From contig JAZLKX010000025.1 in NCBI GenBank assembly GCA_045597865.1, positions 128,001-192,000 of the forward strand: DNA of 64,000 bases. Reading direction: 5' to 3'. Each line of letters starts with the position of its first letter. Position 1 is the first letter of the stretch. Positions 1-64,000 of the stretch are shown in pieces. The notes beneath the pieces were generated by a model. The model was not told the DNA's origin and searched no databases. It saw only the letters and a program-made list of their open reading frames with translations. The DNA is from Bacilli bacterium. GTDB taxonomy: Bacteria; Bacillota_I; Bacilli_A; RFN20; CAG-826. The translations under genes and the position numbers were made by a program.

Positions 1-57
1 TTTAATAAAATTTTATAAAACACTTGATTATTCGTTCATAAAATATAAACTATATGT

Positions 58-1026
58 ATGGATTTAATTAAAATAAAAGTTAATTTGCCAGAGAAAGTCT
101 ATGCTGTTTTAGAAACCGACATGGAAGCTTTCGGGTTTTTAAAAGCAAATGGCACACCAAATAAAAACGGATATATAAATGCAGTTATCAAAAACTTCTT
201 TAAGATGTTTGCGAGTAGAGAGTTAGAAGTAATTACCAAGATTAGAAATCAAATTCATTTAAAAGATGAAGATGTACCTGTGATTGCAAATATGTTTTTT
301 GAAGAAAGATATAAAAAAGAAGGAAATTATACTAAAGATCTTCAGTTTATTATTCAAAAAGAAAACATTGATATTTACGATGAAATTATCGAGTTGTATT
401 TGGCAAACAGAAGTGTTTCTCAATATTTTAGAGAAATGCTAATTTTGTTTACTTCCTATCCTATGGACAAAAGAGAAAGTATTTTGTGCAAAGATATTAT
501 TTCAAAAGTTCATGTGGGCATAGATGAAAATAGAAAGGCTATTGTTTATCTAACTGATGGGACTAAAAAAACCATGGATTTGTACGGTATTTTTGGTACT
601 GGAGAACAAATTTTCAATTATTTAATTGGTGTAGAATTGAATGGGAATAGACGAGAAACAGCAACCTATAGACTTAACAAAATTAAGAACGTTGTAATCA
701 TACCGGATATGACACGCGTAATTAGTGATGAAGAAAAAGAAAAACTTGATCTTATGATTTATCAAGGCCCAATCTTTGCAATTAATGAAATAGTAGACGC
801 AGCTATCGAACTTGATGAATATGGAATGACTTTATTTAGACTTTGGATTCATGATAGACCAAAACCATACAAGGTTGAAGGTAATGTCTACCATTTCAAA
901 TCTTCGCTTAATCATATAGCAGTTTATTTCTATAAATTTGGAACAACTGCAAAAATATTATCGCCTAATAGTCTAAAAGAATTTATGAAGAAACGCTTCC
1001 AAGAAGCAGCAGATTTATATAAGTAA
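58..1026 (+). CDS. WYL-domain protein (probable nucleic-acid-sensing regulator)
   Basis: C-terminal half has a WYL-like pattern (EQIFNYLIG...TYRLNKIKNV) and a WCX-like tail (YFYKFGTTAKILSPNSLKE); N-terminus unassigned. Confidence 0.65.
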   Translation: MDLIKIKVNLPEKVYAVLETDMEAFGFLKANGTPNKNGYINAVIKNFFKMFASRELEVITKIRNQIHLKDEDVPVIANMFFEERYKKEGNYTKDLQFIIQKENIDIYDEIIELYLANRSVSQYFREMLILFTSYPMDKRESILCKDIISKVHVGIDENRKAIVYLTDGTKKTMDLYGIFGTGEQIFNYLIGVELNGNRRETATYRLNKIKNVVIIPDMTRVISDEEKEKLDLMIYQGPIFAINEIVDAAIELDEYGMTLFRLWIHDRPKPYKVEGNVYHFKSSLNHIAVYFYKFGTTAKILSPNSLKEFMKKRFQEAADLYK

Positions 1027-1043
1027 AGAAAGAAGGAAAACAA

Positions 1044-2291
1044 ATGGAAGAAGTAGAGAAAAGAATTACTTATGCCCCAAAAGAAGGTGACGCAAAACCA
1101 ATAGGCAACAGATTCTCAATTAGACAATCAAATGTCGAACTTTTAAGAATCATTTGTATGGTTTTAATTATTGCACATCACTTTTGTGTTCATACTGCTA
1201 TGACATTTGATCCAAATGTTATTTCATTTAATAGGATTTGGTATGATTTCTTATATACAGGCGGAAAAATTGGTGTAAATATTTTTATATTGATTACAGG
1301 CTATTTCTCTTTTAGAAATGTAACTTTAAAACTTGGAAAATTGTTCCAATTCTATTTACAGATATTCTTTTATTCGCTTATCATCTTCCTGGTATTTGCT
1401 GTAGCAAAACTGCCTGTTGGTGATAGCGGAAATTATGTATTTACATGGCGTAGTTTAATTGACAATCTTCTTCCGGTTACAGCTTCTGGTTGGTGGTTTG
1501 TTAGTGGTTACTTTGTAATTATTCTAATTTCTCCGTTCTTAAATTATTTTATAAACGCTATTTCAAGAACAGGTTTAAAGATTATTCTTATTATTACAGG
1601 TATTTTATTTGTTGTTATTCCAACAATTTATATTGATACAAACTTCTTTACTGCAAACTGGGATAGAAATCCTGTCATTTGGTTTGTATTCCTTTATCTT
1701 CTTGGTTCATATTATGGAAAATATGGATTTAGATTTAATGTTAAAGCAAGAACATTATTCCTTATATTCTTTGGAATATGTTTCTTAACTTATGGAACAG
1801 TAATTATATTTGATTTTGTTGGTATGAATAATCCATGGTATATCAATAATAATATGAATAAATATTTCTTTGAAATGCAAACACTTCCAATGCTAATTGC
1901 ATCTGTCTGTTTATTTGAAGCATTCTTAAAAATTGATATCGGATCACATAAATCAATTAACTTTATTTCTTCTTTAACATTTGGCGTCTATTTAATTCAC
2001 GATAACAAACTTTTAAGAGAACTTTTATGGAAAACATTTGTAAGAGATACTATTTTCACAAAATGGTTAAATGCACCAAATGTCGAAGCCTCTCCTTACT
2101 TTATTCCTGTTAGTATCGCATGCATCGCTGGTGTATTTATTGCTGGTGCACTAATTGAATATATTAGACTTTATTTAATTGAACCACTTTACATTAAATA
2201 TGTTAAAAAACTCGGAAAGAAACTTGATGATAAAGTAAATAATTACATCACTAAAGAAGGCGTTCCTGGAAACATTACTCAAATTAGTTAA
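1044..2291 (+). CDS. Acyltransferase family 3 (OafA-like) membrane O-acyltransferase
   Basis: RQSNVELLRIICMVLIIAHH, GVNIFILITGYF, WWFVSGY and TFGVYLIHDN motifs; about 10 TM segments. Confidence 0.85.
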   Translation: MEEVEKRITYAPKEGDAKPIGNRFSIRQSNVELLRIICMVLIIAHHFCVHTAMTFDPNVISFNRIWYDFLYTGGKIGVNIFILITGYFSFRNVTLKLGKLFQFYLQIFFYSLIIFLVFAVAKLPVGDSGNYVFTWRSLIDNLLPVTASGWWFVSGYFVIILISPFLNYFINAISRTGLKIILIITGILFVVIPTIYIDTNFFTANWDRNPVIWFVFLYLLGSYYGKYGFRFNVKARTLFLIFFGICFLTYGTVIIFDFVGMNNPWYINNNMNKYFFEMQTLPMLIASVCLFEAFLKIDIGSHKSINFISSLTFGVYLIHDNKLLRELLWKTFVRDTIFTKWLNAPNVEASPYFIPVSIACIAGVFIAGALIEYIRLYLIEPLYIKYVKKLGKKLDDKVNNYITKEGVPGNITQIS

Positions 2292-2298
2292 GTACATT

Positions 2299-2324
2299 AA
2301 AAGGCCATTGAAATGGCCTTTTTT
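2299..2324. terminator. Bidirectional intrinsic terminator
   Basis: AAAAGGCCAT-TGAA-ATGGCCTTTTTT between convergent genes. Confidence 0.75.
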
Positions 2325-2349
2325 GTTGAAAATCTATTGGTTTTCTCGA

Positions 2350-4857
2350 TTATTTTTTAAATCCATCAAATCTGAATGCGACCATTGTGATGTCATCAAA
2401 TTGAGCTGCGCCATCAGCAAATTTAACGCATTCTTCATAGACATATTCACAGAGTTCTTTACAACTTCCAAACTCTTTGGCGTTAAGAATATTTTGAAGT
2501 CTTTCTTCACCGAGCTGTTCACCTGTTGTGTTAACGCCTTCAGTAACACCATCAGTGTAAAGGTAAACAATATCACCAACTTCTAATGTAAGTTTGTTAA
2601 TTCCATAAGGCATTCCATCCATTGCTGCGAGAACTAAATTGACAGGTGCTCTTAAGTATTCAAACTTGCCATTTTTGTGTTTGATAAGTGGTGGGTTGTG
2701 TCCGCCATTAGCAAATGTTAATTCACCATTTGTTAAGTCAACACTTGCAGACCATGCTGTAACAAACATGCCAGCTTCATTACCTTCACAAAGGGTATTG
2801 TTGCCTTGCATAAATGCATCGTTGATTGGAATGTTGGTTTGAGTAAGGGATTTAAGGATACTCTTTGCACGCATCATGAATAATGCAGCTGGAATTCCTT
2901 TACCTGAAACGTCAGCGATAGTGAAGTGGAAGTGTTCTTGATTTGAGAAATAGAAATCATAGAAGTCTCCACCAACTTCTTTTGCTGCGTGCATGGATGC
3001 GTAAATATCGAATTCTTTACGATCTGGGAATGCAGGGAATGTTGATGGAAGAACTGCTGTTTGAATGGCTTTAGCCATTGCAAGTTCTTCATCGATACGT
3101 TTATTTGCTGCATCAATGTAGCCTTTTAATGCGTCAACTGTTTCGTTAATGTCTTCTGCCAAGACTTTGAATTCAGTAACGTTACCGCCATCAAGAACTT
3201 CATCTAAGTCACCTGCAGTAATCTTAGCAAGTGATTCGTTAGTTTTTTCAATACGGTCAATGATAAGTTTCTTTATAAGAATGTATGTTGTAATGAAGAT
3301 ACAACCGAAGACAATAATTTCAAGGAATGTATTAACAAAGATTGAAATATTACGGCTAAGCATAGCTTCTTCAGATGGGAGTAAAGATAAAATGTAGTGT
3401 GTGTCTTCAAATTTATATTGGGCACAATATTCTGTACCAGCAATTTTGATATTGAAAGTTGTGTTGCTAGAATTGTTTTCGAAGGCACTTGATAAATCAG
3501 AAAAATCGTCTGGTAATTTAGAATCTTTTCCTTTGGAAATGGACTTAAAGTCACCATTTAAAACGAGAAGTTCGCCTGCATTACCAACTTTTTTAAAGCC
3601 AGCAATATTGCCAACAAGTGTATCGACACCAGCTTTATCATATCCAACTTGAATGTAACCAGCTTCTTTTGTTCCGCTACCGAAATCAAATTCAAATAAA
3701 ACACCAGCGTATTTTCTTAAGTTTTCTGGTTGAGTAACAGGAGCTCTGAATTCTTGGACATAATAACCTGGTCCATTTGGATCGATTATTTGATTATGGA
3801 ATTCTCTACTTTGATCAAAGTTATAGACTTTGCCGTCAGAGTCAATATAATTGTCTTCATTCATTTTGTAACCAACATTTAATCTGTCGTTTGCATAAAC
3901 AATGAATGCATCCGATTTTCTAATTAAGTTAATCTCAACAATGCCTTGATCTTGAGCGAATTTATTTAATAAATTGTTATAGTCATCACCAGGTTCGTAG
4001 TAAGCTTCAAGTCCGGGATTTCTATCTAAAACACCTTTGATTTCGTATGCTTTTTCAATTGTTTTATACGAAATTTCATTTGCAGTTTCTGTAATTGCAT
4101 AAGACAAATCATTGTCTAATTGCTTTTTAGACATTGTGTCGTTAAATAAAAAGACAAATGTTGATGAAAGCAAGAAGGAAACAATAGTTAATCCAGATAA
4201 AGTAACGATGAATTTTGAATTTAATGTTTTTAGGTCAGGCTTTCTGAAAGCTTTTTTGCCTTCATCAAGTGCTGCATAAACAATTAATGAAATTAAAACA
4301 GCTAAGCTGTTAGCAGTTAGCATTGGTGGTGTACATGCTTGAACAACAGCAAATGCTTTTTGATATTGAGCAGCATTTGTGACAAAGACCATTAATAAAT
4401 GGAATACTTCAATAACAAAGCCAGTAAAGAATCCAGATAAGAATCTTGGGCGCTTGTCATCAAATGCAAAATGTCTGACTATAGCAGCAATAATGCCTGC
4501 AAGGAATGTAGAAACTGAACAAGCGATTACTGTAAAACCGAATTTCGTTGGATTAACAAGACCAACAATCATTCTTTCAAGTCCGCCAATAGTACCAGCT
4601 ATAATTCCAGTTGGACCACCAAAGATTAAACCACCAATAATGACAGCAGCATCTCTTGCGTTTGCGGCTGCTCCACCAAATGGAATACTCCAGTGAGTTC
4701 CAACAATGGCAAGCCCACCAAAGACAACGCCATAAATGGCTTGTTTAACCCAATAAGGCAATTTGCTAAAACCTGTTTTGTTTAAAAAGAAAAAAATAAT
4801 TGCTGCAGCGACAGGTAATAAAGCTGCAATTGCTAAGAATAAATAACTAGTAAACAT
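2350..4857 (-). CDS. Membrane sensor PP2C/SpoIIE-family phosphatase (5TM-5TMR_LYT, extracellular sensor, HAMP, PP2C)
   Basis: N-terminal NARDAAVIIGGLIFGGPTG (LytS-type 5TM); HAMP; PP2C motifs EVGGDFYDF, IADVSGKGIPAALFM, YTDGVTE, QFDDITM. Start moved to ATG 4857, just downstream of a TATAAT. Confidence 0.85.
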   Translation of the reverse strand: MFTSYLFLAIAALLPVAAAIIFFFLNKTGFSKLPYWVKQAIYGVVFGGLAIVGTHWSIPFGGAAANARDAAVIIGGLIFGGPTGIIAGTIGGLERMIVGLVNPTKFGFTVIACSVSTFLAGIIAAIVRHFAFDDKRPRFLSGFFTGFVIEVFHLLMVFVTNAAQYQKAFAVVQACTPPMLTANSLAVLISLIVYAALDEGKKAFRKPDLKTLNSKFIVTLSGLTIVSFLLSSTFVFLFNDTMSKKQLDNDLSYAITETANEISYKTIEKAYEIKGVLDRNPGLEAYYEPGDDYNNLLNKFAQDQGIVEINLIRKSDAFIVYANDRLNVGYKMNEDNYIDSDGKVYNFDQSREFHNQIIDPNGPGYYVQEFRAPVTQPENLRKYAGVLFEFDFGSGTKEAGYIQVGYDKAGVDTLVGNIAGFKKVGNAGELLVLNGDFKSISKGKDSKLPDDFSDLSSAFENNSSNTTFNIKIAGTEYCAQYKFEDTHYILSLLPSEEAMLSRNISIFVNTFLEIIVFGCIFITTYILIKKLIIDRIEKTNESLAKITAGDLDEVLDGGNVTEFKVLAEDINETVDALKGYIDAANKRIDEELAMAKAIQTAVLPSTFPAFPDRKEFDIYASMHAAKEVGGDFYDFYFSNQEHFHFTIADVSGKGIPAALFMMRAKSILKSLTQTNIPINDAFMQGNNTLCEGNEAGMFVTAWSASVDLTNGELTFANGGHNPPLIKHKNGKFEYLRAPVNLVLAAMDGMPYGINKLTLEVGDIVYLYTDGVTEGVNTTGEQLGEERLQNILNAKEFGSCKELCEYVYEECVKFADGAAQFDDITMVAFRFDGFKK

Positions 4858-4962
4858 ATTGTCTAAAATTATACGTAAATCGATGGCTGCAAGCAATAAT
4901 TTTTAATTATTCAGAAAAATAGTGCTAACTTTTTCTTTTTAAAGAAAGTATAATATTTTCAT

Positions 4963-6702
4963 ATGTTTAAAAAGTTTCTTTCGTATTACAAACCATACAA
5001 ACGTTTATTTGTGTTAGACATGATAGCGTCATTTATTATCGCTATCATTGGTATGGGTTATCCAATCATCACTAAGTACATGCTTTCTGATTGGGTTCCA
5101 AACAAAAATCTTAACATGGTAATCATCGGTGGATGTTCACTTGTTGGCATTTATGTTGTAAGAGCACTTTTACGTTTCTTTGTCCAATATTATGGACACG
5201 TAATGGGTGTTAAGATGCAAGCTGACATGAGAAGAGAACTCTTCGAAAAGCTTCAAAAACTCCCATATTCTTACTACGACAATCATGAAACTGGAACAGT
5301 TCTTTCAAATATGACAAATGATCTCTTTGAGATCTCTGAACTTGCACACCATGGACCAGAAAATATTTTGATTGCTGGTTTTACAATTATTGGTGGCATT
5401 GTCTATCTTCTTTTAATCAACCTTATTTTAGGTTTGATTTTACTTGGTGTTGTCCCAATTTTGTTCTTAGTAACCTTCTATTTTAGAAAGCAGTTTAGAG
5501 ACTCAATGAGAAAGACAAGAATCGCTACTGCAAAAATCAATGTTAGACTTGAAAATTCTATCTCTGGAATTAAAGTTACAAAGGCATTTACCAACGATGA
5601 TTTAGAACACGAAAAGTTTGAAAAATGTAACCAAGAATACACCGATGTTAGAACTCAAGTTTTTGGTTCAATGGGACGTTATTTTTCAATTTCTCAGTTT
5701 ATAACTGACTTCTTTAATGTTGTCATCATTTTAGTTGGTGGATTATTGCTCTATTTTGAAGTCAATCAATTCGCTGTTGCTGAGTACTCAACATTCATCG
5801 TTTCTGTCTCGCTTTTTATCTCTCCAATTAACCAAGTAATCATGTTTATGGAACAACTCGAAAGTGGTTCATCTGGCTTTGAAAGATTTGTCAAAGTTTT
5901 AGAGGAAGAAGAGGAAACAAAATACAACGGAACAAAAGTTCTTGATCATGTTGATGGAGATCTTGAATTTAGACATGTAAATTTCTCATACAACAAGAGC
6001 GGTGAAGTTCTCAATGACGTTAACTTTAAATTAAAAAAAGGAAAAACGCTCGCGCTCGTAGGCCCATCAGGCGGTGGTAAAACATCAATTTGTCACTTAA
6101 TTCCTCGATTCTATTTCTTGAACGAAAATGGTGGTTCCATCTTGTTAGATGGAGTTGATACTTCCGAATACACTTTAGACTCACTTAGACAAAACATTGG
6201 AATTGTCCAGCAAGATGTCTTCTTATTCGGTGGAACAATCAAGGATAATGTTTTGTATGGAAAACCAGATGCAACTGATGAAGAACTTAATGAAGCCGCA
6301 AAGAACGCTAACTTGTTAGATTTCATCAATTCACTTCCAGAAGGTTGGGATACAAATATTGGTGAAAGAGGAGCAAAGCTCTCTGGTGGCCAAAAACAAA
6401 GAATTTCTATTGCCAGAATCTTCTTAAAGAATCCTCCATTACTTATTCTTGATGAAGCAACTTCCGCACTTGATAATGCAACAGAATATTTGATTCAAGA
6501 TGCACTTAATGTTCTTGCCAAAGGAAGAACATGTATTATTGTTGCTCATAGACTTTCTACAATTAAGAATGCAGACACAATTGCAGTTGTAGAAGCTGGT
6601 AAGATTGTTGAAATGGGAACTCATAAAGAGTTACTTAAAAATAAAGGACCTTATTCAGTCCTCTACGAATTACAATTCAAATTATCAGACGAAAAAAGAT
6701 AA
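4963..6702 (+). CDS. ABC exporter, fused permease/ATPase (MsbA/Sav1866-like)
   Basis: 6-TM N-terminus; Walker A GPSGGGKT, signature LSGGQKQR, Walker B LILDEATSALD, H-loop. Confidence 0.92.
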   Translation: MFKKFLSYYKPYKRLFVLDMIASFIIAIIGMGYPIITKYMLSDWVPNKNLNMVIIGGCSLVGIYVVRALLRFFVQYYGHVMGVKMQADMRRELFEKLQKLPYSYYDNHETGTVLSNMTNDLFEISELAHHGPENILIAGFTIIGGIVYLLLINLILGLILLGVVPILFLVTFYFRKQFRDSMRKTRIATAKINVRLENSISGIKVTKAFTNDDLEHEKFEKCNQEYTDVRTQVFGSMGRYFSISQFITDFFNVVIILVGGLLLYFEVNQFAVAEYSTFIVSVSLFISPINQVIMFMEQLESGSSGFERFVKVLEEEEETKYNGTKVLDHVDGDLEFRHVNFSYNKSGEVLNDVNFKLKKGKTLALVGPSGGGKTSICHLIPRFYFLNENGGSILLDGVDTSEYTLDSLRQNIGIVQQDVFLFGGTIKDNVLYGKPDATDEELNEAAKNANLLDFINSLPEGWDTNIGERGAKLSGGQKQRISIARIFLKNPPLLILDEATSALDNATEYLIQDALNVLAKGRTCIIVAHRLSTIKNADTIAVVEAGKIVEMGTHKELLKNKGPYSVLYELQFKLSDEKR

Positions 6703-6704
6703 AC

Positions 6705-6734
6705 AAAAAACCTCAGGTTTAATGCCTGAGGTTT
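6705..6734. terminator. Bidirectional intrinsic terminator
   Basis: AAAAAACCTCAGG-TTTAATG-CCTGAGGTTT between convergent genes. Confidence 0.7.
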
Positions 6735-6752
6735 ATTTGTTATTAATTAAAA

Positions 6753-6941
6753 TTAATATTTGTGAGATCTTTCTTCAACTTCTTCGTTGATTTCAGCTCT
6801 TCTTTCTTTTGCAAGTTTCATTAAATCAGAAAGAGCTTTTCTTGTTCTGACAGCGCCAGCTTTAAATCCTTTTTCTTCGAATCTTTCGTTTTCTTCTAAA
6901 TAGGTTTCGAAAGCTTCAACAATCTTGTCATGTGTACTCAT
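6753..6941 (-). CDS. Small histone H1-like (Hc1 N-terminal-type) protein, 62 aa
   Basis: MSTHDKIVEAFETYLEENERFEEKGFKAGAVRTRKALSDLMKLAKERRAEI fits the KGxKAAxxRxRKA helical-hairpin pattern; SD-like AAGGAA upstream of ATG 6941. Confidence 0.65.
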   Translation of the reverse strand: MSTHDKIVEAFETYLEENERFEEKGFKAGAVRTRKALSDLMKLAKERRAEINEEVEERSHKY

Positions 6942-7057
6942 AGTTATTTTTTCCTTTCGTGAGTTGCCTATACAATACAATAATTTTTTGTATTTGGAAA
7001 TAATTTTATCGTTTTTTTAAAAAATAAGTTATATTGTATTTAGCAAGAGGTTCCAAT

Positions 7058-7750
7058 ATGAAGGCAAACAAAATTAAAGCATTAACATTAATGTTAACAA
7101 GTGCATTTTTATTATCAGGATGTAATGAATCTGATACAGTATCAAAAAAATCTTACGATACAATGTATGAACACTTAGTTTATTGCTGGAATCAATCTCT
7201 TGAAGGAATTCATTTTGATAATGCTTTCTTTGGCGACTCTAGAGTTATCGGTGGAGATTTTGTTGGAGAATTTAAAGACAAATCAGTCGTAAATTTAGGA
7301 GTAGGTGGAGATAAAGTCAATGATCTTATTAATAGATATGGTCTAATTAAAACTGTAACACCGAAACGTGTATTTCTTGCGATTGGCGGAAATAACGCAC
7401 TTTCTAGTGAATACAATAAAGATAGTTTTGTGAGTGAATACAACACTCTTTTGAGTTTATTTAAAAATGATGGTTATGACGTTGTAGTTCATAACGTGGT
7501 AGGTTTAACAACGTTTAATTCATCATTAGATGAAAAAGATGTAAATGAAAAGAATTTAAAAATATCTGAAATAAACCAAATCATTAAATCTAAAGCTGAA
7601 GAATACAAATTCACATTCGTTGATATCGCATCAGTTATGAATAAAAATGATTCTAACGAAATGAAAAACGAGTATTCTGCTGATGGAGTACATTTTAATG
7701 AAACAGGCTTTAAAGTCTGGTTTGATTGTATTAGAGAATTAATTTTCTAA
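7058..7750 (+). CDS. SGNH/GDSL hydrolase lipoprotein
   Basis: Lipobox LSGC; blocks FFGDS, NLGVGGD, IGGNN, DGVHFN; SD GAGG upstream of ATG 7058. Confidence 0.88.
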   Translation: MKANKIKALTLMLTSAFLLSGCNESDTVSKKSYDTMYEHLVYCWNQSLEGIHFDNAFFGDSRVIGGDFVGEFKDKSVVNLGVGGDKVNDLINRYGLIKTVTPKRVFLAIGGNNALSSEYNKDSFVSEYNTLLSLFKNDGYDVVVHNVVGLTTFNSSLDEKDVNEKNLKISEINQIIKSKAEEYKFTFVDIASVMNKNDSNEMKNEYSADGVHFNETGFKVWFDCIRELIF

Positions 7751-9691
7751 TTAGTTGTGTTCTTTTAAGAACTCGAGATATTCATCTTCTGTTAAACATT
7801 GTGCAAAGTAGTAGCCTTGAATAAATTCAAAGTCTAATTTCTTTGCGAATTCATATTGTTCTTTGGTCTCAACACCTTCAATAACAATTGGGTAATCAAG
7901 AGCCTTAAATAAGTTACGCATTGACTCCACAAAGAGTCTTGCTTTCTTGTTGTCTTCAAGAAGGGTTTTATCAAGTTTAATAATATTAAATGGTTGATTT
8001 AAGAGTTGATTAACATTTGAATAACCAGTTCCAAAATCATCAATAGCGAATCTAATTCCTTCTTTTCTAAGTGTGTTCATAAATTCTGAAATGTGTTCGG
8101 AATGCTTAACTGTTGCAGTCTCAGTAATTTCAAAACAAATCTTAGATGGATCAACTTTTGACTTTTTAATAATATCAACGAATTTCTTGGCTGGGTTTGT
8201 GAAGAATTCAGCACCTGAAACATTGATTTCCATCATATTTATTTCAGAATGTTTATTTAAAAATTCGCAAACTGTGCGTGTAACATATTCATCTAATAAA
8301 TTGGCAAGACCAGCTTTTTCTGCAAGCGGAACAAACTCTGCAGGAGGAATGTTCCCGAACTCTTCACAAGTGAAACGAAGCAAAGCTTCAGCATTATCAA
8401 ACTTACCGGTTCTATTGTTTAGAATTGGTTGATATCTCATTGAGAAACCAGAACAATCACCATTAAGTCTTTCAGCTAAAATCTTTTGGATTTTGATTTC
8501 TCTTGTAATCTTTTCTACGTGTGATGAATCAACATAAAGAAGTTCGTCTTTCTTGCTATTTAAAGTTTCAGAGAGGAGGTTTGCATAGTTTAAAAATTGG
8601 TTACAAGTTTCATTCTTTCCATTGTCGGTGAATTCAACAAGTTTACATGAGAGTTTAACTTCAACATTTTTAATTTCCCATGGTTTTTCAAATCTATGCT
8701 TGATTGCACCGATTGCATTCTCGGCATCACTTTTCTTCTTAAAAAGAAGAACAAACTTTGATGAGAAAACACGGAAAGCATAAATGTTCTTTTGGAGTGA
8801 ATTAAAGAAGGTTCCGACTTCTCCATAAAGTTCGTTTCCAGTGACGATACCAAGTGTTTCATTAATTTCTTCAATTCCTTTAACATCAATTGAGACAATA
8901 AAGTTTTCTCTTGCTTCTTTGGTTGTTTTTTCCATGTAAAGCATTAAAGCATTGAAGTTGAAAACGCCTGTGATTTTATCAACTAAGTCATCTGGATTTG
9001 AGATGTTATCTTCGATAAAGTAAAGAGCGAATGCAATTGTGATACCAGTAAGAAGAATGGTTGGATATGCAATTTGAATTCCGATGCCAATTAAAATAAC
9101 TGCGATTGAAATATAGATAGCAATAAGTTGTCTATTTTCGAGTTGTTTGTGTTTAATTCCAGCGAACACTGCGACAAGTAAAAAGTCAAAGATTGCAGTG
9201 CCGTAGTAACACAAGAATAATGGACCGTGTGTGTACATTAAGTTGCCTTCTGTATTTTCTGCAATATAGCAAACCCAATGTGTTGCAGGATCTACAAACA
9301 TAAGTAATGCAAAGACAAGACCTGGAATTAAGAATAAATATAAATATTTATTTCTGTAATACTTTGGACCAAGAATTGCAAGAAGATAAACAAACATTAA
9401 GCTTGGTAATGCGACTTGCAAAATATAGAATGCACGATTGAATAGTTCATTAATCCAAATCGGACATTGATACATATAAGTTTCAACAAGAACTGAAGCG
9501 GTGATATCAACTGCAATATCAACGATTGCAACAATAACGGCACCAATAAATAATTTGGTTAAGATTGTTGGGAAGCGTTTGTGATAAAAGTACTTAATTA
9601 AAAGAATGAATAGGAACAACAAAGCTCCAATTTCAAAAAAGTAGTTGTAACCAGGGACATTCCATCTGTCCACCAAATTTGCGAGTGTCAT
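7751..9691 (-). CDS. Membrane c-di-GMP phosphodiesterase (7TM sensor, degenerate GGDEF, EAL)
   Basis: About 7 TM N-terminus; GGDEF fold (DKITGVFN) with the motif replaced by FSSKF; EAL motifs YQP, AEALLR, EITE, IDDFGTGYS, IKLD, EGVET, QGYY. Confidence 0.88.
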   Translation of the reverse strand: MTLANLVDRWNVPGYNYFFEIGALLFLFILLIKYFYHKRFPTILTKLFIGAVIVAIVDIAVDITASVLVETYMYQCPIWINELFNRAFYILQVALPSLMFVYLLAILGPKYYRNKYLYLFLIPGLVFALLMFVDPATHWVCYIAENTEGNLMYTHGPLFLCYYGTAIFDFLLVAVFAGIKHKQLENRQLIAIYISIAVILIGIGIQIAYPTILLTGITIAFALYFIEDNISNPDDLVDKITGVFNFNALMLYMEKTTKEARENFIVSIDVKGIEEINETLGIVTGNELYGEVGTFFNSLQKNIYAFRVFSSKFVLLFKKKSDAENAIGAIKHRFEKPWEIKNVEVKLSCKLVEFTDNGKNETCNQFLNYANLLSETLNSKKDELLYVDSSHVEKITREIKIQKILAERLNGDCSGFSMRYQPILNNRTGKFDNAEALLRFTCEEFGNIPPAEFVPLAEKAGLANLLDEYVTRTVCEFLNKHSEINMMEINVSGAEFFTNPAKKFVDIIKKSKVDPSKICFEITETATVKHSEHISEFMNTLRKEGIRFAIDDFGTGYSNVNQLLNQPFNIIKLDKTLLEDNKKARLFVESMRNLFKALDYPIVIEGVETKEQYEFAKKLDFEFIQGYYFAQCLTEDEYLEFLKEHN

Positions 9692-9816
9692 AATAATCAC
9701 CTCTTGTTGATTTAATTGTAGTTTAAAACTATGTTTTTATAAACTAAATTTATGAAAATGAAATATTGAAAGACTTTGTCTTTCTAGTAATGTAAAAATT
9801 TACATTTTGTTTCATA

Positions 9817-9882
9817 TTGTAAGCGCTCGCATAAGCAATGTATAATATATGCGAACTTATGAGCGCGATTCGAAGGCGCTCA
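9817..9882 (+). promoter_or_regulatory. Sigma-A promoter overlapped by a cre/LacI-like operator, plus a 5' UTR hairpin
   Basis: TTGTAA (9817) -18- TATAAT (9841); TGTAAGCGCTCGCA (9818-9831) is one mismatch from TGWAARCGYTWNCA; hairpin TGAGCGC..GCGCTCA (9860-9882). Confidence 0.55.
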
Positions 9883-9897
9883 AGAAAGGAAATAAAA

Positions 9898-11169
9898 ATG
9901 AAAGGTAAAAAGATTCTTTCATTAGTTTCTCTCGCAATGGGTGTAGCCATTGTTGGAGGAACCTTTGCTGCTTGGGCTGTAACGGATAATGCAGATCCAT
10001 TTGGCATCAAAGTTTCGCCAGGATCAGTTGGTCCTGACACCACACAGTTTGTCACCTTATCATATGGTTCATCCACATTTGCTAATGTTGACAACCTCGA
10101 AGCTGGCGTTCCAAGAATTGCTGGTAGCGTTCTTTTAAAAGCCGACACTAACGATGGTACAGCTTTCCCTTATGCAGTGTTTGATATTGCTCTTCAAGAT
10201 CAATCAAACGGCAAGGAAGCCGGTGATGCAAAACTTGTTAACTTGTTAAATGTCGATGTCTACGATGTACAAGTTAAAGTTAATGCAAGTAACCAAGTTG
10301 TTGGCATGGATGACAATGCAGTTACTCCAATTGGACACATTCCAACTGAAGACGAAGAACTTGAAACAAGTATTGCAGTAACAATTCCTTCAGGAACAGG
10401 AAAAATGGTCTATGTTGTTGTCTCACTTGATGGTAATACAGACGCAAAAGTTCTTGAAGAAATTGCAAGTGATGTTGTTTATCTCCAAATGGATTTGAAC
10501 AAATCAGAAACAACACCAATCGCTTCAACATCAAAGATTTACTTTGCTTATGACTCTGGCAAGACAGTCAATGTTTATGCCTGGGGCGCAAAGAACAAGA
10601 ATGCTGATTGGCCAGGCGTTGCAATGCATGATGAAGGTAATGGCTATTACTCCTATGACTTAAAAGTTGACTTTGATCACGTCATCTTTACAGAACCAGG
10701 AGCAACAGAAGATGCTGATCCAGTTATGCAAACAGTCGACCTCGAAATTGGTGCTGACCAAAGAGGCGATACTCCTACATTCAAGCTCAATTTAGGTCCA
10801 GAAGAATCTGGCAAATGGGGTGGCTCATGGGCTGCTGCACCAGATCCAGAAATTGTTGTTGGCTACTATGTAGTTGGCGACAAGAAAGGCAACTGGAGTC
10901 CAGCAAAAGCTAACCTTATGACAGTCGAAGCAGGTAATGATAAACATTATTCTGTTGATTTAGCACTTGAAGCAGGCGAATTACTTAAGGTTACTAACCA
11001 AAACAAGACAGTTTGGTTTAGCTCAGTTTCAACCTGGGAAGATTGTGGATTCACAATCGATGCCTCAGGAAACATTGTTGTTACTACCGCAGGTAACTAC
11101 ACAGTCAATCTCTACACAGAAGGTGACGGTGGCAACTGCGTTACATTAACACCAAAAGCATCAGCTTAA
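9898..11169 (+). CDS. SipW-class signal-peptide surface protein with a CBM26-like starch-binding domain and a SusE/F-like C-terminal domain (candidate major fibre subunit)
   Basis: Signal ...IVGGTFA|AWAVTD resembles TasA/CalY GGTxAxF; VNVYAWG..NADWPGVAMHDEGNGYYSY..DHVIF (CBM26-like); YYVVGD..NWSP...ELLKV...GNYTVNL (SusE/F or X25-like); SD AAGGA. Confidence 0.7.
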   Translation: MKGKKILSLVSLAMGVAIVGGTFAAWAVTDNADPFGIKVSPGSVGPDTTQFVTLSYGSSTFANVDNLEAGVPRIAGSVLLKADTNDGTAFPYAVFDIALQDQSNGKEAGDAKLVNLLNVDVYDVQVKVNASNQVVGMDDNAVTPIGHIPTEDEELETSIAVTIPSGTGKMVYVVVSLDGNTDAKVLEEIASDVVYLQMDLNKSETTPIASTSKIYFAYDSGKTVNVYAWGAKNKNADWPGVAMHDEGNGYYSYDLKVDFDHVIFTEPGATEDADPVMQTVDLEIGADQRGDTPTFKLNLGPEESGKWGGSWAAAPDPEIVVGYYVVGDKKGNWSPAKANLMTVEAGNDKHYSVDLALEAGELLKVTNQNKTVWFSSVSTWEDCGFTIDASGNIVVTTAGNYTVNLYTEGDGGNCVTLTPKASA

Positions 11170-11182
11170 TTGCTTAAACTTT

Positions 11183-11207
11183 AGGGAGGGGATTTCCCCT
11201 CCCTTTT
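11183..11207 (+). terminator. Intra-operon hairpin/terminator after the first SipW substrate
   Basis: AGGGAGGGG-ATTT-CCCCTCCCTTTT, 10 nt before the next ATG. Confidence 0.7.
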
Positions 11208-11216
11208 CCCGTTATT

Positions 11217-12557
11217 ATGTCAATAAAGAATAAACAAAAGGTTAAAAAGATTTTAGATATTGCAGCTTTCGTTGCGTTCTTTTTGTTTTTCGTTTGTTCT
11301 TTACTTTGTTTAATTGCCAGATTTAATGGTGCAAGATTTTCACTTTTTGGAAATAGATATGATGTTGTTCTAACAAATTCAATGGCTGAAAAGAATCCAG
11401 AATATGCTGAATTTTTAAAAGATGATAACAATCAAATGAAAGCTTTTGATCTTGTTATTTCTAAAGAACTTCCTGCTCCAGAAGAAATTAAGGCTCATGA
11501 TGTTGTTATTTATACAGATAGATATGTTGGCACAAACATGCACAGAGTTGTTGATGTTGATATGAGCTACTATGAAAGAGTTGAATTTAATAATGCATCT
11601 CAAACTGAAATAAATGGTAAAACAGCAATTACTTTGAATGATGTTGCTTCTGGAATTACTACAAACGATATTAGTTTTAAGACTATGTCTTTCACTACAT
11701 ATTCCACTTTAGAAAATACTGACAATTTCAACATTTTCTCAGTTTCTCAACTTTACACACCAGAAATTACAAGAATTGAAGCTGAAAATGGTGGTTATTT
11801 TACTACTTATAAAATTTCAAAAAATACTGAAGCTCCTGGAGTTTTAAAAATTTCTCACAAAGCAATTTACGATTATTCTGCTGAGTTTATTACTGAACTC
11901 CATATTGATTCAAAAGCAGGCGCAATTGATGTAAGCATGATTGATTTACTTCCTTCAAATGAAGATTCTAATAATTTATTAGCAACATTTAATAAGCAAT
12001 TCATTTATGAGATTCGTGGTGATGCTTCCAATACATCAGATGGTTGGTATTCATATAATGAATTACAATCAATCGTTGTGAAAAACATGCCTGGTATGGG
12101 TTACCCAATTAGATTTATGGGTTCCATCTGGGGTGGCTTAATGTTTGGCCTATTAGGCTTATTGATTATTGTTGCAGACATTTTAATGAACAGACTTGAT
12201 AAAAAAGAAGCAGCTGAGACTGCAAAATCAACTACTGTTGATAATTCCAAAGAATTGAAAGAAGAATCTACTGAACAGCCTAAAGTTGATGAGCCTAAAG
12301 AAAACACTCAATCAGTAGAACAACCAAAAATTGAAGAATCAAAAGCTGAAGTAAAAGAAGAAAAACCAGCTGAAGAAAAACCAGCTGCCGAAAAGAAAGT
12401 TCCAGCAAAAAAGACTCCTGCTAAAAAAGCTAATGGACAATTTGCTTCTAAGGAAAGTTCAAAAGCTCCAGTAAAAAGCTCTAAAAATAGTTCTAGATGG
12501 ACAAAGGAAAATAATCCAACAGTAAATAAAAAACGTGCTGAAGGAGGGCAAAAATAA
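11217..12557 (+). CDS. sipW: SipW-type (S26B) signal peptidase I with an ~145-aa insertion and a charged C-terminal tail
   Basis: N-terminal TM; VVLTNSM (Ser55), DLVI, IKAHDVVIY, MHRVV (His109), IRGDASNTSD (res ~266-275), PGMGY, then a second TM; flanked by SipW-type substrates. Confidence 0.75.
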   Translation: MSIKNKQKVKKILDIAAFVAFFLFFVCSLLCLIARFNGARFSLFGNRYDVVLTNSMAEKNPEYAEFLKDDNNQMKAFDLVISKELPAPEEIKAHDVVIYTDRYVGTNMHRVVDVDMSYYERVEFNNASQTEINGKTAITLNDVASGITTNDISFKTMSFTTYSTLENTDNFNIFSVSQLYTPEITRIEAENGGYFTTYKISKNTEAPGVLKISHKAIYDYSAEFITELHIDSKAGAIDVSMIDLLPSNEDSNNLLATFNKQFIYEIRGDASNTSDGWYSYNELQSIVVKNMPGMGYPIRFMGSIWGGLMFGLLGLLIIVADILMNRLDKKEAAETAKSTTVDNSKELKEESTEQPKVDEPKENTQSVEQPKIEESKAEVKEEKPAEEKPAAEKKVPAKKTPAKKANGQFASKESSKAPVKSSKNSSRWTKENNPTVNKKRAEGGQK

Positions 12558-13495
12558 TGAGAAAAAGAATAGCTTTAATGTTAGTTTCTTCTGGCATTAT
12601 TTTTGCTAGTGCTTTTGGCGCTACTTCTGCAAGCTGGGCGGTTACTGATAATGCTGATGCGTTTGGTGTAAAAATTGGAATTAATGTCCCTACTATAAAA
12701 CATACAATTACTTATTACATTCCTGATATTTCGGATCAAACATTTAAAAATTACACAAGTGCTTCAATCTCTGTTGATGAAGGCACAAATTTGTATACCG
12801 CATTGAACGATTATACTGGTGAAGTTAATGGTTTTAACTTTGTTAATTGGCATGAATCTGCTCAACATTTAAGAACTGATGATACAACTCAAGACATTGT
12901 AGCAGACACTGCAACTGTTACTGGAGACATTACAGTTTACGGTAAATTTGTTAAATCTAATACTTTCTATTATTACGACACAACGCATCACTATGTAACT
13001 TCAACAACAAATGATGTAACAATTTCAACAAAAACCGCTTATGTGGGTGATTACATTTATTCTCTTGATGGTGTTGAAGGACATTCTAGAGATTTAATTA
13101 CTGATTCCGGTATTTATAAGCTCGAAAAAACTACTGATAATTGGAATATCTTAAGAAAGGTTTCTTTTGGGATTGATTCCGTTAGTTCTTGGTGGACAGG
13201 TAGTGGCGCCCATACTCATATATACTATGAAAATACTTCAGGTGCAGGTGCATTTAAAACGGAAGTAGCATTTAGCGGTAATAAAGCTACTTACTACTTT
13301 AATTATGATGTTAATAAGTTTGTTGTTTGTAGATCTCCATCAAGTTCTACAGATTGGAATCAATTTTGGAATCAAACAATTGATACAACTTTAAAAACAC
13401 AAAGTACCGGAAGTACTACATATAATAAAGAACACATAACTTTATACGTCCAAGATAGCAAAACAGATAATAAACAAAATATTAACTGGTGGTAA
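12557..13495 (+). CDS. Second SipW-class substrate (candidate minor or tip subunit) with a B-repeat-like domain and a Trp-rich carbohydrate-binding-like C-terminus
   Basis: Signal ...FGATSA|SWAVTDNADAFGVKI, nearly identical to the 9898 protein; GFNFVNW..VTGDITVYGKF; SWW..AHTHIYY..FVVCR..DWNQFWNQTID; TAATG overlap with sipW. Confidence 0.65.
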   Translation: MRKRIALMLVSSGIIFASAFGATSASWAVTDNADAFGVKIGINVPTIKHTITYYIPDISDQTFKNYTSASISVDEGTNLYTALNDYTGEVNGFNFVNWHESAQHLRTDDTTQDIVADTATVTGDITVYGKFVKSNTFYYYDTTHHYVTSTTNDVTISTKTAYVGDYIYSLDGVEGHSRDLITDSGIYKLEKTTDNWNILRKVSFGIDSVSSWWTGSGAHTHIYYENTSGAGAFKTEVAFSGNKATYYFNYDVNKFVVCRSPSSSTDWNQFWNQTIDTTLKTQSTGSTTYNKEHITLYVQDSKTDNKQNINWW

Positions 13496-13521
13496 AAAAA
13501 GGAACCTCAGGGTTCCTTTTT
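13496..13521. terminator. Bidirectional intrinsic terminator
   Basis: AAAAAGGAACC-TCAG-GGTTCCTTTTT. Confidence 0.8.
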
Positions 13522-14101
13522 AAATTCTAATTTTCTTAATTTTATAATCGCCACTAAGCGAGATAAATGCAAGTTTGTAATTGTCTTCAATAGTAATAGA
13601 AGCTGCATCTTCTATGTTGGTATCTTTAAGTGGAGTTCCATCAAATTTGAAAACTGCTTCTTTAATTGTCCAAAGTGAATAGAATGCATCTTTTTGATTT
13701 TGCGATTTTTGGAAAAGCTTTTCATCTTCTTCATTAAATACTAGCTTTCTAGAATCATAATTTACTTCTCTCATTTCTTGTATGTCAACACCAACTAATT
13801 TATCTGAAATTGCAACTGCTACAAAATCACCAGAATGAGAAAGCGAAAAATACAATGGGCACCCTTCTAAAAATGGTTTACCGTTTTCATCATATTTGAA
13901 TTCGAAATTACATGATTTTACACCTAGTTTTTTCAAAGATTTTATAAGTAAAAGATAAACTGCAGCAGAAAGTTTTTTAGCATGTTCATCTTGTAATTTA
14001 TTAACCTTATCTACTCTAATTTTAGGTAACGAAACAAGGGCTTTTTTAAGGTTAAATTTGTCAACTTTTGCGTAAAATATTTTTGTAAAATTTTCTTGCA
14101 T
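13520..14101 (-). CDS. Sfp-type 4'-phosphopantetheinyl transferase
   Basis: NGKP, FSLSHSG, VGVDIQ and WTIKEA motifs; ATG 14101 lies 6 nt after TATAAT. Confidence 0.88.
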   Translation of the reverse strand: MQENFTKIFYAKVDKFNLKKALVSLPKIRVDKVNKLQDEHAKKLSAAVYLLLIKSLKKLGVKSCNFEFKYDENGKPFLEGCPLYFSLSHSGDFVAVAISDKLVGVDIQEMREVNYDSRKLVFNEEDEKLFQKSQNQKDAFYSLWTIKEAVFKFDGTPLKDTNIEDAASITIEDNYKLAFISLSGDYKIKKIRI

Positions 14102-14232
14102 ATCTTTATTATAAAATAACAAAAAATAGTTTTCTATTTCTTTCTTGCGCGCTTATTAGTAAAATTAATATTGAATAAGATATAAAAATCCTATTCCCAT
14201 TCAAAAATTTGAAAGGAAAAAACTGAGAAAAT

Positions 14233-14466
14233 ATGTGCTTTTTTCACAAAAATCACCGAGAAATCCCTAATATTTCTTCAAAATTCCATGTTGGAGATTT
14301 TGTTGATTTTTGGCATAGAGATGATGTCTATTTTGGCATAGTAAGTAATGTTGAAAAAGTGAGTGAGAATAGCGTAACATATGATATAGATATTGCTGGA
14401 CAATGCCCAACAACATTTACTAAAATAACTGAAGAAAAAGTTATTAGAATTCATAAGGAAAATTAA
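14233..14466 (+). CDS. Small hypothetical protein, possibly SH3/KOW-like
   Basis: KFHVGDFV..YFGIV..V..TYDIDI beta pattern; SD-like AAGGA upstream; 1-nt gap to the next gene. Confidence 0.55.
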   Translation: MCFFHKNHREIPNISSKFHVGDFVDFWHRDDVYFGIVSNVEKVSENSVTYDIDIAGQCPTTFTKITEEKVIRIHKEN

Positions 14467-14467
14467 A

Positions 14468-14887
14468 ATGGAAAACAAGGTAAAAAAAGATCTTAAACAT
14501 TATTTAATTGCAGGTGCTATTGCCCTTGGTTTAGGCATTGGTTTTTTCTGTTTATTTTTCTTTGTTAGAGCTCCGCAAGTTGGATATGGTTTGCTTAACT
14601 GGCAAGACTCTACAATTATTGTTGGAATTATTTTAGTTTCTATTGGCGGTTTAATGGCCGTTGGTAGAGAGGGATTCTTCGATATTTTTGCTTATGGTTT
14701 TAAACAAATTGGTGGAGCTTTATTTTCTAAAAATCCACGTGCTTATAATGACTTTCCTGGATATAGAGAAGATAAGAAGACTCAACGCAAAGCCTCTCCT
14801 AAATTATTTATTTCTGTATTAATTATTGGAGCGGCATTTTTGCTAGCATCTCTTTGTATTTATCTTGCCTACGTTTGGGCGCTTTAA
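14468..14887 (+). CDS. DUF3899-like 3-TM membrane protein
   Basis: Three TM segments and a GFFDIFAYGFK motif. Confidence 0.6.
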   Translation: MENKVKKDLKHYLIAGAIALGLGIGFFCLFFFVRAPQVGYGLLNWQDSTIIVGIILVSIGGLMAVGREGFFDIFAYGFKQIGGALFSKNPRAYNDFPGYREDKKTQRKASPKLFISVLIIGAAFLLASLCIYLAYVWAL

Positions 14888-14907
14888 TTCAAAATAAAAA
14901 AAATTTG

Positions 14908-14941
14908 TTGACTTCCGCTCGCATATGCCTATAATATGCGT
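14908..14941 (+). promoter_or_regulatory. Sigma-A promoter sharing CGCTCGCATA with the SipW-operon promoter
   Basis: TTGACT (14908) -16- TATAAT (14930); CGCTCGCATA at 14916-14925. Confidence 0.55.
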
Positions 14942-14973
14942 AATTATTTTTTATGCGAAAGGAGGAAATTTGT

Positions 14974-16977
14974 ATGAAAAATAAGTTAATGGGCTTATTT
15001 GCTCTAGCATCATGCGTGATGCTTGCAGGTTGTGGCGAAAATCCAGGTCCTGGTCCAGATCCAGAACATCAACATTCCTTCTCAACTGAATGGAAATCTG
15101 ATGATTCAAAACACTGGCATGAATGTTCATGTGGTGAAAAAGCTGATGAAGCAGACCACGTAGACGAGGACAACAATGGAAAATGTGACGCTTGTGAACA
15201 CAGTGTCCCAAAGAAAGATCCTTTAATTGAAATCAAAGATTTACCAACTGATTTAGTTAATGGTGACGAAATTGATTTAGCAAATTACATCACAGTTAAA
15301 TATGGAAAAACTTCTTCATATTCAATTAACTTTGATGATGAATCATTTTCAATGATTACTCAATTAACTGATACAAAAATTAGAGTTGATCAATCTGGAA
15401 CAATTAAATTTACAGTTGATTATTCAGGAAAATCTCAAGAAGCTTCTCTTGTTGTCGGTTCTAAATTGGTCAAGGATTTTGTTACTGCAGTTAAAAATGC
15501 AGGATATGACTATGCCGAAATTTACCAAGATGACTATGATGACTATCACTGGGAAAACTATGGTGAAAAATTTATTATTGATAGCTTTTACACCGATGAA
15601 CCAGCTTATGGTTACTTGGAAGCTCCAGATGAGAAAGTATATTCTTATGAGTTAGATGATGAAGGTAATTTTACTTTTAGCATTACCGGAAATGAACCAG
15701 AATTTATTTCCGATTATTCAAAACCATTAGATCTTCCTCTCAGCGGATACGAAGTTTGTGTTGAAGGAACAGGTTCAAAGGCATTTGAATACTTAAGATT
15801 GGATGAAAATGATGAAGGAATTGTTAGAAATATTCTTCTTAATTTCTACAATATTAGTGAAGAATCACTCGATGCAGTATTAACTGAATACAATTTATCT
15901 ATTTCATCTTTCCAAGTAATTCCAGATGTCTTAGAAATTGAAGAAGGTGTTGAAATGGCAATTTACGACACATATGCATTTGTTATAGACAACGATCCAG
16001 AAAGTCAATACTTTGGTCAAGAACTTTGGCTTTCTAATACATGGCTTTCATTTGATTCCGATTTCTTCTTTAGAGATGAAGTTCAAGCTTATATTGATAG
16101 CGGTGAACAACCAACAAGTGCATTTGCTCTTGATGTCAAAGACATTGCAGCAGCAATTAATAAACACAATTATACAATTACATATGATTATGGTTGGTAT
16201 GATTGTTCAGTCAGTCCTGATGGAATGAGCTTAATTCGTGGTGAAAAACGCGATGATAACCCATTTGTTGATGGTTCTACAACTGGATATTACATTCACG
16301 ATTACTACAACGCTATTGGTAGTTTCAACGTTTACGTTGGAGAAGACAAAACATTCTCTGATGTTCCACATGAAAATGGTTATGGATTAATTAACCATGA
16401 TGTTGGTGAAGGCGTCTATGAAGGCTATGAATATAACGGAAATTCTACCGATGGTTATAAAGCATCAAAAGAATCAACTGGTTTTGATTTATATGATGAA
16501 GAAAACGACTTTTTGTATTACAACTATCAATTCTTAACTGGTGCCGAAATTGGTGAATGGCCATCAGTTTATGAAAGCTTATTTATCAACAATAAAGTTG
16601 ATAATGGAGATGGCAGCTTTACATTTGAATTAGGTGGTGCCTCAGCATTTGATCTCTTTGATTGCTTATTCTTAGAATCAGTTAACGATGGTGCTTATCC
16701 ACAAGGTGAAGAAGGAGAAAATCCTTCATTTGCATTATTCAACAGTTTAAATATTGTTGCTGAGTTTATTCTTGAACAAGGAATGGATATCTATTTTGAC
16801 TTAGAAATTACTGAGAAATATAGTGGTGAAGATCTCATTGGACTTACCTTTGATTTCTTCTGGTTTGACGCTCCTGAAGATTATTCTGAATATTATCAAT
16901 ATGTTATGAGCGCAGACATTGATTTCACACAATGTGATATGCCAGTATTTGATGTCAATTTCCCAGTCGCTGCATAA
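14974..16977 (+). CDS. Acidic lipoprotein with an N-terminal His/Cys module
   Basis: Lipobox LAGC; PGPGPDP linker; HQHSFSTEW..HWHECSCG..HVD..GKCDAC; SD AGGAGG. Confidence 0.8.
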   Translation: MKNKLMGLFALASCVMLAGCGENPGPGPDPEHQHSFSTEWKSDDSKHWHECSCGEKADEADHVDEDNNGKCDACEHSVPKKDPLIEIKDLPTDLVNGDEIDLANYITVKYGKTSSYSINFDDESFSMITQLTDTKIRVDQSGTIKFTVDYSGKSQEASLVVGSKLVKDFVTAVKNAGYDYAEIYQDDYDDYHWENYGEKFIIDSFYTDEPAYGYLEAPDEKVYSYELDDEGNFTFSITGNEPEFISDYSKPLDLPLSGYEVCVEGTGSKAFEYLRLDENDEGIVRNILLNFYNISEESLDAVLTEYNLSISSFQVIPDVLEIEEGVEMAIYDTYAFVIDNDPESQYFGQELWLSNTWLSFDSDFFFRDEVQAYIDSGEQPTSAFALDVKDIAAAINKHNYTITYDYGWYDCSVSPDGMSLIRGEKRDDNPFVDGSTTGYYIHDYYNAIGSFNVYVGEDKTFSDVPHENGYGLINHDVGEGVYEGYEYNGNSTDGYKASKESTGFDLYDEENDFLYYNYQFLTGAEIGEWPSVYESLFINNKVDNGDGSFTFELGGASAFDLFDCLFLESVNDGAYPQGEEGENPSFALFNSLNIVAEFILEQGMDIYFDLEITEKYSGEDLIGLTFDFFWFDAPEDYSEYYQYVMSADIDFTQCDMPVFDVNFPVAA

Positions 16978-17001
16978 GTAAGTATATTTGTAGACAAATA
17001 T

Positions 17002-17029
17002 AAGAGCACTTGCAAAAGTGCTCTTTTTT
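17002..17029 (+). terminator. Intrinsic terminator
   Basis: AAGAGCACTT-GCAA-AAGTGCTCTTTTTT. Confidence 0.8.
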
Positions 17030-17151
17030 GTTGTCATAATACCATCACTTTTCATAGAAAAAATAAATTATTATTTGCATTCCTACGTACATGAGTGTAT
17101 AATACCAAAGATTTTTCATAAGAAAAATAACTCAAAAAGGAGGAACAAGAT

Positions 17152-20100
17152 ATGCTAAAAGTTGGATTACTCTGCGGTGTAATTGCAGCCATGTCAGCAA
17201 CCGGTGTCAAAGCCAGTCTTGATGCTAGAGTTGAATCAAAGCCTTGCGATGCTAGATTCATTGTTGAACTCAAGGAAGACATCGAGAATTTAACTGCTGA
17301 TGAAGCAATCAAACAACAAGATTCTGTCATTAGAAAAATTAAAAGACAGATCAACTCAAACGTTGTCAAAGATCGTAACTTCACAATCTTAAATAACGCA
17401 TTTGTCATTAAAGCAAATAAGAGTGACAAAGAAGCAATCTTAGATATTCCAGGTGTTAAAGAGGTCACAGAAGATGGCCAACACGTTGTAAAACATACTG
17501 AAGGTTCTAATGGATTTACAATCTCAGTAAATGGTTCAGGAGATGGAGGATCAACAATTGATCTTTCACAAAACGCTTCTTCCATTACAATGAAAAAACC
17601 TGATAATACTAATGATGGTGAAGGTACATTAATTGCAGTCTTAGATAACGAATTCTATTTAAGAGCTGAACACAAAGAAAATGGTGTTACAGTACCATCC
17701 TATAGTCATGTGACATTCACTGACTTAGATAAAAGTGTTCATACTCGTATCCCTAACTTCACACAAATGAAGAAAAGGGCTGCTAATACTTATGCAATCA
17801 AAAAACAAATTAGTACTGCAGACCTTGGAGAAGAAGGATCCTTATACTTCAATAGAAAGGTTCCATTCTACTATGACTATGCTGGTGATTCCTACACAGG
17901 TTCATCAAGCGGTGCAGTAGAGGACTTCGATGTCGAATCAAAGATTGATTTACACGGTTCACACGTTGCATCTATTGCAGCAGGTAATGACCCAGATTAT
18001 AAAGGTATCGCTCCAAAGGCTCAGCTTGCATTAATGAAAGTCTTCACTGACGTTCATTCAACTCCAGCAAGTGATGCAGCAGGAAACGGAAAATACGGTT
18101 CATTCTCTGAAATTGGATTCATCACAGCTCTCGAAGATGCTATTGCATTAAAGGTTGACGCAATCAACGTATCAATTGGTAGTGACTTAGCAGACTTCGA
18201 ACAAGGTTCTATTTCTCAAAGAACACTTGATAAAATTGCAAAAGCCGGAATTCTTAGTGCAATTTCCGCTGGTAACGGTGGTAAATCATCCTATGCATTT
18301 ACAGGCGGTTACGCAAACTGGACACAGGATATGGTTGAAACAGGTGTCATGGGATCATTTGCAAATAATGCTTCCACAATGACAATCGCATCTGGACAAC
18401 CAGAGTGGACATTCTACGAAAACTCATTAAGAATCGGTGATCAAGTTGTTCCATATGAAGACCAAATCGTTAATCGTGATGGTGAAGCTGAGGATTATAC
18501 CGAAGAACACAGAATGCAACAACTCATTACTGAGAGCATTGATCCAGATTTAGAACCAACTCCAGAACAACAATTAAAAGAGATTGGTTACGTTTACGTA
18601 AAAGGATTTGGTGAAAAGAAAGACTACGATAAGAAAGACCTTTCTAATAAGGTTGCAATCGTAAACCGTGGTAAAACTTCTTTCGCTGAGAAATATGCTG
18701 CAGCAGAAGAAGCTGGCGCATCAGCCCTTCTTATCATCAATAACGACCCAACAGAAAACGACTTCACATTCAGATGTGACTTCGGTGATGAAAAAGGTTC
18801 AATTAATAAACCAGTTGCTCTTGTCTTATTTAAAGACAAACCATTCTTCGAGGCAAATCCTGAAGGCAAGTTCATGGTTAAGAAAAACACATCAAGTGTT
18901 AACAAACTCGCTAATACAATCAGTGATTTCTCAACTGAAGGTGCAACATATGATCTTGATTTAAAACCAGAAATCACAACACCAGGTTCAAATATTAAAG
19001 GTGCTGTCTGGCCACAAAACAAGAAAGAAAAATTACCAGAAAACAAATTTAAGTCATATGAGTACTTCAACGGTACATCAATGGCTGCACCAAACTACGA
19101 AGGTGCAATGGCAGTTGTTCTTTCCAAGGTCACTAAAGATTTAGTTGCAGATAACAGAGTTACTGACGAGGAAGAACAAGCAATTCTCGATTATAGAAAA
19201 ACTATTAATATGAGAATGATGTCAACAGCAATTCCAATGCATGACTACGAGAAAAATCAAGAAGATAATCAAAACACTCTCACTTCTCCACGTATGCAAG
19301 GTGCTGGTATGGTCAACCTCGACGGCGCATATAATACCGAAGTTTATGTAAAAGGTTCTGATACAAATAGACCAGACGAAGAACTTGATACATCTAAGAT
19401 CTTACTTAGAAACTCTGAAGGAATTGCCAAAGGCAATATCAAACTTAACTTCACAGTTGTTAATGAATCAAGCTCAGAAAAGTCATTTGCAATTAAATAT
19501 AACGTTATGAGACCAGCATTAGCTAAGTCTAATAAGGTCTTAACTGATGACTACGCTGCTCCAATTGAAGTAAGCGATGTTAGAAACTTTACTGGATGGG
19601 AATATTATGCTCCAGAAGAACATAAGGTTGTCGTCGCAGACGGTAAAGCAAACTACAAAGATGTCTTCAAAGTTGCAAAAGATATTGAATACTACGCAAC
19701 AGAAGCAGCTTACCTTGCAGAAACACCAGATGGTGTTATCAAAGAAGGCTTATACTACTGTGCTGATGAAAATCCTCAAGAAGGACAAAAAGTCAATTGG
19801 CAAATTTGTCCAGATTATGACTATCAATCAGTTAAGGATGTTCAAATTGCAGAAGTAAATGGACCAACAATTACTGTTCCAGCAAACGGTTCACTTAAAG
19901 TTTCACTTGATGAATTTGCAATCCCAGAAGATGCAAAGGCAAAAATTGAAGAATTATATGCAACTGGAACATTCATTGAAGGTTTCGTCTCATTAAAGGC
20001 TCAAGGAAGTTATCCAGACTTATCAGTCCCATATATGGGATTCTACTCATTAACTGATAAACACGCTGATTATGATTACTCAACTCCAGAAGTTGTAGAA

Positions 20101-21297
20101 CCATTCGAATTTGAAAAAGATTCTCACAAAATCTATGGTTCAGACTTAATCAACGATGTTGCAAAATCTCTTCTTGGTAAAGATAACGTCGAATACGGTT
20201 CACTTATGATGGCAGGTTATGCTAAGAACATCAAAAACATCAATACTGATAAGATTCTTACAAATGATTTGTCATTCAAGCAACTTGATGGATTCTACCC
20301 AGTTGGTACAGCTCCAACCGAAAATAAATCCATTAACAACTACACTGAAATGCCAAGCAACGACATTTATGTCGGTAACCCACTTAAATCAAATACTCTC
20401 ATCATTCAACAATTTGTTATGAGATCTGTAGCAGACAACTACTACACAATCACAAACAAAGCTACAGGTGAAGAAGTTTACCGTAATGCATTAACAGATA
20501 TGTTATTCGGTACAACAATGGGCAAAGCAAACCTTTATAAATCCCACGTTGATGCTGATTACCTTGGTGCAGGTTATGTTGCTCATAGAGCTGTCTCAAT
20601 TGCTCCACTTTATAACCCAGAAACAAAAGTTCCATTTGCTTCAGGTGATTATGAACTCAAGTTCAACTATCAACTCGCAGGAACAGGTAAATGGGTAAGC
20701 AAAGCTTACACACTTCATATTGATGCTGAAAGCCCACTTGTATCATCAATTGTCGACTTTAAAGAAGGCGGTGTTGATAAAGTTCGTATTACATTTAAGG
20801 ATACGCGCTGCGCATACGCACTTGTTGGCTCAAATAAAGTTGAAGTTAAGTATGACGAAAAACAAAAAGTTTATTACGCTGATGTAAACAAAGCTATTGT
20901 TGATTCAGCAATTAATAAAAATGCTACTGAATTCTCAAGCTCAAGACTTATTATCAGAGCTTACGACTATGCTCGTGGAGAAACAGTTGCAATTGTCCAC
21001 TTTAGTGGAAATGACTATTCTCACTACACCTTAGCACAAGGACAAGGCTTCTCAACAAATGCCGACTTCACATATGAAAACGATGTCTTAAAGATTTACG
21101 AATTTAATGAAGATGGCACAAAAGTAGAAGTTACAAACGTAAATGGATTTAATTACGTTAGTGGTGATGTCGAAAAACAAAACGACACAGCCTTAATCCT
21201 TGGCTTATCTATCGGAGGCGGTGTGCTTGTCCTCGGTGGAATAGGTGTTGGTATATTCTTCTTATTAAAGAAGAAAAAAATTATTGGAGGTAAATAA
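17152..21297 (+). CDS. Cell-envelope S8 subtilase (lactocepin/C5a-peptidase-like): propeptide, S8 with PA insert, C-terminal membrane anchor
   Basis: Triad IAVLDNE, HGSHVASIAAG, GTSMAAP; SAGNGG; PA domain (VAIVNRG..FAEK..AGA); KPEITTPG; QGAGMVN; C-terminal TM plus KKKK. Confidence 0.92.
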   Translation: MLKVGLLCGVIAAMSATGVKASLDARVESKPCDARFIVELKEDIENLTADEAIKQQDSVIRKIKRQINSNVVKDRNFTILNNAFVIKANKSDKEAILDIPGVKEVTEDGQHVVKHTEGSNGFTISVNGSGDGGSTIDLSQNASSITMKKPDNTNDGEGTLIAVLDNEFYLRAEHKENGVTVPSYSHVTFTDLDKSVHTRIPNFTQMKKRAANTYAIKKQISTADLGEEGSLYFNRKVPFYYDYAGDSYTGSSSGAVEDFDVESKIDLHGSHVASIAAGNDPDYKGIAPKAQLALMKVFTDVHSTPASDAAGNGKYGSFSEIGFITALEDAIALKVDAINVSIGSDLADFEQGSISQRTLDKIAKAGILSAISAGNGGKSSYAFTGGYANWTQDMVETGVMGSFANNASTMTIASGQPEWTFYENSLRIGDQVVPYEDQIVNRDGEAEDYTEEHRMQQLITESIDPDLEPTPEQQLKEIGYVYVKGFGEKKDYDKKDLSNKVAIVNRGKTSFAEKYAAAEEAGASALLIINNDPTENDFTFRCDFGDEKGSINKPVALVLFKDKPFFEANPEGKFMVKKNTSSVNKLANTISDFSTEGATYDLDLKPEITTPGSNIKGAVWPQNKKEKLPENKFKSYEYFNGTSMAAPNYEGAMAVVLSKVTKDLVADNRVTDEEEQAILDYRKTINMRMMSTAIPMHDYEKNQEDNQNTLTSPRMQGAGMVNLDGAYNTEVYVKGSDTNRPDEELDTSKILLRNSEGIAKGNIKLNFTVVNESSSEKSFAIKYNVMRPALAKSNKVLTDDYAAPIEVSDVRNFTGWEYYAPEEHKVVVADGKANYKDVFKVAKDIEYYATEAAYLAETPDGVIKEGLYYCADENPQEGQKVNWQICPDYDYQSVKDVQIAEVNGPTITVPANGSLKVSLDEFAIPEDAKAKIEELYATGTFIEGFVSLKAQGSYPDLSVPYMGFYSLTDKHADYDYSTPEVVEPFEFEKDSHKIYGSDLINDVAKSLLGKDNVEYGSLMMAGYAKNIKNINTDKILTNDLSFKQLDGFYPVGTAPTENKSINNYTEMPSNDIYVGNPLKSNTLIIQQFVMRSVADNYYTITNKATGEEVYRNALTDMLFGTTMGKANLYKSHVDADYLGAGYVAHRAVSIAPLYNPETKVPFASGDYELKFNYQLAGTGKWVSKAYTLHIDAESPLVSSIVDFKEGGVDKVRITFKDTRCAYALVGSNKVEVKYDEKQKVYYADVNKAIVDSAINKNATEFSSSRLIIRAYDYARGETVAIVHFSGNDYSHYTLAQGQGFSTNADFTYENDVLKIYEFNEDGTKVEVTNVNGFNYVSGDVEKQNDTALILGLSIGGGVLVLGGIGVGIFFLLKKKKIIGGK

Positions 21298-21299
21298 AA

Positions 21300-24200
21300 A
21301 TGAAAAAAGGAAAATTACTTAAAACCTCAATTGTACTTGCTCTTGCGGGAGTAGGTGCAGCCTCATGTCTTGCTGGATGTGGAAAAGAAGATCCAAAAGC
21401 AGAAGTTGCTTTTGCTTTCTCAATTGGTCTTAGATCTGGCAAAAACGAATTCCGTGTAGGACAAACTGACCAAATCGTTGTCTATGACAATGGTGGTAAA
21501 GATTCAGCAAATCGTTCCTACAAATATTATTCATCAAATCCAAGCGTTGCTTCTGTTGATGAAAATACTGGTGCTGTTAGCTTTAATAGTCCAGGAAATG
21601 ATGTTTCTTTCTATGTTAAAGAAAGCAAAGTTTCTAACCCAGCTCAACTTGTTAAGCCAGTTAACGTCATCGCAAATAATGTTGGCAATGCAGATGGTGG
21701 ATTTAACTTTGCAAGTGCATCTGGAGATGCAGCAATTGCAAAAAGAACAGAAATCCTTGGTAAACTTGAAAAATACACCATGGATTCACATTTAACAGGT
21801 ATCACACTTTTCGATAATGGTGGTCTTGTTAGATATTCTGATCGTGTTGTCTTACCAACTGGTGGTAAATATGTCACAGGTTATGGTTTCGGTCTTCTTA
21901 CCGAAGGTAGTCTTGATCCATCAAAACCATTAACTGGTACTGACGGACAAAAGAACAAAGATTATTTACATAGTGCTATTGCTCAAGACTCACTTAAGAT
22001 TAACCAATACACAGCTACTGGTTCTCAAGTTTCTGACTTAGCAAGCTACATTACCTCAACCTATTGGGGCACAAAGCTCAAAGGTTTAGGTTATGAATGG
22101 ACTCCAGTTCTTGCAGCTGATGAAGTTTACCCAGTTTCAGTTGCAGCTGATGGTTCAGTTTCCTTGGATAAATCCAAGAAAGTTCCAAATAGTGAACCAA
22201 TTCCAATGGAACCTGAAAATGATCTTAAGATGTATAAGAAGTGGAGAATTTACGTCAAAACTGATGGCGACGTTAATGGTTCAGTTCTTAAATTCCATCA
22301 AAAGGTTGTAAGCGGTGATTCTGTCGTTGCAGGTCCTCTTGATAATGTTCCAGTCACAATTGATGACTACATCTTCCCATACAAGATGTTATTAACAGGC
22401 TCTAATGCTGTTATTCGTGGTACAGAAATGGCTAACGATTCATCTTATGGTATTAAAGGTGCTGCAAGATACTTCTCTGATACAAAATCAGAATTAAACA
22501 TTGATAAAATCAATGAAAAGTGGAATACAGCAGTTAGTGGTAACAAACTTGGTATTCACTCTGGTAGTGATGAAAATGGTGCATACCTTGATATTGAATT
22601 AATCAATGCTATTGACTCATTCACAGCAATGTATACATTGTCATCAAGCTTAGTTTCACCTCTTCCACAAAAGATGTTTATTGGTGCAGACGCAGTTGTT
22701 CCAAATGATTTCAAAAAATCAGCAACTTACTACGGCACATTCAATAACGGTGCTAATAACGATATTCTTAAATATACCGTTTCTTGTGGTCCATTCACTT
22801 TATCTAAATGGGAAAAGAACCAACAAATCGTTTTCGATCGTAATGACGATTGGTTCGAATATAAGAAACCAGATGGCACTTTAACAGGTAGATACAACAT
22901 TCCAGGTATTTATTACCGTGTTATCGATGTTTCCCAAAACCCAGAAAAGACTTGGGATCAATTCGAAGAAGGTAACCTTGACTCAGTCGGCGTTCCAATT
23001 AAAAAAGTCGCTGAATGGAAAGGAAAACCAGGTATTTATGAAACAGAAGGTGATTCAACATTTAAATTAAATGTTAACTCCTGTACACAAGAACAATGGA
23101 ATGAAAAATTTGGTCCAAATGGTTCAATTTCTGCAAACTCAAACTGGGATATTAAACCATGGATGTCAAATGCAAACTTCCTTGATGGCTTATTCTACTC
23201 AATCGATAGAAAACAATTCGCAGATAAGCGTGGTGTTAAACCATCAATTAACTATTTCTCAGATTCATACATGGCAGACCCACAAAAGGGTATTTCATAT
23301 AACTCAACTCAAGCACACAAAGATGCAGTTAAGGGTTATGAAACAATTGACGAAAACGGCATTTCTGACTATGGTTATGATTTCGACAAAGCATTGTCAT
23401 GCTTTAGAAATGCAGTTAAACAATTATCTGATGCAAATAAGATTGCTTTAGGTACTAAAGAAAATCCAACCGAAATCCATATTCATATTAGATGGATGTA
23501 TCAAACCGATATTAAAGAGTACGGTGAAGATATTAAGTTCTACTTCGAAAAGGCATTCAATGATGATGCTGTTTGTGGTGGAAAAGTTAAACTCGTTGTT
23601 GACCAAGACGCAGTTACAAACTGGGAAGACGTTTACAACGAATGGATGATGAAAGGTCAATTCGACCTTGGTTTCGGTGCTATTTCCGGTAACACATTCA
23701 ACCCACTTAACTTTATGGAAGTTTTAAAGAGCGATAACTCTTCAAGCTTCACACTTAACTGGGGTGCTGATACAGGAAAAATTGATCCACTTCACCCAAT
23801 CGTCTATGACGATGGTAAAGGTGCAAAAGAATGGTCATTCGATGGACTTTGGGAAGTCGCAGACCATGGTGGAATCTTATCAAAAGGCGTTAAAGTTGAA
23901 CCAGTCAAATCAGCAAGAGTTGACATTGATTGCTTTACAAGAGGTGGAGAGATGATCGAAAATGGTGATCTTTACTCAGGCGCATTTGATTTATCACTTC
24001 CAATTGAATTCGTTAAATTCGGTTCTGGCGATAGTGATATCTTTGATATCAATAGAGTTGATGCTTACATTGTTGGTAAGGGAAATACAACTTTAGGTGA
24101 AAAATCTGAAGGTACTCTCACATACGATAAAGCAAATAAAAAGATTATTATTCATGTCTCTGATCAAATGGCAAAAGACATCAATGATGACATTATTTCA

Positions 24201-24356
24201 GCTCAACGTTTCACACCAGAACAACAAGCAGAACATCCAGAATACAAGACTCCATTTAACACTGGTAAATATGGTGTCTATTACGAATTCGAAATTTATT
24301 ATTCAATTAAAATTGAAGATACATTTAGCGAAAACTTTGTTACTGTTAGCATGTAA
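21300..24356 (+). CDS. oppA: OppA-like (SBP family 5) lipoprotein with an N-terminal Ig-like domain
   Basis: Lipobox LAGC; SSNPSVASVDENTGAV (Big_2-like); PVTIDDY, SCGPFTL..W, FDRN, FYSIDR, GQFDLGFG; 1018 aa; upstream of oppBCDF. Confidence 0.7.
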   Translation: MKKGKLLKTSIVLALAGVGAASCLAGCGKEDPKAEVAFAFSIGLRSGKNEFRVGQTDQIVVYDNGGKDSANRSYKYYSSNPSVASVDENTGAVSFNSPGNDVSFYVKESKVSNPAQLVKPVNVIANNVGNADGGFNFASASGDAAIAKRTEILGKLEKYTMDSHLTGITLFDNGGLVRYSDRVVLPTGGKYVTGYGFGLLTEGSLDPSKPLTGTDGQKNKDYLHSAIAQDSLKINQYTATGSQVSDLASYITSTYWGTKLKGLGYEWTPVLAADEVYPVSVAADGSVSLDKSKKVPNSEPIPMEPENDLKMYKKWRIYVKTDGDVNGSVLKFHQKVVSGDSVVAGPLDNVPVTIDDYIFPYKMLLTGSNAVIRGTEMANDSSYGIKGAARYFSDTKSELNIDKINEKWNTAVSGNKLGIHSGSDENGAYLDIELINAIDSFTAMYTLSSSLVSPLPQKMFIGADAVVPNDFKKSATYYGTFNNGANNDILKYTVSCGPFTLSKWEKNQQIVFDRNDDWFEYKKPDGTLTGRYNIPGIYYRVIDVSQNPEKTWDQFEEGNLDSVGVPIKKVAEWKGKPGIYETEGDSTFKLNVNSCTQEQWNEKFGPNGSISANSNWDIKPWMSNANFLDGLFYSIDRKQFADKRGVKPSINYFSDSYMADPQKGISYNSTQAHKDAVKGYETIDENGISDYGYDFDKALSCFRNAVKQLSDANKIALGTKENPTEIHIHIRWMYQTDIKEYGEDIKFYFEKAFNDDAVCGGKVKLVVDQDAVTNWEDVYNEWMMKGQFDLGFGAISGNTFNPLNFMEVLKSDNSSSFTLNWGADTGKIDPLHPIVYDDGKGAKEWSFDGLWEVADHGGILSKGVKVEPVKSARVDIDCFTRGGEMIENGDLYSGAFDLSLPIEFVKFGSGDSDIFDINRVDAYIVGKGNTTLGEKSEGTLTYDKANKKIIIHVSDQMAKDINDDIISAQRFTPEQQAEHPEYKTPFNTGKYGVYYEFEIYYSIKIEDTFSENFVTVSM

Positions 24357-24373
24357 TTAAGGAGGGCAATGTT

Positions 24374-25570
24374 ATGAAAAAGAATTTACTTAAAGTTGTA
24401 ACAGGTGCTCTTAGTGTTTTCGCTCTTGCTTCATGCGGCAATAACATTCCAAAAACTGAAGACAAGTCATTTCCAGGTGTAGGTTATTCTGATAAAGATT
24501 ATGTCGGTGTCTATGAATTAAACAAATGTTTATTCCTTGGCGAAACCGGACAAATCGATCTTGACTATATGCCTGAAAGTTATGGTCCAAAAATCAAATA
24601 CGAATCTTTAGACAAGAACATTGTTGAAGTTTCCGACATTGGAGTATTAACTCCAGTTAAAGAAGGCTTAACAGTTGTTCTTGTTAAAGACGACGCTGAT
24701 AAAGTCATTGGTAAAGTCAATGTTCTTGTTGCAAAAGACGATGAAACAAATGCTGTTAATACTATTAATAGTATTAAAGCAGCATATACTGGCGCAGGTT
24801 ATACAGCTCCAAAACAAGCTCATAAAATTGAATATTCTTACGAGAAATATTTCAAAGATGGCGTTGAACACCATGGTTATACTTCTTATGAAGAAATGTA
24901 CTATGATAGATCAAAAGGCATCTTTATGGTTGGCGGTGACGACATCATGACTTATACAAGTAATGGTGCAAGAGAAGTCGCTTCTGGCTATTGGCATTTC
25001 CAAGTTCTTGGCATGAAAACAAGAATGGTTCACGTTACAAACACCGTTAGAAATTATTACGATTTCAACTCAGCTGACTACGGAATGTCAAAATACAAAG
25101 TTATTGAAGATATTCTCGACATGTTCTTTGTTTCTGGAAAGAAAATTGCTAATGATTTACTTTCAGATTTCTCAGGAAAAGAATATTTCTTAGCTTATTG
25201 TGATTTCTATCCAAAAGACGAAGAAATTAAGTGCTACGCAGATGATGAAAATAACCTTTCAATGCAACTTGCTTTCACAGATGATGAAGGTGTTGTTGAT
25301 GTCGAAGATGAGCTTCAATATTTAGATATGTATGAAGGCACTCCATACTTCGAAACTGATAAAATTTCATATATATATGAAAGTAACAAATGTATCGGTT
25401 CTGATATCTATGCAACTTACGATTACACACAAGACGAAAGTATGTGGCAAAGACAATTCTATAGATCAATGAGATTTGACAATGAATATGAACCAGAAAG
25501 TTTTGATTTTTCTGACAAAGAAATGAAAGACGCTGGCTACTTCAAAGTCGATACAATGTTTGATTTATAA
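24374..25570 (+). CDS. Lipoprotein with an Ig-like (Big_2) domain
   Basis: Lipobox LASC; YESLDKNIVEVSDIGVLTPVKEG; SD AGGAGG. Confidence 0.75.
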   Translation: MKKNLLKVVTGALSVFALASCGNNIPKTEDKSFPGVGYSDKDYVGVYELNKCLFLGETGQIDLDYMPESYGPKIKYESLDKNIVEVSDIGVLTPVKEGLTVVLVKDDADKVIGKVNVLVAKDDETNAVNTINSIKAAYTGAGYTAPKQAHKIEYSYEKYFKDGVEHHGYTSYEEMYYDRSKGIFMVGGDDIMTYTSNGAREVASGYWHFQVLGMKTRMVHVTNTVRNYYDFNSADYGMSKYKVIEDILDMFFVSGKKIANDLLSDFSGKEYFLAYCDFYPKDEEIKCYADDENNLSMQLAFTDDEGVVDVEDELQYLDMYEGTPYFETDKISYIYESNKCIGSDIYATYDYTQDESMWQRQFYRSMRFDNEYEPESFDFSDKEMKDAGYFKVDTMFDL

Positions 25571-25586
25571 TTCGAATAATTTATTC

Positions 25587-25622
25587 AAAAAGGTGGTGGA
25601 TTAAAATTCACCATCTTTTTTT
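25587..25622 (+). terminator. Intrinsic terminator ending the protease-oppA-lipoprotein unit
   Basis: AAAAAGGTGGTGGA-TTAAAA-TTCACCATCTTTTTTT. Confidence 0.7.
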
Positions 25623-25718
25623 ATAAAAATAAAATGTTGATATAGGAAATGTATTTTTATATAATATAAAAGCGTTTTGCGAAACGTAAAAAGAAACCGA
25701 GGTTTTTTAAAAGTCTAA

Positions 25719-26768
25719 ATGTTAAAGTACTCTATTAAGAGAATTATATTAGCTTTAGTGACAGCGTTCATTATTTTAACGCTTACTTTTTTCCTCGTTA
25801 AATCACTTCCACCTAGAGGTGTTGTTTCACCAGATGCAAACGTTAGATATGCCTTCTATCTTGACCAATTAGATTTAGGCTACGTAGTAGATATGCCGGT
25901 TGAACATCCAGAACTTGGCAAGTTACTTGAACACTTCCACTTCGATGTTGATCATAGTGACCATTATTTCTACACAAAACCAATCTTAGATCAATATGGT
26001 GCATGGCTTACAAACATTGTTACAAAGTGGGACTGGGGTAGATCAACTGTTATCGAACCTAACTCATCCGCTATTCATATTATCTTTGAAAGATTACCGA
26101 CATCATTCTCGGTTAATATTATTTCCGTTATTATTTCCGTTCCATTAGGAATTTTCTTTGGTATTATCGCAGGACTTAAGAAGAACACTTGGTTAGACCA
26201 TACTATTTCAACATTAGTTATGATCTTCATTTCTATTCCATCCTTCGTTATTATCATTTTCTTAGTTTATTTACTTGGTATTAAGGCTGGACTTCCAACC
26301 TTGTGGCCAACAAACGATGCTGCTTCAGGAACTAAAGCCCTGGGTTATATTATTCCAGTTCTTTCACTTTCCTTTGGCTCTGTTTGTGGTTACACCCGTT
26401 TCGTTCGTGCTGAACTTTGTGAAGTTATGTCTTCAGAGTATTTATTGCTCGCAAGAACAAAAGGTTTAACAAAGAACCAAGCAATTACAAGACATGCTTT
26501 AAGAAATGCCTTTGTTCCAATTCTTCCATCAATTTTGGCTGAATTCATTGGTGTTTTCTCTGGAAGTATGATTCTTGAATCAATTTATGATATTCCAGGT
26601 ATTGGTAATATTTATATTAGAGCTCTTAACCAATCCAACCCAGACTACAACGTCTTAATGGTTGATATGGCTGTTTTCACAACCGTTGGTTTACTCGCAG
26701 GTATTATCCTTGACCTTTCATATGGATTTATTGATCCTCGTATTAGAATGGGAGAAAAGAATAGTTAA
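25719..26768 (+). CDS. oppB: Oligopeptide ABC permease OppB
   Basis: MLKYSIKR start, DWGRS, EAA-type loop YLLLARTKGL..HALRNA, IDPRIR end. Confidence 0.9.
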   Translation: MLKYSIKRIILALVTAFIILTLTFFLVKSLPPRGVVSPDANVRYAFYLDQLDLGYVVDMPVEHPELGKLLEHFHFDVDHSDHYFYTKPILDQYGAWLTNIVTKWDWGRSTVIEPNSSAIHIIFERLPTSFSVNIISVIISVPLGIFFGIIAGLKKNTWLDHTISTLVMIFISIPSFVIIIFLVYLLGIKAGLPTLWPTNDAASGTKALGYIIPVLSLSFGSVCGYTRFVRAELCEVMSSEYLLLARTKGLTKNQAITRHALRNAFVPILPSILAEFIGVFSGSMILESIYDIPGIGNIYIRALNQSNPDYNVLMVDMAVFTTVGLLAGIILDLSYGFIDPRIRMGEKNS

Positions 26769-26770
26769 TT

Positions 26771-28876
26771 ATGGCTAACGAAAAAGACGAATTTAACTTA
26801 AAAAACTTGCCTCCTGAGGTTAATGATCCAGAAATCTCCAAGGACGATTTTAAGCTTGTCCAAGTAGATGCTAAGATTCATGATCAAAAGTTCCAAACAA
26901 AGCCAACAACTTTCATTAAGGACTGTTTCAAGAGATTCTGCAAGAATAAATCAAGCGTTGTCGCTACATTTATCCTTGGTCTTTTACTCGTATTATCTGT
27001 TTTAGTTCCTATTATTGGCAAAACAAGTGAAGTTCATGAGACAAGTGGCTCACACCCAACAAACTATTACCTTGAACCAAAATTATTCAATGCTGGTTCA
27101 GGATTCTGGGATGGAACAAAACAATTAGTAGATATTCCAGTTAACCCTGAAACAGGTTATCCATCTGCTGACGATTATGTTAGAGGTGCTATTTCAGATC
27201 TTAAGATTGGTGAAGAACAATACACCAAGAATGCTACAGCATTCGGTAAAGATGGTTATGTCCAATTTGGTTATTACCAATCTATGCAAGCACCAGTAAC
27301 TGATGAAGATGGCAATGTTAAAAATGGTTACATTGCAATGGGTGGATTAAAAGAAATTCCAAAATACGATTTCGACTCAACCTTAAAGATTACAAACTTT
27401 GATGTTTATGATGAAGCTAAGTTACAAGCCTCAGATGAGAAAATAAAAGTTTTCCCAGAAGGATATCATGCTGGTAAAGCAGCTTTATTCCTTAAATTTG
27501 AAAAAGATGCTAAATCATATGAAATTGCATTAACTGATTATAAATCAGTTCATAACATCGGTTTAGGTGAAGATGCAATCAATGTTTCAAGTGTTTTTGC
27601 AAGCTTCTATGAAGAACACGCTATTGAAAAGAGCTGGACCAACAAAGTTGTTGATAAACCATCCATTCAAATTAGAGTTCTTAACGAAAATACAAAGGAT
27701 TCCGGAAAGAATACTTGTGTTTTAGTCAAGTCAATTAAGATTGAAGCTTTAGGAACAAATTCAGAGTTATTTAATGCTCTTTCATTTGATAACGGTACTC
27801 TTTGTATGAACCGTAGCGTTAAAAACGATGGAATGTGGGAAAATAAATCTGATATTCTCTTCTCTCGTCTTGGCGCTTACCTTTCAAAAGCTGTCCTTTG
27901 TTCATTCACATATGATACATATGAAGCAGCTTTAGGAACCGATGCAGTTGACGTCTTCATTTCTGATATTGAGAAGTGGGTTGAAGCTGGTTATCTTGAA
28001 TACGATTCAGGAATTATGCCAGGTGGATTAGTCATTCCAGGAATGTTTAAGTGCAACATTCTTGATGAAGGTAAATGTCCTCTTGCAGAACCATTTACTC
28101 AAGAAGATTTAGTTTATGATAAGGCAACTGGTCGTGTTAGCAAAGTACACGCCAAAGTTATGAAATACAAGACCTTATTTGGTCTTGAAAAGATGCCAGT
28201 CTTCCTTATGGGAACTGACCAAACTGGTAGAGATATGTTCATTTATGTCTTTGAAGGCTTAAGAACATCACTTTTACTTGGTATTGCTACAACAGTTATT
28301 TGTTTCTTATTCGGATTACTTTGGGGTTCAGTCTCAGGTTACTTCGGTGGAAACGTTGACTTAGTCATGGAAAGATTTACTGATATTCTTGCCGGTATTC
28401 CATGGATTGTTGTTATGACATTAACAATCATTCACTTAGGATCTAACTTTATTACATTTGCATTAGCACTTTGTTTAACAGGTTGGATTGGAACGGCCGC
28501 TACAACAAGAACACAGTTCTATAGATTTAGAGGTAGAGAATACGTTCTCGCTTCACGTACACTTGGCGCTTCTCATGGTAGACTTATCGCCAAACACATC
28601 TTACCAAATGCTATGGGTACAATTATTACTTCAGCAGTCTTAATGGTCCCATCTGTTATCTTTAGCGAAGCTACAATCTCATATTTAGGCTTAGGCTTTA
28701 AAAACTTAGCTTCACTTGGTGTTATTCTTTCTGATAATCAGATTGAGTTAACTAACCACCCATATCTTTTGATATTCCCATCAATCATTATCGCATTACT
28801 TATGATTTCATTTAACTTATTCGGAAACGGCTTAAGAGACGCTGTTAACCCAAGTTTGAAAGGAGAAGGTGAATAA
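26771..28876 (+). CDS. oppC: Oligopeptide ABC permease OppC with a ~400-aa extracellular insertion
   Basis: RFCKNK, GTDQTGRD, EYVLASRTLGAS..HILPN, GLRDAVNP; 701 aa. Confidence 0.88.
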   Translation: MANEKDEFNLKNLPPEVNDPEISKDDFKLVQVDAKIHDQKFQTKPTTFIKDCFKRFCKNKSSVVATFILGLLLVLSVLVPIIGKTSEVHETSGSHPTNYYLEPKLFNAGSGFWDGTKQLVDIPVNPETGYPSADDYVRGAISDLKIGEEQYTKNATAFGKDGYVQFGYYQSMQAPVTDEDGNVKNGYIAMGGLKEIPKYDFDSTLKITNFDVYDEAKLQASDEKIKVFPEGYHAGKAALFLKFEKDAKSYEIALTDYKSVHNIGLGEDAINVSSVFASFYEEHAIEKSWTNKVVDKPSIQIRVLNENTKDSGKNTCVLVKSIKIEALGTNSELFNALSFDNGTLCMNRSVKNDGMWENKSDILFSRLGAYLSKAVLCSFTYDTYEAALGTDAVDVFISDIEKWVEAGYLEYDSGIMPGGLVIPGMFKCNILDEGKCPLAEPFTQEDLVYDKATGRVSKVHAKVMKYKTLFGLEKMPVFLMGTDQTGRDMFIYVFEGLRTSLLLGIATTVICFLFGLLWGSVSGYFGGNVDLVMERFTDILAGIPWIVVMTLTIIHLGSNFITFALALCLTGWIGTAATTRTQFYRFRGREYVLASRTLGASHGRLIAKHILPNAMGTIITSAVLMVPSVIFSEATISYLGLGFKNLASLGVILSDNQIELTNHPYLLIFPSIIIALLMISFNLFGNGLRDAVNPSLKGEGE

Positions 28877-28877
28877 T

Positions 28878-30641
28878 ATGGAAAACGAAAATAAACAACC
28901 ATTATTATCGGTTAAAAACCTTAGAATTCATTTCTCTACAGACCATGGTTATGTTCAAGCTGTTAGAGGCGTTTCCTTTGACTTATACAAGGGCGAAACC
29001 CTTTGTATTGTCGGTGAATCAGGTTCAGGTAAATCAGTCACTAATAAAGCCATCATGGGTATTTTAGCTGCCAACGGTAGAATTGTTGACGGTTCCATCA
29101 TGTATGAAGGTGAAGATTTAACCAAAGTTTCTGAAGATGAATTCCATAGAATTCGTGGTCATAAGATTGGAATGATCTTCCAAGATCCACTTTCAAGCTT
29201 AAACCCAATCATGAGAATCGGTAAACAAATTACCGAAGCTATGCTTATCAACGCTTCACGTACAAAGAAAATGTACAATGATTTAGTTGTTGATGAACTT
29301 GTTGAATACAAAAATGCAAAGACAGAACTTAAGACTGGTCTTGCAAAGTATAAAGAAAACGTTAAGTTCTTAAAATCTGAGAAGAAAAAACAAATCAATC
29401 AAGCTAAGAATAGAGTCTCCAATGAAATTGAAGGCCGTAAGTATGGCTTAAAACGTGAACTTGGCGCAGATAAATTTGCAATTAATGATAAGTACAATAC
29501 TTTAATTGAACAAGTTAAAGGAAGCCCAAGTGAAATTGCAAGACTTGAAGCTGAAAGAAAAGAAGCTTTAGATAAAGTTATTGCAGAAAACAATACCAAA
29601 GTAAGCGAAGCTTTAGCAGATAAGGCTGAATTAAAAGCTGAAGCAGATGCTAAGGTTCTTGAACTTTCTAATAAGTTTGATTCTGAAATTGCCGAACTCA
29701 AACTTGAGTCTAAAAAAGCAATTGCAGAACTCAAAGCAAAATATAAACCAATCATTAAAGATGCTAAGGAAAAATTCAAAGCAAAATCTAAGGTTGCAAA
29801 GGTTGAAGTTAAAAACTTCAAAAAGTCCTTAAAAGACAAATATCGCCAGGAAATCGCTGATATTTTTGAAAAAATTGGTCAAAGCGAAGCTAAATTCTCA
29901 GTTAAGTCTAAACGTCTCCGCTTAGAATATAAGGCTGCACATGATAGATATATTTCTTCCTTAAGAATTACAAAGGCTGAAGCAAAAGCTAAGGCTTTAA
30001 AGATTATGGAAGAAGTTGGTATTAAAGATCCTGAAAAACGTTATAGACAATATCCATTTGAGTTCTCAGGTGGTATGAGACAACGTATTGTTATTGCTAT
30101 TGCATTAACAGCAGATCCAGACATCTTAATTTGTGATGAACCAACAACTGCTCTTGACGTTACAATTCAAGCTCAAATCCTTGAACTTATTAATAATTTA
30201 AAGAAAGAAAGACAACTCTCTTGTATTTTCATTACTCACGACTTAGGCGTTGTTGCTAACATGGCCGATAGAGTCGCAGTTATGTATGCAGGTAAGATTG
30301 TTGAATATGGAACAGAAGAAGAAATCTTCTATGATCCAAAACACCCATACACTTGGGCTTTACTTTCCTCAATCCCAGATGTTGACTCAAACGAAAAACT
30401 TGAGGCAATTCCAGGAACCCCTCCAAATATGATTTATCCACCAGTAGGTGATGCATTTGCTTTACGTAGTAAATACGCAATGGCAATTGACTTTAAGAAG
30501 GAACCACCTTTCTTTAAGGTTAGCGATACTCACTATGCTGCAACTTGGTTACTTGATCCAAGAGCACCAAAAGTTGAGATGCCAAAGATTGTCAAAACTC
30601 GTATTGAAAACTCCTTAAAAGCAAGGAAAGGAGGAAAATAA
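28878..30641 (+). CDS. oppD: Oligopeptide ABC ATPase OppD with a Lys/Glu/Ala-rich insertion
   Basis: [34 protein letters not shown]; about 240-aa helical insert; alternative GTG start at 28869. Confidence 0.9.
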
Positions 30642-30643
30642 TC

Positions 30644-32128
30644 ATGGCAAGAAAAGTTACTTTTAAACAAGAATATGTTGATAACAATATTGAACTTTCA
30701 GTTCACCATTTAAAACAATTCTTTAAATTTGGTCATGGTGCAAACTCCTTAAAGACAAAAGCTGTTCATGACGTTTCCTTTGATATTAAAAAAGGCGAAT
30801 GTTTTGGTCTTGTTGGCGAATCTGGTTGTGGTAAAACCACAACAGGACGTTCTCTTATTCGTCTTTATCACATCACTTCAGGTTCTGTTTACTTTGAAGG
30901 TTATAGAATCAGTGCAGGTAAAAGATGGAACGAAAAAGAAATCAAATGGTCCAAGATTAAAGGAAACAACAAGATTAAAGCTCTTGAACATAAAGAAAAA
31001 GAAGAAATCTTCTTCGCATCTATTGATGATACTTATGAAGCTGAACTTAGAGAACTTTATGCTAAGAAAGCTGCTTTATATGAAGAACTTGCTCAATTAA
31101 AAGTTAATTATGACCAAGCTTTGCTTGGAATTGAAGGAATTGAAGACTTTGAAGAAGCGGATAGACAAAAATCTGAAATCAAAAATAAATACAAAGTTGA
31201 GTCAAAGAAACTTCAAGATGATATTAATGAAAACAAACGTTTAGTTAAGGCTAAGAAAGTTGAAGCTTTAATGCATAGAGATGATTCTAATTTAGCTCAA
31301 TTAACTGAAGAAATTCATGCTAAATACGAACCTCAAATTAGAGAAATTAAGGAACATATTGAAAAAACTAAAAAAGAGCAAAAAGAAATCATTAAACAAA
31401 TCAACTACGATAATAAACACGTTGATAAGAAACTCATGAGCAAAATGCAAATGATTTTCCAAGATCCAGTTGATTCTCTTGACCCAAGAATGACAGTCGA
31501 AGACATCATTCAAGAAGGCTTACATATCCAAGGTCAACACAACAAGTTTGCTAATAGCAAAAAAGTTGCAGAAGTCCTTGAAAAAGTTGGTTTAATTCCA
31601 GAATATGCTTCTCGTTATCCACACGAGTTCAGTGGTGGTCAAAGACAAAGAATTGGTATTGCTCGTGCACTTGTTATGAATCCTTCATTCTTAATCTGTG
31701 ACGAACCAATTTCCGCTCTTGACGTTTCAATTCGTGCTCAAATTATTAACCTTCTTAATGACTTAAAAGAAGAAATGGGCTTAACAATTATGTTTATTGC
31801 TCACGACTTATCAGTCGTTAAGTATTTCTGTGATAGAATCGCAGTTATGTATTTTGGTGAGATGGTTGAGCTTGCAACAAGTGAAGAATTATTTAAACAT
31901 CCTTTACACCCATATTCACAAGCATTATTGTCCGCAATTCCAAAACCTGATCCACTTACTGAAAAGACCAGAAAAAGAATTGTGTATAATCCAAAAACAG
32001 CACACGATTATTCTAAAGAAAAACCAACTCTTCAAGAGATTGTTCCAGGACACTTTATTCTTGCAAACTCAGAAGAAATGGAAAAATATCGTGCTCAAAT
32101 TAAAGAGCTCGATGCTAAAGCAAAATAA
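30644..32128 (+). CDS. oppF: Oligopeptide ABC ATPase OppF with a coiled-coil insertion
   Basis: [34 protein letters not shown]. Confidence 0.9.
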
Positions 32129-32134
32129 TGAATT

Positions 32135-32156
32135 ATGCACCTTTAGGTGCATTTTT
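32135..32156 (+). terminator. Intrinsic terminator after oppF
   Basis: ATGCACC-TTTA-GGTGCATTTTT. Confidence 0.65.
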
Positions 32157-32173
32157 CTTTAAAAGGAGTCTAT

Positions 32174-33379
32174 ATGATACAAACACCATTTTACAGAACA
32201 TACCAATTTGCACTTAAACTTGCCGCTAACTTTTTAGGAATTCATGAACCAAAAACACTTAATGAAGTTGATGCAATTTTAAAAGCTGGAGACATTCTTA
32301 TTGAACATGGATTTAAACATCCATTAGTAGTTACTGATAAAGGCTTACATTCTTTAGGGATGCATGAAAACCTTGTTCAATCAATAAAGGAAAAAGGATT
32401 AGGTTGTTCTTTATATTTTGATGTAGTTGCTAACCCAACAATTAAAAACGTTAATGATGGGTTAAAAATATATAAAGATGAAGGATGTGATTCAATTATT
32501 GCTATCGGTGGTGGAAGCGCAATGGATTGCGCAAAAACCATTGGTGCTTTAGCAGTTAATCCAAAGAAAAATGTTGAAGATTTAAAGGGTATTTTACATG
32601 TCCATCATAAAATTCCATACTTTATTGCAATTCCAACAACTGCTGGAACAGGTAGTGAAACTACCTTAGCTGCAGTAATTGTTAATGAGGAAACTCATCA
32701 TAAGTATGCAATTAATGATCCACATTTAATTCCAGACTATGCTTTATTTGATCCAAAACTTCTTTTGAATTTACCTGGAAAAATCACATCAACAACTGGT
32801 ATGGATGCATTAACTCATGCAGTTGAAGCATACATTGGCCATTCGAATACAAAGAAGACTAAAAGATGTGCAAGAGAAGCAGTTAAATTGATTTATGATC
32901 ATCTTTATGAATCATATGTTGAACCTAAAAATTATGAACATAGAATGGCAATGCAAGAAGCTGCTTTCAAAGCTGGTATTGCCTTTACTAGAGCTTATGT
33001 TGGTTATGTCCATGCAATCGCACACTCATTAGGTGGAAAATATAATGTTCCACATGGACTTGCTAACGCCATTATATTGCCGTATGTTTTAGAAGCATTT
33101 GGCAAGAAAGCTCATAAAAAATTAGCAGAACTTTCTGATGTAATTTCACTTTGTGAAAAAACTTCATCTCGTGAAGAAAAAGCCAAGGCATTTATCGAAT
33201 GGATTCGCGAGATGAATAAGAAGATGGATATTCCAGAAAAATTTGATATTGAATTCGATGAAAAAGCAGTGGATGAAATGGCAAATCATGCTTTTAAAGA
33301 AGGTAATCCACTTTACCCAGTTCCAAAAGAATTCAATATGTCTGATTTCAAAAATATCTATCGCAAAATTTTGAAATAA
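32174..33379 (+). CDS. Iron-containing alcohol dehydrogenase
   Basis: GGGSAMD, PTTAGTGSE, GMDALTHAVEAY, HAIAH..HG; SD AAGGAG before ATG 32174. Confidence 0.92.
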   Translation: MIQTPFYRTYQFALKLAANFLGIHEPKTLNEVDAILKAGDILIEHGFKHPLVVTDKGLHSLGMHENLVQSIKEKGLGCSLYFDVVANPTIKNVNDGLKIYKDEGCDSIIAIGGGSAMDCAKTIGALAVNPKKNVEDLKGILHVHHKIPYFIAIPTTAGTGSETTLAAVIVNEETHHKYAINDPHLIPDYALFDPKLLLNLPGKITSTTGMDALTHAVEAYIGHSNTKKTKRCAREAVKLIYDHLYESYVEPKNYEHRMAMQEAAFKAGIAFTRAYVGYVHAIAHSLGGKYNVPHGLANAIILPYVLEAFGKKAHKKLAELSDVISLCEKTSSREEKAKAFIEWIREMNKKMDIPEKFDIEFDEKAVDEMANHAFKEGNPLYPVPKEFNMSDFKNIYRKILK

Positions 33380-33452
33380 AGATTTGCTATTGCCTAAATT
33401 ATTGAAAATAAAATTCGATATAGGTATAATTTAATTAATTAGGAGACAAATT

Positions 33453-34454
33453 ATGAAATTAAAATTGTTAAAATTCATCATTCCTTGTGTTGCTTCTTTA
33501 GCATGTCTTTCTGGTTGTGGCGAAAATGGCGATTATAAACCAACAGAAGAACAAAAGAAGGAAATCGCATCTTATTATGCTAAATACGATTTAGAAAAAG
33601 AAGGCGGTTATTTGCTCGAAGAACTTCAAAAGCTCTGCTTTAAGACACATACTGTATATGTAAAATACAAGTCTTATTCTACATATGCTTCCTTTGCTAC
33701 AGACCATATTTCTTCTGAAGCAGTTCCAGGAACAGTCAAGTATAAAAAAGATGGAACCGTTGATTTTACAAATTCCAAAAAATCAGGTAAAAATGAATAT
33801 TTTTATACAGGAAAAACCGCTTCTGGTGTAGGAACACGTGAACACGTTTGGCCATGTGCTAACTCTGATCAACTTTGGGTTCACGAATCTAGCGCTGGCT
33901 CACATTATGTTGATGGTTCAACATATAAAGGTGGAGGAAGTGACTTATATCACGTTCGCCCATCTACACCTGCAGTTAACACAGCTCGTGGTAACTCAAA
34001 ATTTGTCGATTTTGATGATGATGAATTTGAACAACTTAGAGATACAATCGTTGAATATGGCGATAAAGGCCCATATAAATTAAAACTTCAAGGTGGACAA
34101 TCAAACAAGACTCCACCAGAGTTTGCTGATAAAGTAGAAGTTGATGATCACTATAAAGGTGACGTCGCAAGAATCTTAGTCTATGTTTGGGTTCACTATG
34201 GAAATCATGGAAATTTTGATTTTATTAGTGATACTAAAAAAGATATGATTGGAGATTTGGATCTTTGTAGTGTTTTAGGTTATGGTCCAAATAGAGAAAG
34301 AGTTTTTGAAAAACTCTGCGAATGGAATAATATGGATCCACCTTCATCAACTGAAAAGTTAAGAAATGATACTGTTCAAAAATTACAAGGTAACCGTAAT
34401 CCATTCGTTGATCATCCAGAATTAATGGAACAGTTATTACTTGAAATGATTTAA
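33453..34454 (+). CDS. Endonuclease I (EndA/Bsn family) lipoprotein
   Basis: Lipobox LSGC; REHVWP, DLYHVRP, NTARGN, KGDVAR, QGNRNPFVDHP. Confidence 0.88.
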   Translation: MKLKLLKFIIPCVASLACLSGCGENGDYKPTEEQKKEIASYYAKYDLEKEGGYLLEELQKLCFKTHTVYVKYKSYSTYASFATDHISSEAVPGTVKYKKDGTVDFTNSKKSGKNEYFYTGKTASGVGTREHVWPCANSDQLWVHESSAGSHYVDGSTYKGGGSDLYHVRPSTPAVNTARGNSKFVDFDDDEFEQLRDTIVEYGDKGPYKLKLQGGQSNKTPPEFADKVEVDDHYKGDVARILVYVWVHYGNHGNFDFISDTKKDMIGDLDLCSVLGYGPNRERVFEKLCEWNNMDPPSSTEKLRNDTVQKLQGNRNPFVDHPELMEQLLLEMI

Positions 34455-34459
34455 AAAAC

Positions 34460-34482
34460 AAGGGTTCTAATGAACCCTTTTT
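34460..34482 (+). terminator. Intrinsic terminator
   Basis: AAGGGTTC-TAAT-GAACCCTTTTT. Confidence 0.7.
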
Positions 34483-34488
34483 AATATT

Positions 34489-35784
34489 ATGTTTAAAGTT
34501 GGTCTTATATCTTTAGGTTGTGCTAAAAATCTCGTTGATAGCGAGATGATTTTAGGCGCACTTGCTAATTCAAAATTTGAAATTGTTAATACAATTCAAG
34601 AAAGTGATGTAATTATTGTTAATACATGTGGCTTTATTGAAGCAAGTAAAGAAGAATCAATTGAAAACATATTAGATGTTTGTAAGTATGGCAAAAAGGT
34701 AGTGGTCACAGGTTGTCTAGTTGAACGTTATCTTGATGAACTTAAAGCTTCTATTCCAGAAGTTGATTTGTGGATTCCAATTAGAGAATATTCACACTTT
34801 TCAGAGCTCATTGAAAAGATGCTTGAAAATAAGCAAGAAGTTGAACCATTAAATCCATTTGTAAGAATGCTTTCTACACCTCCTTGGATGGCTTATTTAA
34901 GAATCTCGGAAGGTTGTAATAATTGTTGTGCTTATTGTGCAATTCCTCTCATTCGCGGACATTTCAGAAGTAGACCTTTTGATGATGTAATTTCAGAGGC
35001 AAAATTGCTTGCAAAAAACGGTATAAAAGAACTCGTTTTAATTAGCCAAGATACAACAAGATACGGCACGGATTTTAAGCCTCAAAAATCAATAGTAGAT
35101 TTGCTTAAAGAATTAGTGAAAATTTCTGAGTTTAAATCCATTAGATTGCTCTACCTTTATCCAGACGAAATAACCGAGAATTTGATTGATTTTATCGCAA
35201 AAACCCCGGTAATTTCCCCATATTTTGATATTCCGTTCCAACATTCAAGTGACCCAGTTTTGAAGGGAATGTTACGTCGTGGAACGCACGAAAGTTATCA
35301 AAAATTAATTGACCAAATTAGGGTTAAAATTCCACATGCAATTATACGTACAACTTATATCGTTGGATTCCCTGGTGAAACCGATGATGATTTTGTTGAT
35401 TTAGTAGCCTTCACTCGAAAGAATAAATTTGATCACATGGGTGCCTTTAAATACTCTCGTGAAGATGGCACAAAAGCATATGATTATGATAATCAAGTTG
35501 AGGAAGCTTTAAAGGCTGGAAGACTTGCAAAAATCATGGAAGTTCAAAAGAAGATTTCATATCAAAATAACAAAGTTAGAGTTGGCGAAATAATGCATGG
35601 AATTGTGGTGGAATATAATCCAACAAATAAAGTGTATGGACTCCGTTCTTATTGGAATGCACCAGACGATATTGATGGCAAAATTAGTTTCGTCTCAAAT
35701 AAAGAGTTGAAACTTGGAGACGAAGTTGATGTAAAGATTACAAATGCATTCGTCTATGATTTATTTGGAGAAGTAGTTGAATAA
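34489..35784 (+). CDS. rimO: Ribosomal protein S12 methylthiotransferase RimO
   Basis: SLGCAKNLVDSE, NTCGFI, radical-SAM CNNCCAYC, IVGFPGET, APDDIDG, TRAM domain. Confidence 0.93.
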   Translation: MFKVGLISLGCAKNLVDSEMILGALANSKFEIVNTIQESDVIIVNTCGFIEASKEESIENILDVCKYGKKVVVTGCLVERYLDELKASIPEVDLWIPIREYSHFSELIEKMLENKQEVEPLNPFVRMLSTPPWMAYLRISEGCNNCCAYCAIPLIRGHFRSRPFDDVISEAKLLAKNGIKELVLISQDTTRYGTDFKPQKSIVDLLKELVKISEFKSIRLLYLYPDEITENLIDFIAKTPVISPYFDIPFQHSSDPVLKGMLRRGTHESYQKLIDQIRVKIPHAIIRTTYIVGFPGETDDDFVDLVAFTRKNKFDHMGAFKYSREDGTKAYDYDNQVEEALKAGRLAKIMEVQKKISYQNNKVRVGEIMHGIVVEYNPTNKVYGLRSYWNAPDDIDGKISFVSNKELKLGDEVDVKITNAFVYDLFGEVVE

Positions 35785-35815
35785 ATAATAGTTTATATAT
35801 ATAATCTATTGCGTT

Positions 35816-35889
35816 GCCTCCATAGTTAAATGGCATAACGGATCCATGGTAAGGATCAATTCGTAGTTCGATTCTGCGTGGAGGCACCA
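35816..35889 (+). tRNA. tRNA-Thr(GGT)
   Basis: Acceptor GCCTCCA/TGGAGGC, D arm GTTA/TAAC, anticodon arm GATCC-ATGGTAA-GGATC, T arm CGTAG-TTCGATT-CTGCG, encoded CCA. Confidence 0.95.
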
Positions 35890-35932
35890 TTAAATCGTTA
35901 AAAAGTGCAACCCTCTAAAAAGATTGCATTTT

Positions 35933-36208
35933 TTATTTTTTTAGTTCAATTTTGACAAAGTCAATAAAGTCTTCTTTTGGAATAGATTCGAGTCTTTTAC
36001 AAATTGTGTTTATTTCATCGTTGGCATCCCTTTCGATAAGATAGTCGACAGTAACGCCAAAGAAATCTGCTAATTGAATAAGTTGGTGAATTTTTGGCTC
36101 ATAGATGCCATTTTCCCAGTTTAATAATGTTTGGCCAGTAACGTTTAGTTTTTTAGCTAATTCGTTTTGAGTGATGCCTGATTTAATTCTTAGTTCTTTT
36201 AATCTCAT
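35933..36208 (-). CDS. XRE/Cro-CI family HTH regulator
   Basis: RLKELR..GITQNELAKKLNVTGQTLLNWENG..EP..LADFFGVTVDYL; SD GAGGA before ATG 36208. Confidence 0.9.
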   Translation of the reverse strand: MRLKELRIKSGITQNELAKKLNVTGQTLLNWENGIYEPKIHQLIQLADFFGVTVDYLIERDANDEINTICKRLESIPKEDFIDFVKIELKK

Positions 36209-36307
36209 CAAAGTTTCCTCAACAAAATAATCAAGGAAACCTTGACTATTTAGTAGTAAAATCAAGTAAAGTTTAGTAAAATATTCAATAAATCAAGGAA
36301 ACTTTGA
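36208..36307. promoter_or_regulatory. Array of palindromic operator-like sites between xre and the MTase
   Basis: TCAAGGAAACCTTGA (36231), TCAAGTAAAGTTTAG (36262), TCAAGGAAACTTTGA (36293) and inverted TCAAAGTTTCCTCAA (36208). Confidence 0.7.
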
Positions 36308-36326
36308 TTTTGGGAGTATTGGGAAG

Positions 36327-37475
36327 ATGGCTACTAAATTGATGGATAAGGCCAAAAGGGATAAGGCTGATGAGTTTTATACTCAAATGTACGACATTGA
36401 GATAGAACTCAAACATTATAAAAATTATTTTAAGGATAAAGTTATTCTTTGTAATTGTGATGATCCTTACGAAAGTAATTTCTTTAAGTATTTTGCTTTA
36501 AATTTTAATTATTTTGGATTAAAGAAACTTATTGCAACATGTTACGATGGTTCGCCTATTGTTGGAACACAATTAAATCTTTTTGAAGATTTGATGGAAA
36601 CTGGAAGAAATGCTTATAAAATTGAAATAAGTTCTGTTGAAGATTTAAATAAAGATGGCTCAGTTGACTTAAGCGATGTTGAGATTCTTTTAAGAAATAA
36701 AGCAAATGTAATGACCAAATTGAAAGAGAACGGCGATTTTAGAAGCGGAGAATGCCTAGAATTGCTTAATGAAGCCGACATTGTTGTTACCAATCCTCCG
36801 TTTTCTCTTTTTAGAGAATATATAGCAACTCTCGAAGATTTAAATAAGAATTTCATAATTTTAGGTAATACAAATGCTTTAACTTATAAAGAAGTTTTTA
36901 GAATGTTTCAAGAAAATAAAATTAGAACAGGTTATACAAATTTTAATACCGGAATGTATTTTATGGTTCCTGATTCTGTTGAAAAGTATCATAAAATCGA
37001 CAGTAATGGTAGAAAAATGGTTAGAGTTTCAACCTCGTGCTGGTTTACAAATATGCCGGTTGAAAAGCATAATGAAATTTTGACTTTATATGAAAAATAT
37101 AACGAAAATAAGTTTCATAAATATTGTAATTACAATGCAATTAACGTAGACAATTACAAAGAAATTCCTGTTGATTTTCCAGGAAATATTGGCGTGCCAG
37201 TAACTTTCTTGGACAAATTTAATCCTGATCAATTTCAAATTGTGGCATTAGGAATTACCGGAAGCATTGAATTTGATTCTGAGAGAAAGATGTTTATTTT
37301 AGATAAAGAAGGTAATAACACCGGTAAAGTTACAGTTAATGCAAAAGGGACACTTTATAGGAAACATTATGAGGATGATAAAAAACCAGCGGCTTTTATG
37401 GATTGTGATACTGGTGAGTTATATCAAAGTATTTATGCTAGGGTTATTGTCAAAAATAAAATGTTAGGAGAATAA
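36327..37475 (+). CDS. Adenine-specific DNA methyltransferase, EcoRI family
   Basis: AKRDKADEFYTQ, CNCDDPYESNF, GDFRSGEC, catalytic VVTNPPFSLFREY, GVPVTFLDKFNPDQF. Confidence 0.9.
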   Translation: MATKLMDKAKRDKADEFYTQMYDIEIELKHYKNYFKDKVILCNCDDPYESNFFKYFALNFNYFGLKKLIATCYDGSPIVGTQLNLFEDLMETGRNAYKIEISSVEDLNKDGSVDLSDVEILLRNKANVMTKLKENGDFRSGECLELLNEADIVVTNPPFSLFREYIATLEDLNKNFIILGNTNALTYKEVFRMFQENKIRTGYTNFNTGMYFMVPDSVEKYHKIDSNGRKMVRVSTSCWFTNMPVEKHNEILTLYEKYNENKFHKYCNYNAINVDNYKEIPVDFPGNIGVPVTFLDKFNPDQFQIVALGITGSIEFDSERKMFILDKEGNNTGKVTVNAKGTLYRKHYEDDKKPAAFMDCDTGELYQSIYARVIVKNKMLGE

Positions 37476-37477
37476 TT

Positions 37478-38587
37478 ATGCTTAAAATCGATTTAAAAGA
37501 AATTAAAATTAGAGACATTGTTGACGCTTATTTAGATAGCGGTGAAAGCGGTGTTGTTGGTTTTGGAGGAAAATTAAATATCCGCCCAGCATATCAAAGG
37601 GAGTTTGTTTACAAAGAACAACAAAGAAATGCTGTTATTGAAACTATTCGCAAAGGGTTCCCACTAAACGTTATGTATTGGTGTGAAAATGACGATGGTT
37701 CATATGAGATTCTTGATGGTCAACAAAGAACAATAAGCTTTTGCCAATTTTGTTCAAATGAATTTATGATGGATTTTGGTGGAACGTTAAGAACGTTTTT
37801 GTCACTTCCACAAAGTGAAAAAGACCAAATTTTAGACTATAAATGCATGATTTACATTTGCAAAGGTAACGATAGAGAAAAGCTTGACTGGTTCAGAGTA
37901 ATTAATACTGCGGGTGAAAAATTAACTGATCAAGAATTAAGAAATGCATGTTATCCAGGAAAATGGTTAACAAACGCAAAATCTCAATTTAGTAAACCAG
38001 GATGTGCTGCATCTGGAATGGCAAACAAGTATCTTTCTGGTGTTGCAATTAGACAAGATTACCTAGAAACAGCTTTAGATTGGATTAGACAATCTCAAGG
38101 ATTAGATAGCATCGAAGCTTATATGGTTTTGCATCAACATGACGCAAATTCACTGGAATTATGGAATTACTTTACTAATGTTATTAACTGGGCCATGGCG
38201 ACCTTTTCAACTTATAGAAGTGCAATGAAAGGTGTTCAATGGGGTGTCTTATATAATAAATTTCACTCAAATATTTACGATGCAGACATTATGGAAGCAA
38301 AAGTAAAAGAGTTAATGGCTGATGATGAAGTAGGCAATAAAAAGGGTATCTATGAGTACTTATTTGATGGAGATGAGAGACATCTTAATTTAAGAGCATT
38401 CACTGATTCAGAAAAAAGAACAATGTATGAGCGTCAAAATGGAATTTGTCCAAAGTGCCATAAACATTTTGAATTTGAAGAAATGGAAGGCGATCATATC
38501 GACCCATGGCATGATGGCGGCAAAACAACATTAGATAATGGTCAAATGCTTTGTAAGCATTGCAACCGTGTTAAAAGTGGTGCATAA
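37478..38587 (+). CDS. DUF262 (GmrSD/ParB-like) plus C-terminal HNH endonuclease
   Basis: RPAYQREFVY, LDGQQRT, FRVINTAG..L; CPKC..EGDHIDPW..GGKT..NGQMLCKHCN. Confidence 0.88.
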   Translation: MLKIDLKEIKIRDIVDAYLDSGESGVVGFGGKLNIRPAYQREFVYKEQQRNAVIETIRKGFPLNVMYWCENDDGSYEILDGQQRTISFCQFCSNEFMMDFGGTLRTFLSLPQSEKDQILDYKCMIYICKGNDREKLDWFRVINTAGEKLTDQELRNACYPGKWLTNAKSQFSKPGCAASGMANKYLSGVAIRQDYLETALDWIRQSQGLDSIEAYMVLHQHDANSLELWNYFTNVINWAMATFSTYRSAMKGVQWGVLYNKFHSNIYDADIMEAKVKELMADDEVGNKKGIYEYLFDGDERHLNLRAFTDSEKRTMYERQNGICPKCHKHFEFEEMEGDHIDPWHDGGKTTLDNGQMLCKHCNRVKSGA

Positions 38588-38590
38588 AAC

Positions 38591-39310
38591 ATGAACATTA
38601 AAGTTTGCGCAAACAATAAATATGTAAATCTAAAAGGTGAGTATTTTTCTGATACAGGCAAAATCATAATATATAAGGATTCAAAGTACAGGGTTGATTA
38701 CGCACCATCATGTATGCAACATATTTTACGTGCCAGAGATGAAATATTACCTATCATTGGCGATAATGGAACAATCGTAAAAGATTATGAATTTAATACA
38801 GCTGGTGGTGCTGCATCAATTTTGTGTGGTTCAATGACTAATGGTCTCGATTTCTTTAGAGAAGTTGAAACAAATAAAACCTTAAATGAATTTTTGGGAA
38901 ATAAGGAAACAAAAAGTCTTAGAATAAGTCCAAAAGAAAAACCATATCTTCTATTAGAAGGAGAGAAAAAATTTACGAGAATATATTCAGTAGGCAAAAA
39001 AGCTTTAACTAATAGCGGATTTACATGTTATGTTGATGCAAATCACGAAACTTTTATTACTGACGCCGGTTCAGTTTATATGGAAGCTCATCATTTAATA
39101 CCTTTTAAGTATCAAAAAGATTTTGTTTATAGTTTACAAGTTCCTGCCAATATTGTTTGTTTATGTCCGGAATGTCATCGTAAGTTACATTATGGAAAAG
39201 ACAGAAAAATATTGCTAAAAAGACTTTATGATGATCGCAAATTTGATTTAAAAAAGGCTAAAATTGGAATTACATTTGCACAGCTTTGCAAATATTACGA
39301 TATCGAATAA
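38591..39310 (+). CDS. DUF4357/RAMA-like domain plus McrA-like HNH endonuclease
   Basis: DYEFNTAGGAASILCGSMTNGLDFFR resembles DUF4357; YMEAHHLIP..ANIVCLCPECHRKLHYG. Confidence 0.72.
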   Translation: MNIKVCANNKYVNLKGEYFSDTGKIIIYKDSKYRVDYAPSCMQHILRARDEILPIIGDNGTIVKDYEFNTAGGAASILCGSMTNGLDFFREVETNKTLNEFLGNKETKSLRISPKEKPYLLLEGEKKFTRIYSVGKKALTNSGFTCYVDANHETFITDAGSVYMEAHHLIPFKYQKDFVYSLQVPANIVCLCPECHRKLHYGKDRKILLKRLYDDRKFDLKKAKIGITFAQLCKYYDIE

Positions 39311-39364
39311 ACTTTACTTTTTAAATCTTTGATTTATGTTCGTATACTACAAGGAGGTAGTCAT

Positions 39365-39763
39365 ATGGACCCAAAAATTAAAGAACAACTCTTAAAAATG
39401 AAAGAGCACGGATTCTCGTATCGGAGAATCTCTTTTCTTTTAAACATTCCACTAAGTAATGTAAAAAGCACAGTTCTTAGAGCAAGAAAAGCACCAGTAA
39501 AGAAGATTTATTGTAAAACCTGTGGTAAGTATGTAAAACAACCAAAAGGCAAGAAAGAAAAGAATTTCTGTAGCGATAAATGTCGCACCAAATGGTGGAA
39601 CGCTCATAAAGATCTAATTAAACATTCAAATCCTGTTTATAAGAAATGTCCAATCTGTGGAAAAGTTTTCATTACTTATAAGAGCCAAAACAAAATTTAT
39701 TGTTGTAGAGAATGCTATAGGAGAGCCAAATGGGTAAAACAGACGAATATTTTCACCGATTAG
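39365..39763 (+). CDS. Sigma70-r4-like HTH plus two Cys4 zinc-finger modules (paralog 1)
   Basis: GFSYRRIS..LSNVKS; CKTCGK..FCSDKCRTKWW; CPICGK..YCCRECY; SD AGGAGG. Confidence 0.75.
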   Translation: MDPKIKEQLLKMKEHGFSYRRISFLLNIPLSNVKSTVLRARKAPVKKIYCKTCGKYVKQPKGKKEKNFCSDKCRTKWWNAHKDLIKHSNPVYKKCPICGKVFITYKSQNKIYCCRECYRRAKWVKQTNIFTD

Positions 39764-39918
39764 AAGATTATGTTTTATCGATGCTTATTGTAAAAAGAAT
39801 GCTAATAGAGAATGTGATAACTAAACAAACCTACTCTCAAATGGAAAATGAACTTGCAAAAGAACTTAATGTCAAAAATAGTCTAGCAAGAGATGCTTTT
39901 AAACAAATAATTAAATAA
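39730..39918 (+). CDS. Small SHOCT-like protein of integrative elements
   Basis: Y..SM..VKRML..NVIT..Y..M...L pattern; overlaps the end of the upstream gene; SD AGGAG. Confidence 0.55.
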   Translation: MGKTDEYFHRLEDYVLSMLIVKRMLIENVITKQTYSQMENELAKELNVKNSLARDAFKQIIK

Positions 39919-39969
39919 TCGTCTATCAAATCATTACTTTTTGTCCATTAACTATCAGGAGGTAGTCAA

Positions 39970-40371
39970 ATGGACTCAATACATAATAAAGTGCTATCGC
40001 TTTATAAAAATAAGATGTCTGCTAGTGATATAGCTTTCATCTTAGAAATCTCGGTAGCGGCAGTTGAAAATTACATCAAGGATTTGGAAGAAGAAAATGA
40101 ATTCCAATATTGTGAAAACTGTGGAAAAAGAATGGTTTCGATTAAAGGAAAAAAGAAAAAACGTTTTTGCTGTGACAAGTGCAGAAATGAGTGGTGGAAT
40201 GCTCATCAAGATCAAGTAAACAAAAAGGCTTACTATGTAAAAACCTGTGTTTGTTGCCGCAAAAAGTTTTTGTCGTACGGAAACAAAAACGCCAAATATT
40301 GTTCACACGAATGTTACATTAAGCACAGATATCATAGGGAGAGAAGACATTATGAAAAAAGATACAATTAA
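39970..40371 (+). CDS. HTH plus two zinc-finger modules (paralog 2)
   Basis: DIAFILEISVAAVENY; CENCGK..FCCDKCRNEWW; CVCC..YCSHECY; SD AGGAGG. Confidence 0.75.
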   Translation: MDSIHNKVLSLYKNKMSASDIAFILEISVAAVENYIKDLEEENEFQYCENCGKRMVSIKGKKKKRFCCDKCRNEWWNAHQDQVNKKAYYVKTCVCCRKKFLSYGNKNAKYCSHECYIKHRYHRERRHYEKRYN

Positions 40372-40603
40372 AATAATTAAATTAAGAGAACAAGGTTTAT
40401 CTTATACTGAAATTGCTAAAGTATTAGATATGCCACTAGGAAGTGTAAAAACTGTTATATCTAGACTTAGAAATAGGCAACCGGTTCCATGTGTTAAATG
40501 TGTTGAATGTGGATCGCTTTATCCAGCAGAATCAAATTCACTATTTTGCTGCCCTGAATGTAGAGAAAAATGGCTTAAAGAAAATGCACTTATTAACGAT
40601 TAG
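40352..40603 (+). CDS. HTH plus a single zinc-finger module (paralog 3)
   Basis: GLSYTEIAKVLDMPLGSVKTVISR; CVECG..FCCPECREKW; ATG 40352 overlaps the upstream gene. Confidence 0.7.
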   Translation: MKKDTIKIIKLREQGLSYTEIAKVLDMPLGSVKTVISRLRNRQPVPCVKCVECGSLYPAESNSLFCCPECREKWLKENALIND

Positions 40604-40748
40604 TCAATCAGAAGAAAGTTTATGAATCAAAATTAATCGAAAATCAATAAAAATGGACGGGTTTCACTATATTCATCGAAAAATTACGTGTATTCAAAAG
40701 GGGATATGCAATTGTATTAAAATGTACAATTCGTTCCATTTGTAAATT

Positions 40749-40775
40749 ACAGGTTTGATATAAGCCTGTTTTTTT
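40749..40775 (+). terminator. Intrinsic terminator at the islet's right end
   Basis: ACAGG..CCTGT stem followed by a T run. Confidence 0.55.
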
Positions 40776-40800
40776 ATAAAAAAAATGATATTATTTAAAT

Positions 40801-41433
40801 ATGAAACCAAATCCAAATTTAGTATTTCCAATTCCTGGTTATGATAAGGAAACATATATAAAACCAACAATTAAAAATCCAAATATTATTGTTGGAGACT
40901 TTTCGTATTTTGCAGATCAAGATTTTGAAAGTCACGTTACTCATTTTTACCCATGGAGTAAAGACAAACTCATAATTGGAAAGTTTGTTCAAATTGCTTT
41001 TGGAGTTGAATTTATGATGAATGAATGCAACCATCAATTGAATGCTGTTTCAACTTATCCTTTCTTTACAATTCCAGGATGGGACGCATTGCGTCCAGAA
41101 GATAAAGACTGTCCTTATAAAGGCGATACAGTTGTTGGAAATGATGTATGGATTGGCGAAAAAGTTACAATTCTTCCAGGAGTCCACATTGGTGATGGCG
41201 CAATTATTGGAGCTTGTTCTGTAGTTACCAAGGATGTTGAACCATATACTGTTGTTGGTGGAAATCCTGCAAGAGTTATTAGAAAAAGATTTGATGATGA
41301 ACTCATCGAATTATTAGAGAAATTTAAATGGTGGGATAAATCTGTTGATGAAATTAATAGGTTGATTCCAATTTTAACTAATTCAAATCTTGATCAAGTT
41401 AAAAAGTTCATTATTAAAGAAATTGAGAAATAG
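40801..41433 (+). CDS. Vat/CatB-family xenobiotic O-acetyltransferase (streptogramin A acetyltransferase-like)
   Basis: [45 protein letters not shown] hexapeptide repeats, [16 protein letters not shown]. Confidence 0.85.
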
Positions 41434-41440
41434 GTTATCT

Positions 41441-42337
41441 ATGAAAAAGAGATTAATTTTAGGAATGCCATTATATGGATTCATCATTGTTGTAGGATTA
41501 TGCCTAATTGGCATTATTGTTGGATCGGTCTGTGATTTCCAAATTAATAGTGCAATTTATAATAAGACCGAGTTTGGAGCATTTTTTGCTACATATGGTT
41601 CTTACTTTTCTTATTGTCTTTATCCTGCAGCTGGTATGTGTATTTTCAAAGGGCTTAAAAAGAAAAATCAAAGTTTCCTTGCTTGGACATTATTGGTAGT
41701 TTCTTATTTCCTTGCAGTTTATTACTCAAATAGTTATAACGGCGCTAAAGTCAGAGAATTATTCCATTATGATGTTGAAAATCCAAATGTTTTAATTTCT
41801 TTATCTGCTTATTTATTCTGGGTAGTTCTTTATGCTTGGGTTCCTGCAGTTTTCTATTTTATTCTTGATGATTCTGATTCAAGAACATTAATTTTTGTTG
41901 GTATTATTATCTTGCTTGCTGGTGTTGTTAGCGATTGTGTTAACCTTTGGTTAAAACAAGTCGCATCAAGACCACGTTTTAAATATTTAATTACATTAGA
42001 AAAACCAATCGATTCATTTAGGAATTGGTGGGAGATGAAGCCATATTTAGCTGGTAGCAATGATAACTTTAAGAGTTGGCCAAGCGGAAATATGACAATT
42101 GCTACAATGATGATGACTCTTCCATTATTGTTGCGCAATTTAAAATGGAAAAATAAATATCTTCCTTTAATAGGTTATTGTGTCGGTTTACTTTTTGTAA
42201 TTCTTTATGGTTACAATCGTATGCACATGGGAAACCACTTTTTAAGTGATGTTTGTTTTGGAGTACTTATTACTTATTTGATTCATTCAATCATTGATTT
42301 TGCATTCTTTTACAAAAATGAAATTGAGAAAAATTAA
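41441..42337 (+). CDS. PAP2-family membrane phosphatase
   Basis: K..ASRPR, SWPSGN (His replaced by Asn), NRMHMGNHFLSDV; multi-TM. Confidence 0.75.
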   Translation: MKKRLILGMPLYGFIIVVGLCLIGIIVGSVCDFQINSAIYNKTEFGAFFATYGSYFSYCLYPAAGMCIFKGLKKKNQSFLAWTLLVVSYFLAVYYSNSYNGAKVRELFHYDVENPNVLISLSAYLFWVVLYAWVPAVFYFILDDSDSRTLIFVGIIILLAGVVSDCVNLWLKQVASRPRFKYLITLEKPIDSFRNWWEMKPYLAGSNDNFKSWPSGNMTIATMMMTLPLLLRNLKWKNKYLPLIGYCVGLLFVILYGYNRMHMGNHFLSDVCFGVLITYLIHSIIDFAFFYKNEIEKN

Positions 42338-42746
42338 TTTATTATTAGCCCTTGCTCCTGCCTTATTTTCAGGGTGTTCAAACAATGGAAAAGACGTTAT
42401 TAAATTTAACGATATTTTTGATTTTGTTAGCGAAATAAAAGTTGATAAAATTCAAACTATTTTTGTGACTAAAGGATACATCGGTGTTGCACCAGATATT
42501 GAGCCTTTTTATAAAAAATCCACAGAAAATCCCCAAGATTTTGAAAAATTTGTATCTTGGATTAATGATTCAATTTTGTCAGAAACGTCATATGATTTAG
42601 TGGGTGGAAGTTATACTGAAATTGACTTCGAATTAGTGAATGATTCTGATATAAAAATAAGGATCAATAACAACACAGTTTGTGATGATAAAAATGGTGA
42701 TTTAAAATTCTACAAATTCGATTTAAATATTCCAGAAATACAATAA
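42318..42746 (+). CDS. Hypothetical lipoprotein
   Basis: MKLRK..LFSGC lipobox; followed by a hairpin at 42755-42783. Confidence 0.65.
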   Translation: MKLRKINLLLALAPALFSGCSNNGKDVIKFNDIFDFVSEIKVDKIQTIFVTKGYIGVAPDIEPFYKKSTENPQDFEKFVSWINDSILSETSYDLVGGSYTEIDFELVNDSDIKIRINNNTVCDDKNGDLKFYKFDLNIPEIQ

Positions 42747-42810
42747 ATAGCATGAGTCGTTGAGATTAATCTCTACGACTTTTATTTATATTTTGCTAAA
42801 ATAATAAAGT

Positions 42811-43425
42811 ATGACCGAGAAACAAAGAAAGAGTATTAAAGCATTTCATACCGTTGCTATAGGTGAAATTCTTGCCTGTTTTGGCTTATTAGTAGAATTA
42901 GGTTTTTTAACTCCATGGCTTAATTTTGCTGCCCTAGTTGCACTTGTTGGAATTGTTGTTATGCTTGTTGGAGTTATAAAGCTTCGCAAAACCAATAAAT
43001 TTTTTGTTATTTCTTTTATTGCTGTTCTTTCTACTTTAGTAGTTTCACTTGCGTTTGGAGTAGTGGATGCAGTTTTGCAAGCCAATAATCTTACAGAAAG
43101 CAAAGATACAATAAACACTATTCAACAAATTATTTCTAAAGTAATTTCATTTGTTTATACTTTTGGTCTTGTTAGAGGTTGTGCTTTAGCAGCAACAGGA
43201 AAATCAAAATCAAAGTTTGGCACGCACATGATTCTTGTTAATGGTGGCGGTAAAGTTATTTCTATTGCTCTTAGTATTATCAGTGGAATGTTCCTTGAAG
43301 GTAATCCAGTTGCAAGTGGAGTTTTATCAATTGTTTCTACAGTTATTTCAGTTATTGTTGAACTTTACTTCTGTGTCTTCTTATATAGAACATATTTAAA
43401 AGCTAAAGCGAAATATTCTGATTAA
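42811..43425 (+). CDS. Hypothetical 6-TM membrane protein
   Basis: Six hydrophobic segments; TGnTAAAAT 8 nt upstream. Confidence 0.7.
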   Translation: MTEKQRKSIKAFHTVAIGEILACFGLLVELGFLTPWLNFAALVALVGIVVMLVGVIKLRKTNKFFVISFIAVLSTLVVSLAFGVVDAVLQANNLTESKDTINTIQQIISKVISFVYTFGLVRGCALAATGKSKSKFGTHMILVNGGGKVISIALSIISGMFLEGNPVASGVLSIVSTVISVIVELYFCVFLYRTYLKAKAKYSD

Positions 43426-43541
43426 TACAGGTTTACCTGTATTTTAATTAAAAAAGAGCACTTCTGTTGCTCTTTTAATTTATTAATTATTGTTTTATAA
43501 TTTATATAGAGATTGTTTATAAAATAAGGAGACACTATATT

Positions 43542-46277
43542 ATGAACAAAAGATTATTATCATTACTTACTCTTCCTTTGATTTTTTCATTGGGAGGATG
43601 TGGCGAAAAACCTCATGAACATACATTTTCAGAAGATTGGTCTCACAACGAAACATCACATTGGCATGCCGCTACATGTGAACACAGTGATTTAAAAGCA
43701 AATGAAGCAGATCATACTGGTGGTGAAGCAACATATACACACGGCAAGATTTGTGATGTCTGTGGATTTGAATACACTGCTCCAAAAGAAAAAGACGTTG
43801 ATTTAATTGGAAAGCTTTACTATTACAATGGTAAAAGTAGTGAACTAATCTTTGATAGAGACACAACCGAAAACGATTTTAATAATGTTTTTGGACAATT
43901 TTATCAATCATTTACTCAAGTCAAATTAAGTGTTGCAGAAATTCTTTCTTCTTACAAAGTAGCAAAACATGAATTTAAAGTATTAAATGAAGATCAAACA
44001 AAGTTTGAAGATGAAGAAACTGAAAAGGTTAGACTCTTTGGAGGCAAAGAAATTAAAACCTATGGAGTTAACGTTAAAGACGAATATAAACTTTGTGAAT
44101 TTGGTTTCGATCCAGACAAAGAAGATGTCTACCATTTCTATAGTGAAAACCTTGAAAAACCAGGAGAAGTTGAAATCTTTAAGCTTGTTGATAAAGACTT
44201 CCTTTCAGGACACACTAAGAATGCAACAGTTTATGATGATGGATTTACATTAGAAAATAACGAAGTTAAATTCACATTTGTTATTCAACTTACTCTTGAA
44301 GATGTTATTTATAAAGCCTCATTTAATATGTATCTTGCAAGCGAAGAAAAGCAGGAGGTTAGAATTACTAAACAACCAGAAGATGTTGAAATCTGTGCAC
44401 CAGATGGATTTAAATTTGAAGTTCAAGTTGATCACCCAGAACTTGTTAGAGGTTACCAATGGTACGGCGGTGGTTTTAATGAAGCAGGTGAACCTGCATC
44501 ATTCTCTCCAATTCTTGGTACAGCAGCAAAGAAAGCTGTTTTTGAAGTTCCAAACACAGGCTCCAAAACTGGCCGACAAGCATATAAATGCTTAATTACA
44601 ACTGATGACTCCCAATTCTTCTCTGATGTTGGTGTTTTAAATATTAGTGAATCATTAGATGAAGTTCCAGCATTCATGGTTCTTGATTATGCGGTTAGAC
44701 CAGGTTCATCCTTAAACCTTGAAGACACTCCATATGGAACAGGCGAAATCAGATACAGTGGCAGTGGTAACGAAATTGCATTTGATAATGTACATTTCAA
44801 TAATGCTAACATTGAATCTGCTCTTGAAAATATCGCATTTGATTTAACTTCATGGAATAACATTGTTAAAAATGTTAACATCAAGTTTATCGGCACAAAC
44901 ATTATTAATAATGTTTATTGGGAAGAAGATCATAACCAAGGTGGTTTTGGATTCTTCATGCACTATGGTGGACAATCATTTATCCCAACAATTACATTTA
45001 CTGGTGATCCAGTCACAATTATTGGTGGCACAAGAGCTATTTCAGTTAATGCTCATTTAGTAATTGAAAACGAAGTTAACTGTGTCGGAATTCCTCATAG
45101 ATTAACCCATGGAATTTATGCATATGATATTACTGTAAAATCAGGCGCTGCAATCACCGGAAACATTGGTGGTTCAATCTTATACACAACTCATGCAGAA
45201 GCAAATGTGTGGGGCGATATCAAAATTGAAGAAGGTGCCAGAGTTGATGCAATTATTAATCCAGGACATGTTAGCGAAGGCGACACCCAATTATTCGGAA
45301 TGCTTGCCATCAATGATTTAATTATTGATGGTGCAGAAGTTAATATGACAATCTCACCAGATTACGAATATTTCCGTTCTTCAGACCATGCAATAGCACC
45401 AATTATTGGAATGTATTCTCAAGAACATTTAATCAAGATTACAAAATCAAATGTTAATATCAATGCTATTTGTCAAAATGTTCCTTCTGAAGGTGATATT
45501 TTCCCTCTTGTTGCTTGCGCTGAAGGCATTTCTGCTCCAAACATTCAAATTTTAGATAATTCAAATATCAATGTGTACATTGATTCTAAAGCATTTAACC
45601 AAGTTTGTGGCATTTATGGCATTGTCATTAATCTCTTTAATAGTGACGTTGATGTTCATGCTCATGGTGCTTACTTTGTTAGCGGAATTAATGCTGTTTT
45701 AAAAAGAACAATTCAAGTAAATAATCTTGAAGAACAATACATTGGCAAATGTTATGGTACTGATCATTTTGATTATGCAAATCCATTAACCGCAAGTTTT
45801 GAAGAAATTGGTTCTCAAGCTGAAGGAATTTTAATGGATCCAGGAGATTTTGTTTCAACCATCAAAATCAACGAAGGCAGAACTAGAGTCTACGCAAAAG
45901 CAGACACATTTATTACAGGTGAACCAAGCAATATTCCAACTTATGTTGATGCTGGAATGAGAGCTAAAGACTTTAAGATTACTTTAAATGGAGCAAGCTC
46001 CATTGAAGTTGATACCGAAGGAATGGCAGCAATCGTTCTTACTTATGATCATATTCAAGACTATCGTGAACCAGTTGCAGATTATGAATCAGTTTATCTT
46101 GAACAAATTCTTGATGTATTTGCATCTGATGTAACTTATTACGTAAATCAAGGTTCTTATGAATCGTACTCAGAATTTGAAGAACCAAAACATTTCTACG
46201 TTGCATATGAGTCATTGTTCTCTGATAACTCTGGCGAAACTTTCTTAGAACACATTAAGTTATCTCACAAGAATTAA
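43542..46277 (+). CDS. Large lipoprotein with a His/Cys module, an Ig-like domain and a beta-helix-like C-terminus
   Basis: Lipobox LGGC; HEHTFSEDW..HWHAATCEH..CDVCG; ITKQPED..YQWY..YKC (Ig-like); G/I/N-rich repetitive strands. Confidence 0.75.
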   Translation: MNKRLLSLLTLPLIFSLGGCGEKPHEHTFSEDWSHNETSHWHAATCEHSDLKANEADHTGGEATYTHGKICDVCGFEYTAPKEKDVDLIGKLYYYNGKSSELIFDRDTTENDFNNVFGQFYQSFTQVKLSVAEILSSYKVAKHEFKVLNEDQTKFEDEETEKVRLFGGKEIKTYGVNVKDEYKLCEFGFDPDKEDVYHFYSENLEKPGEVEIFKLVDKDFLSGHTKNATVYDDGFTLENNEVKFTFVIQLTLEDVIYKASFNMYLASEEKQEVRITKQPEDVEICAPDGFKFEVQVDHPELVRGYQWYGGGFNEAGEPASFSPILGTAAKKAVFEVPNTGSKTGRQAYKCLITTDDSQFFSDVGVLNISESLDEVPAFMVLDYAVRPGSSLNLEDTPYGTGEIRYSGSGNEIAFDNVHFNNANIESALENIAFDLTSWNNIVKNVNIKFIGTNIINNVYWEEDHNQGGFGFFMHYGGQSFIPTITFTGDPVTIIGGTRAISVNAHLVIENEVNCVGIPHRLTHGIYAYDITVKSGAAITGNIGGSILYTTHAEANVWGDIKIEEGARVDAIINPGHVSEGDTQLFGMLAINDLIIDGAEVNMTISPDYEYFRSSDHAIAPIIGMYSQEHLIKITKSNVNINAICQNVPSEGDIFPLVACAEGISAPNIQILDNSNINVYIDSKAFNQVCGIYGIVINLFNSDVDVHAHGAYFVSGINAVLKRTIQVNNLEEQYIGKCYGTDHFDYANPLTASFEEIGSQAEGILMDPGDFVSTIKINEGRTRVYAKADTFITGEPSNIPTYVDAGMRAKDFKITLNGASSIEVDTEGMAAIVLTYDHIQDYREPVADYESVYLEQILDVFASDVTYYVNQGSYESYSEFEEPKHFYVAYESLFSDNSGETFLEHIKLSHKN

Positions 46278-46288
46278 AGGAGAAAATT

Positions 46289-47380
46289 ATGGCTAAACAA
46301 AAGAAGCTAACAAAGAAAGTTCAACGCCAATTAGACTTATTGTCTAAATACTACGAAATTGATAGCGAAAATCGTTTGATTAATATTGAACTCCATTACG
46401 AAAAGGCAAGTGAACTTTTTGAAATGGATGTAGTCACCAAAGGTACTCCTAAATTTAAAAGAGAAATCTTAGCAAGAATATCAGAACTCTTAGAGTCTGT
46501 TCCAGAAGGCTACAAAGTAGATTTCTCCATTAAAGTTGATGATTATGAAGGAGTTAAAGTTAATAACATTTTAGAGTCATTTAAAGATCAACTTGAGATG
46601 TTTAATTTCCAAATTTACAAAGTAAAATCTGGAAGAATGCTCACTGCAGTCATCTTAGCTCTTGTTTCAGTTGGCATTCTTTTTGTAAGACAATTCTTAC
46701 TTAATCAAGAAATACTTGATGACTCTATATTGCTCACTGAAATGCTTGATATTACCGCGTGGGTTTTCCTTTGGGAAGGTGTTTCAACTCTCTTCCTCAG
46801 AAGTGATGAATATAGAGATGTTTCATTTAGAATTATTGACCATATTAAATCCTTTGCTTTAATTGATAAGTCAAATAAAGTAGTCGCAAGGATGGACAAG
46901 GAACAAATTAAAAAGGATTGGGTTAACGTTTCTCGTAGAGAAAAGAACGCAAGAAAGATGCTTCTTATTGCAGGCGCACTATCCTTTGCATCAGGCGTTG
47001 TAACAATTTTTGATATGATTCCAGAATTCTTTGCAGAGCAAACAAATTATTTAACATTTATGATTTCTGCAGTTGCTCAAATTGTGGTTGGTGTTATCGG
47101 AATTATTGGTGGTATTGGTGCTTGTTCACTTTATTGTGAATCTGGTAAATTCCAAAAAGCTGTTCCAGTTGTTTCCTACATTTATTTAATCTTAGATCTT
47201 GCTGTTGCAGGCATTGTTGGCTATGCAATTGCAAGTGAAGGTTTAAATGCTAAAGACATAATCGCTGTGTCTATTGCAGTTGCAATTTCTTTAGGCGCTT
47301 CAATTTTGTATTTTGTCTCTTATATGTTGCTAGTAAAAGCGGGCAAAGAAAACGGTGACGAGGACGTCTATAAATTATAG
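46289..47380 (+). CDS. Hypothetical membrane protein
   Basis: Soluble N-terminus, TM pair with EMLDITAWVFLWE, four more TMs; SD AAGGAG. Confidence 0.7.
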   Translation: MAKQKKLTKKVQRQLDLLSKYYEIDSENRLINIELHYEKASELFEMDVVTKGTPKFKREILARISELLESVPEGYKVDFSIKVDDYEGVKVNNILESFKDQLEMFNFQIYKVKSGRMLTAVILALVSVGILFVRQFLLNQEILDDSILLTEMLDITAWVFLWEGVSTLFLRSDEYRDVSFRIIDHIKSFALIDKSNKVVARMDKEQIKKDWVNVSRREKNARKMLLIAGALSFASGVVTIFDMIPEFFAEQTNYLTFMISAVAQIVVGVIGIIGGIGACSLYCESGKFQKAVPVVSYIYLILDLAVAGIVGYAIASEGLNAKDIIAVSIAVAISLGASILYFVSYMLLVKAGKENGDEDVYKL

Positions 47381-47396
47381 ACTTTAATCTTTGATT

Positions 47397-47425
47397 AAAA
47401 AAGACGCTTATTCAGCGTCTTTTTT
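47397..47425. terminator. Bidirectional terminator overlapping the stop of the convergent gene
   Basis: AAAAAAGACGCT-TATTC-AGCGTCTTTTTT. Confidence 0.75.
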
Positions 47426-47932
47426 ATTTTCTTCACTAGCTTTCTTTGCTTCTAATTCGGCTTTCTTTTTTGCTTCATTAGCTTCGTCTTCAGCAATTGC
47501 TTTTTTGATGTCTTCTACGTAACCTGGAACTGGTTTGAAGTAGTGGTAAATTCCTTGGAACATGTAGACACAAGCAACGTAGATGAGCGCAGCGCCTAAC
47601 ATTATATTTGTTGTTGCGCCATCTGGATTTTTAACAAGGCAGATTATATCGTATGTGATCATGTAGAATGCTAAGACAAGAATTGCGATTTTATCTGGAA
47701 GGAAGTTTCTTGCTCTTCTTCTCTTTGAGAAGCAGAACCAGATAAAGTCACCAATTCCAAAACCACATCCAGCAAGAGTAATGTAGTTAAAAATTAGTCT
47801 TCTTTTTTCGTCATAACCAATGACTTGAGTCATTTTTAAAATACCTAAAACAAGGAACACAATTGAAAATATAATTAATTCAATTGAGTATGCAAGGTAC
47901 GATTTTTGTTCAGCACTTAGTTTCTTTTTCAT
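47408..47932 (-). CDS. Hypothetical 4-TM membrane protein
   Basis: Four TMs and a charged C-terminal tail. Confidence 0.7.
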   Translation of the reverse strand: MKKKLSAEQKSYLAYSIELIIFSIVFLVLGILKMTQVIGYDEKRRLIFNYITLAGCGFGIGDFIWFCFSKRRRARNFLPDKIAILVLAFYMITYDIICLVKNPDGATTNIMLGAALIYVACVYMFQGIYHYFKPVPGYVEDIKKAIAEDEANEAKKKAELEAKKASEENKKDAE

Positions 47933-48053
47933 ATGGCTTATATCATATTTGAGAAGACAATAATTCGCAAGGAATTAATTATTTGTGTTATGTATTCAAT
48001 TTTGTATTGTAAAACAATAAAAAATTGATATAATATAATTGTGAGGTATTATT

Positions 48054-49082
48054 ATGATTACATTAACTGAAACTACAAGCCCATCCCAACCAGTAATTAT
48101 TGGCATTATTATTGCCTTAGTAGTATTACTGATTTTAAGTGCATATTTCTCACTTACTGAAACTGCATTTACTTCCTTAAACAAGCTCAGAATTGAGAAT
48201 CTTGCTAAAAAATCAAGATCAGCAAGAATGGTTCTTAAACTCTCACAACATTATGAAAGAGTTTTATCAACAATTCTTATTGGTAACAATATTGTAAATA
48301 TTGCTGCTTCAGTTTTAGCAACAGTTTTGTTTGTTAATTATTTGGGAGACATCGGCCCAACAATTGCAACAATAGTGGTCACAATTGTAGTTTTAATTTT
48401 TGGTGAAGTTACTCCAAAATCACTCGCAAAAGAAAGACCAGAATGGTTTGCAAGAGTTGCAGTTTATCCACTTTGTTTCTTCTACATCTTATTTTGGCCA
48501 ATCGGAATGCTTCTAACTGGAATTCAAAAATTAGTGAAAAAGATGTTTCATCTTAAAAAGAAAGAACCAGTTTATACAGAAGAAGAATTCTCCATGCTTG
48601 TTGAAGATATGAATGAAGCGAAAGTTTTAAATGATATCGAAGAAGATATTATCCAAAATACAATTGAATATGGTGATACAAAGGTTGAAGAAATTATGAC
48701 TCCTGCTAAAGAAGTTGATTTTGTCTGGATTAAAGATGATTTTGAAACCATTTGTAAAAAATTTGTTGAAACAAATAGATCAAGAATGGTTGTTTGCAAA
48801 AAGAAAAATCTTAACTCTGCTTGCGGAGTTATACATGGAAAAGACTTATTTGAGCTCATGGTAAAAGGCGATAAGAACATTTCAAAAATCATTATGGATG
48901 AAGATGACATTGTTGTCGTTAAACCTGGTAAGAAAATTTCTAGATGTTTCAAACTTTTACAAAGTAAACATCAACATTTAGCGATCGTTAAAGAAGAAAA
49001 AGAAGTTCTTGGCATTGTTACAATGGAAGACATTTTAGAAGAACTTGTCGGTGAAATCAGAGACGAAAACGATGAGGATTAA
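48054..49082 (+). CDS. CNNM/DUF21-CBS (HlyC/CorC family) protein
   Basis: LSAYFSLTETAF, ILIGNNIVN, FGEVTPKS, CBS pair, GIVTMEDILEELVGEIRDE; no CorC_HlyC C-terminal domain. Confidence 0.9.
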   Translation: MITLTETTSPSQPVIIGIIIALVVLLILSAYFSLTETAFTSLNKLRIENLAKKSRSARMVLKLSQHYERVLSTILIGNNIVNIAASVLATVLFVNYLGDIGPTIATIVVTIVVLIFGEVTPKSLAKERPEWFARVAVYPLCFFYILFWPIGMLLTGIQKLVKKMFHLKKKEPVYTEEEFSMLVEDMNEAKVLNDIEEDIIQNTIEYGDTKVEEIMTPAKEVDFVWIKDDFETICKKFVETNRSRMVVCKKKNLNSACGVIHGKDLFELMVKGDKNISKIIMDEDDIVVVKPGKKISRCFKLLQSKHQHLAIVKEEKEVLGIVTMEDILEELVGEIRDENDED

Positions 49083-49118
49083 TTGACTTTTGCTATTCTT
49101 ATAGTATTATTTTCCAGT

Positions 49119-49700
49119 ATGAAAAATACCAACGTTAGAAGAATTACAGGCGTCGCGATATTACTCGCTGTTTTAATCGTTCTTCAAACAATTGGTAATT
49201 ACGTTGCTGTTTTTGGTATTAGCATTAATTTAGCATTAGTTCCTATTGCTGTTGGTGCCATTGTTTATGGTCCACTAGCAGGTGCTTTTTTAGGCTTGTG
49301 CAATGGTGCAATTATTCTTGCGTCTCCATCAACTCAAGCTTTATATTTTCAATATTCTCCTGTAGGAACAGTATTTACTTGCTTACTTAAAGCCACAATT
49401 GCAGGCTTAATCGCAGGACTTATTTTTAAGGCTATGAAAAAGAACCACAGCAAAGCTGGTGGTGTTCTTTCTGCTATTTTGGTTCCAATTATTAACACAG
49501 GTTTATTTGTAACATTTTGTTTCACAATTATGAGAGCAGCAATCGATGCTCAAGCAGCTGGACAAACCGCAATTTCTATTGTTTTTTCTGTTCCAGTATT
49601 TGCAAACTTTGCATTTGAACTTGGATCAATGATTATACTTTCTCCAGCAATTATAAAAATTTACAAAATCATGACGAGGACTGATAAACATGCACTATAA
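49119..49700 (+). CDS. ECF transporter S component
   Basis: VPIAVGAIVYGPLAGAFLG, INTGLF; about 6 TM; promoter TTGACT-16-TATTAT directly upstream. Confidence 0.75.
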   Translation: MKNTNVRRITGVAILLAVLIVLQTIGNYVAVFGISINLALVPIAVGAIVYGPLAGAFLGLCNGAIILASPSTQALYFQYSPVGTVFTCLLKATIAGLIAGLIFKAMKKNHSKAGGVLSAILVPIINTGLFVTFCFTIMRAAIDAQAAGQTAISIVFSVPVFANFAFELGSMIILSPAIIKIYKIMTRTDKHAL

Positions 49701-49944
49701 ACATAACAACAGAATGACTTGCTCTAGCTCAGTAGAATTTGATATTAATGGTGATATAATCACCAATATCTCATTTTGTGGTGGTTGCAACGGAAACTTA
49801 AAAGCAATCGCAAAACTATGTGAAGGAATGAGTGTCTCTGAAATTGAAGCAAAACTTAAAGGCAATACTTGTGGTCCTAGACCAACTAGTTGTGCAGACC
49901 AATTTGCAATTGCTGTTAGAGAAGCTTACGAGAAAAGTAAATAA
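49690..49944 (+). CDS. TIGR03905-family TSCPD-domain protein
   Basis: TCS..F..GGCNGNLKAI..L.EGM..L.G..CG.RPTSCADQ. Confidence 0.85.
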   Translation: MHYKHNNRMTCSSSVEFDINGDIITNISFCGGCNGNLKAIAKLCEGMSVSEIEAKLKGNTCGPRPTSCADQFAIAVREAYEKSK

Positions 49945-49955
49945 TACTTTGTATT

Positions 49956-49985
49956 AAAAAAAGAACTTCAAGCGAAGTTCTTTTT
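49956..49985. terminator. Bidirectional intrinsic terminator
   Basis: AAAAAAAGAACTTC-AAGC-GAAGTTCTTTTT. Confidence 0.8.
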
Positions 49986-49988
49986 CTT

Positions 49989-50660
49989 TTATTTTGTAAC
50001 CTTTGTGAATTCGTTTACTGCGATTGCACCAAGTGAGTTTCCTATCGTTGCAAGTGCTAGGTTAAGAATTAACCACGGGCTTAGATCATTGAGTGCAAAA
50101 GAGAAGTAGAACATATTTGCGACACAGTGATCAAATCCTAAATAAACAAATAATGCAATTGGAATTAATATTCCAATAACTTTTAATACTGGATGTTTGA
50201 ACTTCTTAAAGAAGAAGACAGCGGTGTAGACTAAAACACCACAAAGTAGAGCTCCACCAAGATTAGTGAAGATTCCTTCTGCAGTATTTAATGTAGAAGT
50301 TTTATTTACTGCAATTGCTTTAGCAGTGTTATAAATTGGTTCAACATTTCTAAAGATTAAAAAGCAGATTGAACCAAATAAAACTGCTCCAACAAAGTTG
50401 CCTAAATACATTATTAATAATGTAAGTGGGTACTTTTCTCCTTTTTTGTCTAGAAGGAAGCCAATTTTTCCAGTGAATAAGTTAAATCCAAGGAAGCAGA
50501 CTAAACAAAGACCAACAGGAAATAAAGCACTTCCTAAGAGTTTCCCGATTATGGAAACATCTCCTGAAATGTAGGTTTTAACGATGATGTTTAATAAGCC
50601 TCCTAGCGCAATAGATGCACCAGCGACGATTCCTAATAAAAAGTTCTTCGTTTTACTCAT
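49989..50660 (-). CDS. Formate/nitrite transporter (FNT) family
   Basis: AGASIALG, FPVGL, NLFTG, GNFVG, GFDHCVANM, GNSLG. Confidence 0.88.
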   Translation of the reverse strand: MSKTKNFLLGIVAGASIALGGLLNIIVKTYISGDVSIIGKLLGSALFPVGLCLVCFLGFNLFTGKIGFLLDKKGEKYPLTLLIMYLGNFVGAVLFGSICFLIFRNVEPIYNTAKAIAVNKTSTLNTAEGIFTNLGGALLCGVLVYTAVFFFKKFKHPVLKVIGILIPIALFVYLGFDHCVANMFYFSFALNDLSPWLILNLALATIGNSLGAIAVNEFTKVTK

Positions 50661-50761
50661 ATTGCGTAAAATTATACAAAATTTTACCGAATAATTAAAT
50701 GTTAGTTTGAAATTTTGTTTTTTTATTATATAATAATTTTGAAATTTAAAGGGTTTTTGAT

Positions 50762-51328
50762 ATGAACAATTTACTTAATGAATTAAATGGTTTCTATAAA
50801 GCAATAATCAAGAAACTAAACAACTACAGATTAACATCAATTATTGTCTCTGCAGTTTCTCTTCTTGCAGGACTCCTCTCATTAGGACTCCTCTTCATTT
50901 ATTATTTTGCAGGAGATATTTCAACTCTTACTGAATCAAGACAACCATCATTTGTTTCTTTAGGTGAATCCGGAAGAATCATGGGTATGATTTTCTTCTT
51001 ATTCTGTATCTTTGTTATCATTTGTTCGATTGTAATTATTTACAATTTACTTCCTTACATCTTAAATAAGGAAAAACTTACACCAAAGAAAGCCCCTTTA
51101 ATGATGGCAGTTGTCAATGGTGGATTACAAATTGTTGTAATTGTATTCTCAGTTCTCGCAATTGTTCTTGAAAAGCCAAATACCTATGTTTGGTACATTG
51201 TTACAATTCCATTTAACGTTATTACATGTATTGCAAACTTCCTTTGCATTGTGCCATTCCTTAAATGTGTCTTCTATCAACCTGCTATTGGTTCAAAATT
51301 ATGCGCAAGCAAAGAAGCTGATAAATAA
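50762..51328 (+). CDS. Hypothetical 4-TM membrane protein
   Basis: Four TMs; promoter-like TATAAT upstream. Confidence 0.7.
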   Translation: MNNLLNELNGFYKAIIKKLNNYRLTSIIVSAVSLLAGLLSLGLLFIYYFAGDISTLTESRQPSFVSLGESGRIMGMIFFLFCIFVIICSIVIIYNLLPYILNKEKLTPKKAPLMMAVVNGGLQIVVIVFSVLAIVLEKPNTYVWYIVTIPFNVITCIANFLCIVPFLKCVFYQPAIGSKLCASKEADK

Positions 51329-51351
51329 TAATATTAATAAAATAAATAAAG

Positions 51352-51380
51352 AAAAAAGAACTCGCGATGAGTTCTTTTTT
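51352..51380. terminator. Bidirectional intrinsic terminator
   Basis: AAAAAAGAACTC-GCGAT-GAGTTCTTTTTT. Confidence 0.8.
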
Positions 51381-51400
51381 CTTTATAATTAATAAATTAA

Positions 51401-51835
51401 TTATTCAGCTTTCTTAGCAGTGAAGTCGAGGACTGACATTAATAAACTTAATGCACCAGCGATAATTAATAAGACTGCCATTGCAATAAGTGATCCTGTA
51501 AGTTCCATTGAGATCCAGTGAATGTTTGCATTTGCTGGAGTCATTAAGACTAAGACGCCTGCTCCGATAAACATTAAACCAGTGAGTGGTGCGATAACCT
51601 TACGGGCTTTGATTGGAAGGAAGTTGACAAGCATAAGTGCTGCTGCAACAACGAATAAGAAGAATCCAACAATACCGATAATGTTTTTAACGTCTGCTGC
51701 GTTCCAAACTAATTGATAGTAGTTTCCGGAATTTACATCCATATTTAATGCAGCAGTATTGTTTGCTAAACCGAATGAAATAGAAACAAGGATAATGTTT
51801 ACTAAGTTGATAATTGGAATTAAGAATTTACGCAT
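51401..51835 (-). CDS. Hypothetical 4-TM membrane protein
   Basis: SD AAGGAG before ATG 51835 (MRKFLIP); four TMs. Confidence 0.7.
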   Translation of the reverse strand: MRKFLIPIINLVNIILVSISFGLANNTAALNMDVNSGNYYQLVWNAADVKNIIGIVGFFLFVVAAALMLVNFLPIKARKVIAPLTGLMFIGAGVLVLMTPANANIHWISMELTGSLIAMAVLLIIAGALSLLMSVLDFTAKKAE

Positions 51836-52014
51836 TGTATTTACGCTCCTTTTACTTATAAAAGCGAGATAAATTATATAGAATGCATTTAGTTTATGCA
51901 AGATATAACGTTAGAAATATTAAAATTTTCTAAAAATATATGTATAAATAATGCAAAAATTAATTTTTGAAAAAGAACTATTGTATTTTACCTAAATACA
52001 TTTATAATGTAATT

Positions 52015-52075
52015 AACCATAAGCGTTGGACGCTATGAAAAGGAAAACGGATTGGTTGCAGCCAATCCGTTTTTT
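52015..52075 (+). ncRNA. Candidate ~60-nt small RNA or attenuator
   Basis: TTGTAT-16-TATAAT (51981-52008), hairpin AGCGT-TGG-ACGCT, then terminator ACGGATTGG-TTGCAG-CCAATCCGTTTTTT. Confidence 0.4.
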
Positions 52076-52086
52076 AAACAAAAGTG

Positions 52087-52180
52087 TTGCAATTATAGAA
52101 TAATTAAAGTATATTATTCATGCTCACTTCGGTGAGTAACTCTTATTTCTAAGAGTGGCAGGTTGCCACTCTTTAGTTTA
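52087..52180 (+). promoter_or_regulatory. rimP-nusA operon promoter and leader attenuator
   Basis: TTGCAA-17-TATATT; cUUCGg hairpin at 52121-52138; AAGAGTGGCA-GGT-TGCCACTCTT with a weak U tract, resembling rimP-leader hairpins. Confidence 0.65.
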
Positions 52181-52193
52181 TTAAGGAGACTTT

Positions 52194-52655
52194 ATGTCAC
52201 TTGAAATCACAGTCAAAAATCTTATCGAAAAGCCTATTAAGGCTTTAGGCTATCAAGAAATTGAAGTTAAGTTCGTTAGAGAAAGCGGAGTTAACTATCT
52301 AAGAGTAATGGTGGACAAAGACGACGCAATCTCTTTGGATGATATTGTTAAAGTTAACGATGTTATCTCACCAATACTTGATGAAGCTGACTTAATTGCT
52401 AATGAATACGTTCTTGATGTCACAACGTTTGGAGCAGAAAAGAAAATTGATGTTTCTAACCTCGAAAAATATGTAGGAAAATACGTCAATATTCACCTTT
52501 CAAATCCATACAAAGGAATGAATATTATTGAAGGTGATTTAACAAGTGTCAATAACGACAAAGTCGTAATTGAATATAAAGAAAAAACACGCACTATCAA
52601 ATGTGAAATTGAAAGAAAATTCATTGATAAAGCGCGTCTTGCAATCAAATTTTAA
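52194..52655 (+). CDS. rimP: Ribosome maturation factor RimP
   Basis: YLRVMVDK..ISLDD..ISPILD..YVLDV..G; KARL; upstream of nusA. Confidence 0.9.
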   Translation: MSLEITVKNLIEKPIKALGYQEIEVKFVRESGVNYLRVMVDKDDAISLDDIVKVNDVISPILDEADLIANEYVLDVTTFGAEKKIDVSNLEKYVGKYVNIHLSNPYKGMNIIEGDLTSVNNDKVVIEYKEKTRTIKCEIERKFIDKARLAIKF

Positions 52656-52672
52656 AAGGAGAATTAAAAATT

Positions 52673-54331
52673 ATGGATGCAACCAAGTTTATTGAAGCAT
52701 TAGATGAACTCGAAGCTAGCAAGGGAATTAGCAAAGAGTCCATTATTGCCGCCCTCGAAGAAGCTTTACACAAAGCTCTCGAAAAACAAATTTCAGAAGG
52801 TTATCGTAATGATGGCGACATTCGTGTCAAAATCACTGCAGATCCAGCTGAAATTGACATGTGTTATGTCAGAAAAGTTGTCGAAGAAGTTGAAGATGAC
52901 TATCTTGAAATTTCAGTTGAAGACGCAAACAAAGGTCTCAAGAAAGCAAAGTATGCTGTTGGAGACGAATTTGTTGTTAAATCTTCACCAGATGACATGT
53001 TAAGACTTACAGCTTTAACAGTTAAATCTGTCTTAAGACAGAAACTTGCAGAAGCAGAAAAAATGTCACTTTATGAACTCTACAAAGACAAGATCGGTGA
53101 AATGATTACTGGTATTGTTGAAAAATGTGATGATAGAGGTGCAGTCGTCAATATTGGACGTAGCTCACTTTATTTAACACGTAGAGATTTAATTGGTGAT
53201 GAAATGCTCGAAATGGGTGCTCCAGTTAGATTATATGTTAGCGATGTTACAGGTGCAGAAGCAGGAAAAGCTCCAATGGTTAGAGTTTCCCGTGCAGATG
53301 CCGGTTTCTTAAAACGTCTTTTTGAAGAAGAAGTTAGAGAAATTTATGATGGTACAGTCATCATCAAATCCATCGCTCGTGAAGCAGGTATTCGTTCAAA
53401 ACTTGCTGTATACAGCAATGACCCAAATGTTGATTCAGTTGGTTGCTGTATTGGCATGAATGGATCCGCTATCCAAAAAATCGTCGCACAACTCGGAAAT
53501 AGCAGAGATAAAGAAAAGATTGATATCATTCAATATTCTCCAAATGATGCTCTTTTCATCATCGATGCTTTACGTCCAGCCCAAGTTTTAAGAATTGGTG
53601 TTGAAGTTGGCGAAGATGGTAAGAAAAATGCAGTTGCAATTGTTCCAGATGGACAACTTTCCCTTGCAATTGGCCGTAAAGGCGCAAACGTTCGTGTTGC
53701 ATCTAAACTTACAGATACACACATTGATATTAAAGAAGAATCTATGTCTGATGAAGTTGAAATGGAACTCAAATCAGTCGAGACAATTCAAGAAGAAGAA
53801 AAGATTCGTATTCAAAAAGAAAAATACGACAAGTACCTTTCTCAAATCAAATCACAACGTCAAGAAGCTGTCAAAACCGAAGCTGGTGTTGAAAAAGCTA
53901 AACCACAAAAAATCGTTGATGAAGTTGAAGAAGTTAAGGAAGTTAAACCAGCTGTTAAACCAGTTGAACAACCTAAGGTTGTTGAAGAACCAGTTGAAGT
54001 TGAAGAAAAACCAGTTGTTAAACCAACTGTTGTTAAGACAACAACAACTCTTGATGCCCTTGAAGCTTCATTAGAGAAAGAAAGCAAGAAGGAATCCTTC
54101 AAAGCAACACAAAAGACTTCAAAACGTCCACGTAAGATTGAAGAAGACGAAGTTGCACACGAAGAGATCAAACCAGAAGATACAACTCCAAAAATGGCTA
54201 TTTACACCGATGAAGAACTCGCTGAAATTGCCAAAGAGGAAGAAGAATTTTACGAGGATGATTACGAAGATTCAGATGAAGACATCGATTACGATGAATT
54301 CGATGAATACTACGATGACGACGACAAATAA
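52673..54331 (+). CDS. nusA: Transcription factor NusA with a long, very acidic C-terminal extension
   Basis: S1 and KH motifs AREAGIRSK, VGCCIG..G, EKIDII, LSLAIGRKGANVR. Confidence 0.93.
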   Translation: MDATKFIEALDELEASKGISKESIIAALEEALHKALEKQISEGYRNDGDIRVKITADPAEIDMCYVRKVVEEVEDDYLEISVEDANKGLKKAKYAVGDEFVVKSSPDDMLRLTALTVKSVLRQKLAEAEKMSLYELYKDKIGEMITGIVEKCDDRGAVVNIGRSSLYLTRRDLIGDEMLEMGAPVRLYVSDVTGAEAGKAPMVRVSRADAGFLKRLFEEEVREIYDGTVIIKSIAREAGIRSKLAVYSNDPNVDSVGCCIGMNGSAIQKIVAQLGNSRDKEKIDIIQYSPNDALFIIDALRPAQVLRIGVEVGEDGKKNAVAIVPDGQLSLAIGRKGANVRVASKLTDTHIDIKEESMSDEVEMELKSVETIQEEEKIRIQKEKYDKYLSQIKSQRQEAVKTEAGVEKAKPQKIVDEVEEVKEVKPAVKPVEQPKVVEEPVEVEEKPVVKPTVVKTTTTLDALEASLEKESKKESFKATQKTSKRPRKIEEDEVAHEEIKPEDTTPKMAIYTDEELAEIAKEEEEFYEDDYEDSDEDIDYDEFDEYYDDDDK

Positions 54332-54383
54332 CTTTTAGTTATTTTCTCTAATCCAACTAATTAAAGAAAGTGAGGTAAAAGCT

Positions 54384-56219
54384 ATGTCTAAATATCAAGA
54401 TTCAAGAAGAGCAAATATTCCAGCAAATGGTGTAAAAAACAAAGAAGCATCAAATAAAGTTGATGGTGGTGTCTTTGTTTTTACCCGTAACATGTCTGTT
54501 GGAGAACTTGCTAAAGCATTAAATCTTAATGTTAACGATATCATCAAATTCCTTTTCTTAGAAAAGAAGATGATTGTTAACATTAACCAAACATTAGACG
54601 AAGAAACAATTGGTTTAATTTGTCTTCAATTTGGTTATGACTTTAAAAAAGAAAAGATCGTAAGCGAAGAAAACTTCGAAGAAGTTGAAATTGTTGATAA
54701 ACCAGAAGACCTTAAACCAAGAGCACCTGTTGTAACAATCATGGGCCACGTTGACCATGGTAAAACAACTCTTATTGATGCTATCCGTTCAAGCCACTTA
54801 GTTGATGGTGAAGTCGGTGGCATTTCTCAAGCTATCGGTGCTTACCAAAAAGAAATCAACGGACAAAAGATTACGTTCTTAGATACTCCAGGCCACGAAG
54901 CATTTACTGCTATGAGACAAAGAGGTGCTGCTGTAACTGATATTGTTATCTTAGTTGTCGCTGCAGATGACGGTGTCATGCCTCAAACAATTGAAGCTAT
55001 TGACCACGCCAAAGCTGCTAACGTTCCAATCATTGTCGCTATCAATAAAATTGATAAAGAAGGCGCCAATGTTGAACGTATTAAGACTGAATTAATGTCA
55101 TATGACATTATTGCAGAAGAATATGGTGGAACAAACATTGTTTGTGAAATCTCTGCAAAGAAGAATATTGGCATTAAGGAACTCCTTGAAAACGTTCTTT
55201 TAGTGGCAGAAATGCAAGAACTTAAAGCTAACCCAGATAGATATGCTATTGGTACTGTTATCGAAGCAAATCTTGATAAGGGCGAAGGACCAAAAGCAAC
55301 ATTATTAGTCCAAAACGGAACTCTTACATTCCAAGACTATGTTGTTGTTGGAACTGCCTATGGCAAAATCCGTAGAATGACAAACGAATACAAGAAGATT
55401 GTTAAAGAAGCTAAACCTTCTACACCAGTCTCAGTTATTGGTTTAAGTGAAGTTCCAAATGCTGGTGATAAGTTCATGGCATTCCCAACTGAAAAACAAG
55501 CTAAAGATATTGCAGAAAAACGTGCACTTGCAAAGAAAGCATCTGATCAAAGTGCTCAAGCTGCAGCATCCTTAGAGAAGATTTACTCCAAGATTACTGA
55601 AAGTAATGGTGAAGTACAAGACATTAACATTGTCTTAAAAGCAGATACCACAGGTTCTGCTGAAGCAGTCAAAGCTTCATTAGATAAGTTAAGTAATGAA
55701 CAAGTTCACATTAACGTTATTCACGCTAGTGCTGGTGCAATTACAAATAACGACGTTATGCTTGCAAGTGCATCAAACGCTATCATCTATGGCTTTAATG
55801 TTAGACCAACTGCTATGGTTTCAGCTAAAGCTGAAGAATCTGGTGTTGAAATCAGATTACACCGTATCATTTATGCTTTAATTGAAGAAATGGAAGCAGC
55901 TATGAAAGGTTTATATAAGAAAGAAAAGGTTGAATCCATTCTTGGACAAGCCGAAGTTCGTACTCTTATTAAGATTTCAAAAGTTGGTACAGTTGCAGGT
56001 AGCTATGTAACTTCAGGCGTTATTAAAGCAGGTGCACTTGTTCGTGTACTCCGTAATGGCGTTATTACATATGAAGGAAAACTTGGATCTCTTAAGAGAT
56101 TCAAAGATGACGCAAAAGAAGTCAAAGAAGGCTTTGAATGTGGTCTTACAGTAGAGAATTTCAATGACCTTAAGGAACTCGATGTTATTGAAGCATACGA
56201 GATGGTTGAAAAAGAATAA
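54384..56219 (+). CDS. infB: Translation initiation factor IF-2 (short form)
   Basis: [35 protein letters not shown]. Confidence 0.97.
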
Positions 56220-56575
56220 TGGCAGATCGCACCCAAAGAATTCAATCCATCATTGGAAAGAATATTTCTGAAATCATTCAATTTGAACTTAAGAATCCTA
56301 AAATCGGATTCTGCACAGTAAGTGAAGTTTGGGTTAGTAGTGATTTCTCATATGCTAGAGTTTATGTTACTTTCTTAGGGGCAAAGTATCCAAAACAAAA
56401 CCTCGAAGAACTTAACAAAACAAAAGGATATGTACGTTCTTCGTTAGCGAAGAAGATTGATATCCGTAAGACTCCAGAAATAACATTCTACCTTGATGAG
56501 ACTTACGAAAAAGTTAATCATCTTGATGAAGTTTTGAAAAAAGAATCAGAACAAATCGAAAAGATGAAAAAATAA
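56219..56575 (+). CDS. rbfA: Ribosome-binding factor A
   Basis: KNPKIG..TV..V.VS.D.S.ARVY, RKTPEI.F..D; TAATG coupling to infB. Confidence 0.92.
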   Translation: MADRTQRIQSIIGKNISEIIQFELKNPKIGFCTVSEVWVSSDFSYARVYVTFLGAKYPKQNLEELNKTKGYVRSSLAKKIDIRKTPEITFYLDETYEKVNHLDEVLKKESEQIEKMKK

Positions 56576-56576
56576 C

Positions 56577-56606
56577 AAAGAAAGACCTTTTAGGTCTTTT
56601 TCTTTT
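56577..56606 (+). terminator. Intrinsic terminator after rbfA
   Basis: AAAGACC-TTTTA-GGTCTTTTTCTTTT. Confidence 0.7.
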
Positions 56607-56696
56607 GGAAATTTTCAATTTCTATATTAATTAAAAAATATCAATTTTAATATTGTTATTTTTTAATTATAATAGTATAAAGGAAAGGAGAATAAA

Positions 56697-56846
56697 ATGA
56701 TATTTGTTACAGCAACTGAATTTAGAAGACATTTTGGAAAATATATAGATTTAGTTGGAATAAAGAAAAAAGAAATTGGAATAACTAAAAACGGCAAATG
56801 GGTAGTAACATTAGTACCGTATATTGAGAAGAAAAAAGGCAATTAG
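56697..56846 (+). CDS. Phd/YefM-family antitoxin-like protein, 49 aa (absent from the ORF track)
   Basis: MIFVTATEFRRHFGKYIDLVGIKKKEIGITKNGKWVVTLVPYIEKKKGN; TATEF..FGKY and ITKNGK motifs; SD AAGGAG. Confidence 0.75.
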   Translation: MIFVTATEFRRHFGKYIDLVGIKKKEIGITKNGKWVVTLVPYIEKKKGN

Positions 56847-56889
56847 TAATGAACTAAACGGGGTTCAGATTAATAACTGCCTTTTTCTT

Positions 56890-57921
56890 TTACATTGGAT
56901 AGAATGGTGACGAGAAGTATTTTAGATTGTTCTCAATGAATGCTCTGATATCTTTCTCTGATTTTTTATATTTTGATTTAAGCGATAAATCATGTATTGA
57001 TGGAATCTCATCTTTAGTGAATGAGATAACACCAATAGGAGTGGAGAGTTTATAGACAACGTATCTAGAAACATCTTCATCAAGATTTAAACATTTAAGT
57101 TCTTCTCTAAGTTTAAATTCCACTCTAGTATCACTCGCAAGGATAACTGGTTTAAAAGAAATATCTTTTCTTTCTACTTTGTAGAAGATGTCATTATAGA
57201 AAAGTATTTCTTTTTCGTAGTTATCCATCATAGAGAAGAAGTTGTCTTTTGCAGATGGATATTTCTTATATATATCTTTTAGTAATGATTTCATTTCCGC
57301 GCGCATAGTATTTCCATCATTTGGACAATGAGATGGGAAGCTAGGAATATTTTCTTCTTTTTGAGCTTTGATGATTGTATCTTCATGACAAAGAATCAAA
57401 GGACGAATGAATTCAATATCAGCGCGATCTAGATGCATCTTTGGTTGGAAAGAGGCAACTCTTCCTCCAAAGATCATATTCATATACAAAGTTTCAATTG
57501 CATCATCTCCATGATGAGCGAATGCAACTTTGTTGCATCCAAGGTCGTGAGCTGCTTTATTAATAGCAGCTTTTTTCATTCTGGAACAGATAGAACATGG
57601 AAGATGTGGTGCATCTTTTTGCTGAGCTTTAAGAATTGGATAGACTTCTTTTGAATCAATGACTTTGAGATCTAAACCAAGTGATTTAACGTACTTCTTA
57701 ATTGGTTTAGGATCAAAGCCATCAAAACCTAAATCTAAGATTACTGGAACAATTTCAAAATTCACGCAGTCAAAGTGTTGATATTGAGAAAGTGCTTTTA
57801 AAAGCACCATTGAATCTTTTCCGCCAGAAACTCCAATTAAAACCTTGTCGTTTTCGTGGAAGAAATCATACTTTTGGTCTGCTTTTCTAATAAGTCCAAG
57901 AATCGTCCTTAAAGATTTCAT
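56890..57921 (-). CDS. ttcA: tRNA 2-thiocytidine biosynthesis protein TtcA family, with a C-terminal extension
   Basis: PP-loop GVSGGKDS, PCSICSRMK, AHHGDD..ET, IRPL, CP. Confidence 0.85.
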   Translation of the reverse strand: MKSLRTILGLIRKADQKYDFFHENDKVLIGVSGGKDSMVLLKALSQYQHFDCVNFEIVPVILDLGFDGFDPKPIKKYVKSLGLDLKVIDSKEVYPILKAQQKDAPHLPCSICSRMKKAAINKAAHDLGCNKVAFAHHGDDAIETLYMNMIFGGRVASFQPKMHLDRADIEFIRPLILCHEDTIIKAQKEENIPSFPSHCPNDGNTMRAEMKSLLKDIYKKYPSAKDNFFSMMDNYEKEILFYNDIFYKVERKDISFKPVILASDTRVEFKLREELKCLNLDEDVSRYVVYKLSTPIGVISFTKDEIPSIHDLSLKSKYKKSEKDIRAFIENNLKYFSSPFYPM

Positions 57922-58017
57922 GCCAAATATTATATATTTTTGTATATTAAAATGTATAACAAATGTGATACATCATGTAAATTTTAATAAACAATCCCAT
58001 AGGGATTAAATTTCCAT

Positions 58018-58070
58018 AGTGCAATTTTTTGCACTTTAGAATTGCACTTTGGAATATCTTATATTAAAAT
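58018..58070 (+). promoter_or_regulatory. Fic gene promoter with operator-like repeats
   Basis: Palindrome AGTGCAA-TTTT-TTGCACT (58018-58035); TTGCACTTT repeated at 58029 and 58042; TTGCAC-17-TAAAAT, with ATG 6 nt downstream. Confidence 0.55.
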
Positions 58071-58076
58071 ATAAAC

Positions 58077-59063
58077 ATGATTTATTCTGATTATAAACAA
58101 TATGCTATTGAAACCTCAATTGGACTTCAAGATGTTGATCATCTAAAAAACTCCGATTATTTTCTTAGTCTTACAAATCAGTATATTAAAGGCGAAATTT
58201 CACTCAACCAATTAGATGATCTTATAACTTCTTATTACAAATCAAAACCAGATGATAATAGTAGAGTAAAAGAAACTGATATTGCTTCAAATAATATGTT
58301 AAACATATTTATGTCTGATAAAAAATTTGAATTATCAGTAAAACACTTTTGCGATATACATAGAAAAATATTTGAAGGTGTCTTTGATCATCCAGGCGCA
58401 ATGAGAACATATAATATTCAAAAAGCTGAATGGGTTTTAGATGGTGACACAGTAGTTTATGGTGATTATAGAAGTTTGTATGACACAATTAGTTATGATC
58501 TGCAGGCGGAAAAAGATTTTGATTATGAAGGCCTGACAATTGATGAAAAAATAAAACATTTAGCGCAATTTGTTGCTAATATTTGGCAAAATCATATTTT
58601 TAGTGAAGGAAATACAAGAACTGTTTCTATTTTCTTTATTGAATATTTAAATAGTTTAGGTTTCAACTTAACAAATGATGCCTTTGCAGCTAATGCTTGG
58701 TATTTTAGAAACTGTTTGGTTAGAGCAAATTATTCTAATTTTGAAAAGCATATAGAAGAAGACAAAAGCTATTTAATTAGATTTTTAAGAAATCTCCTAT
58801 TGGGAGAAAATAATAGATTGCTAAATAGAGAATTACACATTAAATATGGAATTCATTTAGACAAAACTAAAGAATTATCAAATAATGAAAAACATGTAAT
58901 TGACTTAGTAAAGCATAATCCATCTATTAAAACTGATGATATTGCAAAGTATTTGAATGTTTCAGTTAGAACTGTAAAAAGTATCTTACAAGCATTAAAA
59001 GAAATGAAATTGATCAAACGTATTGATGGAAAACGATATGGTTATTGGAAGGTGTTAGATTAA
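58077..59063 (+). CDS. Fic-domain protein with a C-terminal winged HTH
   Basis: Fic motif HIFSEGNTRT; C-terminal NPSIKTDDIAKYLNVSVRTVK..LIKRIDGKRYGYW. Confidence 0.88.
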   Translation: MIYSDYKQYAIETSIGLQDVDHLKNSDYFLSLTNQYIKGEISLNQLDDLITSYYKSKPDDNSRVKETDIASNNMLNIFMSDKKFELSVKHFCDIHRKIFEGVFDHPGAMRTYNIQKAEWVLDGDTVVYGDYRSLYDTISYDLQAEKDFDYEGLTIDEKIKHLAQFVANIWQNHIFSEGNTRTVSIFFIEYLNSLGFNLTNDAFAANAWYFRNCLVRANYSNFEKHIEEDKSYLIRFLRNLLLGENNRLLNRELHIKYGIHLDKTKELSNNEKHVIDLVKHNPSIKTDDIAKYLNVSVRTVKSILQALKEMKLIKRIDGKRYGYWKVLD

Positions 59064-59064
59064 T

Positions 59065-59910
59065 ATGGTTTCAGGTTCATTACTTATTAATAAAGAAATA
59101 GGATTAACATCTAGACAAGAGGTTAATAATATTTCGCATATTTTAAAAGAAAAGAAAGCAGGACACATTGGTACTCTTGATCCTTTTGCAGATGGACTTT
59201 TAATCGTGCTTTTAGGATCCTCAACCAAGATTTCTCCATTCTTAGAAATCATGGATAAAACTTATGTTGCAACTCTTAAACTAGGAACTCAAACTGACAC
59301 TGGTGATTTGACTGGAAATGTAGTGGAGCAAAAAGAAATAAAACCGCTAAATAATGAAAAAATCACTCAAATTCTAGGACATTTTAAAGGAAAACAACTT
59401 CAAACACCTCCAATGTATTCAGCCTTAAAAGTCAATGGAAAAGAGCTCTACAAGTACGCTAGAGAAGGCAAAGAAATTGAACGTAAACAAAGAGAAATAG
59501 AAGTGTTTGACATTAAACTTCTTGACTACAAAAATAATGAGCTAACTTTTGAAGCAAAAGTATCAAAAGGAACATATATCCGTACTCTTGGAGAAGACAT
59601 TGCAAAAGCTCTTGGAACTGTCGGTCATTTGATTAGACTAACAAGAACTGAAGTCGGTCCATATAAGCTTGAAGATGCTATAAGAAGTAAAGATGTAAAA
59701 GAATCAGATTTAATTCCAATGTCTAAAATGTTGGAGTTCATGCCATCATATGAAGTTGATGGTGAACTTGCAAAGAAAGCATTAAACGGAATGCATTTTA
59801 GACTCCCAATAAATGAGCAAAGAGTTTTGCTAAAAGATAATGATGGAATAATTGCTATTTATGAAAGACTCGAAAGTGGAGTTTATTCCCCAGTGAGAGG
59901 ATTACGCTAA
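59065..59910 (+). CDS. truB: tRNA pseudouridine(55) synthase TruB
   Basis: KAGHIGTLDPFADG, QTPPMYSALKVNGKELY, VSKGTYIRTL. Confidence 0.95.
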   Translation: MVSGSLLINKEIGLTSRQEVNNISHILKEKKAGHIGTLDPFADGLLIVLLGSSTKISPFLEIMDKTYVATLKLGTQTDTGDLTGNVVEQKEIKPLNNEKITQILGHFKGKQLQTPPMYSALKVNGKELYKYAREGKEIERKQREIEVFDIKLLDYKNNELTFEAKVSKGTYIRTLGEDIAKALGTVGHLIRLTRTEVGPYKLEDAIRSKDVKESDLIPMSKMLEFMPSYEVDGELAKKALNGMHFRLPINEQRVLLKDNDGIIAIYERLESGVYSPVRGLR

Positions 59911-59914
59911 TCAT

Positions 59915-62320
59915 ATGAAAAAGACTTTTTGGAAAGATTTATTCAAAACGATATTACGTTCAAAAGTAACATTCTTTTCAATCGTGATTTTTATCATGAT
60001 GGGAATGCTTTTATTCCTTGGAATTGATTGGACTGCATCATGTGTTGTTAACAACACGATTGATTATTATAATTCCTCAAACGTTTTTGATATTCAAATA
60101 AATGTATCTCCAGGATATAAAAATCCAGAAGAACTTTTAAACATTGAAGAAATAGATGAAGTTGAAGGACTTTATAACTACATCACATCATTCAAAGATG
60201 AAAGCAATGGTTTTGAAGCAAGTTTTACTTCAATTCCAGAAAAGATAAATTATTTCAGTAACATTAAAGGTACTCTCCCAGAGAATGAAGGAGAAATAGC
60301 TCTAATCAGTTTCTGGGCTGAAGATAATGGCTATGAAATTGGTGACACAATCAAAATTGAAAACACACCAGTATTTCTTGATCAAGGTAGATTTACTACA
60401 GATACATTTAAAGTTACTGCAATTGTAGATTCTGCTATTTTGACTGCAAAGAAAACAACAGTTTATGGAATGTCTCAAACTAGAAACATTCCAGTAAACG
60501 CACCTTTCTTTATTGCTGAATCTTCATTCAATCCAACAATTAATAATTTAGCAGGTTTTAACACAATTTATGTTAGAAGTAACACCCTTAGAAATTACAA
60601 ATATTTCACTGAAGATTTTTACTCAAAAACTGAGGATATAGTTAAGACAATTAAAGCATCACCAGAGCTTGAAGGAAAATCGTTTTCTGTAAGCACAATT
60701 AGAGATTCAATTTCACATCAAAACATTCAAACAATTTCTGAAGTTTTAGGTCAAATAAAATACTCCATGTCATTGCTCTTTGTTGGGGTTGGTTTACTTG
60801 TTTCGTTCTTCTCAATTTCAAGAATGGTTAATGAGACTCAACAGATCATTGGAGTTAAAAAAGCAAAAGGTTTTAGAAACCGCGAAATATACGCATTTTA
60901 TTTAATTTATACGGGAATTGCGGTGGTTTTTGGCGCTATTTTAGGCGCAATACTAGGAAGATTTGCAGCAGAACCAATCATTGTAAACGCTGTTGCAAAC
61001 GCCATTATTTTCCCACCTCTTAAGTATGAATTTGCAATTGGAATGACTTTAATTGTCTTTGCAATTGAACTTGTTTCGCAGCTACTCATTACTCTTTTTG
61101 CAACTCATAAAGTTTTGAAGAAAAAACCAATTGAATTAATTAGAGATGAGAAGATTGTTTTAGGCAAGAAAAGGTTCTATCAAAAAGGTAAATTATGGAA
61201 CAAACTTTCATTGTTTACTAAGACTGTAATTAATAACTTTGCAACTGATAAAACTCGTGTCTTTTCTATGCTCGTTGGAATCATTGGATGTGCAGGACTT
61301 TTGACCTGTGCTTTGACCATTGATAGAAACATTTCTGGATCATTTGATTATCAATTTGAAAATGTTTATTCGTTCCAAGCTGTTGTTCATTACGATGGAG
61401 ATGTTTCATCTACTAAAACAAAGCTTGATGGAACCGAATATAGATACACAGATATTATGTTTACTTACTTAACTCTTGAGTGTCCAAACGGAAAAAGAAT
61501 AAGCTCCCAAGCATATGTCTTTGATGATCCTAGTAAAGCTAATGACTTCATAACAATGTACGATAAGAGTGGTGAAAAGATTAATTTCGGAAATGATTTC
61601 TATCTTTCATATTCTTACCAAGAAAAATTTGATGTAAAAGAAAATGACAAAGTAACATTGATGGATACTTCTTTAAAGAGTGTTGAAGTAACAAACACTA
61701 ACTTCTTTAAACATTATCTTATTAATAACGTTGTTGTTTGTAGTGCAGACACTTTAAAAGATACATTCGGCACTGAATTTAAATTAAATGCTTTGCTTGT
61801 AGATCTAAAAGGTGATGATATTTCTAACCTTTCTAAACTAGTTATTCAAGATGTGCCTGTCTCTTACATCTATGATGTATACAACGTATCTTTAAATGCT
61901 TTTAATTCAGTTACTAACATATTTAAGATTGTTGATATTGTTTATCTTGTTTTAGCACTTATTATGGCCTTACTTGTAATTTTGGATTTACTTGTAATGT
62001 TTATTAATGAAAAGAAGAATGAACTAACTATATTAATTATTAATGGTTACTCAAAACGAAAGGCTAAGAAATATATTTATTCAGACACAATTGTGTTGTC
62101 TATAGTTGGTATTGGCCTTGGAGTTTTATTTGGAACACTTATGTCTAACTTTGTTATACGAGGTTTCCAAAGTGAATCAATTATATTCTTATCTGGGTTT
62201 AACTTTATATCTATCTTAATCGCGATAGGAATTGCTATTGCAATTATTACGGGTGTAACCCTAATCGCGTTAAGAAAGATAGATAAATTCAAATTAAGAG
62301 ATATCAATAAGTTAGGATAA
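59915..62320 (+). CDS. FtsX/MacB-type ABC permease (two repeats)
   Basis: Two large extracellular domains, each followed by 3 TMs; RMVNE..IIG..KAKG and EKKNEL..L.ING motifs. Confidence 0.85.
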   Translation: MKKTFWKDLFKTILRSKVTFFSIVIFIMMGMLLFLGIDWTASCVVNNTIDYYNSSNVFDIQINVSPGYKNPEELLNIEEIDEVEGLYNYITSFKDESNGFEASFTSIPEKINYFSNIKGTLPENEGEIALISFWAEDNGYEIGDTIKIENTPVFLDQGRFTTDTFKVTAIVDSAILTAKKTTVYGMSQTRNIPVNAPFFIAESSFNPTINNLAGFNTIYVRSNTLRNYKYFTEDFYSKTEDIVKTIKASPELEGKSFSVSTIRDSISHQNIQTISEVLGQIKYSMSLLFVGVGLLVSFFSISRMVNETQQIIGVKKAKGFRNREIYAFYLIYTGIAVVFGAILGAILGRFAAEPIIVNAVANAIIFPPLKYEFAIGMTLIVFAIELVSQLLITLFATHKVLKKKPIELIRDEKIVLGKKRFYQKGKLWNKLSLFTKTVINNFATDKTRVFSMLVGIIGCAGLLTCALTIDRNISGSFDYQFENVYSFQAVVHYDGDVSSTKTKLDGTEYRYTDIMFTYLTLECPNGKRISSQAYVFDDPSKANDFITMYDKSGEKINFGNDFYLSYSYQEKFDVKENDKVTLMDTSLKSVEVTNTNFFKHYLINNVVVCSADTLKDTFGTEFKLNALLVDLKGDDISNLSKLVIQDVPVSYIYDVYNVSLNAFNSVTNIFKIVDIVYLVLALIMALLVILDLLVMFINEKKNELTILIINGYSKRKAKKYIYSDTIVLSIVGIGLGVLFGTLMSNFVIRGFQSESIIFLSGFNFISILIAIGIAIAIITGVTLIALRKIDKFKLRDINKLG

Positions 62321-62334
62321 AGGAGGATGAAACA

Positions 62335-63537
62335 ATGCTTAATGTAAAAATATACAAAACAATTGGTGAAATACATAACGTCATATCAAAGTCTAAAAGT
62401 AGCGACGAAGCTTTACGTAGCTCACTTAAGTTAATTGTCGATAGCTCAAATGCTTCTTTTGCAGTCCTTTGGTATTTAGATGCAAAAGATAATCTTGTTC
62501 ATCCTTTCTATTGGCTTTGTCCAATGGATCTTAGCTCTATTGCAATTTCTTTAGATGACGGAATTATTGGAAAATCAATAAGTGAATCCAAAACAATTGC
62601 AGTCTCAAATCTAAAAGATGAAGACAAAAAGCTATTTGATTCACTTGATAAACTTGTTGTTTCTAGCATGGTGGCAGTTCCTTTAGCAAATGAAGGATCT
62701 CAAAAAGGTCTAATTTCAATCTTCAAAGAAGAAGGAACATTTGATGAAGATGAAACTGATATGTATAACATTTTAGTGATGCTTATCGACACTCTTATCA
62801 AAGATAAGTTCACTGAAGTAAATTGGGATAACAAAGAAAAAATTATGTCAATTTCTAAACTTACAAAAGACTTTGAAAGTGGTGGAATATTAACTCAAGT
62901 ATTAAAAGGTATTAACTTCGATATCTTTGAAGGTGAATTCCTTTGTTTACTTGGAGAATCGGGATGCGGAAAATCAACTCTTTTAAACATTATTGGAGGA
63001 ATGGATGAAGCCACAAGTGGTGAAGTGCTCTTTCAAAATAAAGATATCGCTAAATCAAGCGAGAAAGAGTTAACAGAATATAGAAGAAACAACATTGGCT
63101 TTATCTTCCAAAACTACAATTTAATGCCAAACTTAACCGCTAAAGAAAATCTCGATTTAATCGGAGAACTTGTAAAGAATCCATTGGATTCAAAAGAAGC
63201 TTTAGAACTTGTTGGCTTGCAAGATAAGATGAATAACTATCCATCTCAGTTAAGTGGTGGTCAACAACAAAGAGTCTCAATTGCAAGAGCCCTCATAAAG
63301 AACCCAAAAATAATCATGGCAGATGAACCAACTGCAGCACTTGATTACCAAACTTCTATTGAGGTATTAAAAGCTCTTGAAAATGCCATCAAAGAAAAAC
63401 ACACAACATTGGTGATGGTTACTCATAACGAAGAAATATCAAAGATGGCTGATAGAGTCATACGTTTTAGAAATGGAAAGATATATGAAATATCAGTCAA
63501 CGCTCATAAACAAAAAGCAGAGGATTTGATTTGGTAA
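62335..63537 (+). CDS. GAF-domain plus LolD/MacB-type ABC ATPase fusion
   Basis: GAF-like N-terminus (DGIIGK..SMVAVPL..GLI..F.E.E); GESGCGKS, LSGGQQQR, ADEPTAALD, VTH. Confidence 0.85.
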   Translation: MLNVKIYKTIGEIHNVISKSKSSDEALRSSLKLIVDSSNASFAVLWYLDAKDNLVHPFYWLCPMDLSSIAISLDDGIIGKSISESKTIAVSNLKDEDKKLFDSLDKLVVSSMVAVPLANEGSQKGLISIFKEEGTFDEDETDMYNILVMLIDTLIKDKFTEVNWDNKEKIMSISKLTKDFESGGILTQVLKGINFDIFEGEFLCLLGESGCGKSTLLNIIGGMDEATSGEVLFQNKDIAKSSEKELTEYRRNNIGFIFQNYNLMPNLTAKENLDLIGELVKNPLDSKEALELVGLQDKMNNYPSQLSGGQQQRVSIARALIKNPKIIMADEPTAALDYQTSIEVLKALENAIKEKHTTLVMVTHNEEISKMADRVIRFRNGKIYEISVNAHKQKAEDLIW

Positions 63538-63591
63538 TATAAAAATGTTCTTAAATAAGAAAAATATATAGTGTATACTACTAGACAAGAT

Positions 63592-64000
63592 ATGAAACTT
63601 TTAACAGTTAACTACAAAACCCCTCCAAAAATTCAAGAAGGCTTAGCCTTATGTCTTGGCTATTTTGATGGTGTTCATTTAGGACACGTTGCTTTAATTA
63701 AACACGGTCATATGAACCGCATCTATGATGGTGAAGACAATTTAGCACTTGGTGTTCTTACATTTAATAACCCAATTGCTAAATTTAAAGACAATGGAAA
63801 ATCAAAAGAAATTCTCACTACCATTGAAGATAGATCATCTATGATATCTAATTTAGATATCGTTGATTATCTTTTGGTAATGCATGTAGACGCTAACTTT
63901 ACAAATCTATCTCCAGAAGATTTCATAAACATCCTTAAAAAGATGAATGTTAAACAAGTCTTCTGTGGATCTGATTATCACTTTGGTAAAGATGGAGCAG
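63592..64000 (+). CDS. ribF: Bifunctional riboflavin kinase/FAD synthetase, 5' part (runs off the window end)
   Basis: ALCLGYFDGVHLGH, LTF, LSPEDF, CGSDYHFG; open to the window end; usual neighbour of truB. Confidence 0.88.
   Translation, partial: MKLLTVNYKTPPKIQEGLALCLGYFDGVHLGHVALIKHGHMNRIYDGEDNLALGVLTFNNPIAKFKDNGKSKEILTTIEDRSSMISNLDIVDYLLVMHVDANFTNLSPEDFINILKKMNVKQVFCGSDYHFGKDGA

Follow-up and report, generated by a model that had tools for sequence, protein, structure and literature searches.

Three adjacent genes on the plus strand in the genome of a gut-dwelling member of the Bacilli raise the question whether a signal peptidase encoded between two putative substrates serves to build a surface fibre dedicated to starch. 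They lie in a window of 64,000 nucleotides, the whole stretch of DNA that was analysed, and code for protein A (9898–11169, 423 aa), the peptidase (11217–12557, 446 aa) and protein B (12557–13495, 312 aa); the order substrate A, signal peptidase, substrate B, given in a preliminary description of this DNA, is directly apparent from the three co-oriented open reading frames. From evidence that is computational throughout, we consider it rather probable that the unit encodes a sortase-independent, starch-dedicated surface fibre. The proposed role would be substrate (starch) capture, unlike that of the B. subtilis TasA fibre, which is biofilm scaffolding; a TasA-type fibre dedicated to starch would, if true, be new.

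Gene arrangement and the peptidase

A promoter-like site 5′ of A (TTGTAA-18-TATAAT, plus strand, 9817–9846) was located by consensus scan and by reading the sequence; the scan reports consensus matches only, with 15 sites across the region where 18.4 are expected. An AGGA-type ribosome-binding site, read from the sequence at approximately 9888–9891, precedes the ATG of A at 9898. Between A and the peptidase gene, the hairpin scan found a terminator-like structure (plus strand, 11184–11208) with a 9-bp G+C-rich stem followed by a T run, one of 12 such hairpins in the region as compared to 2.7 expected. It is possibly an attenuator that keeps A abundant relative to the peptidase and B. The stop codon of the peptidase gene overlaps the start codon of B (TAATG); tapA-sipW of Bacillus shows the same kind of overlap between peptidase and substrate genes, according to PMC10151520. 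Translational coupling of peptidase and B, together with the hairpin 3′ of A, would hold A in excess, which is the stoichiometry we infer for the fibre. The amylase genes of the host do not adjoin the unit; they are located 16–20 kb and 64–70 kb away on the same contig.

The middle gene (plus strand, 11217–12557) encodes what appears from motifs, hydropathy and weak HMM matches across its family to be a divergent SipW-type (S26B-like) signal peptidase. The protein consists of TM1 (residues 8–39), Ser55-Met56, His109-Arg110, an insertion of approximately 150 residues (about 115–262, that is, 11559–12002), Arg267-Gly268-Asp269, Asp275, TM2 (300–328) and a K/E-rich tail (329–446), the end of which is conserved. 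Ser55, His109, Arg267-Gly268-Asp269 and Asp275 are invariant among the 28 proteins of the peptidase family, while Lys never is. The Pfam scan gave no recognised match for this reading frame and the NCBIfam SipW model scored 18.7 bits (cut-off 190), so the call as a signal peptidase rests on the motifs and on weak matches throughout the family: all 28 members match NF046067 SipW at E ≤ 0.1 (best 3.6e-9) and 10/28 match TIGR02228, every one below the cut-off. Thus, the earlier assignment holds with respect to the S26B Ser/His/Asp residues, but the curated HMM cut-offs are missed by far. Neither a profile search of the PDB nor hhalign to a conventional SipW-like protein that this genome also encodes produced a clear match. 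The insertion and the long, conserved cytoplasmic tail set the enzyme apart from B. subtilis SipW; hydropathy shows two transmembrane helices in it, whereas ten are described for AbpX peptidases in 10.64898/2026.01.04.697558. A housekeeping S26A peptidase, which could perform the cleavage, is also encoded in the genome.

The two putative substrates and their domains

Similarity between A and B is confined to residues 1–40 (20/40 identical, E 1e-7), which comprise the signal peptide and a segment of 14 residues, and no other significant match exists between them, in agreement with the near-identical segment followed by divergence noted previously; the segments following the signal peptides are WAVTDNADPFGIKV and WAVTDNADAFGVKI. 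Searching all six reading frames of the 1.74-Mb genome for the motif W[AS][VIL]TD[NDS] gives exactly two occurrences, one in A and the other in B. The signal peptide of A (residues 1–24, plus strand, 9898–9969; hydrophobic segment 5–28) ends in VGGTFA and is predicted to be cut in SipW fashion after Ala24; at its end, all 76 homologues share G20, T22 and A24, and conservation is at least 95% for V19 and F23. That of B (residues 1–25, plus strand, 12557–12631; hydrophobic segment 4–25) ends in FGATSA and would be cut after Ala25, with G21 and A25 invariant in 13 sequences. The SipW-class sites GGTFA↓A and GATSA↓S of the preliminary description are therefore present as sequence, and cleavage at them is a prediction.

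Residues 25–49 of A (plus strand, 9970–10044; AWAVTDNADPFGIKV..., the second mature residue being Trp) are, from conservation and the trimer model described below, the predicted donor strand. Conservation within the family is highest at residues 19–35 (80–100% in 76 sequences), with W26, A27, V28, T29, D30, N31, A32, P34 and F35 conserved at 92–100%; such high conservation directly past a signal-peptide cleavage site is atypical. AF2 models the first 48 residues of the monomer as disordered (pLDDT <50). By similarity to A and by alignment, residues 26–41 of B (plus strand, 12632–12679; SWAVTDNADAFGVKIG) are donor-strand-like, and the profile of D1, the first domain of A, covers B at profile positions 3–47 only.

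Three domains, all of them confident in the monomer model, follow in A. D1 (residues 50–206, plus strand, 10045–10515; pLDDT 83–95) is a β-sandwich and the predicted acceptor of the donor strand. Next is a CBM26 starch-binding module (residues 210–316, plus strand, 10525–10845), recognised by Pfam PF16738 on residues 222–268 (E 2.1e-10, 41 bits, cut-off 28.1), by fold (Sas6 7uwu, Z 9.8, rmsd 2.9, 90 aligned) and by profile (R. bromii Amy16, 6.6e-21; Sas6, 1.1e-10). The third, a SusE/SusF-like (X25-like) starch-binding domain (residues 321–421, plus strand, 10858–11160), matches Pfam SusF_SusE below threshold (residues 325–413, E 0.0029, 18.4 bits, cut-off 27.5) and, by fold, SusF 4fe9 (Z 10.9, rmsd 2.7, 98 aligned), SusE (Z 9.1), the pullulanase 2wan (Z 9.1) and Sca5 X25-2 (Z 8.4). 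The CBM26-like and SusE/F-like domains previously ascribed to A are thereby confirmed, the former by Pfam and both by fold.

In B, residues 47–135 (plus strand, 12695–12961) form an InlB B-repeat (Flg_new/Listeria-Bacteroides repeat) β-grasp domain, matching 2y5p (Z 7.9, rmsd 2.0, 70/72 aligned; pLDDT 72–93), and homologous B-like proteins match PF09479. Residues 199–312 (plus strand, 13151–13492) make up a β-sandwich, and 7 Trp are found among the final 120 residues of the protein; the Trp-rich end claimed for B thus exists, and it is weakly CBM-like (CBM41 2j71, Z 6.0; SpuA, Z 5.7) at low-to-moderate model confidence (pLDDT about 65–85). Motif and hydropathy scans of A and B detected no LPXTG-like motif, no lipobox Cys in the signal peptide and no second hydrophobic segment, consistent with the anchors said to be missing from both (lipobox, LPXTG, TM).

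Predicted strand exchange and competing readings

The complex prediction was made for three copies of A(25–210) with a custom alignment and scored 0.70 (runs 0.72, 0.69, 0.70) versus 0.22, 0.00 and 0.00 for controls; at least 91% of contacts agree between runs and partner pLDDT is at least 84. In the calibration, which was set up otherwise and whose counts apply here roughly only, the mark was reached by 20/30 solved pairs and 1/23 single chains; the score measures how confident the predictor itself is, and its memory of solved TasA or pilus fibres at the level of fold may have contributed. The contacts describe a linear head-to-tail chain (residues 25–49 of copy 1 on copy 3, and those of copy 3 on copy 2), in which the predicted donor strand pairs with 189–202 and 49–68 and touches 102, 113 and 175; the conserved V52, T53, L54, G57, L113, L117, V194, D199 and W200 are within the predicted D1 interface. 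Strand exchange between mature A copies, as postulated earlier, is thus predicted by the trimer model, residues 25–49 inserting into D1 of the next copy.

In the mechanism proposed, A would be the major (shaft) subunit, exported via Sec and cut after Ala24 by its dedicated SipW-type peptidase; this would free AWAVTDNADPFGIKV to become a β-strand in the open D1 sandwich of a neighbouring A, resulting in a head-to-tail polymer. Every subunit would display CBM26 and the SusE/F-like module, so that starch granules or glycogen might be bound with high avidity. B has a donor strand but lacks D1 and so could only cap the fibre, not repeat in it; it would fill the one free groove at the fibre end, serving much as TapA does as a cap, tip or initiator, and contribute its B-repeat and CBM-like domain there. 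Of the co-assembly of A and B suggested before, insertion of A into A is what the model predicts, whereas B as a repeating subunit is precluded by the absence of an acceptor domain; cap or initiator at most, as TapA is for TasA, may be its role.

A rival view, which we regard as unlikely, sees in A and B ordinary starch-binding proteins, secreted or on the surface, that stay monomeric and form no fibre, the N-terminal segment being a peptidase recognition (P′) element or sorting tag and D1 a spacer or carbohydrate-binding sandwich. The best single fold match of D1 is indeed the N-terminal carbohydrate-binding domain of a sialidase (Z 7.8), and likeness alone can carry complex predictors past the mark. 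The top matches of D1 in the Foldseek-independent search belong for the most part to subunits of donor-strand fibres (CanA cannula, Z 7.2; Csu pilin, Z 7.1; TasA fibre, Z 6.8; PapG, FimH and CfaE pilin domains, Z 6.0–6.5), but all are below Z 8, a range common among unrelated β-sandwiches according to the fold-search tool; Foldseek ranks the TasA fibre 8aur third for D1 (probability 1.00). No protein matched TasA/camelysin PF12389 in scans of 76 (E ≤ 1) and 110 (E ≤ 1e-4), and the profile of A found no TasA in the PDB. A sequence-level assignment of the N-terminal domain to TasA/camelysin was consequently rejected, and what is left of "TasA-like" is a likeness in fold to donor-strand subunits (Z 6.8–7.2). 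Also compatible with monomers, no acceptor-only D1 anchor was detected in this genome. Monomers would, however, leave unexplained the margin of the trimer over its controls, the overlap of conserved D1 residues with the predicted strand-binding surface and, if the segment were a mere recognition tag, the acceptor-only D1 lipoproteins of related clusters, which keep the D1 interface motifs and whose lipobox points to processing by another route.

With 162 representatives among 1.84 billion proteins, the D1 family is small; CBM26 is present in 83/110 D1 proteins scanned, and a GH13 catalytic (amylase) domain also in 3/110. A SipW-like gene lies within approximately 1.5 kb of the D1 genes in 11/11 D1-bearing genomes, as the anticipated linkage of homologues to sipW had it, and the order A-like, peptidase, donor-only recurs in 12/13 related loci examined. 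Donor-only proteins, found in five genomes, match the D1 profile at positions 1 to approximately 50; B-like proteins consist of the strand plus variable cargo (for example CBM26, Y_phosphatase3 or B-repeats). Acceptor-only proteins, 8 among 150 listed D1 representatives, have a lipobox or TM segment, then a spacer, and D1 as their C-terminal domain; two are encoded inside such clusters, in genomes G243 and G369. These in-cluster lipoproteins, having D1 and no donor strand, suggest an anchor-shaft-tip polarity of the fibre in relatives.

The same proteins, and the strand-plus-cargo build of B-like proteins, could mean that the strand docks A and B singly on a membrane-bound acceptor, which in relatives would be the D1 lipoprotein and in this genome perhaps the unexplained extracellular insertion of the long-form peptidase (an ectodomain of ~150 residues), as a non-covalent starch-binding display functionally like cohesin-dockerin. 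This is improbable: A has both strand and acceptor and was modelled as an A-to-A-to-A chain, the insertion has no profile similarity to D1, and most clusters examined lack an acceptor-only gene, which occurs in just 2/11 D1-bearing genomes. Hardly to be expected is a polymer locked after strand exchange by intermolecular isopeptide bonds with Asp30/Asn31 as one partner, modelled on C. perfringens BsaA, where donor-strand Asn35 is paired with acceptor Lys74 and Glu56 (PMC11580942): D30 is invariant and N31 93% conserved, but Lys/Glu conservation in D1 never exceeds ~70% (K112 0.68, K169 0.63, K202 0.62), so no conserved triad is evident, and the acidic TDNAD cluster with D192 and D199 would also fit a Ca2+ site of the AbpX type, judging from 10.64898/2026.01.04.697558.

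For the starch-dedicated fibre, independence from sortase agrees with the search of the 96.9% complete genome, in which no sortase was found, and with the lack of LPXTG in A and B. Its attachment to the cell could be explained by analogy to BsaA, for which PMC11580942 describes assembly by donor-strand exchange with SipW and a model in which the signal peptide holds the newest subunit in the membrane until SipW cuts; a separate anchor might then be dispensable.

Comparison with known systems

With tapA-sipW-tasA of B. subtilis the unit shares a dedicated S26B-type peptidase gene placed between those of two substrates with a common N-terminal donor segment, a major subunit whose N-terminal strand is predicted to enter the β-sandwich of its neighbour and so build the polymer, and a second protein, like TapA, with a donor strand and no repeating-unit role (the TapA N-terminus is donated to TasA; PMC10151520). 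It differs in its order (major subunit, peptidase, minor subunit), in a D1 without detectable sequence similarity to TasA/camelysin and in the two starch-binding modules that each A subunit carries on the C-terminal side of its fibre domain. C. perfringens sipW-bsaA-bsaB-bsaC is likewise a SipW-linked donor-strand exchange polymer; BsaA, however, is locked by an isopeptide between Asn and Lys, for which a Glu is catalytic, and lacks CBM cargo.

In the TasA-superfamily fibres of archaea and bacteria (AbpA bundling pili, AbpX, CanA cannulae, Tafi), as described in 10.64898/2026.01.04.697558, jelly-roll subunits assemble by donor-strand complementation, a signal peptidase I gene is co-located, and Tafi loci also encode a membrane anchor and an adhesin for the tip. 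A resembles them in its donor strand, which is aromatic at mature position 2 and contains acidic residues, and CanA and AbpA are among the fold matches of D1; unlike A, these matrix or bundling fibres carry neither enzyme nor CBM cargo. Gram-negative chaperone-usher pili (Fim, Pap, Csu, CFA/I), whose pilin domains match D1 at Z 6.0–7.1, are also polar fibres with donor-only and acceptor-only terminal subunits, but no chaperone, usher or outer membrane is involved here and the polarity appears inverted, the acceptor-only protein being membrane-anchored while the donor-only one would be distal.

The cargo points to the R. bromii amylosome, Sas6/Sas20 and Bacteroides SusE/SusF, non-catalytic surface proteins that hold starch by CBM26 and X25/SusE-F-type modules and, for R. 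bromii and Bacteroides, the best fold and profile matches of the corresponding domains of A. Those systems use cohesin-dockerin pairs or lipoprotein anchoring, whereas A and B have neither dockerin nor cohesin (Pfam) nor a lipobox; multivalency would here be achieved by polymerisation instead. At the related locus L002, the neighbouring genes encode a maltose-type ABC transporter and a GH13-like lipoprotein, which favours a dedication to starch.

The three-gene unit and its shared N-terminal segment

The plus strand carries three successive genes, A (9898–11169, 423 aa), a gene for a membrane protein read as a signal peptidase (11217–12557, 446 aa), and B (12557–13495, 312 aa); the order substrate A, peptidase, substrate B given in the preliminary description is confirmed by the open reading frames. 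The ATG at 9898 was taken as the start of A because an AGGA-type site lies ahead of this codon and because homologues begin with MKGKK or MKKK. A promoter-like site is located upstream of A (9817–9846, plus strand), a G+C-rich hairpin with a T run separates A from the peptidase gene (11184–11208, plus strand), and the peptidase gene and B overlap by stop and start codon in TAATG. The G+C content of 9898–13495 is 0.367, slightly above that of the flanks.

The source genome is a draft of 1.74 Mb with 35% G+C and 96.9% completeness; it contains no match to PF04203, the sortase model, and neither A nor B has an LPXTG-like motif, which bears out the earlier view that sortase is not involved. Pfam likewise detected neither dockerin nor cohesin in the three proteins (E ≤ 1). 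In a Pfam scan of the genome CBM26 was found in A alone; four GH13 matches are encoded on the same contig as A, at distances of 16–20 kb and 64–70 kb. Contigs from X13, a horse-gut metatranscriptome, span 9898–11151 in six pieces, five with 4–17 differing letters and the sixth with 1, and also cover 12646–12795 and 13063–13262; X20 covers parts of A. The peptidase body (11174–12245) is without an RNA contig, a lack of cover that is no finding. As DNA can occur in RNA libraries, no claim about expression or stoichiometry is attached to these contigs, and, with all run shares at or below 0.36, none about habitat beyond what four run labels say.

A and B can be aligned over residues 1–40 only (20/40 identical, E 1e-7), and a six-frame translation of the whole genome contains W[AS][VIL]TD[NDS] at two places, one in A and one in B; thus, the near-common segment described earlier stands. 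The putative donor strands of the two are nearly identical and differ at P34A, I37V and V39I. Conservation was assessed with 76 sequences (the protein of the window and 75 of 114 hits; the remaining 39, mostly from the 29–33% identity band, were left out by hand to limit size). Residues 19–35 (VGxTFAAWAVTDNADPF) form the most conserved stretch of A, with G20, T22, A24, D30 and A32 invariant and the other positions conserved at 80–99%. As judged from this alignment, such conservation is not what one expects across an ordinary signal-peptide cleavage site.

Domains of A and B and the predicted strand exchange

The AlphaFold2 model of A (pLDDT 85) comprises a disordered region (residues 1–48) and three confident domains, here called D1, D2 and D3. 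D2 (residues 210–316) is a predicted CBM26 starch-binding module, both by sequence score (PF16738, E 2.1e-10, 41 bits versus a gathering score of 28.1) and by its CBM25/26 fold, which matches Sas6 of R. bromii (Z 9.8) and CBM26 of B. halodurans (Z 9.2–9.3); Amy16 and Sas6 are also found in a profile search with A. D3 (residues 321–421) resembles SusF (Z 10.9), SusE (Z 9.1) and X25-2 of Sca5 (Z 8.4) in fold, and its score to PF16411, the SusE/SusF family of Pfam, is below the gathering score (18.4 bits versus 27.5). Of the two domains named at the outset, CBM26 is therefore upheld and SusE/F is upheld by fold and not by Pfam; going by the model, D3 may work like a SusE/SusF or X25 starch-binding domain, while membership at the level of sequence is without support.

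D1 (residues 50–206) is a beta-sandwich without a Pfam match. In a search independent of Foldseek its best matches were mostly donor-strand-complemented fibre subunits, namely CanA (9h8b; Z 7.2, rmsd 4.9, 129 aligned residues), an archaic Csu pilin (Z 7.1), the TasA fibre (8aur; Z 6.8, rmsd 4.5, 138 aligned residues, with Foldseek probability 1.00 and E 2.5e-4), AbpA (7ueg; Z 6.4, rmsd 5.0, 127 aligned residues) and the pilin domains of PapG, FimH and CfaE (Z 6.0–6.5). The "Hyper2 tube" entry 9bac is a further match (Z 7.2), N-terminal domains of sialidases score Z 7.8, and all of these Z values are in the range common for unrelated sandwiches. The modelled fold is compatible with a TasA-like protomer, which is less than proof of one. 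PF12389 (TasA/camelysin, Peptidase_M73) was found neither in the 76 homologues of A (E ≤ 1, among the first 25 of 50 matched families) nor in 110 representatives of D1 (E ≤ 1e-4), and TasA is absent from a PDB profile search with A; judged by sequence, D1 is not a member of the camelysin/TasA family.

Complex prediction was done with three copies of A(25–210) and a 76-row alignment. The trimer reached a score of 0.70 (runs 0.72, 0.69 and 0.70), the best control 0.22; the score is the model's own confidence, which known structures of TasA or pilus fibres may have raised. The runs agree in at least 91% of contacts, with a partner pLDDT of at least 84, and in calibration the mark was reached by 20 of 30 solved pairs and 1 of 23 single chains, counts that hold only roughly here. 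In the model, copy 1 contributes almost solely residues 25–49, which lie on residues 49–68, 102, 113, 175 and 189–202 of copy 3, and residues 25–49 of copy 3 contact the equivalent surface of copy 2; the copies are joined head to tail in an open chain, with the N-terminal strand between or beside strands 52–61 and 194–202. The conserved D1 positions V52, T53, L54, G57, L113, L117, V175, L177, I189, D192, V194, D199 and W200 coincide with this predicted strand surface, and a like coincidence is reported for camelysins by Roske et al. (PMC10151520). The prediction supports strand exchange and does not amount to its demonstration. Of the TasA-like fibre first suggested there remains the predicted head-to-tail insertion, in accordance with the A–A multimer check then proposed, and not membership in PF12389. 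Isopeptide locking of the polymer was considered and dismissed, the alignment of 76 sequences showing no conserved Lys/Glu partners in D1.

The model of B is of moderate quality (pLDDT 68, from 13 sequences). After the donor-like segment, residues 47–135 resemble an InlB-type B-repeat (Z 7.9, rmsd 2.0), and residues 199–312 form a Trp-rich sandwich with weak likeness to the alpha-glucan-binding CBM41 (Z 6.0). Its description as Trp-rich therefore holds, while the CBM likeness is weak; with matches of only Z 5.7–6.5 and a moderate model the domain was rejected as a confident CBM. The D1 profile matches B over profile positions 3–47 only, and B has no D1. Because of this, B can donate a strand and cannot accept one, so that the proposed co-assembly of A and B would hold for B as a donor and not as a repeating subunit; docking of B to A is inferred from the near-identity of the two donor strands. 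If the fibre exists, B would, from its sequence, occupy the one end with a free groove.

A divergent signal peptidase

The peptidase belongs to a family of 28 proteins found among 5.8 billion, in which S55-M56, H109-R110, R267-G268-D269 and D275 are invariant and no invariant Lys is present. The S-M/H-R pattern of Ser and His without a catalytic Lys is what we take to be that of ER- or archaeal-type (S26B) signal peptidases such as SipW, and the G-D…D box C-terminal to the His presumably is the box of Sec11/SipW alignments. Pfam gives no match for the peptidase. The SipW model NF046067 is matched at E ≤ 0.1 by all 28 members (best 3.6e-9) and TIGR02228 (archaeal-type signal peptidase I) by 10 of them, in each case below the cut-off; for NF046067 the peptidase of the window scores 18.7 bits versus 190 bits. 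Short relatives score higher, for example a 222-aa protein in L001, a locus from a related MAG (E 1e-10). Searches of solved structures, with the single sequence and with the 28-sequence profile, gave no peptidase match and only low-complexity matches of the tail, and hhalign of the family against a conventional SipW-like protein encoded in this genome aligned just the GD…D box and the following transmembrane segment, weakly (probability 2.3%, E 0.02). The SipW-class assignment made at first thus keeps its Ser, His and GD…D residues and two transmembrane segments and fails at the curated cut-off; on sequence grounds we file the middle gene as a divergent S26B-type peptidase, not a SipW equivalog, and cleavage of its neighbours is a prediction.

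Hydrophobic segments at residues 8–39 and 300–328 flank the catalytic region, and the basic N-terminus suggests an extracytoplasmic catalytic domain between two transmembrane helices. An insertion of about 150 residues (~115–262; 11559–12002, plus strand), predicted to be extracellular, separates the catalytic His from the GD box. Of the 28 aligned members 27 have it, P0028 being the exception, and the short forms are also without it. Neither Pfam nor PDB profiles gave a lead on it, and in the ESM Atlas the best score for residues 112–265 was 0.80, no usable lead. The tail of 118 residues (329–446; 12201–12554, plus strand) is rich in Lys, Glu and Pro and predicted to be cytoplasmic; its end motif, NGRFVSK…SRWTKENNP…KKRAEGGQK, is common to many family members, the short-form P0028 included, and occurs once in the genome.

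The same genome encodes one housekeeping S26A peptidase and, on another contig (C16, 1–15700; loci L005 and L006), two conventional SipW-like peptidases with 91.5 and 69 bits to NF046067. These adjoin proteins with "…AWFS/AWFG…" N-termini, one of 1074 aa, which are a substrate class other than A and B; a 1313-aa repeat protein is encoded beside them as well. Directly upstream of A, and divergent from it, is the gene for a membrane GGDEF/EAL protein (Pfam; 7751–9700, minus strand), and by motif reading EAL/GGDEF-type genes also flank both other SipW-like loci (C16, 4424–6715, 16616–18577 and 18588–19688). These neighbourhoods give hints of a possible c-di-GMP control over all three fibre systems of the genome.

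Relatives, attachment and relation to known fibres

Among 401 genomes of the same order, 168 have a SipW-like match (E ≤ 1e-10) and at least 5, among the matches listed, which leave out another 109, the long, insertion-bearing form of the peptidase. D1 is found in 11 of the 401 (8 of 70 genera) and in none of 21 further genomes from the genus of the source organism. This patchily spread cluster may have come by horizontal transfer. In all 11 genomes D1 and a peptidase match are on the same contig, about 1.5 kb or less apart, which confirms the linkage of homologues to a sipW-like gene. The order A-like gene, peptidase, donor-only gene is kept in 12 of 13 related loci, the exception being G102 (A, peptidase, A); two further loci cut at contig ends were dropped from this count. 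A metagenome scan with the A alignment gave only four loci, and in two of these, L014 and L015, the contig ends within the locus, which makes them unusable for synteny. The cargo of B-like proteins varies and includes B-repeats, CBM26 and a tyrosine-phosphatase-like domain. The latter, an unexpected cargo for the tip of a starch-related fibre, ends a 700-aa protein with the donor strand only (L002, 6947–9049; Y_phosphatase3, E 2e-24); according to the translated reading frames, a maltose-type ABC transporter and a GH13-like lipoprotein border this cluster.

In 1.84 billion proteins, a 12-sequence D1 profile retrieved 162 representatives at E ≤ 1e-3, and 142 of them at E ≤ 1e-10. Of the 150 listed, 110 entered the domain scan; the 40 left out were proteins of the earlier A-homologue hits and the majority of fragments below some 190 aa, while two short fragments (211 and 169 aa) were kept. 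CBM26 is present in 83 of the 110, and three (P0226, P0248 and P0262) have both CBM26 and a GH13 alpha-amylase catalytic domain. Together with a protein at L012 (2466–4745), they consist of signal peptide, donor strand, D1, CBM26 and GH13 (759–863 aa) and are, as predicted from sequence, enzyme-bearing shaft subunits.

Eight proteins among the 150 matches listed have a C-terminal D1 and no donor strand. In these acceptor-only proteins D1 follows a lipobox (five) or an N-terminal hydrophobic anchor (three), with Big_2 repeats or Ser/Gln-rich linkers, and the interface motifs ..TLxWG.., ..LIDYLxVxVY.. and ..DW.. are kept. Two are lipoproteins encoded within a cluster, after B in G243 (L060, 928–1935) and before A in G369 (L061, 1510–2388, minus strand), and are candidate membrane anchors or terminators. 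That donor-only, donor-plus-acceptor and acceptor-only parts are separable fits donor-strand complementation and not a mere tag for recognition by the peptidase, the other reading of so conserved a segment. The set suggests a polarity from the membrane anchor (acceptor-only) by way of the shaft (A) to the distal tip (B).

A D1 profile search of the genome under study yielded no acceptor-only D1; the other match (C18, E 0.11), to a cytoplasmic protein, seems spurious. A neighbouring 674-aa lipoprotein and the peptidase family, insertion included, were considered as D1-type anchors and rejected, hhalign with the D1 profile showing nothing more than signal-peptide likeness for either. One possibility, by analogy, is retention as in the model for BsaA, where an uncut signal peptide keeps the most recently added subunit in place (PMC11580942).

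We regard it as probable that A, the peptidase and B make a starch-binding donor-strand fibre with B as terminal subunit, its mechanistic steps all being predicted. The interpretation given in the preliminary description is thereby partly supported and refined, its observation being confirmed and its fibre predicted by modelling. Less probable, though possible, is a polar "fibre amylosome", the mirror image of chaperone-usher pili. There, donor-only B with its exchangeable cargo (CBM-like, CBM26 or tyrosine-phosphatase-like) would start the fibre and become its distal tip; subunits of A would form the shaft, each adding two starch-binding modules and, in some relatives, a GH13 amylase domain; the dedicated peptidase would gate each addition by freeing the next donor strand; and an acceptor-only lipoprotein would stop growth and tie the fibre to the membrane. 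In the present genome, where no such anchor was found, the insertion and cytoplasmic tail of the peptidase, or the last uncleaved signal peptide, would be platform and anchor instead.

Such a fibre would work like TasA/TapA/SipW and BsaA/SipW, although D1 is not TasA/camelysin by sequence and the peptidase is not a SipW equivalog, and like the archaeal AbpA, AbpX, CanA and Tafi fibres. It would differ from sortase-dependent Gram-positive pili in lacking LPXTG and sortase, and from amylosomes and cellulosomes in lacking dockerin and cohesin. What appears new is the putative starch-binding modules on every subunit, with amylase on some relatives and the link of the family to starch, the division into donor and acceptor parts of three kinds with candidate lipoprotein anchors, and the insertion and tail of the peptidase; a full-text literature search, with subscription-only papers outside its coverage, found no description of a SipW/TasA-type fibre with starch-binding cargo. 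The end position proposed for B matches that of TapA for TasA (PMC10151520).

If the fibre is real, the TasA superfamily would extend from matrix scaffolds to nutrient acquisition, and its natural donor-only, donor-plus-acceptor and acceptor-only set makes polarity and termination testable; it would also be a modular, chaperone-free scaffold for enzyme display. Gram-positive gut bacteria are known to hold starch by amylosomes of the cohesin-dockerin type, by proteins anchored through sortase, or by lipoproteins. Next to these, a TasA-type fibre that polymerises by itself, with starch-binding modules and sometimes amylases as its subunits, would be a fourth, very economical route to multivalent starch capture, well matched to Bacilli of rumen and hindgut that have small genomes and no sortase.

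Further downstream (14953–16977, plus strand) a lipoprotein is encoded that shares a His/Cys-rich "…H-W-H-E-C…" segment with one at L001 (2750–4465); both are without a Pfam match, not D1-like, and adjoin the fibre cluster, here and in the related MAG. The region 17152–24356 encodes a 1381-aa S8 subtilase with I9, PA and Fn3-like domains and, by reading of the translation, a hydrophobic stretch near the C-terminus, followed by a 1018-aa family-5 solute-binding protein with Big_2 and by an ABC transporter of the Opp type; by their sequences these genes look like a unit for surface proteolysis and peptide uptake.
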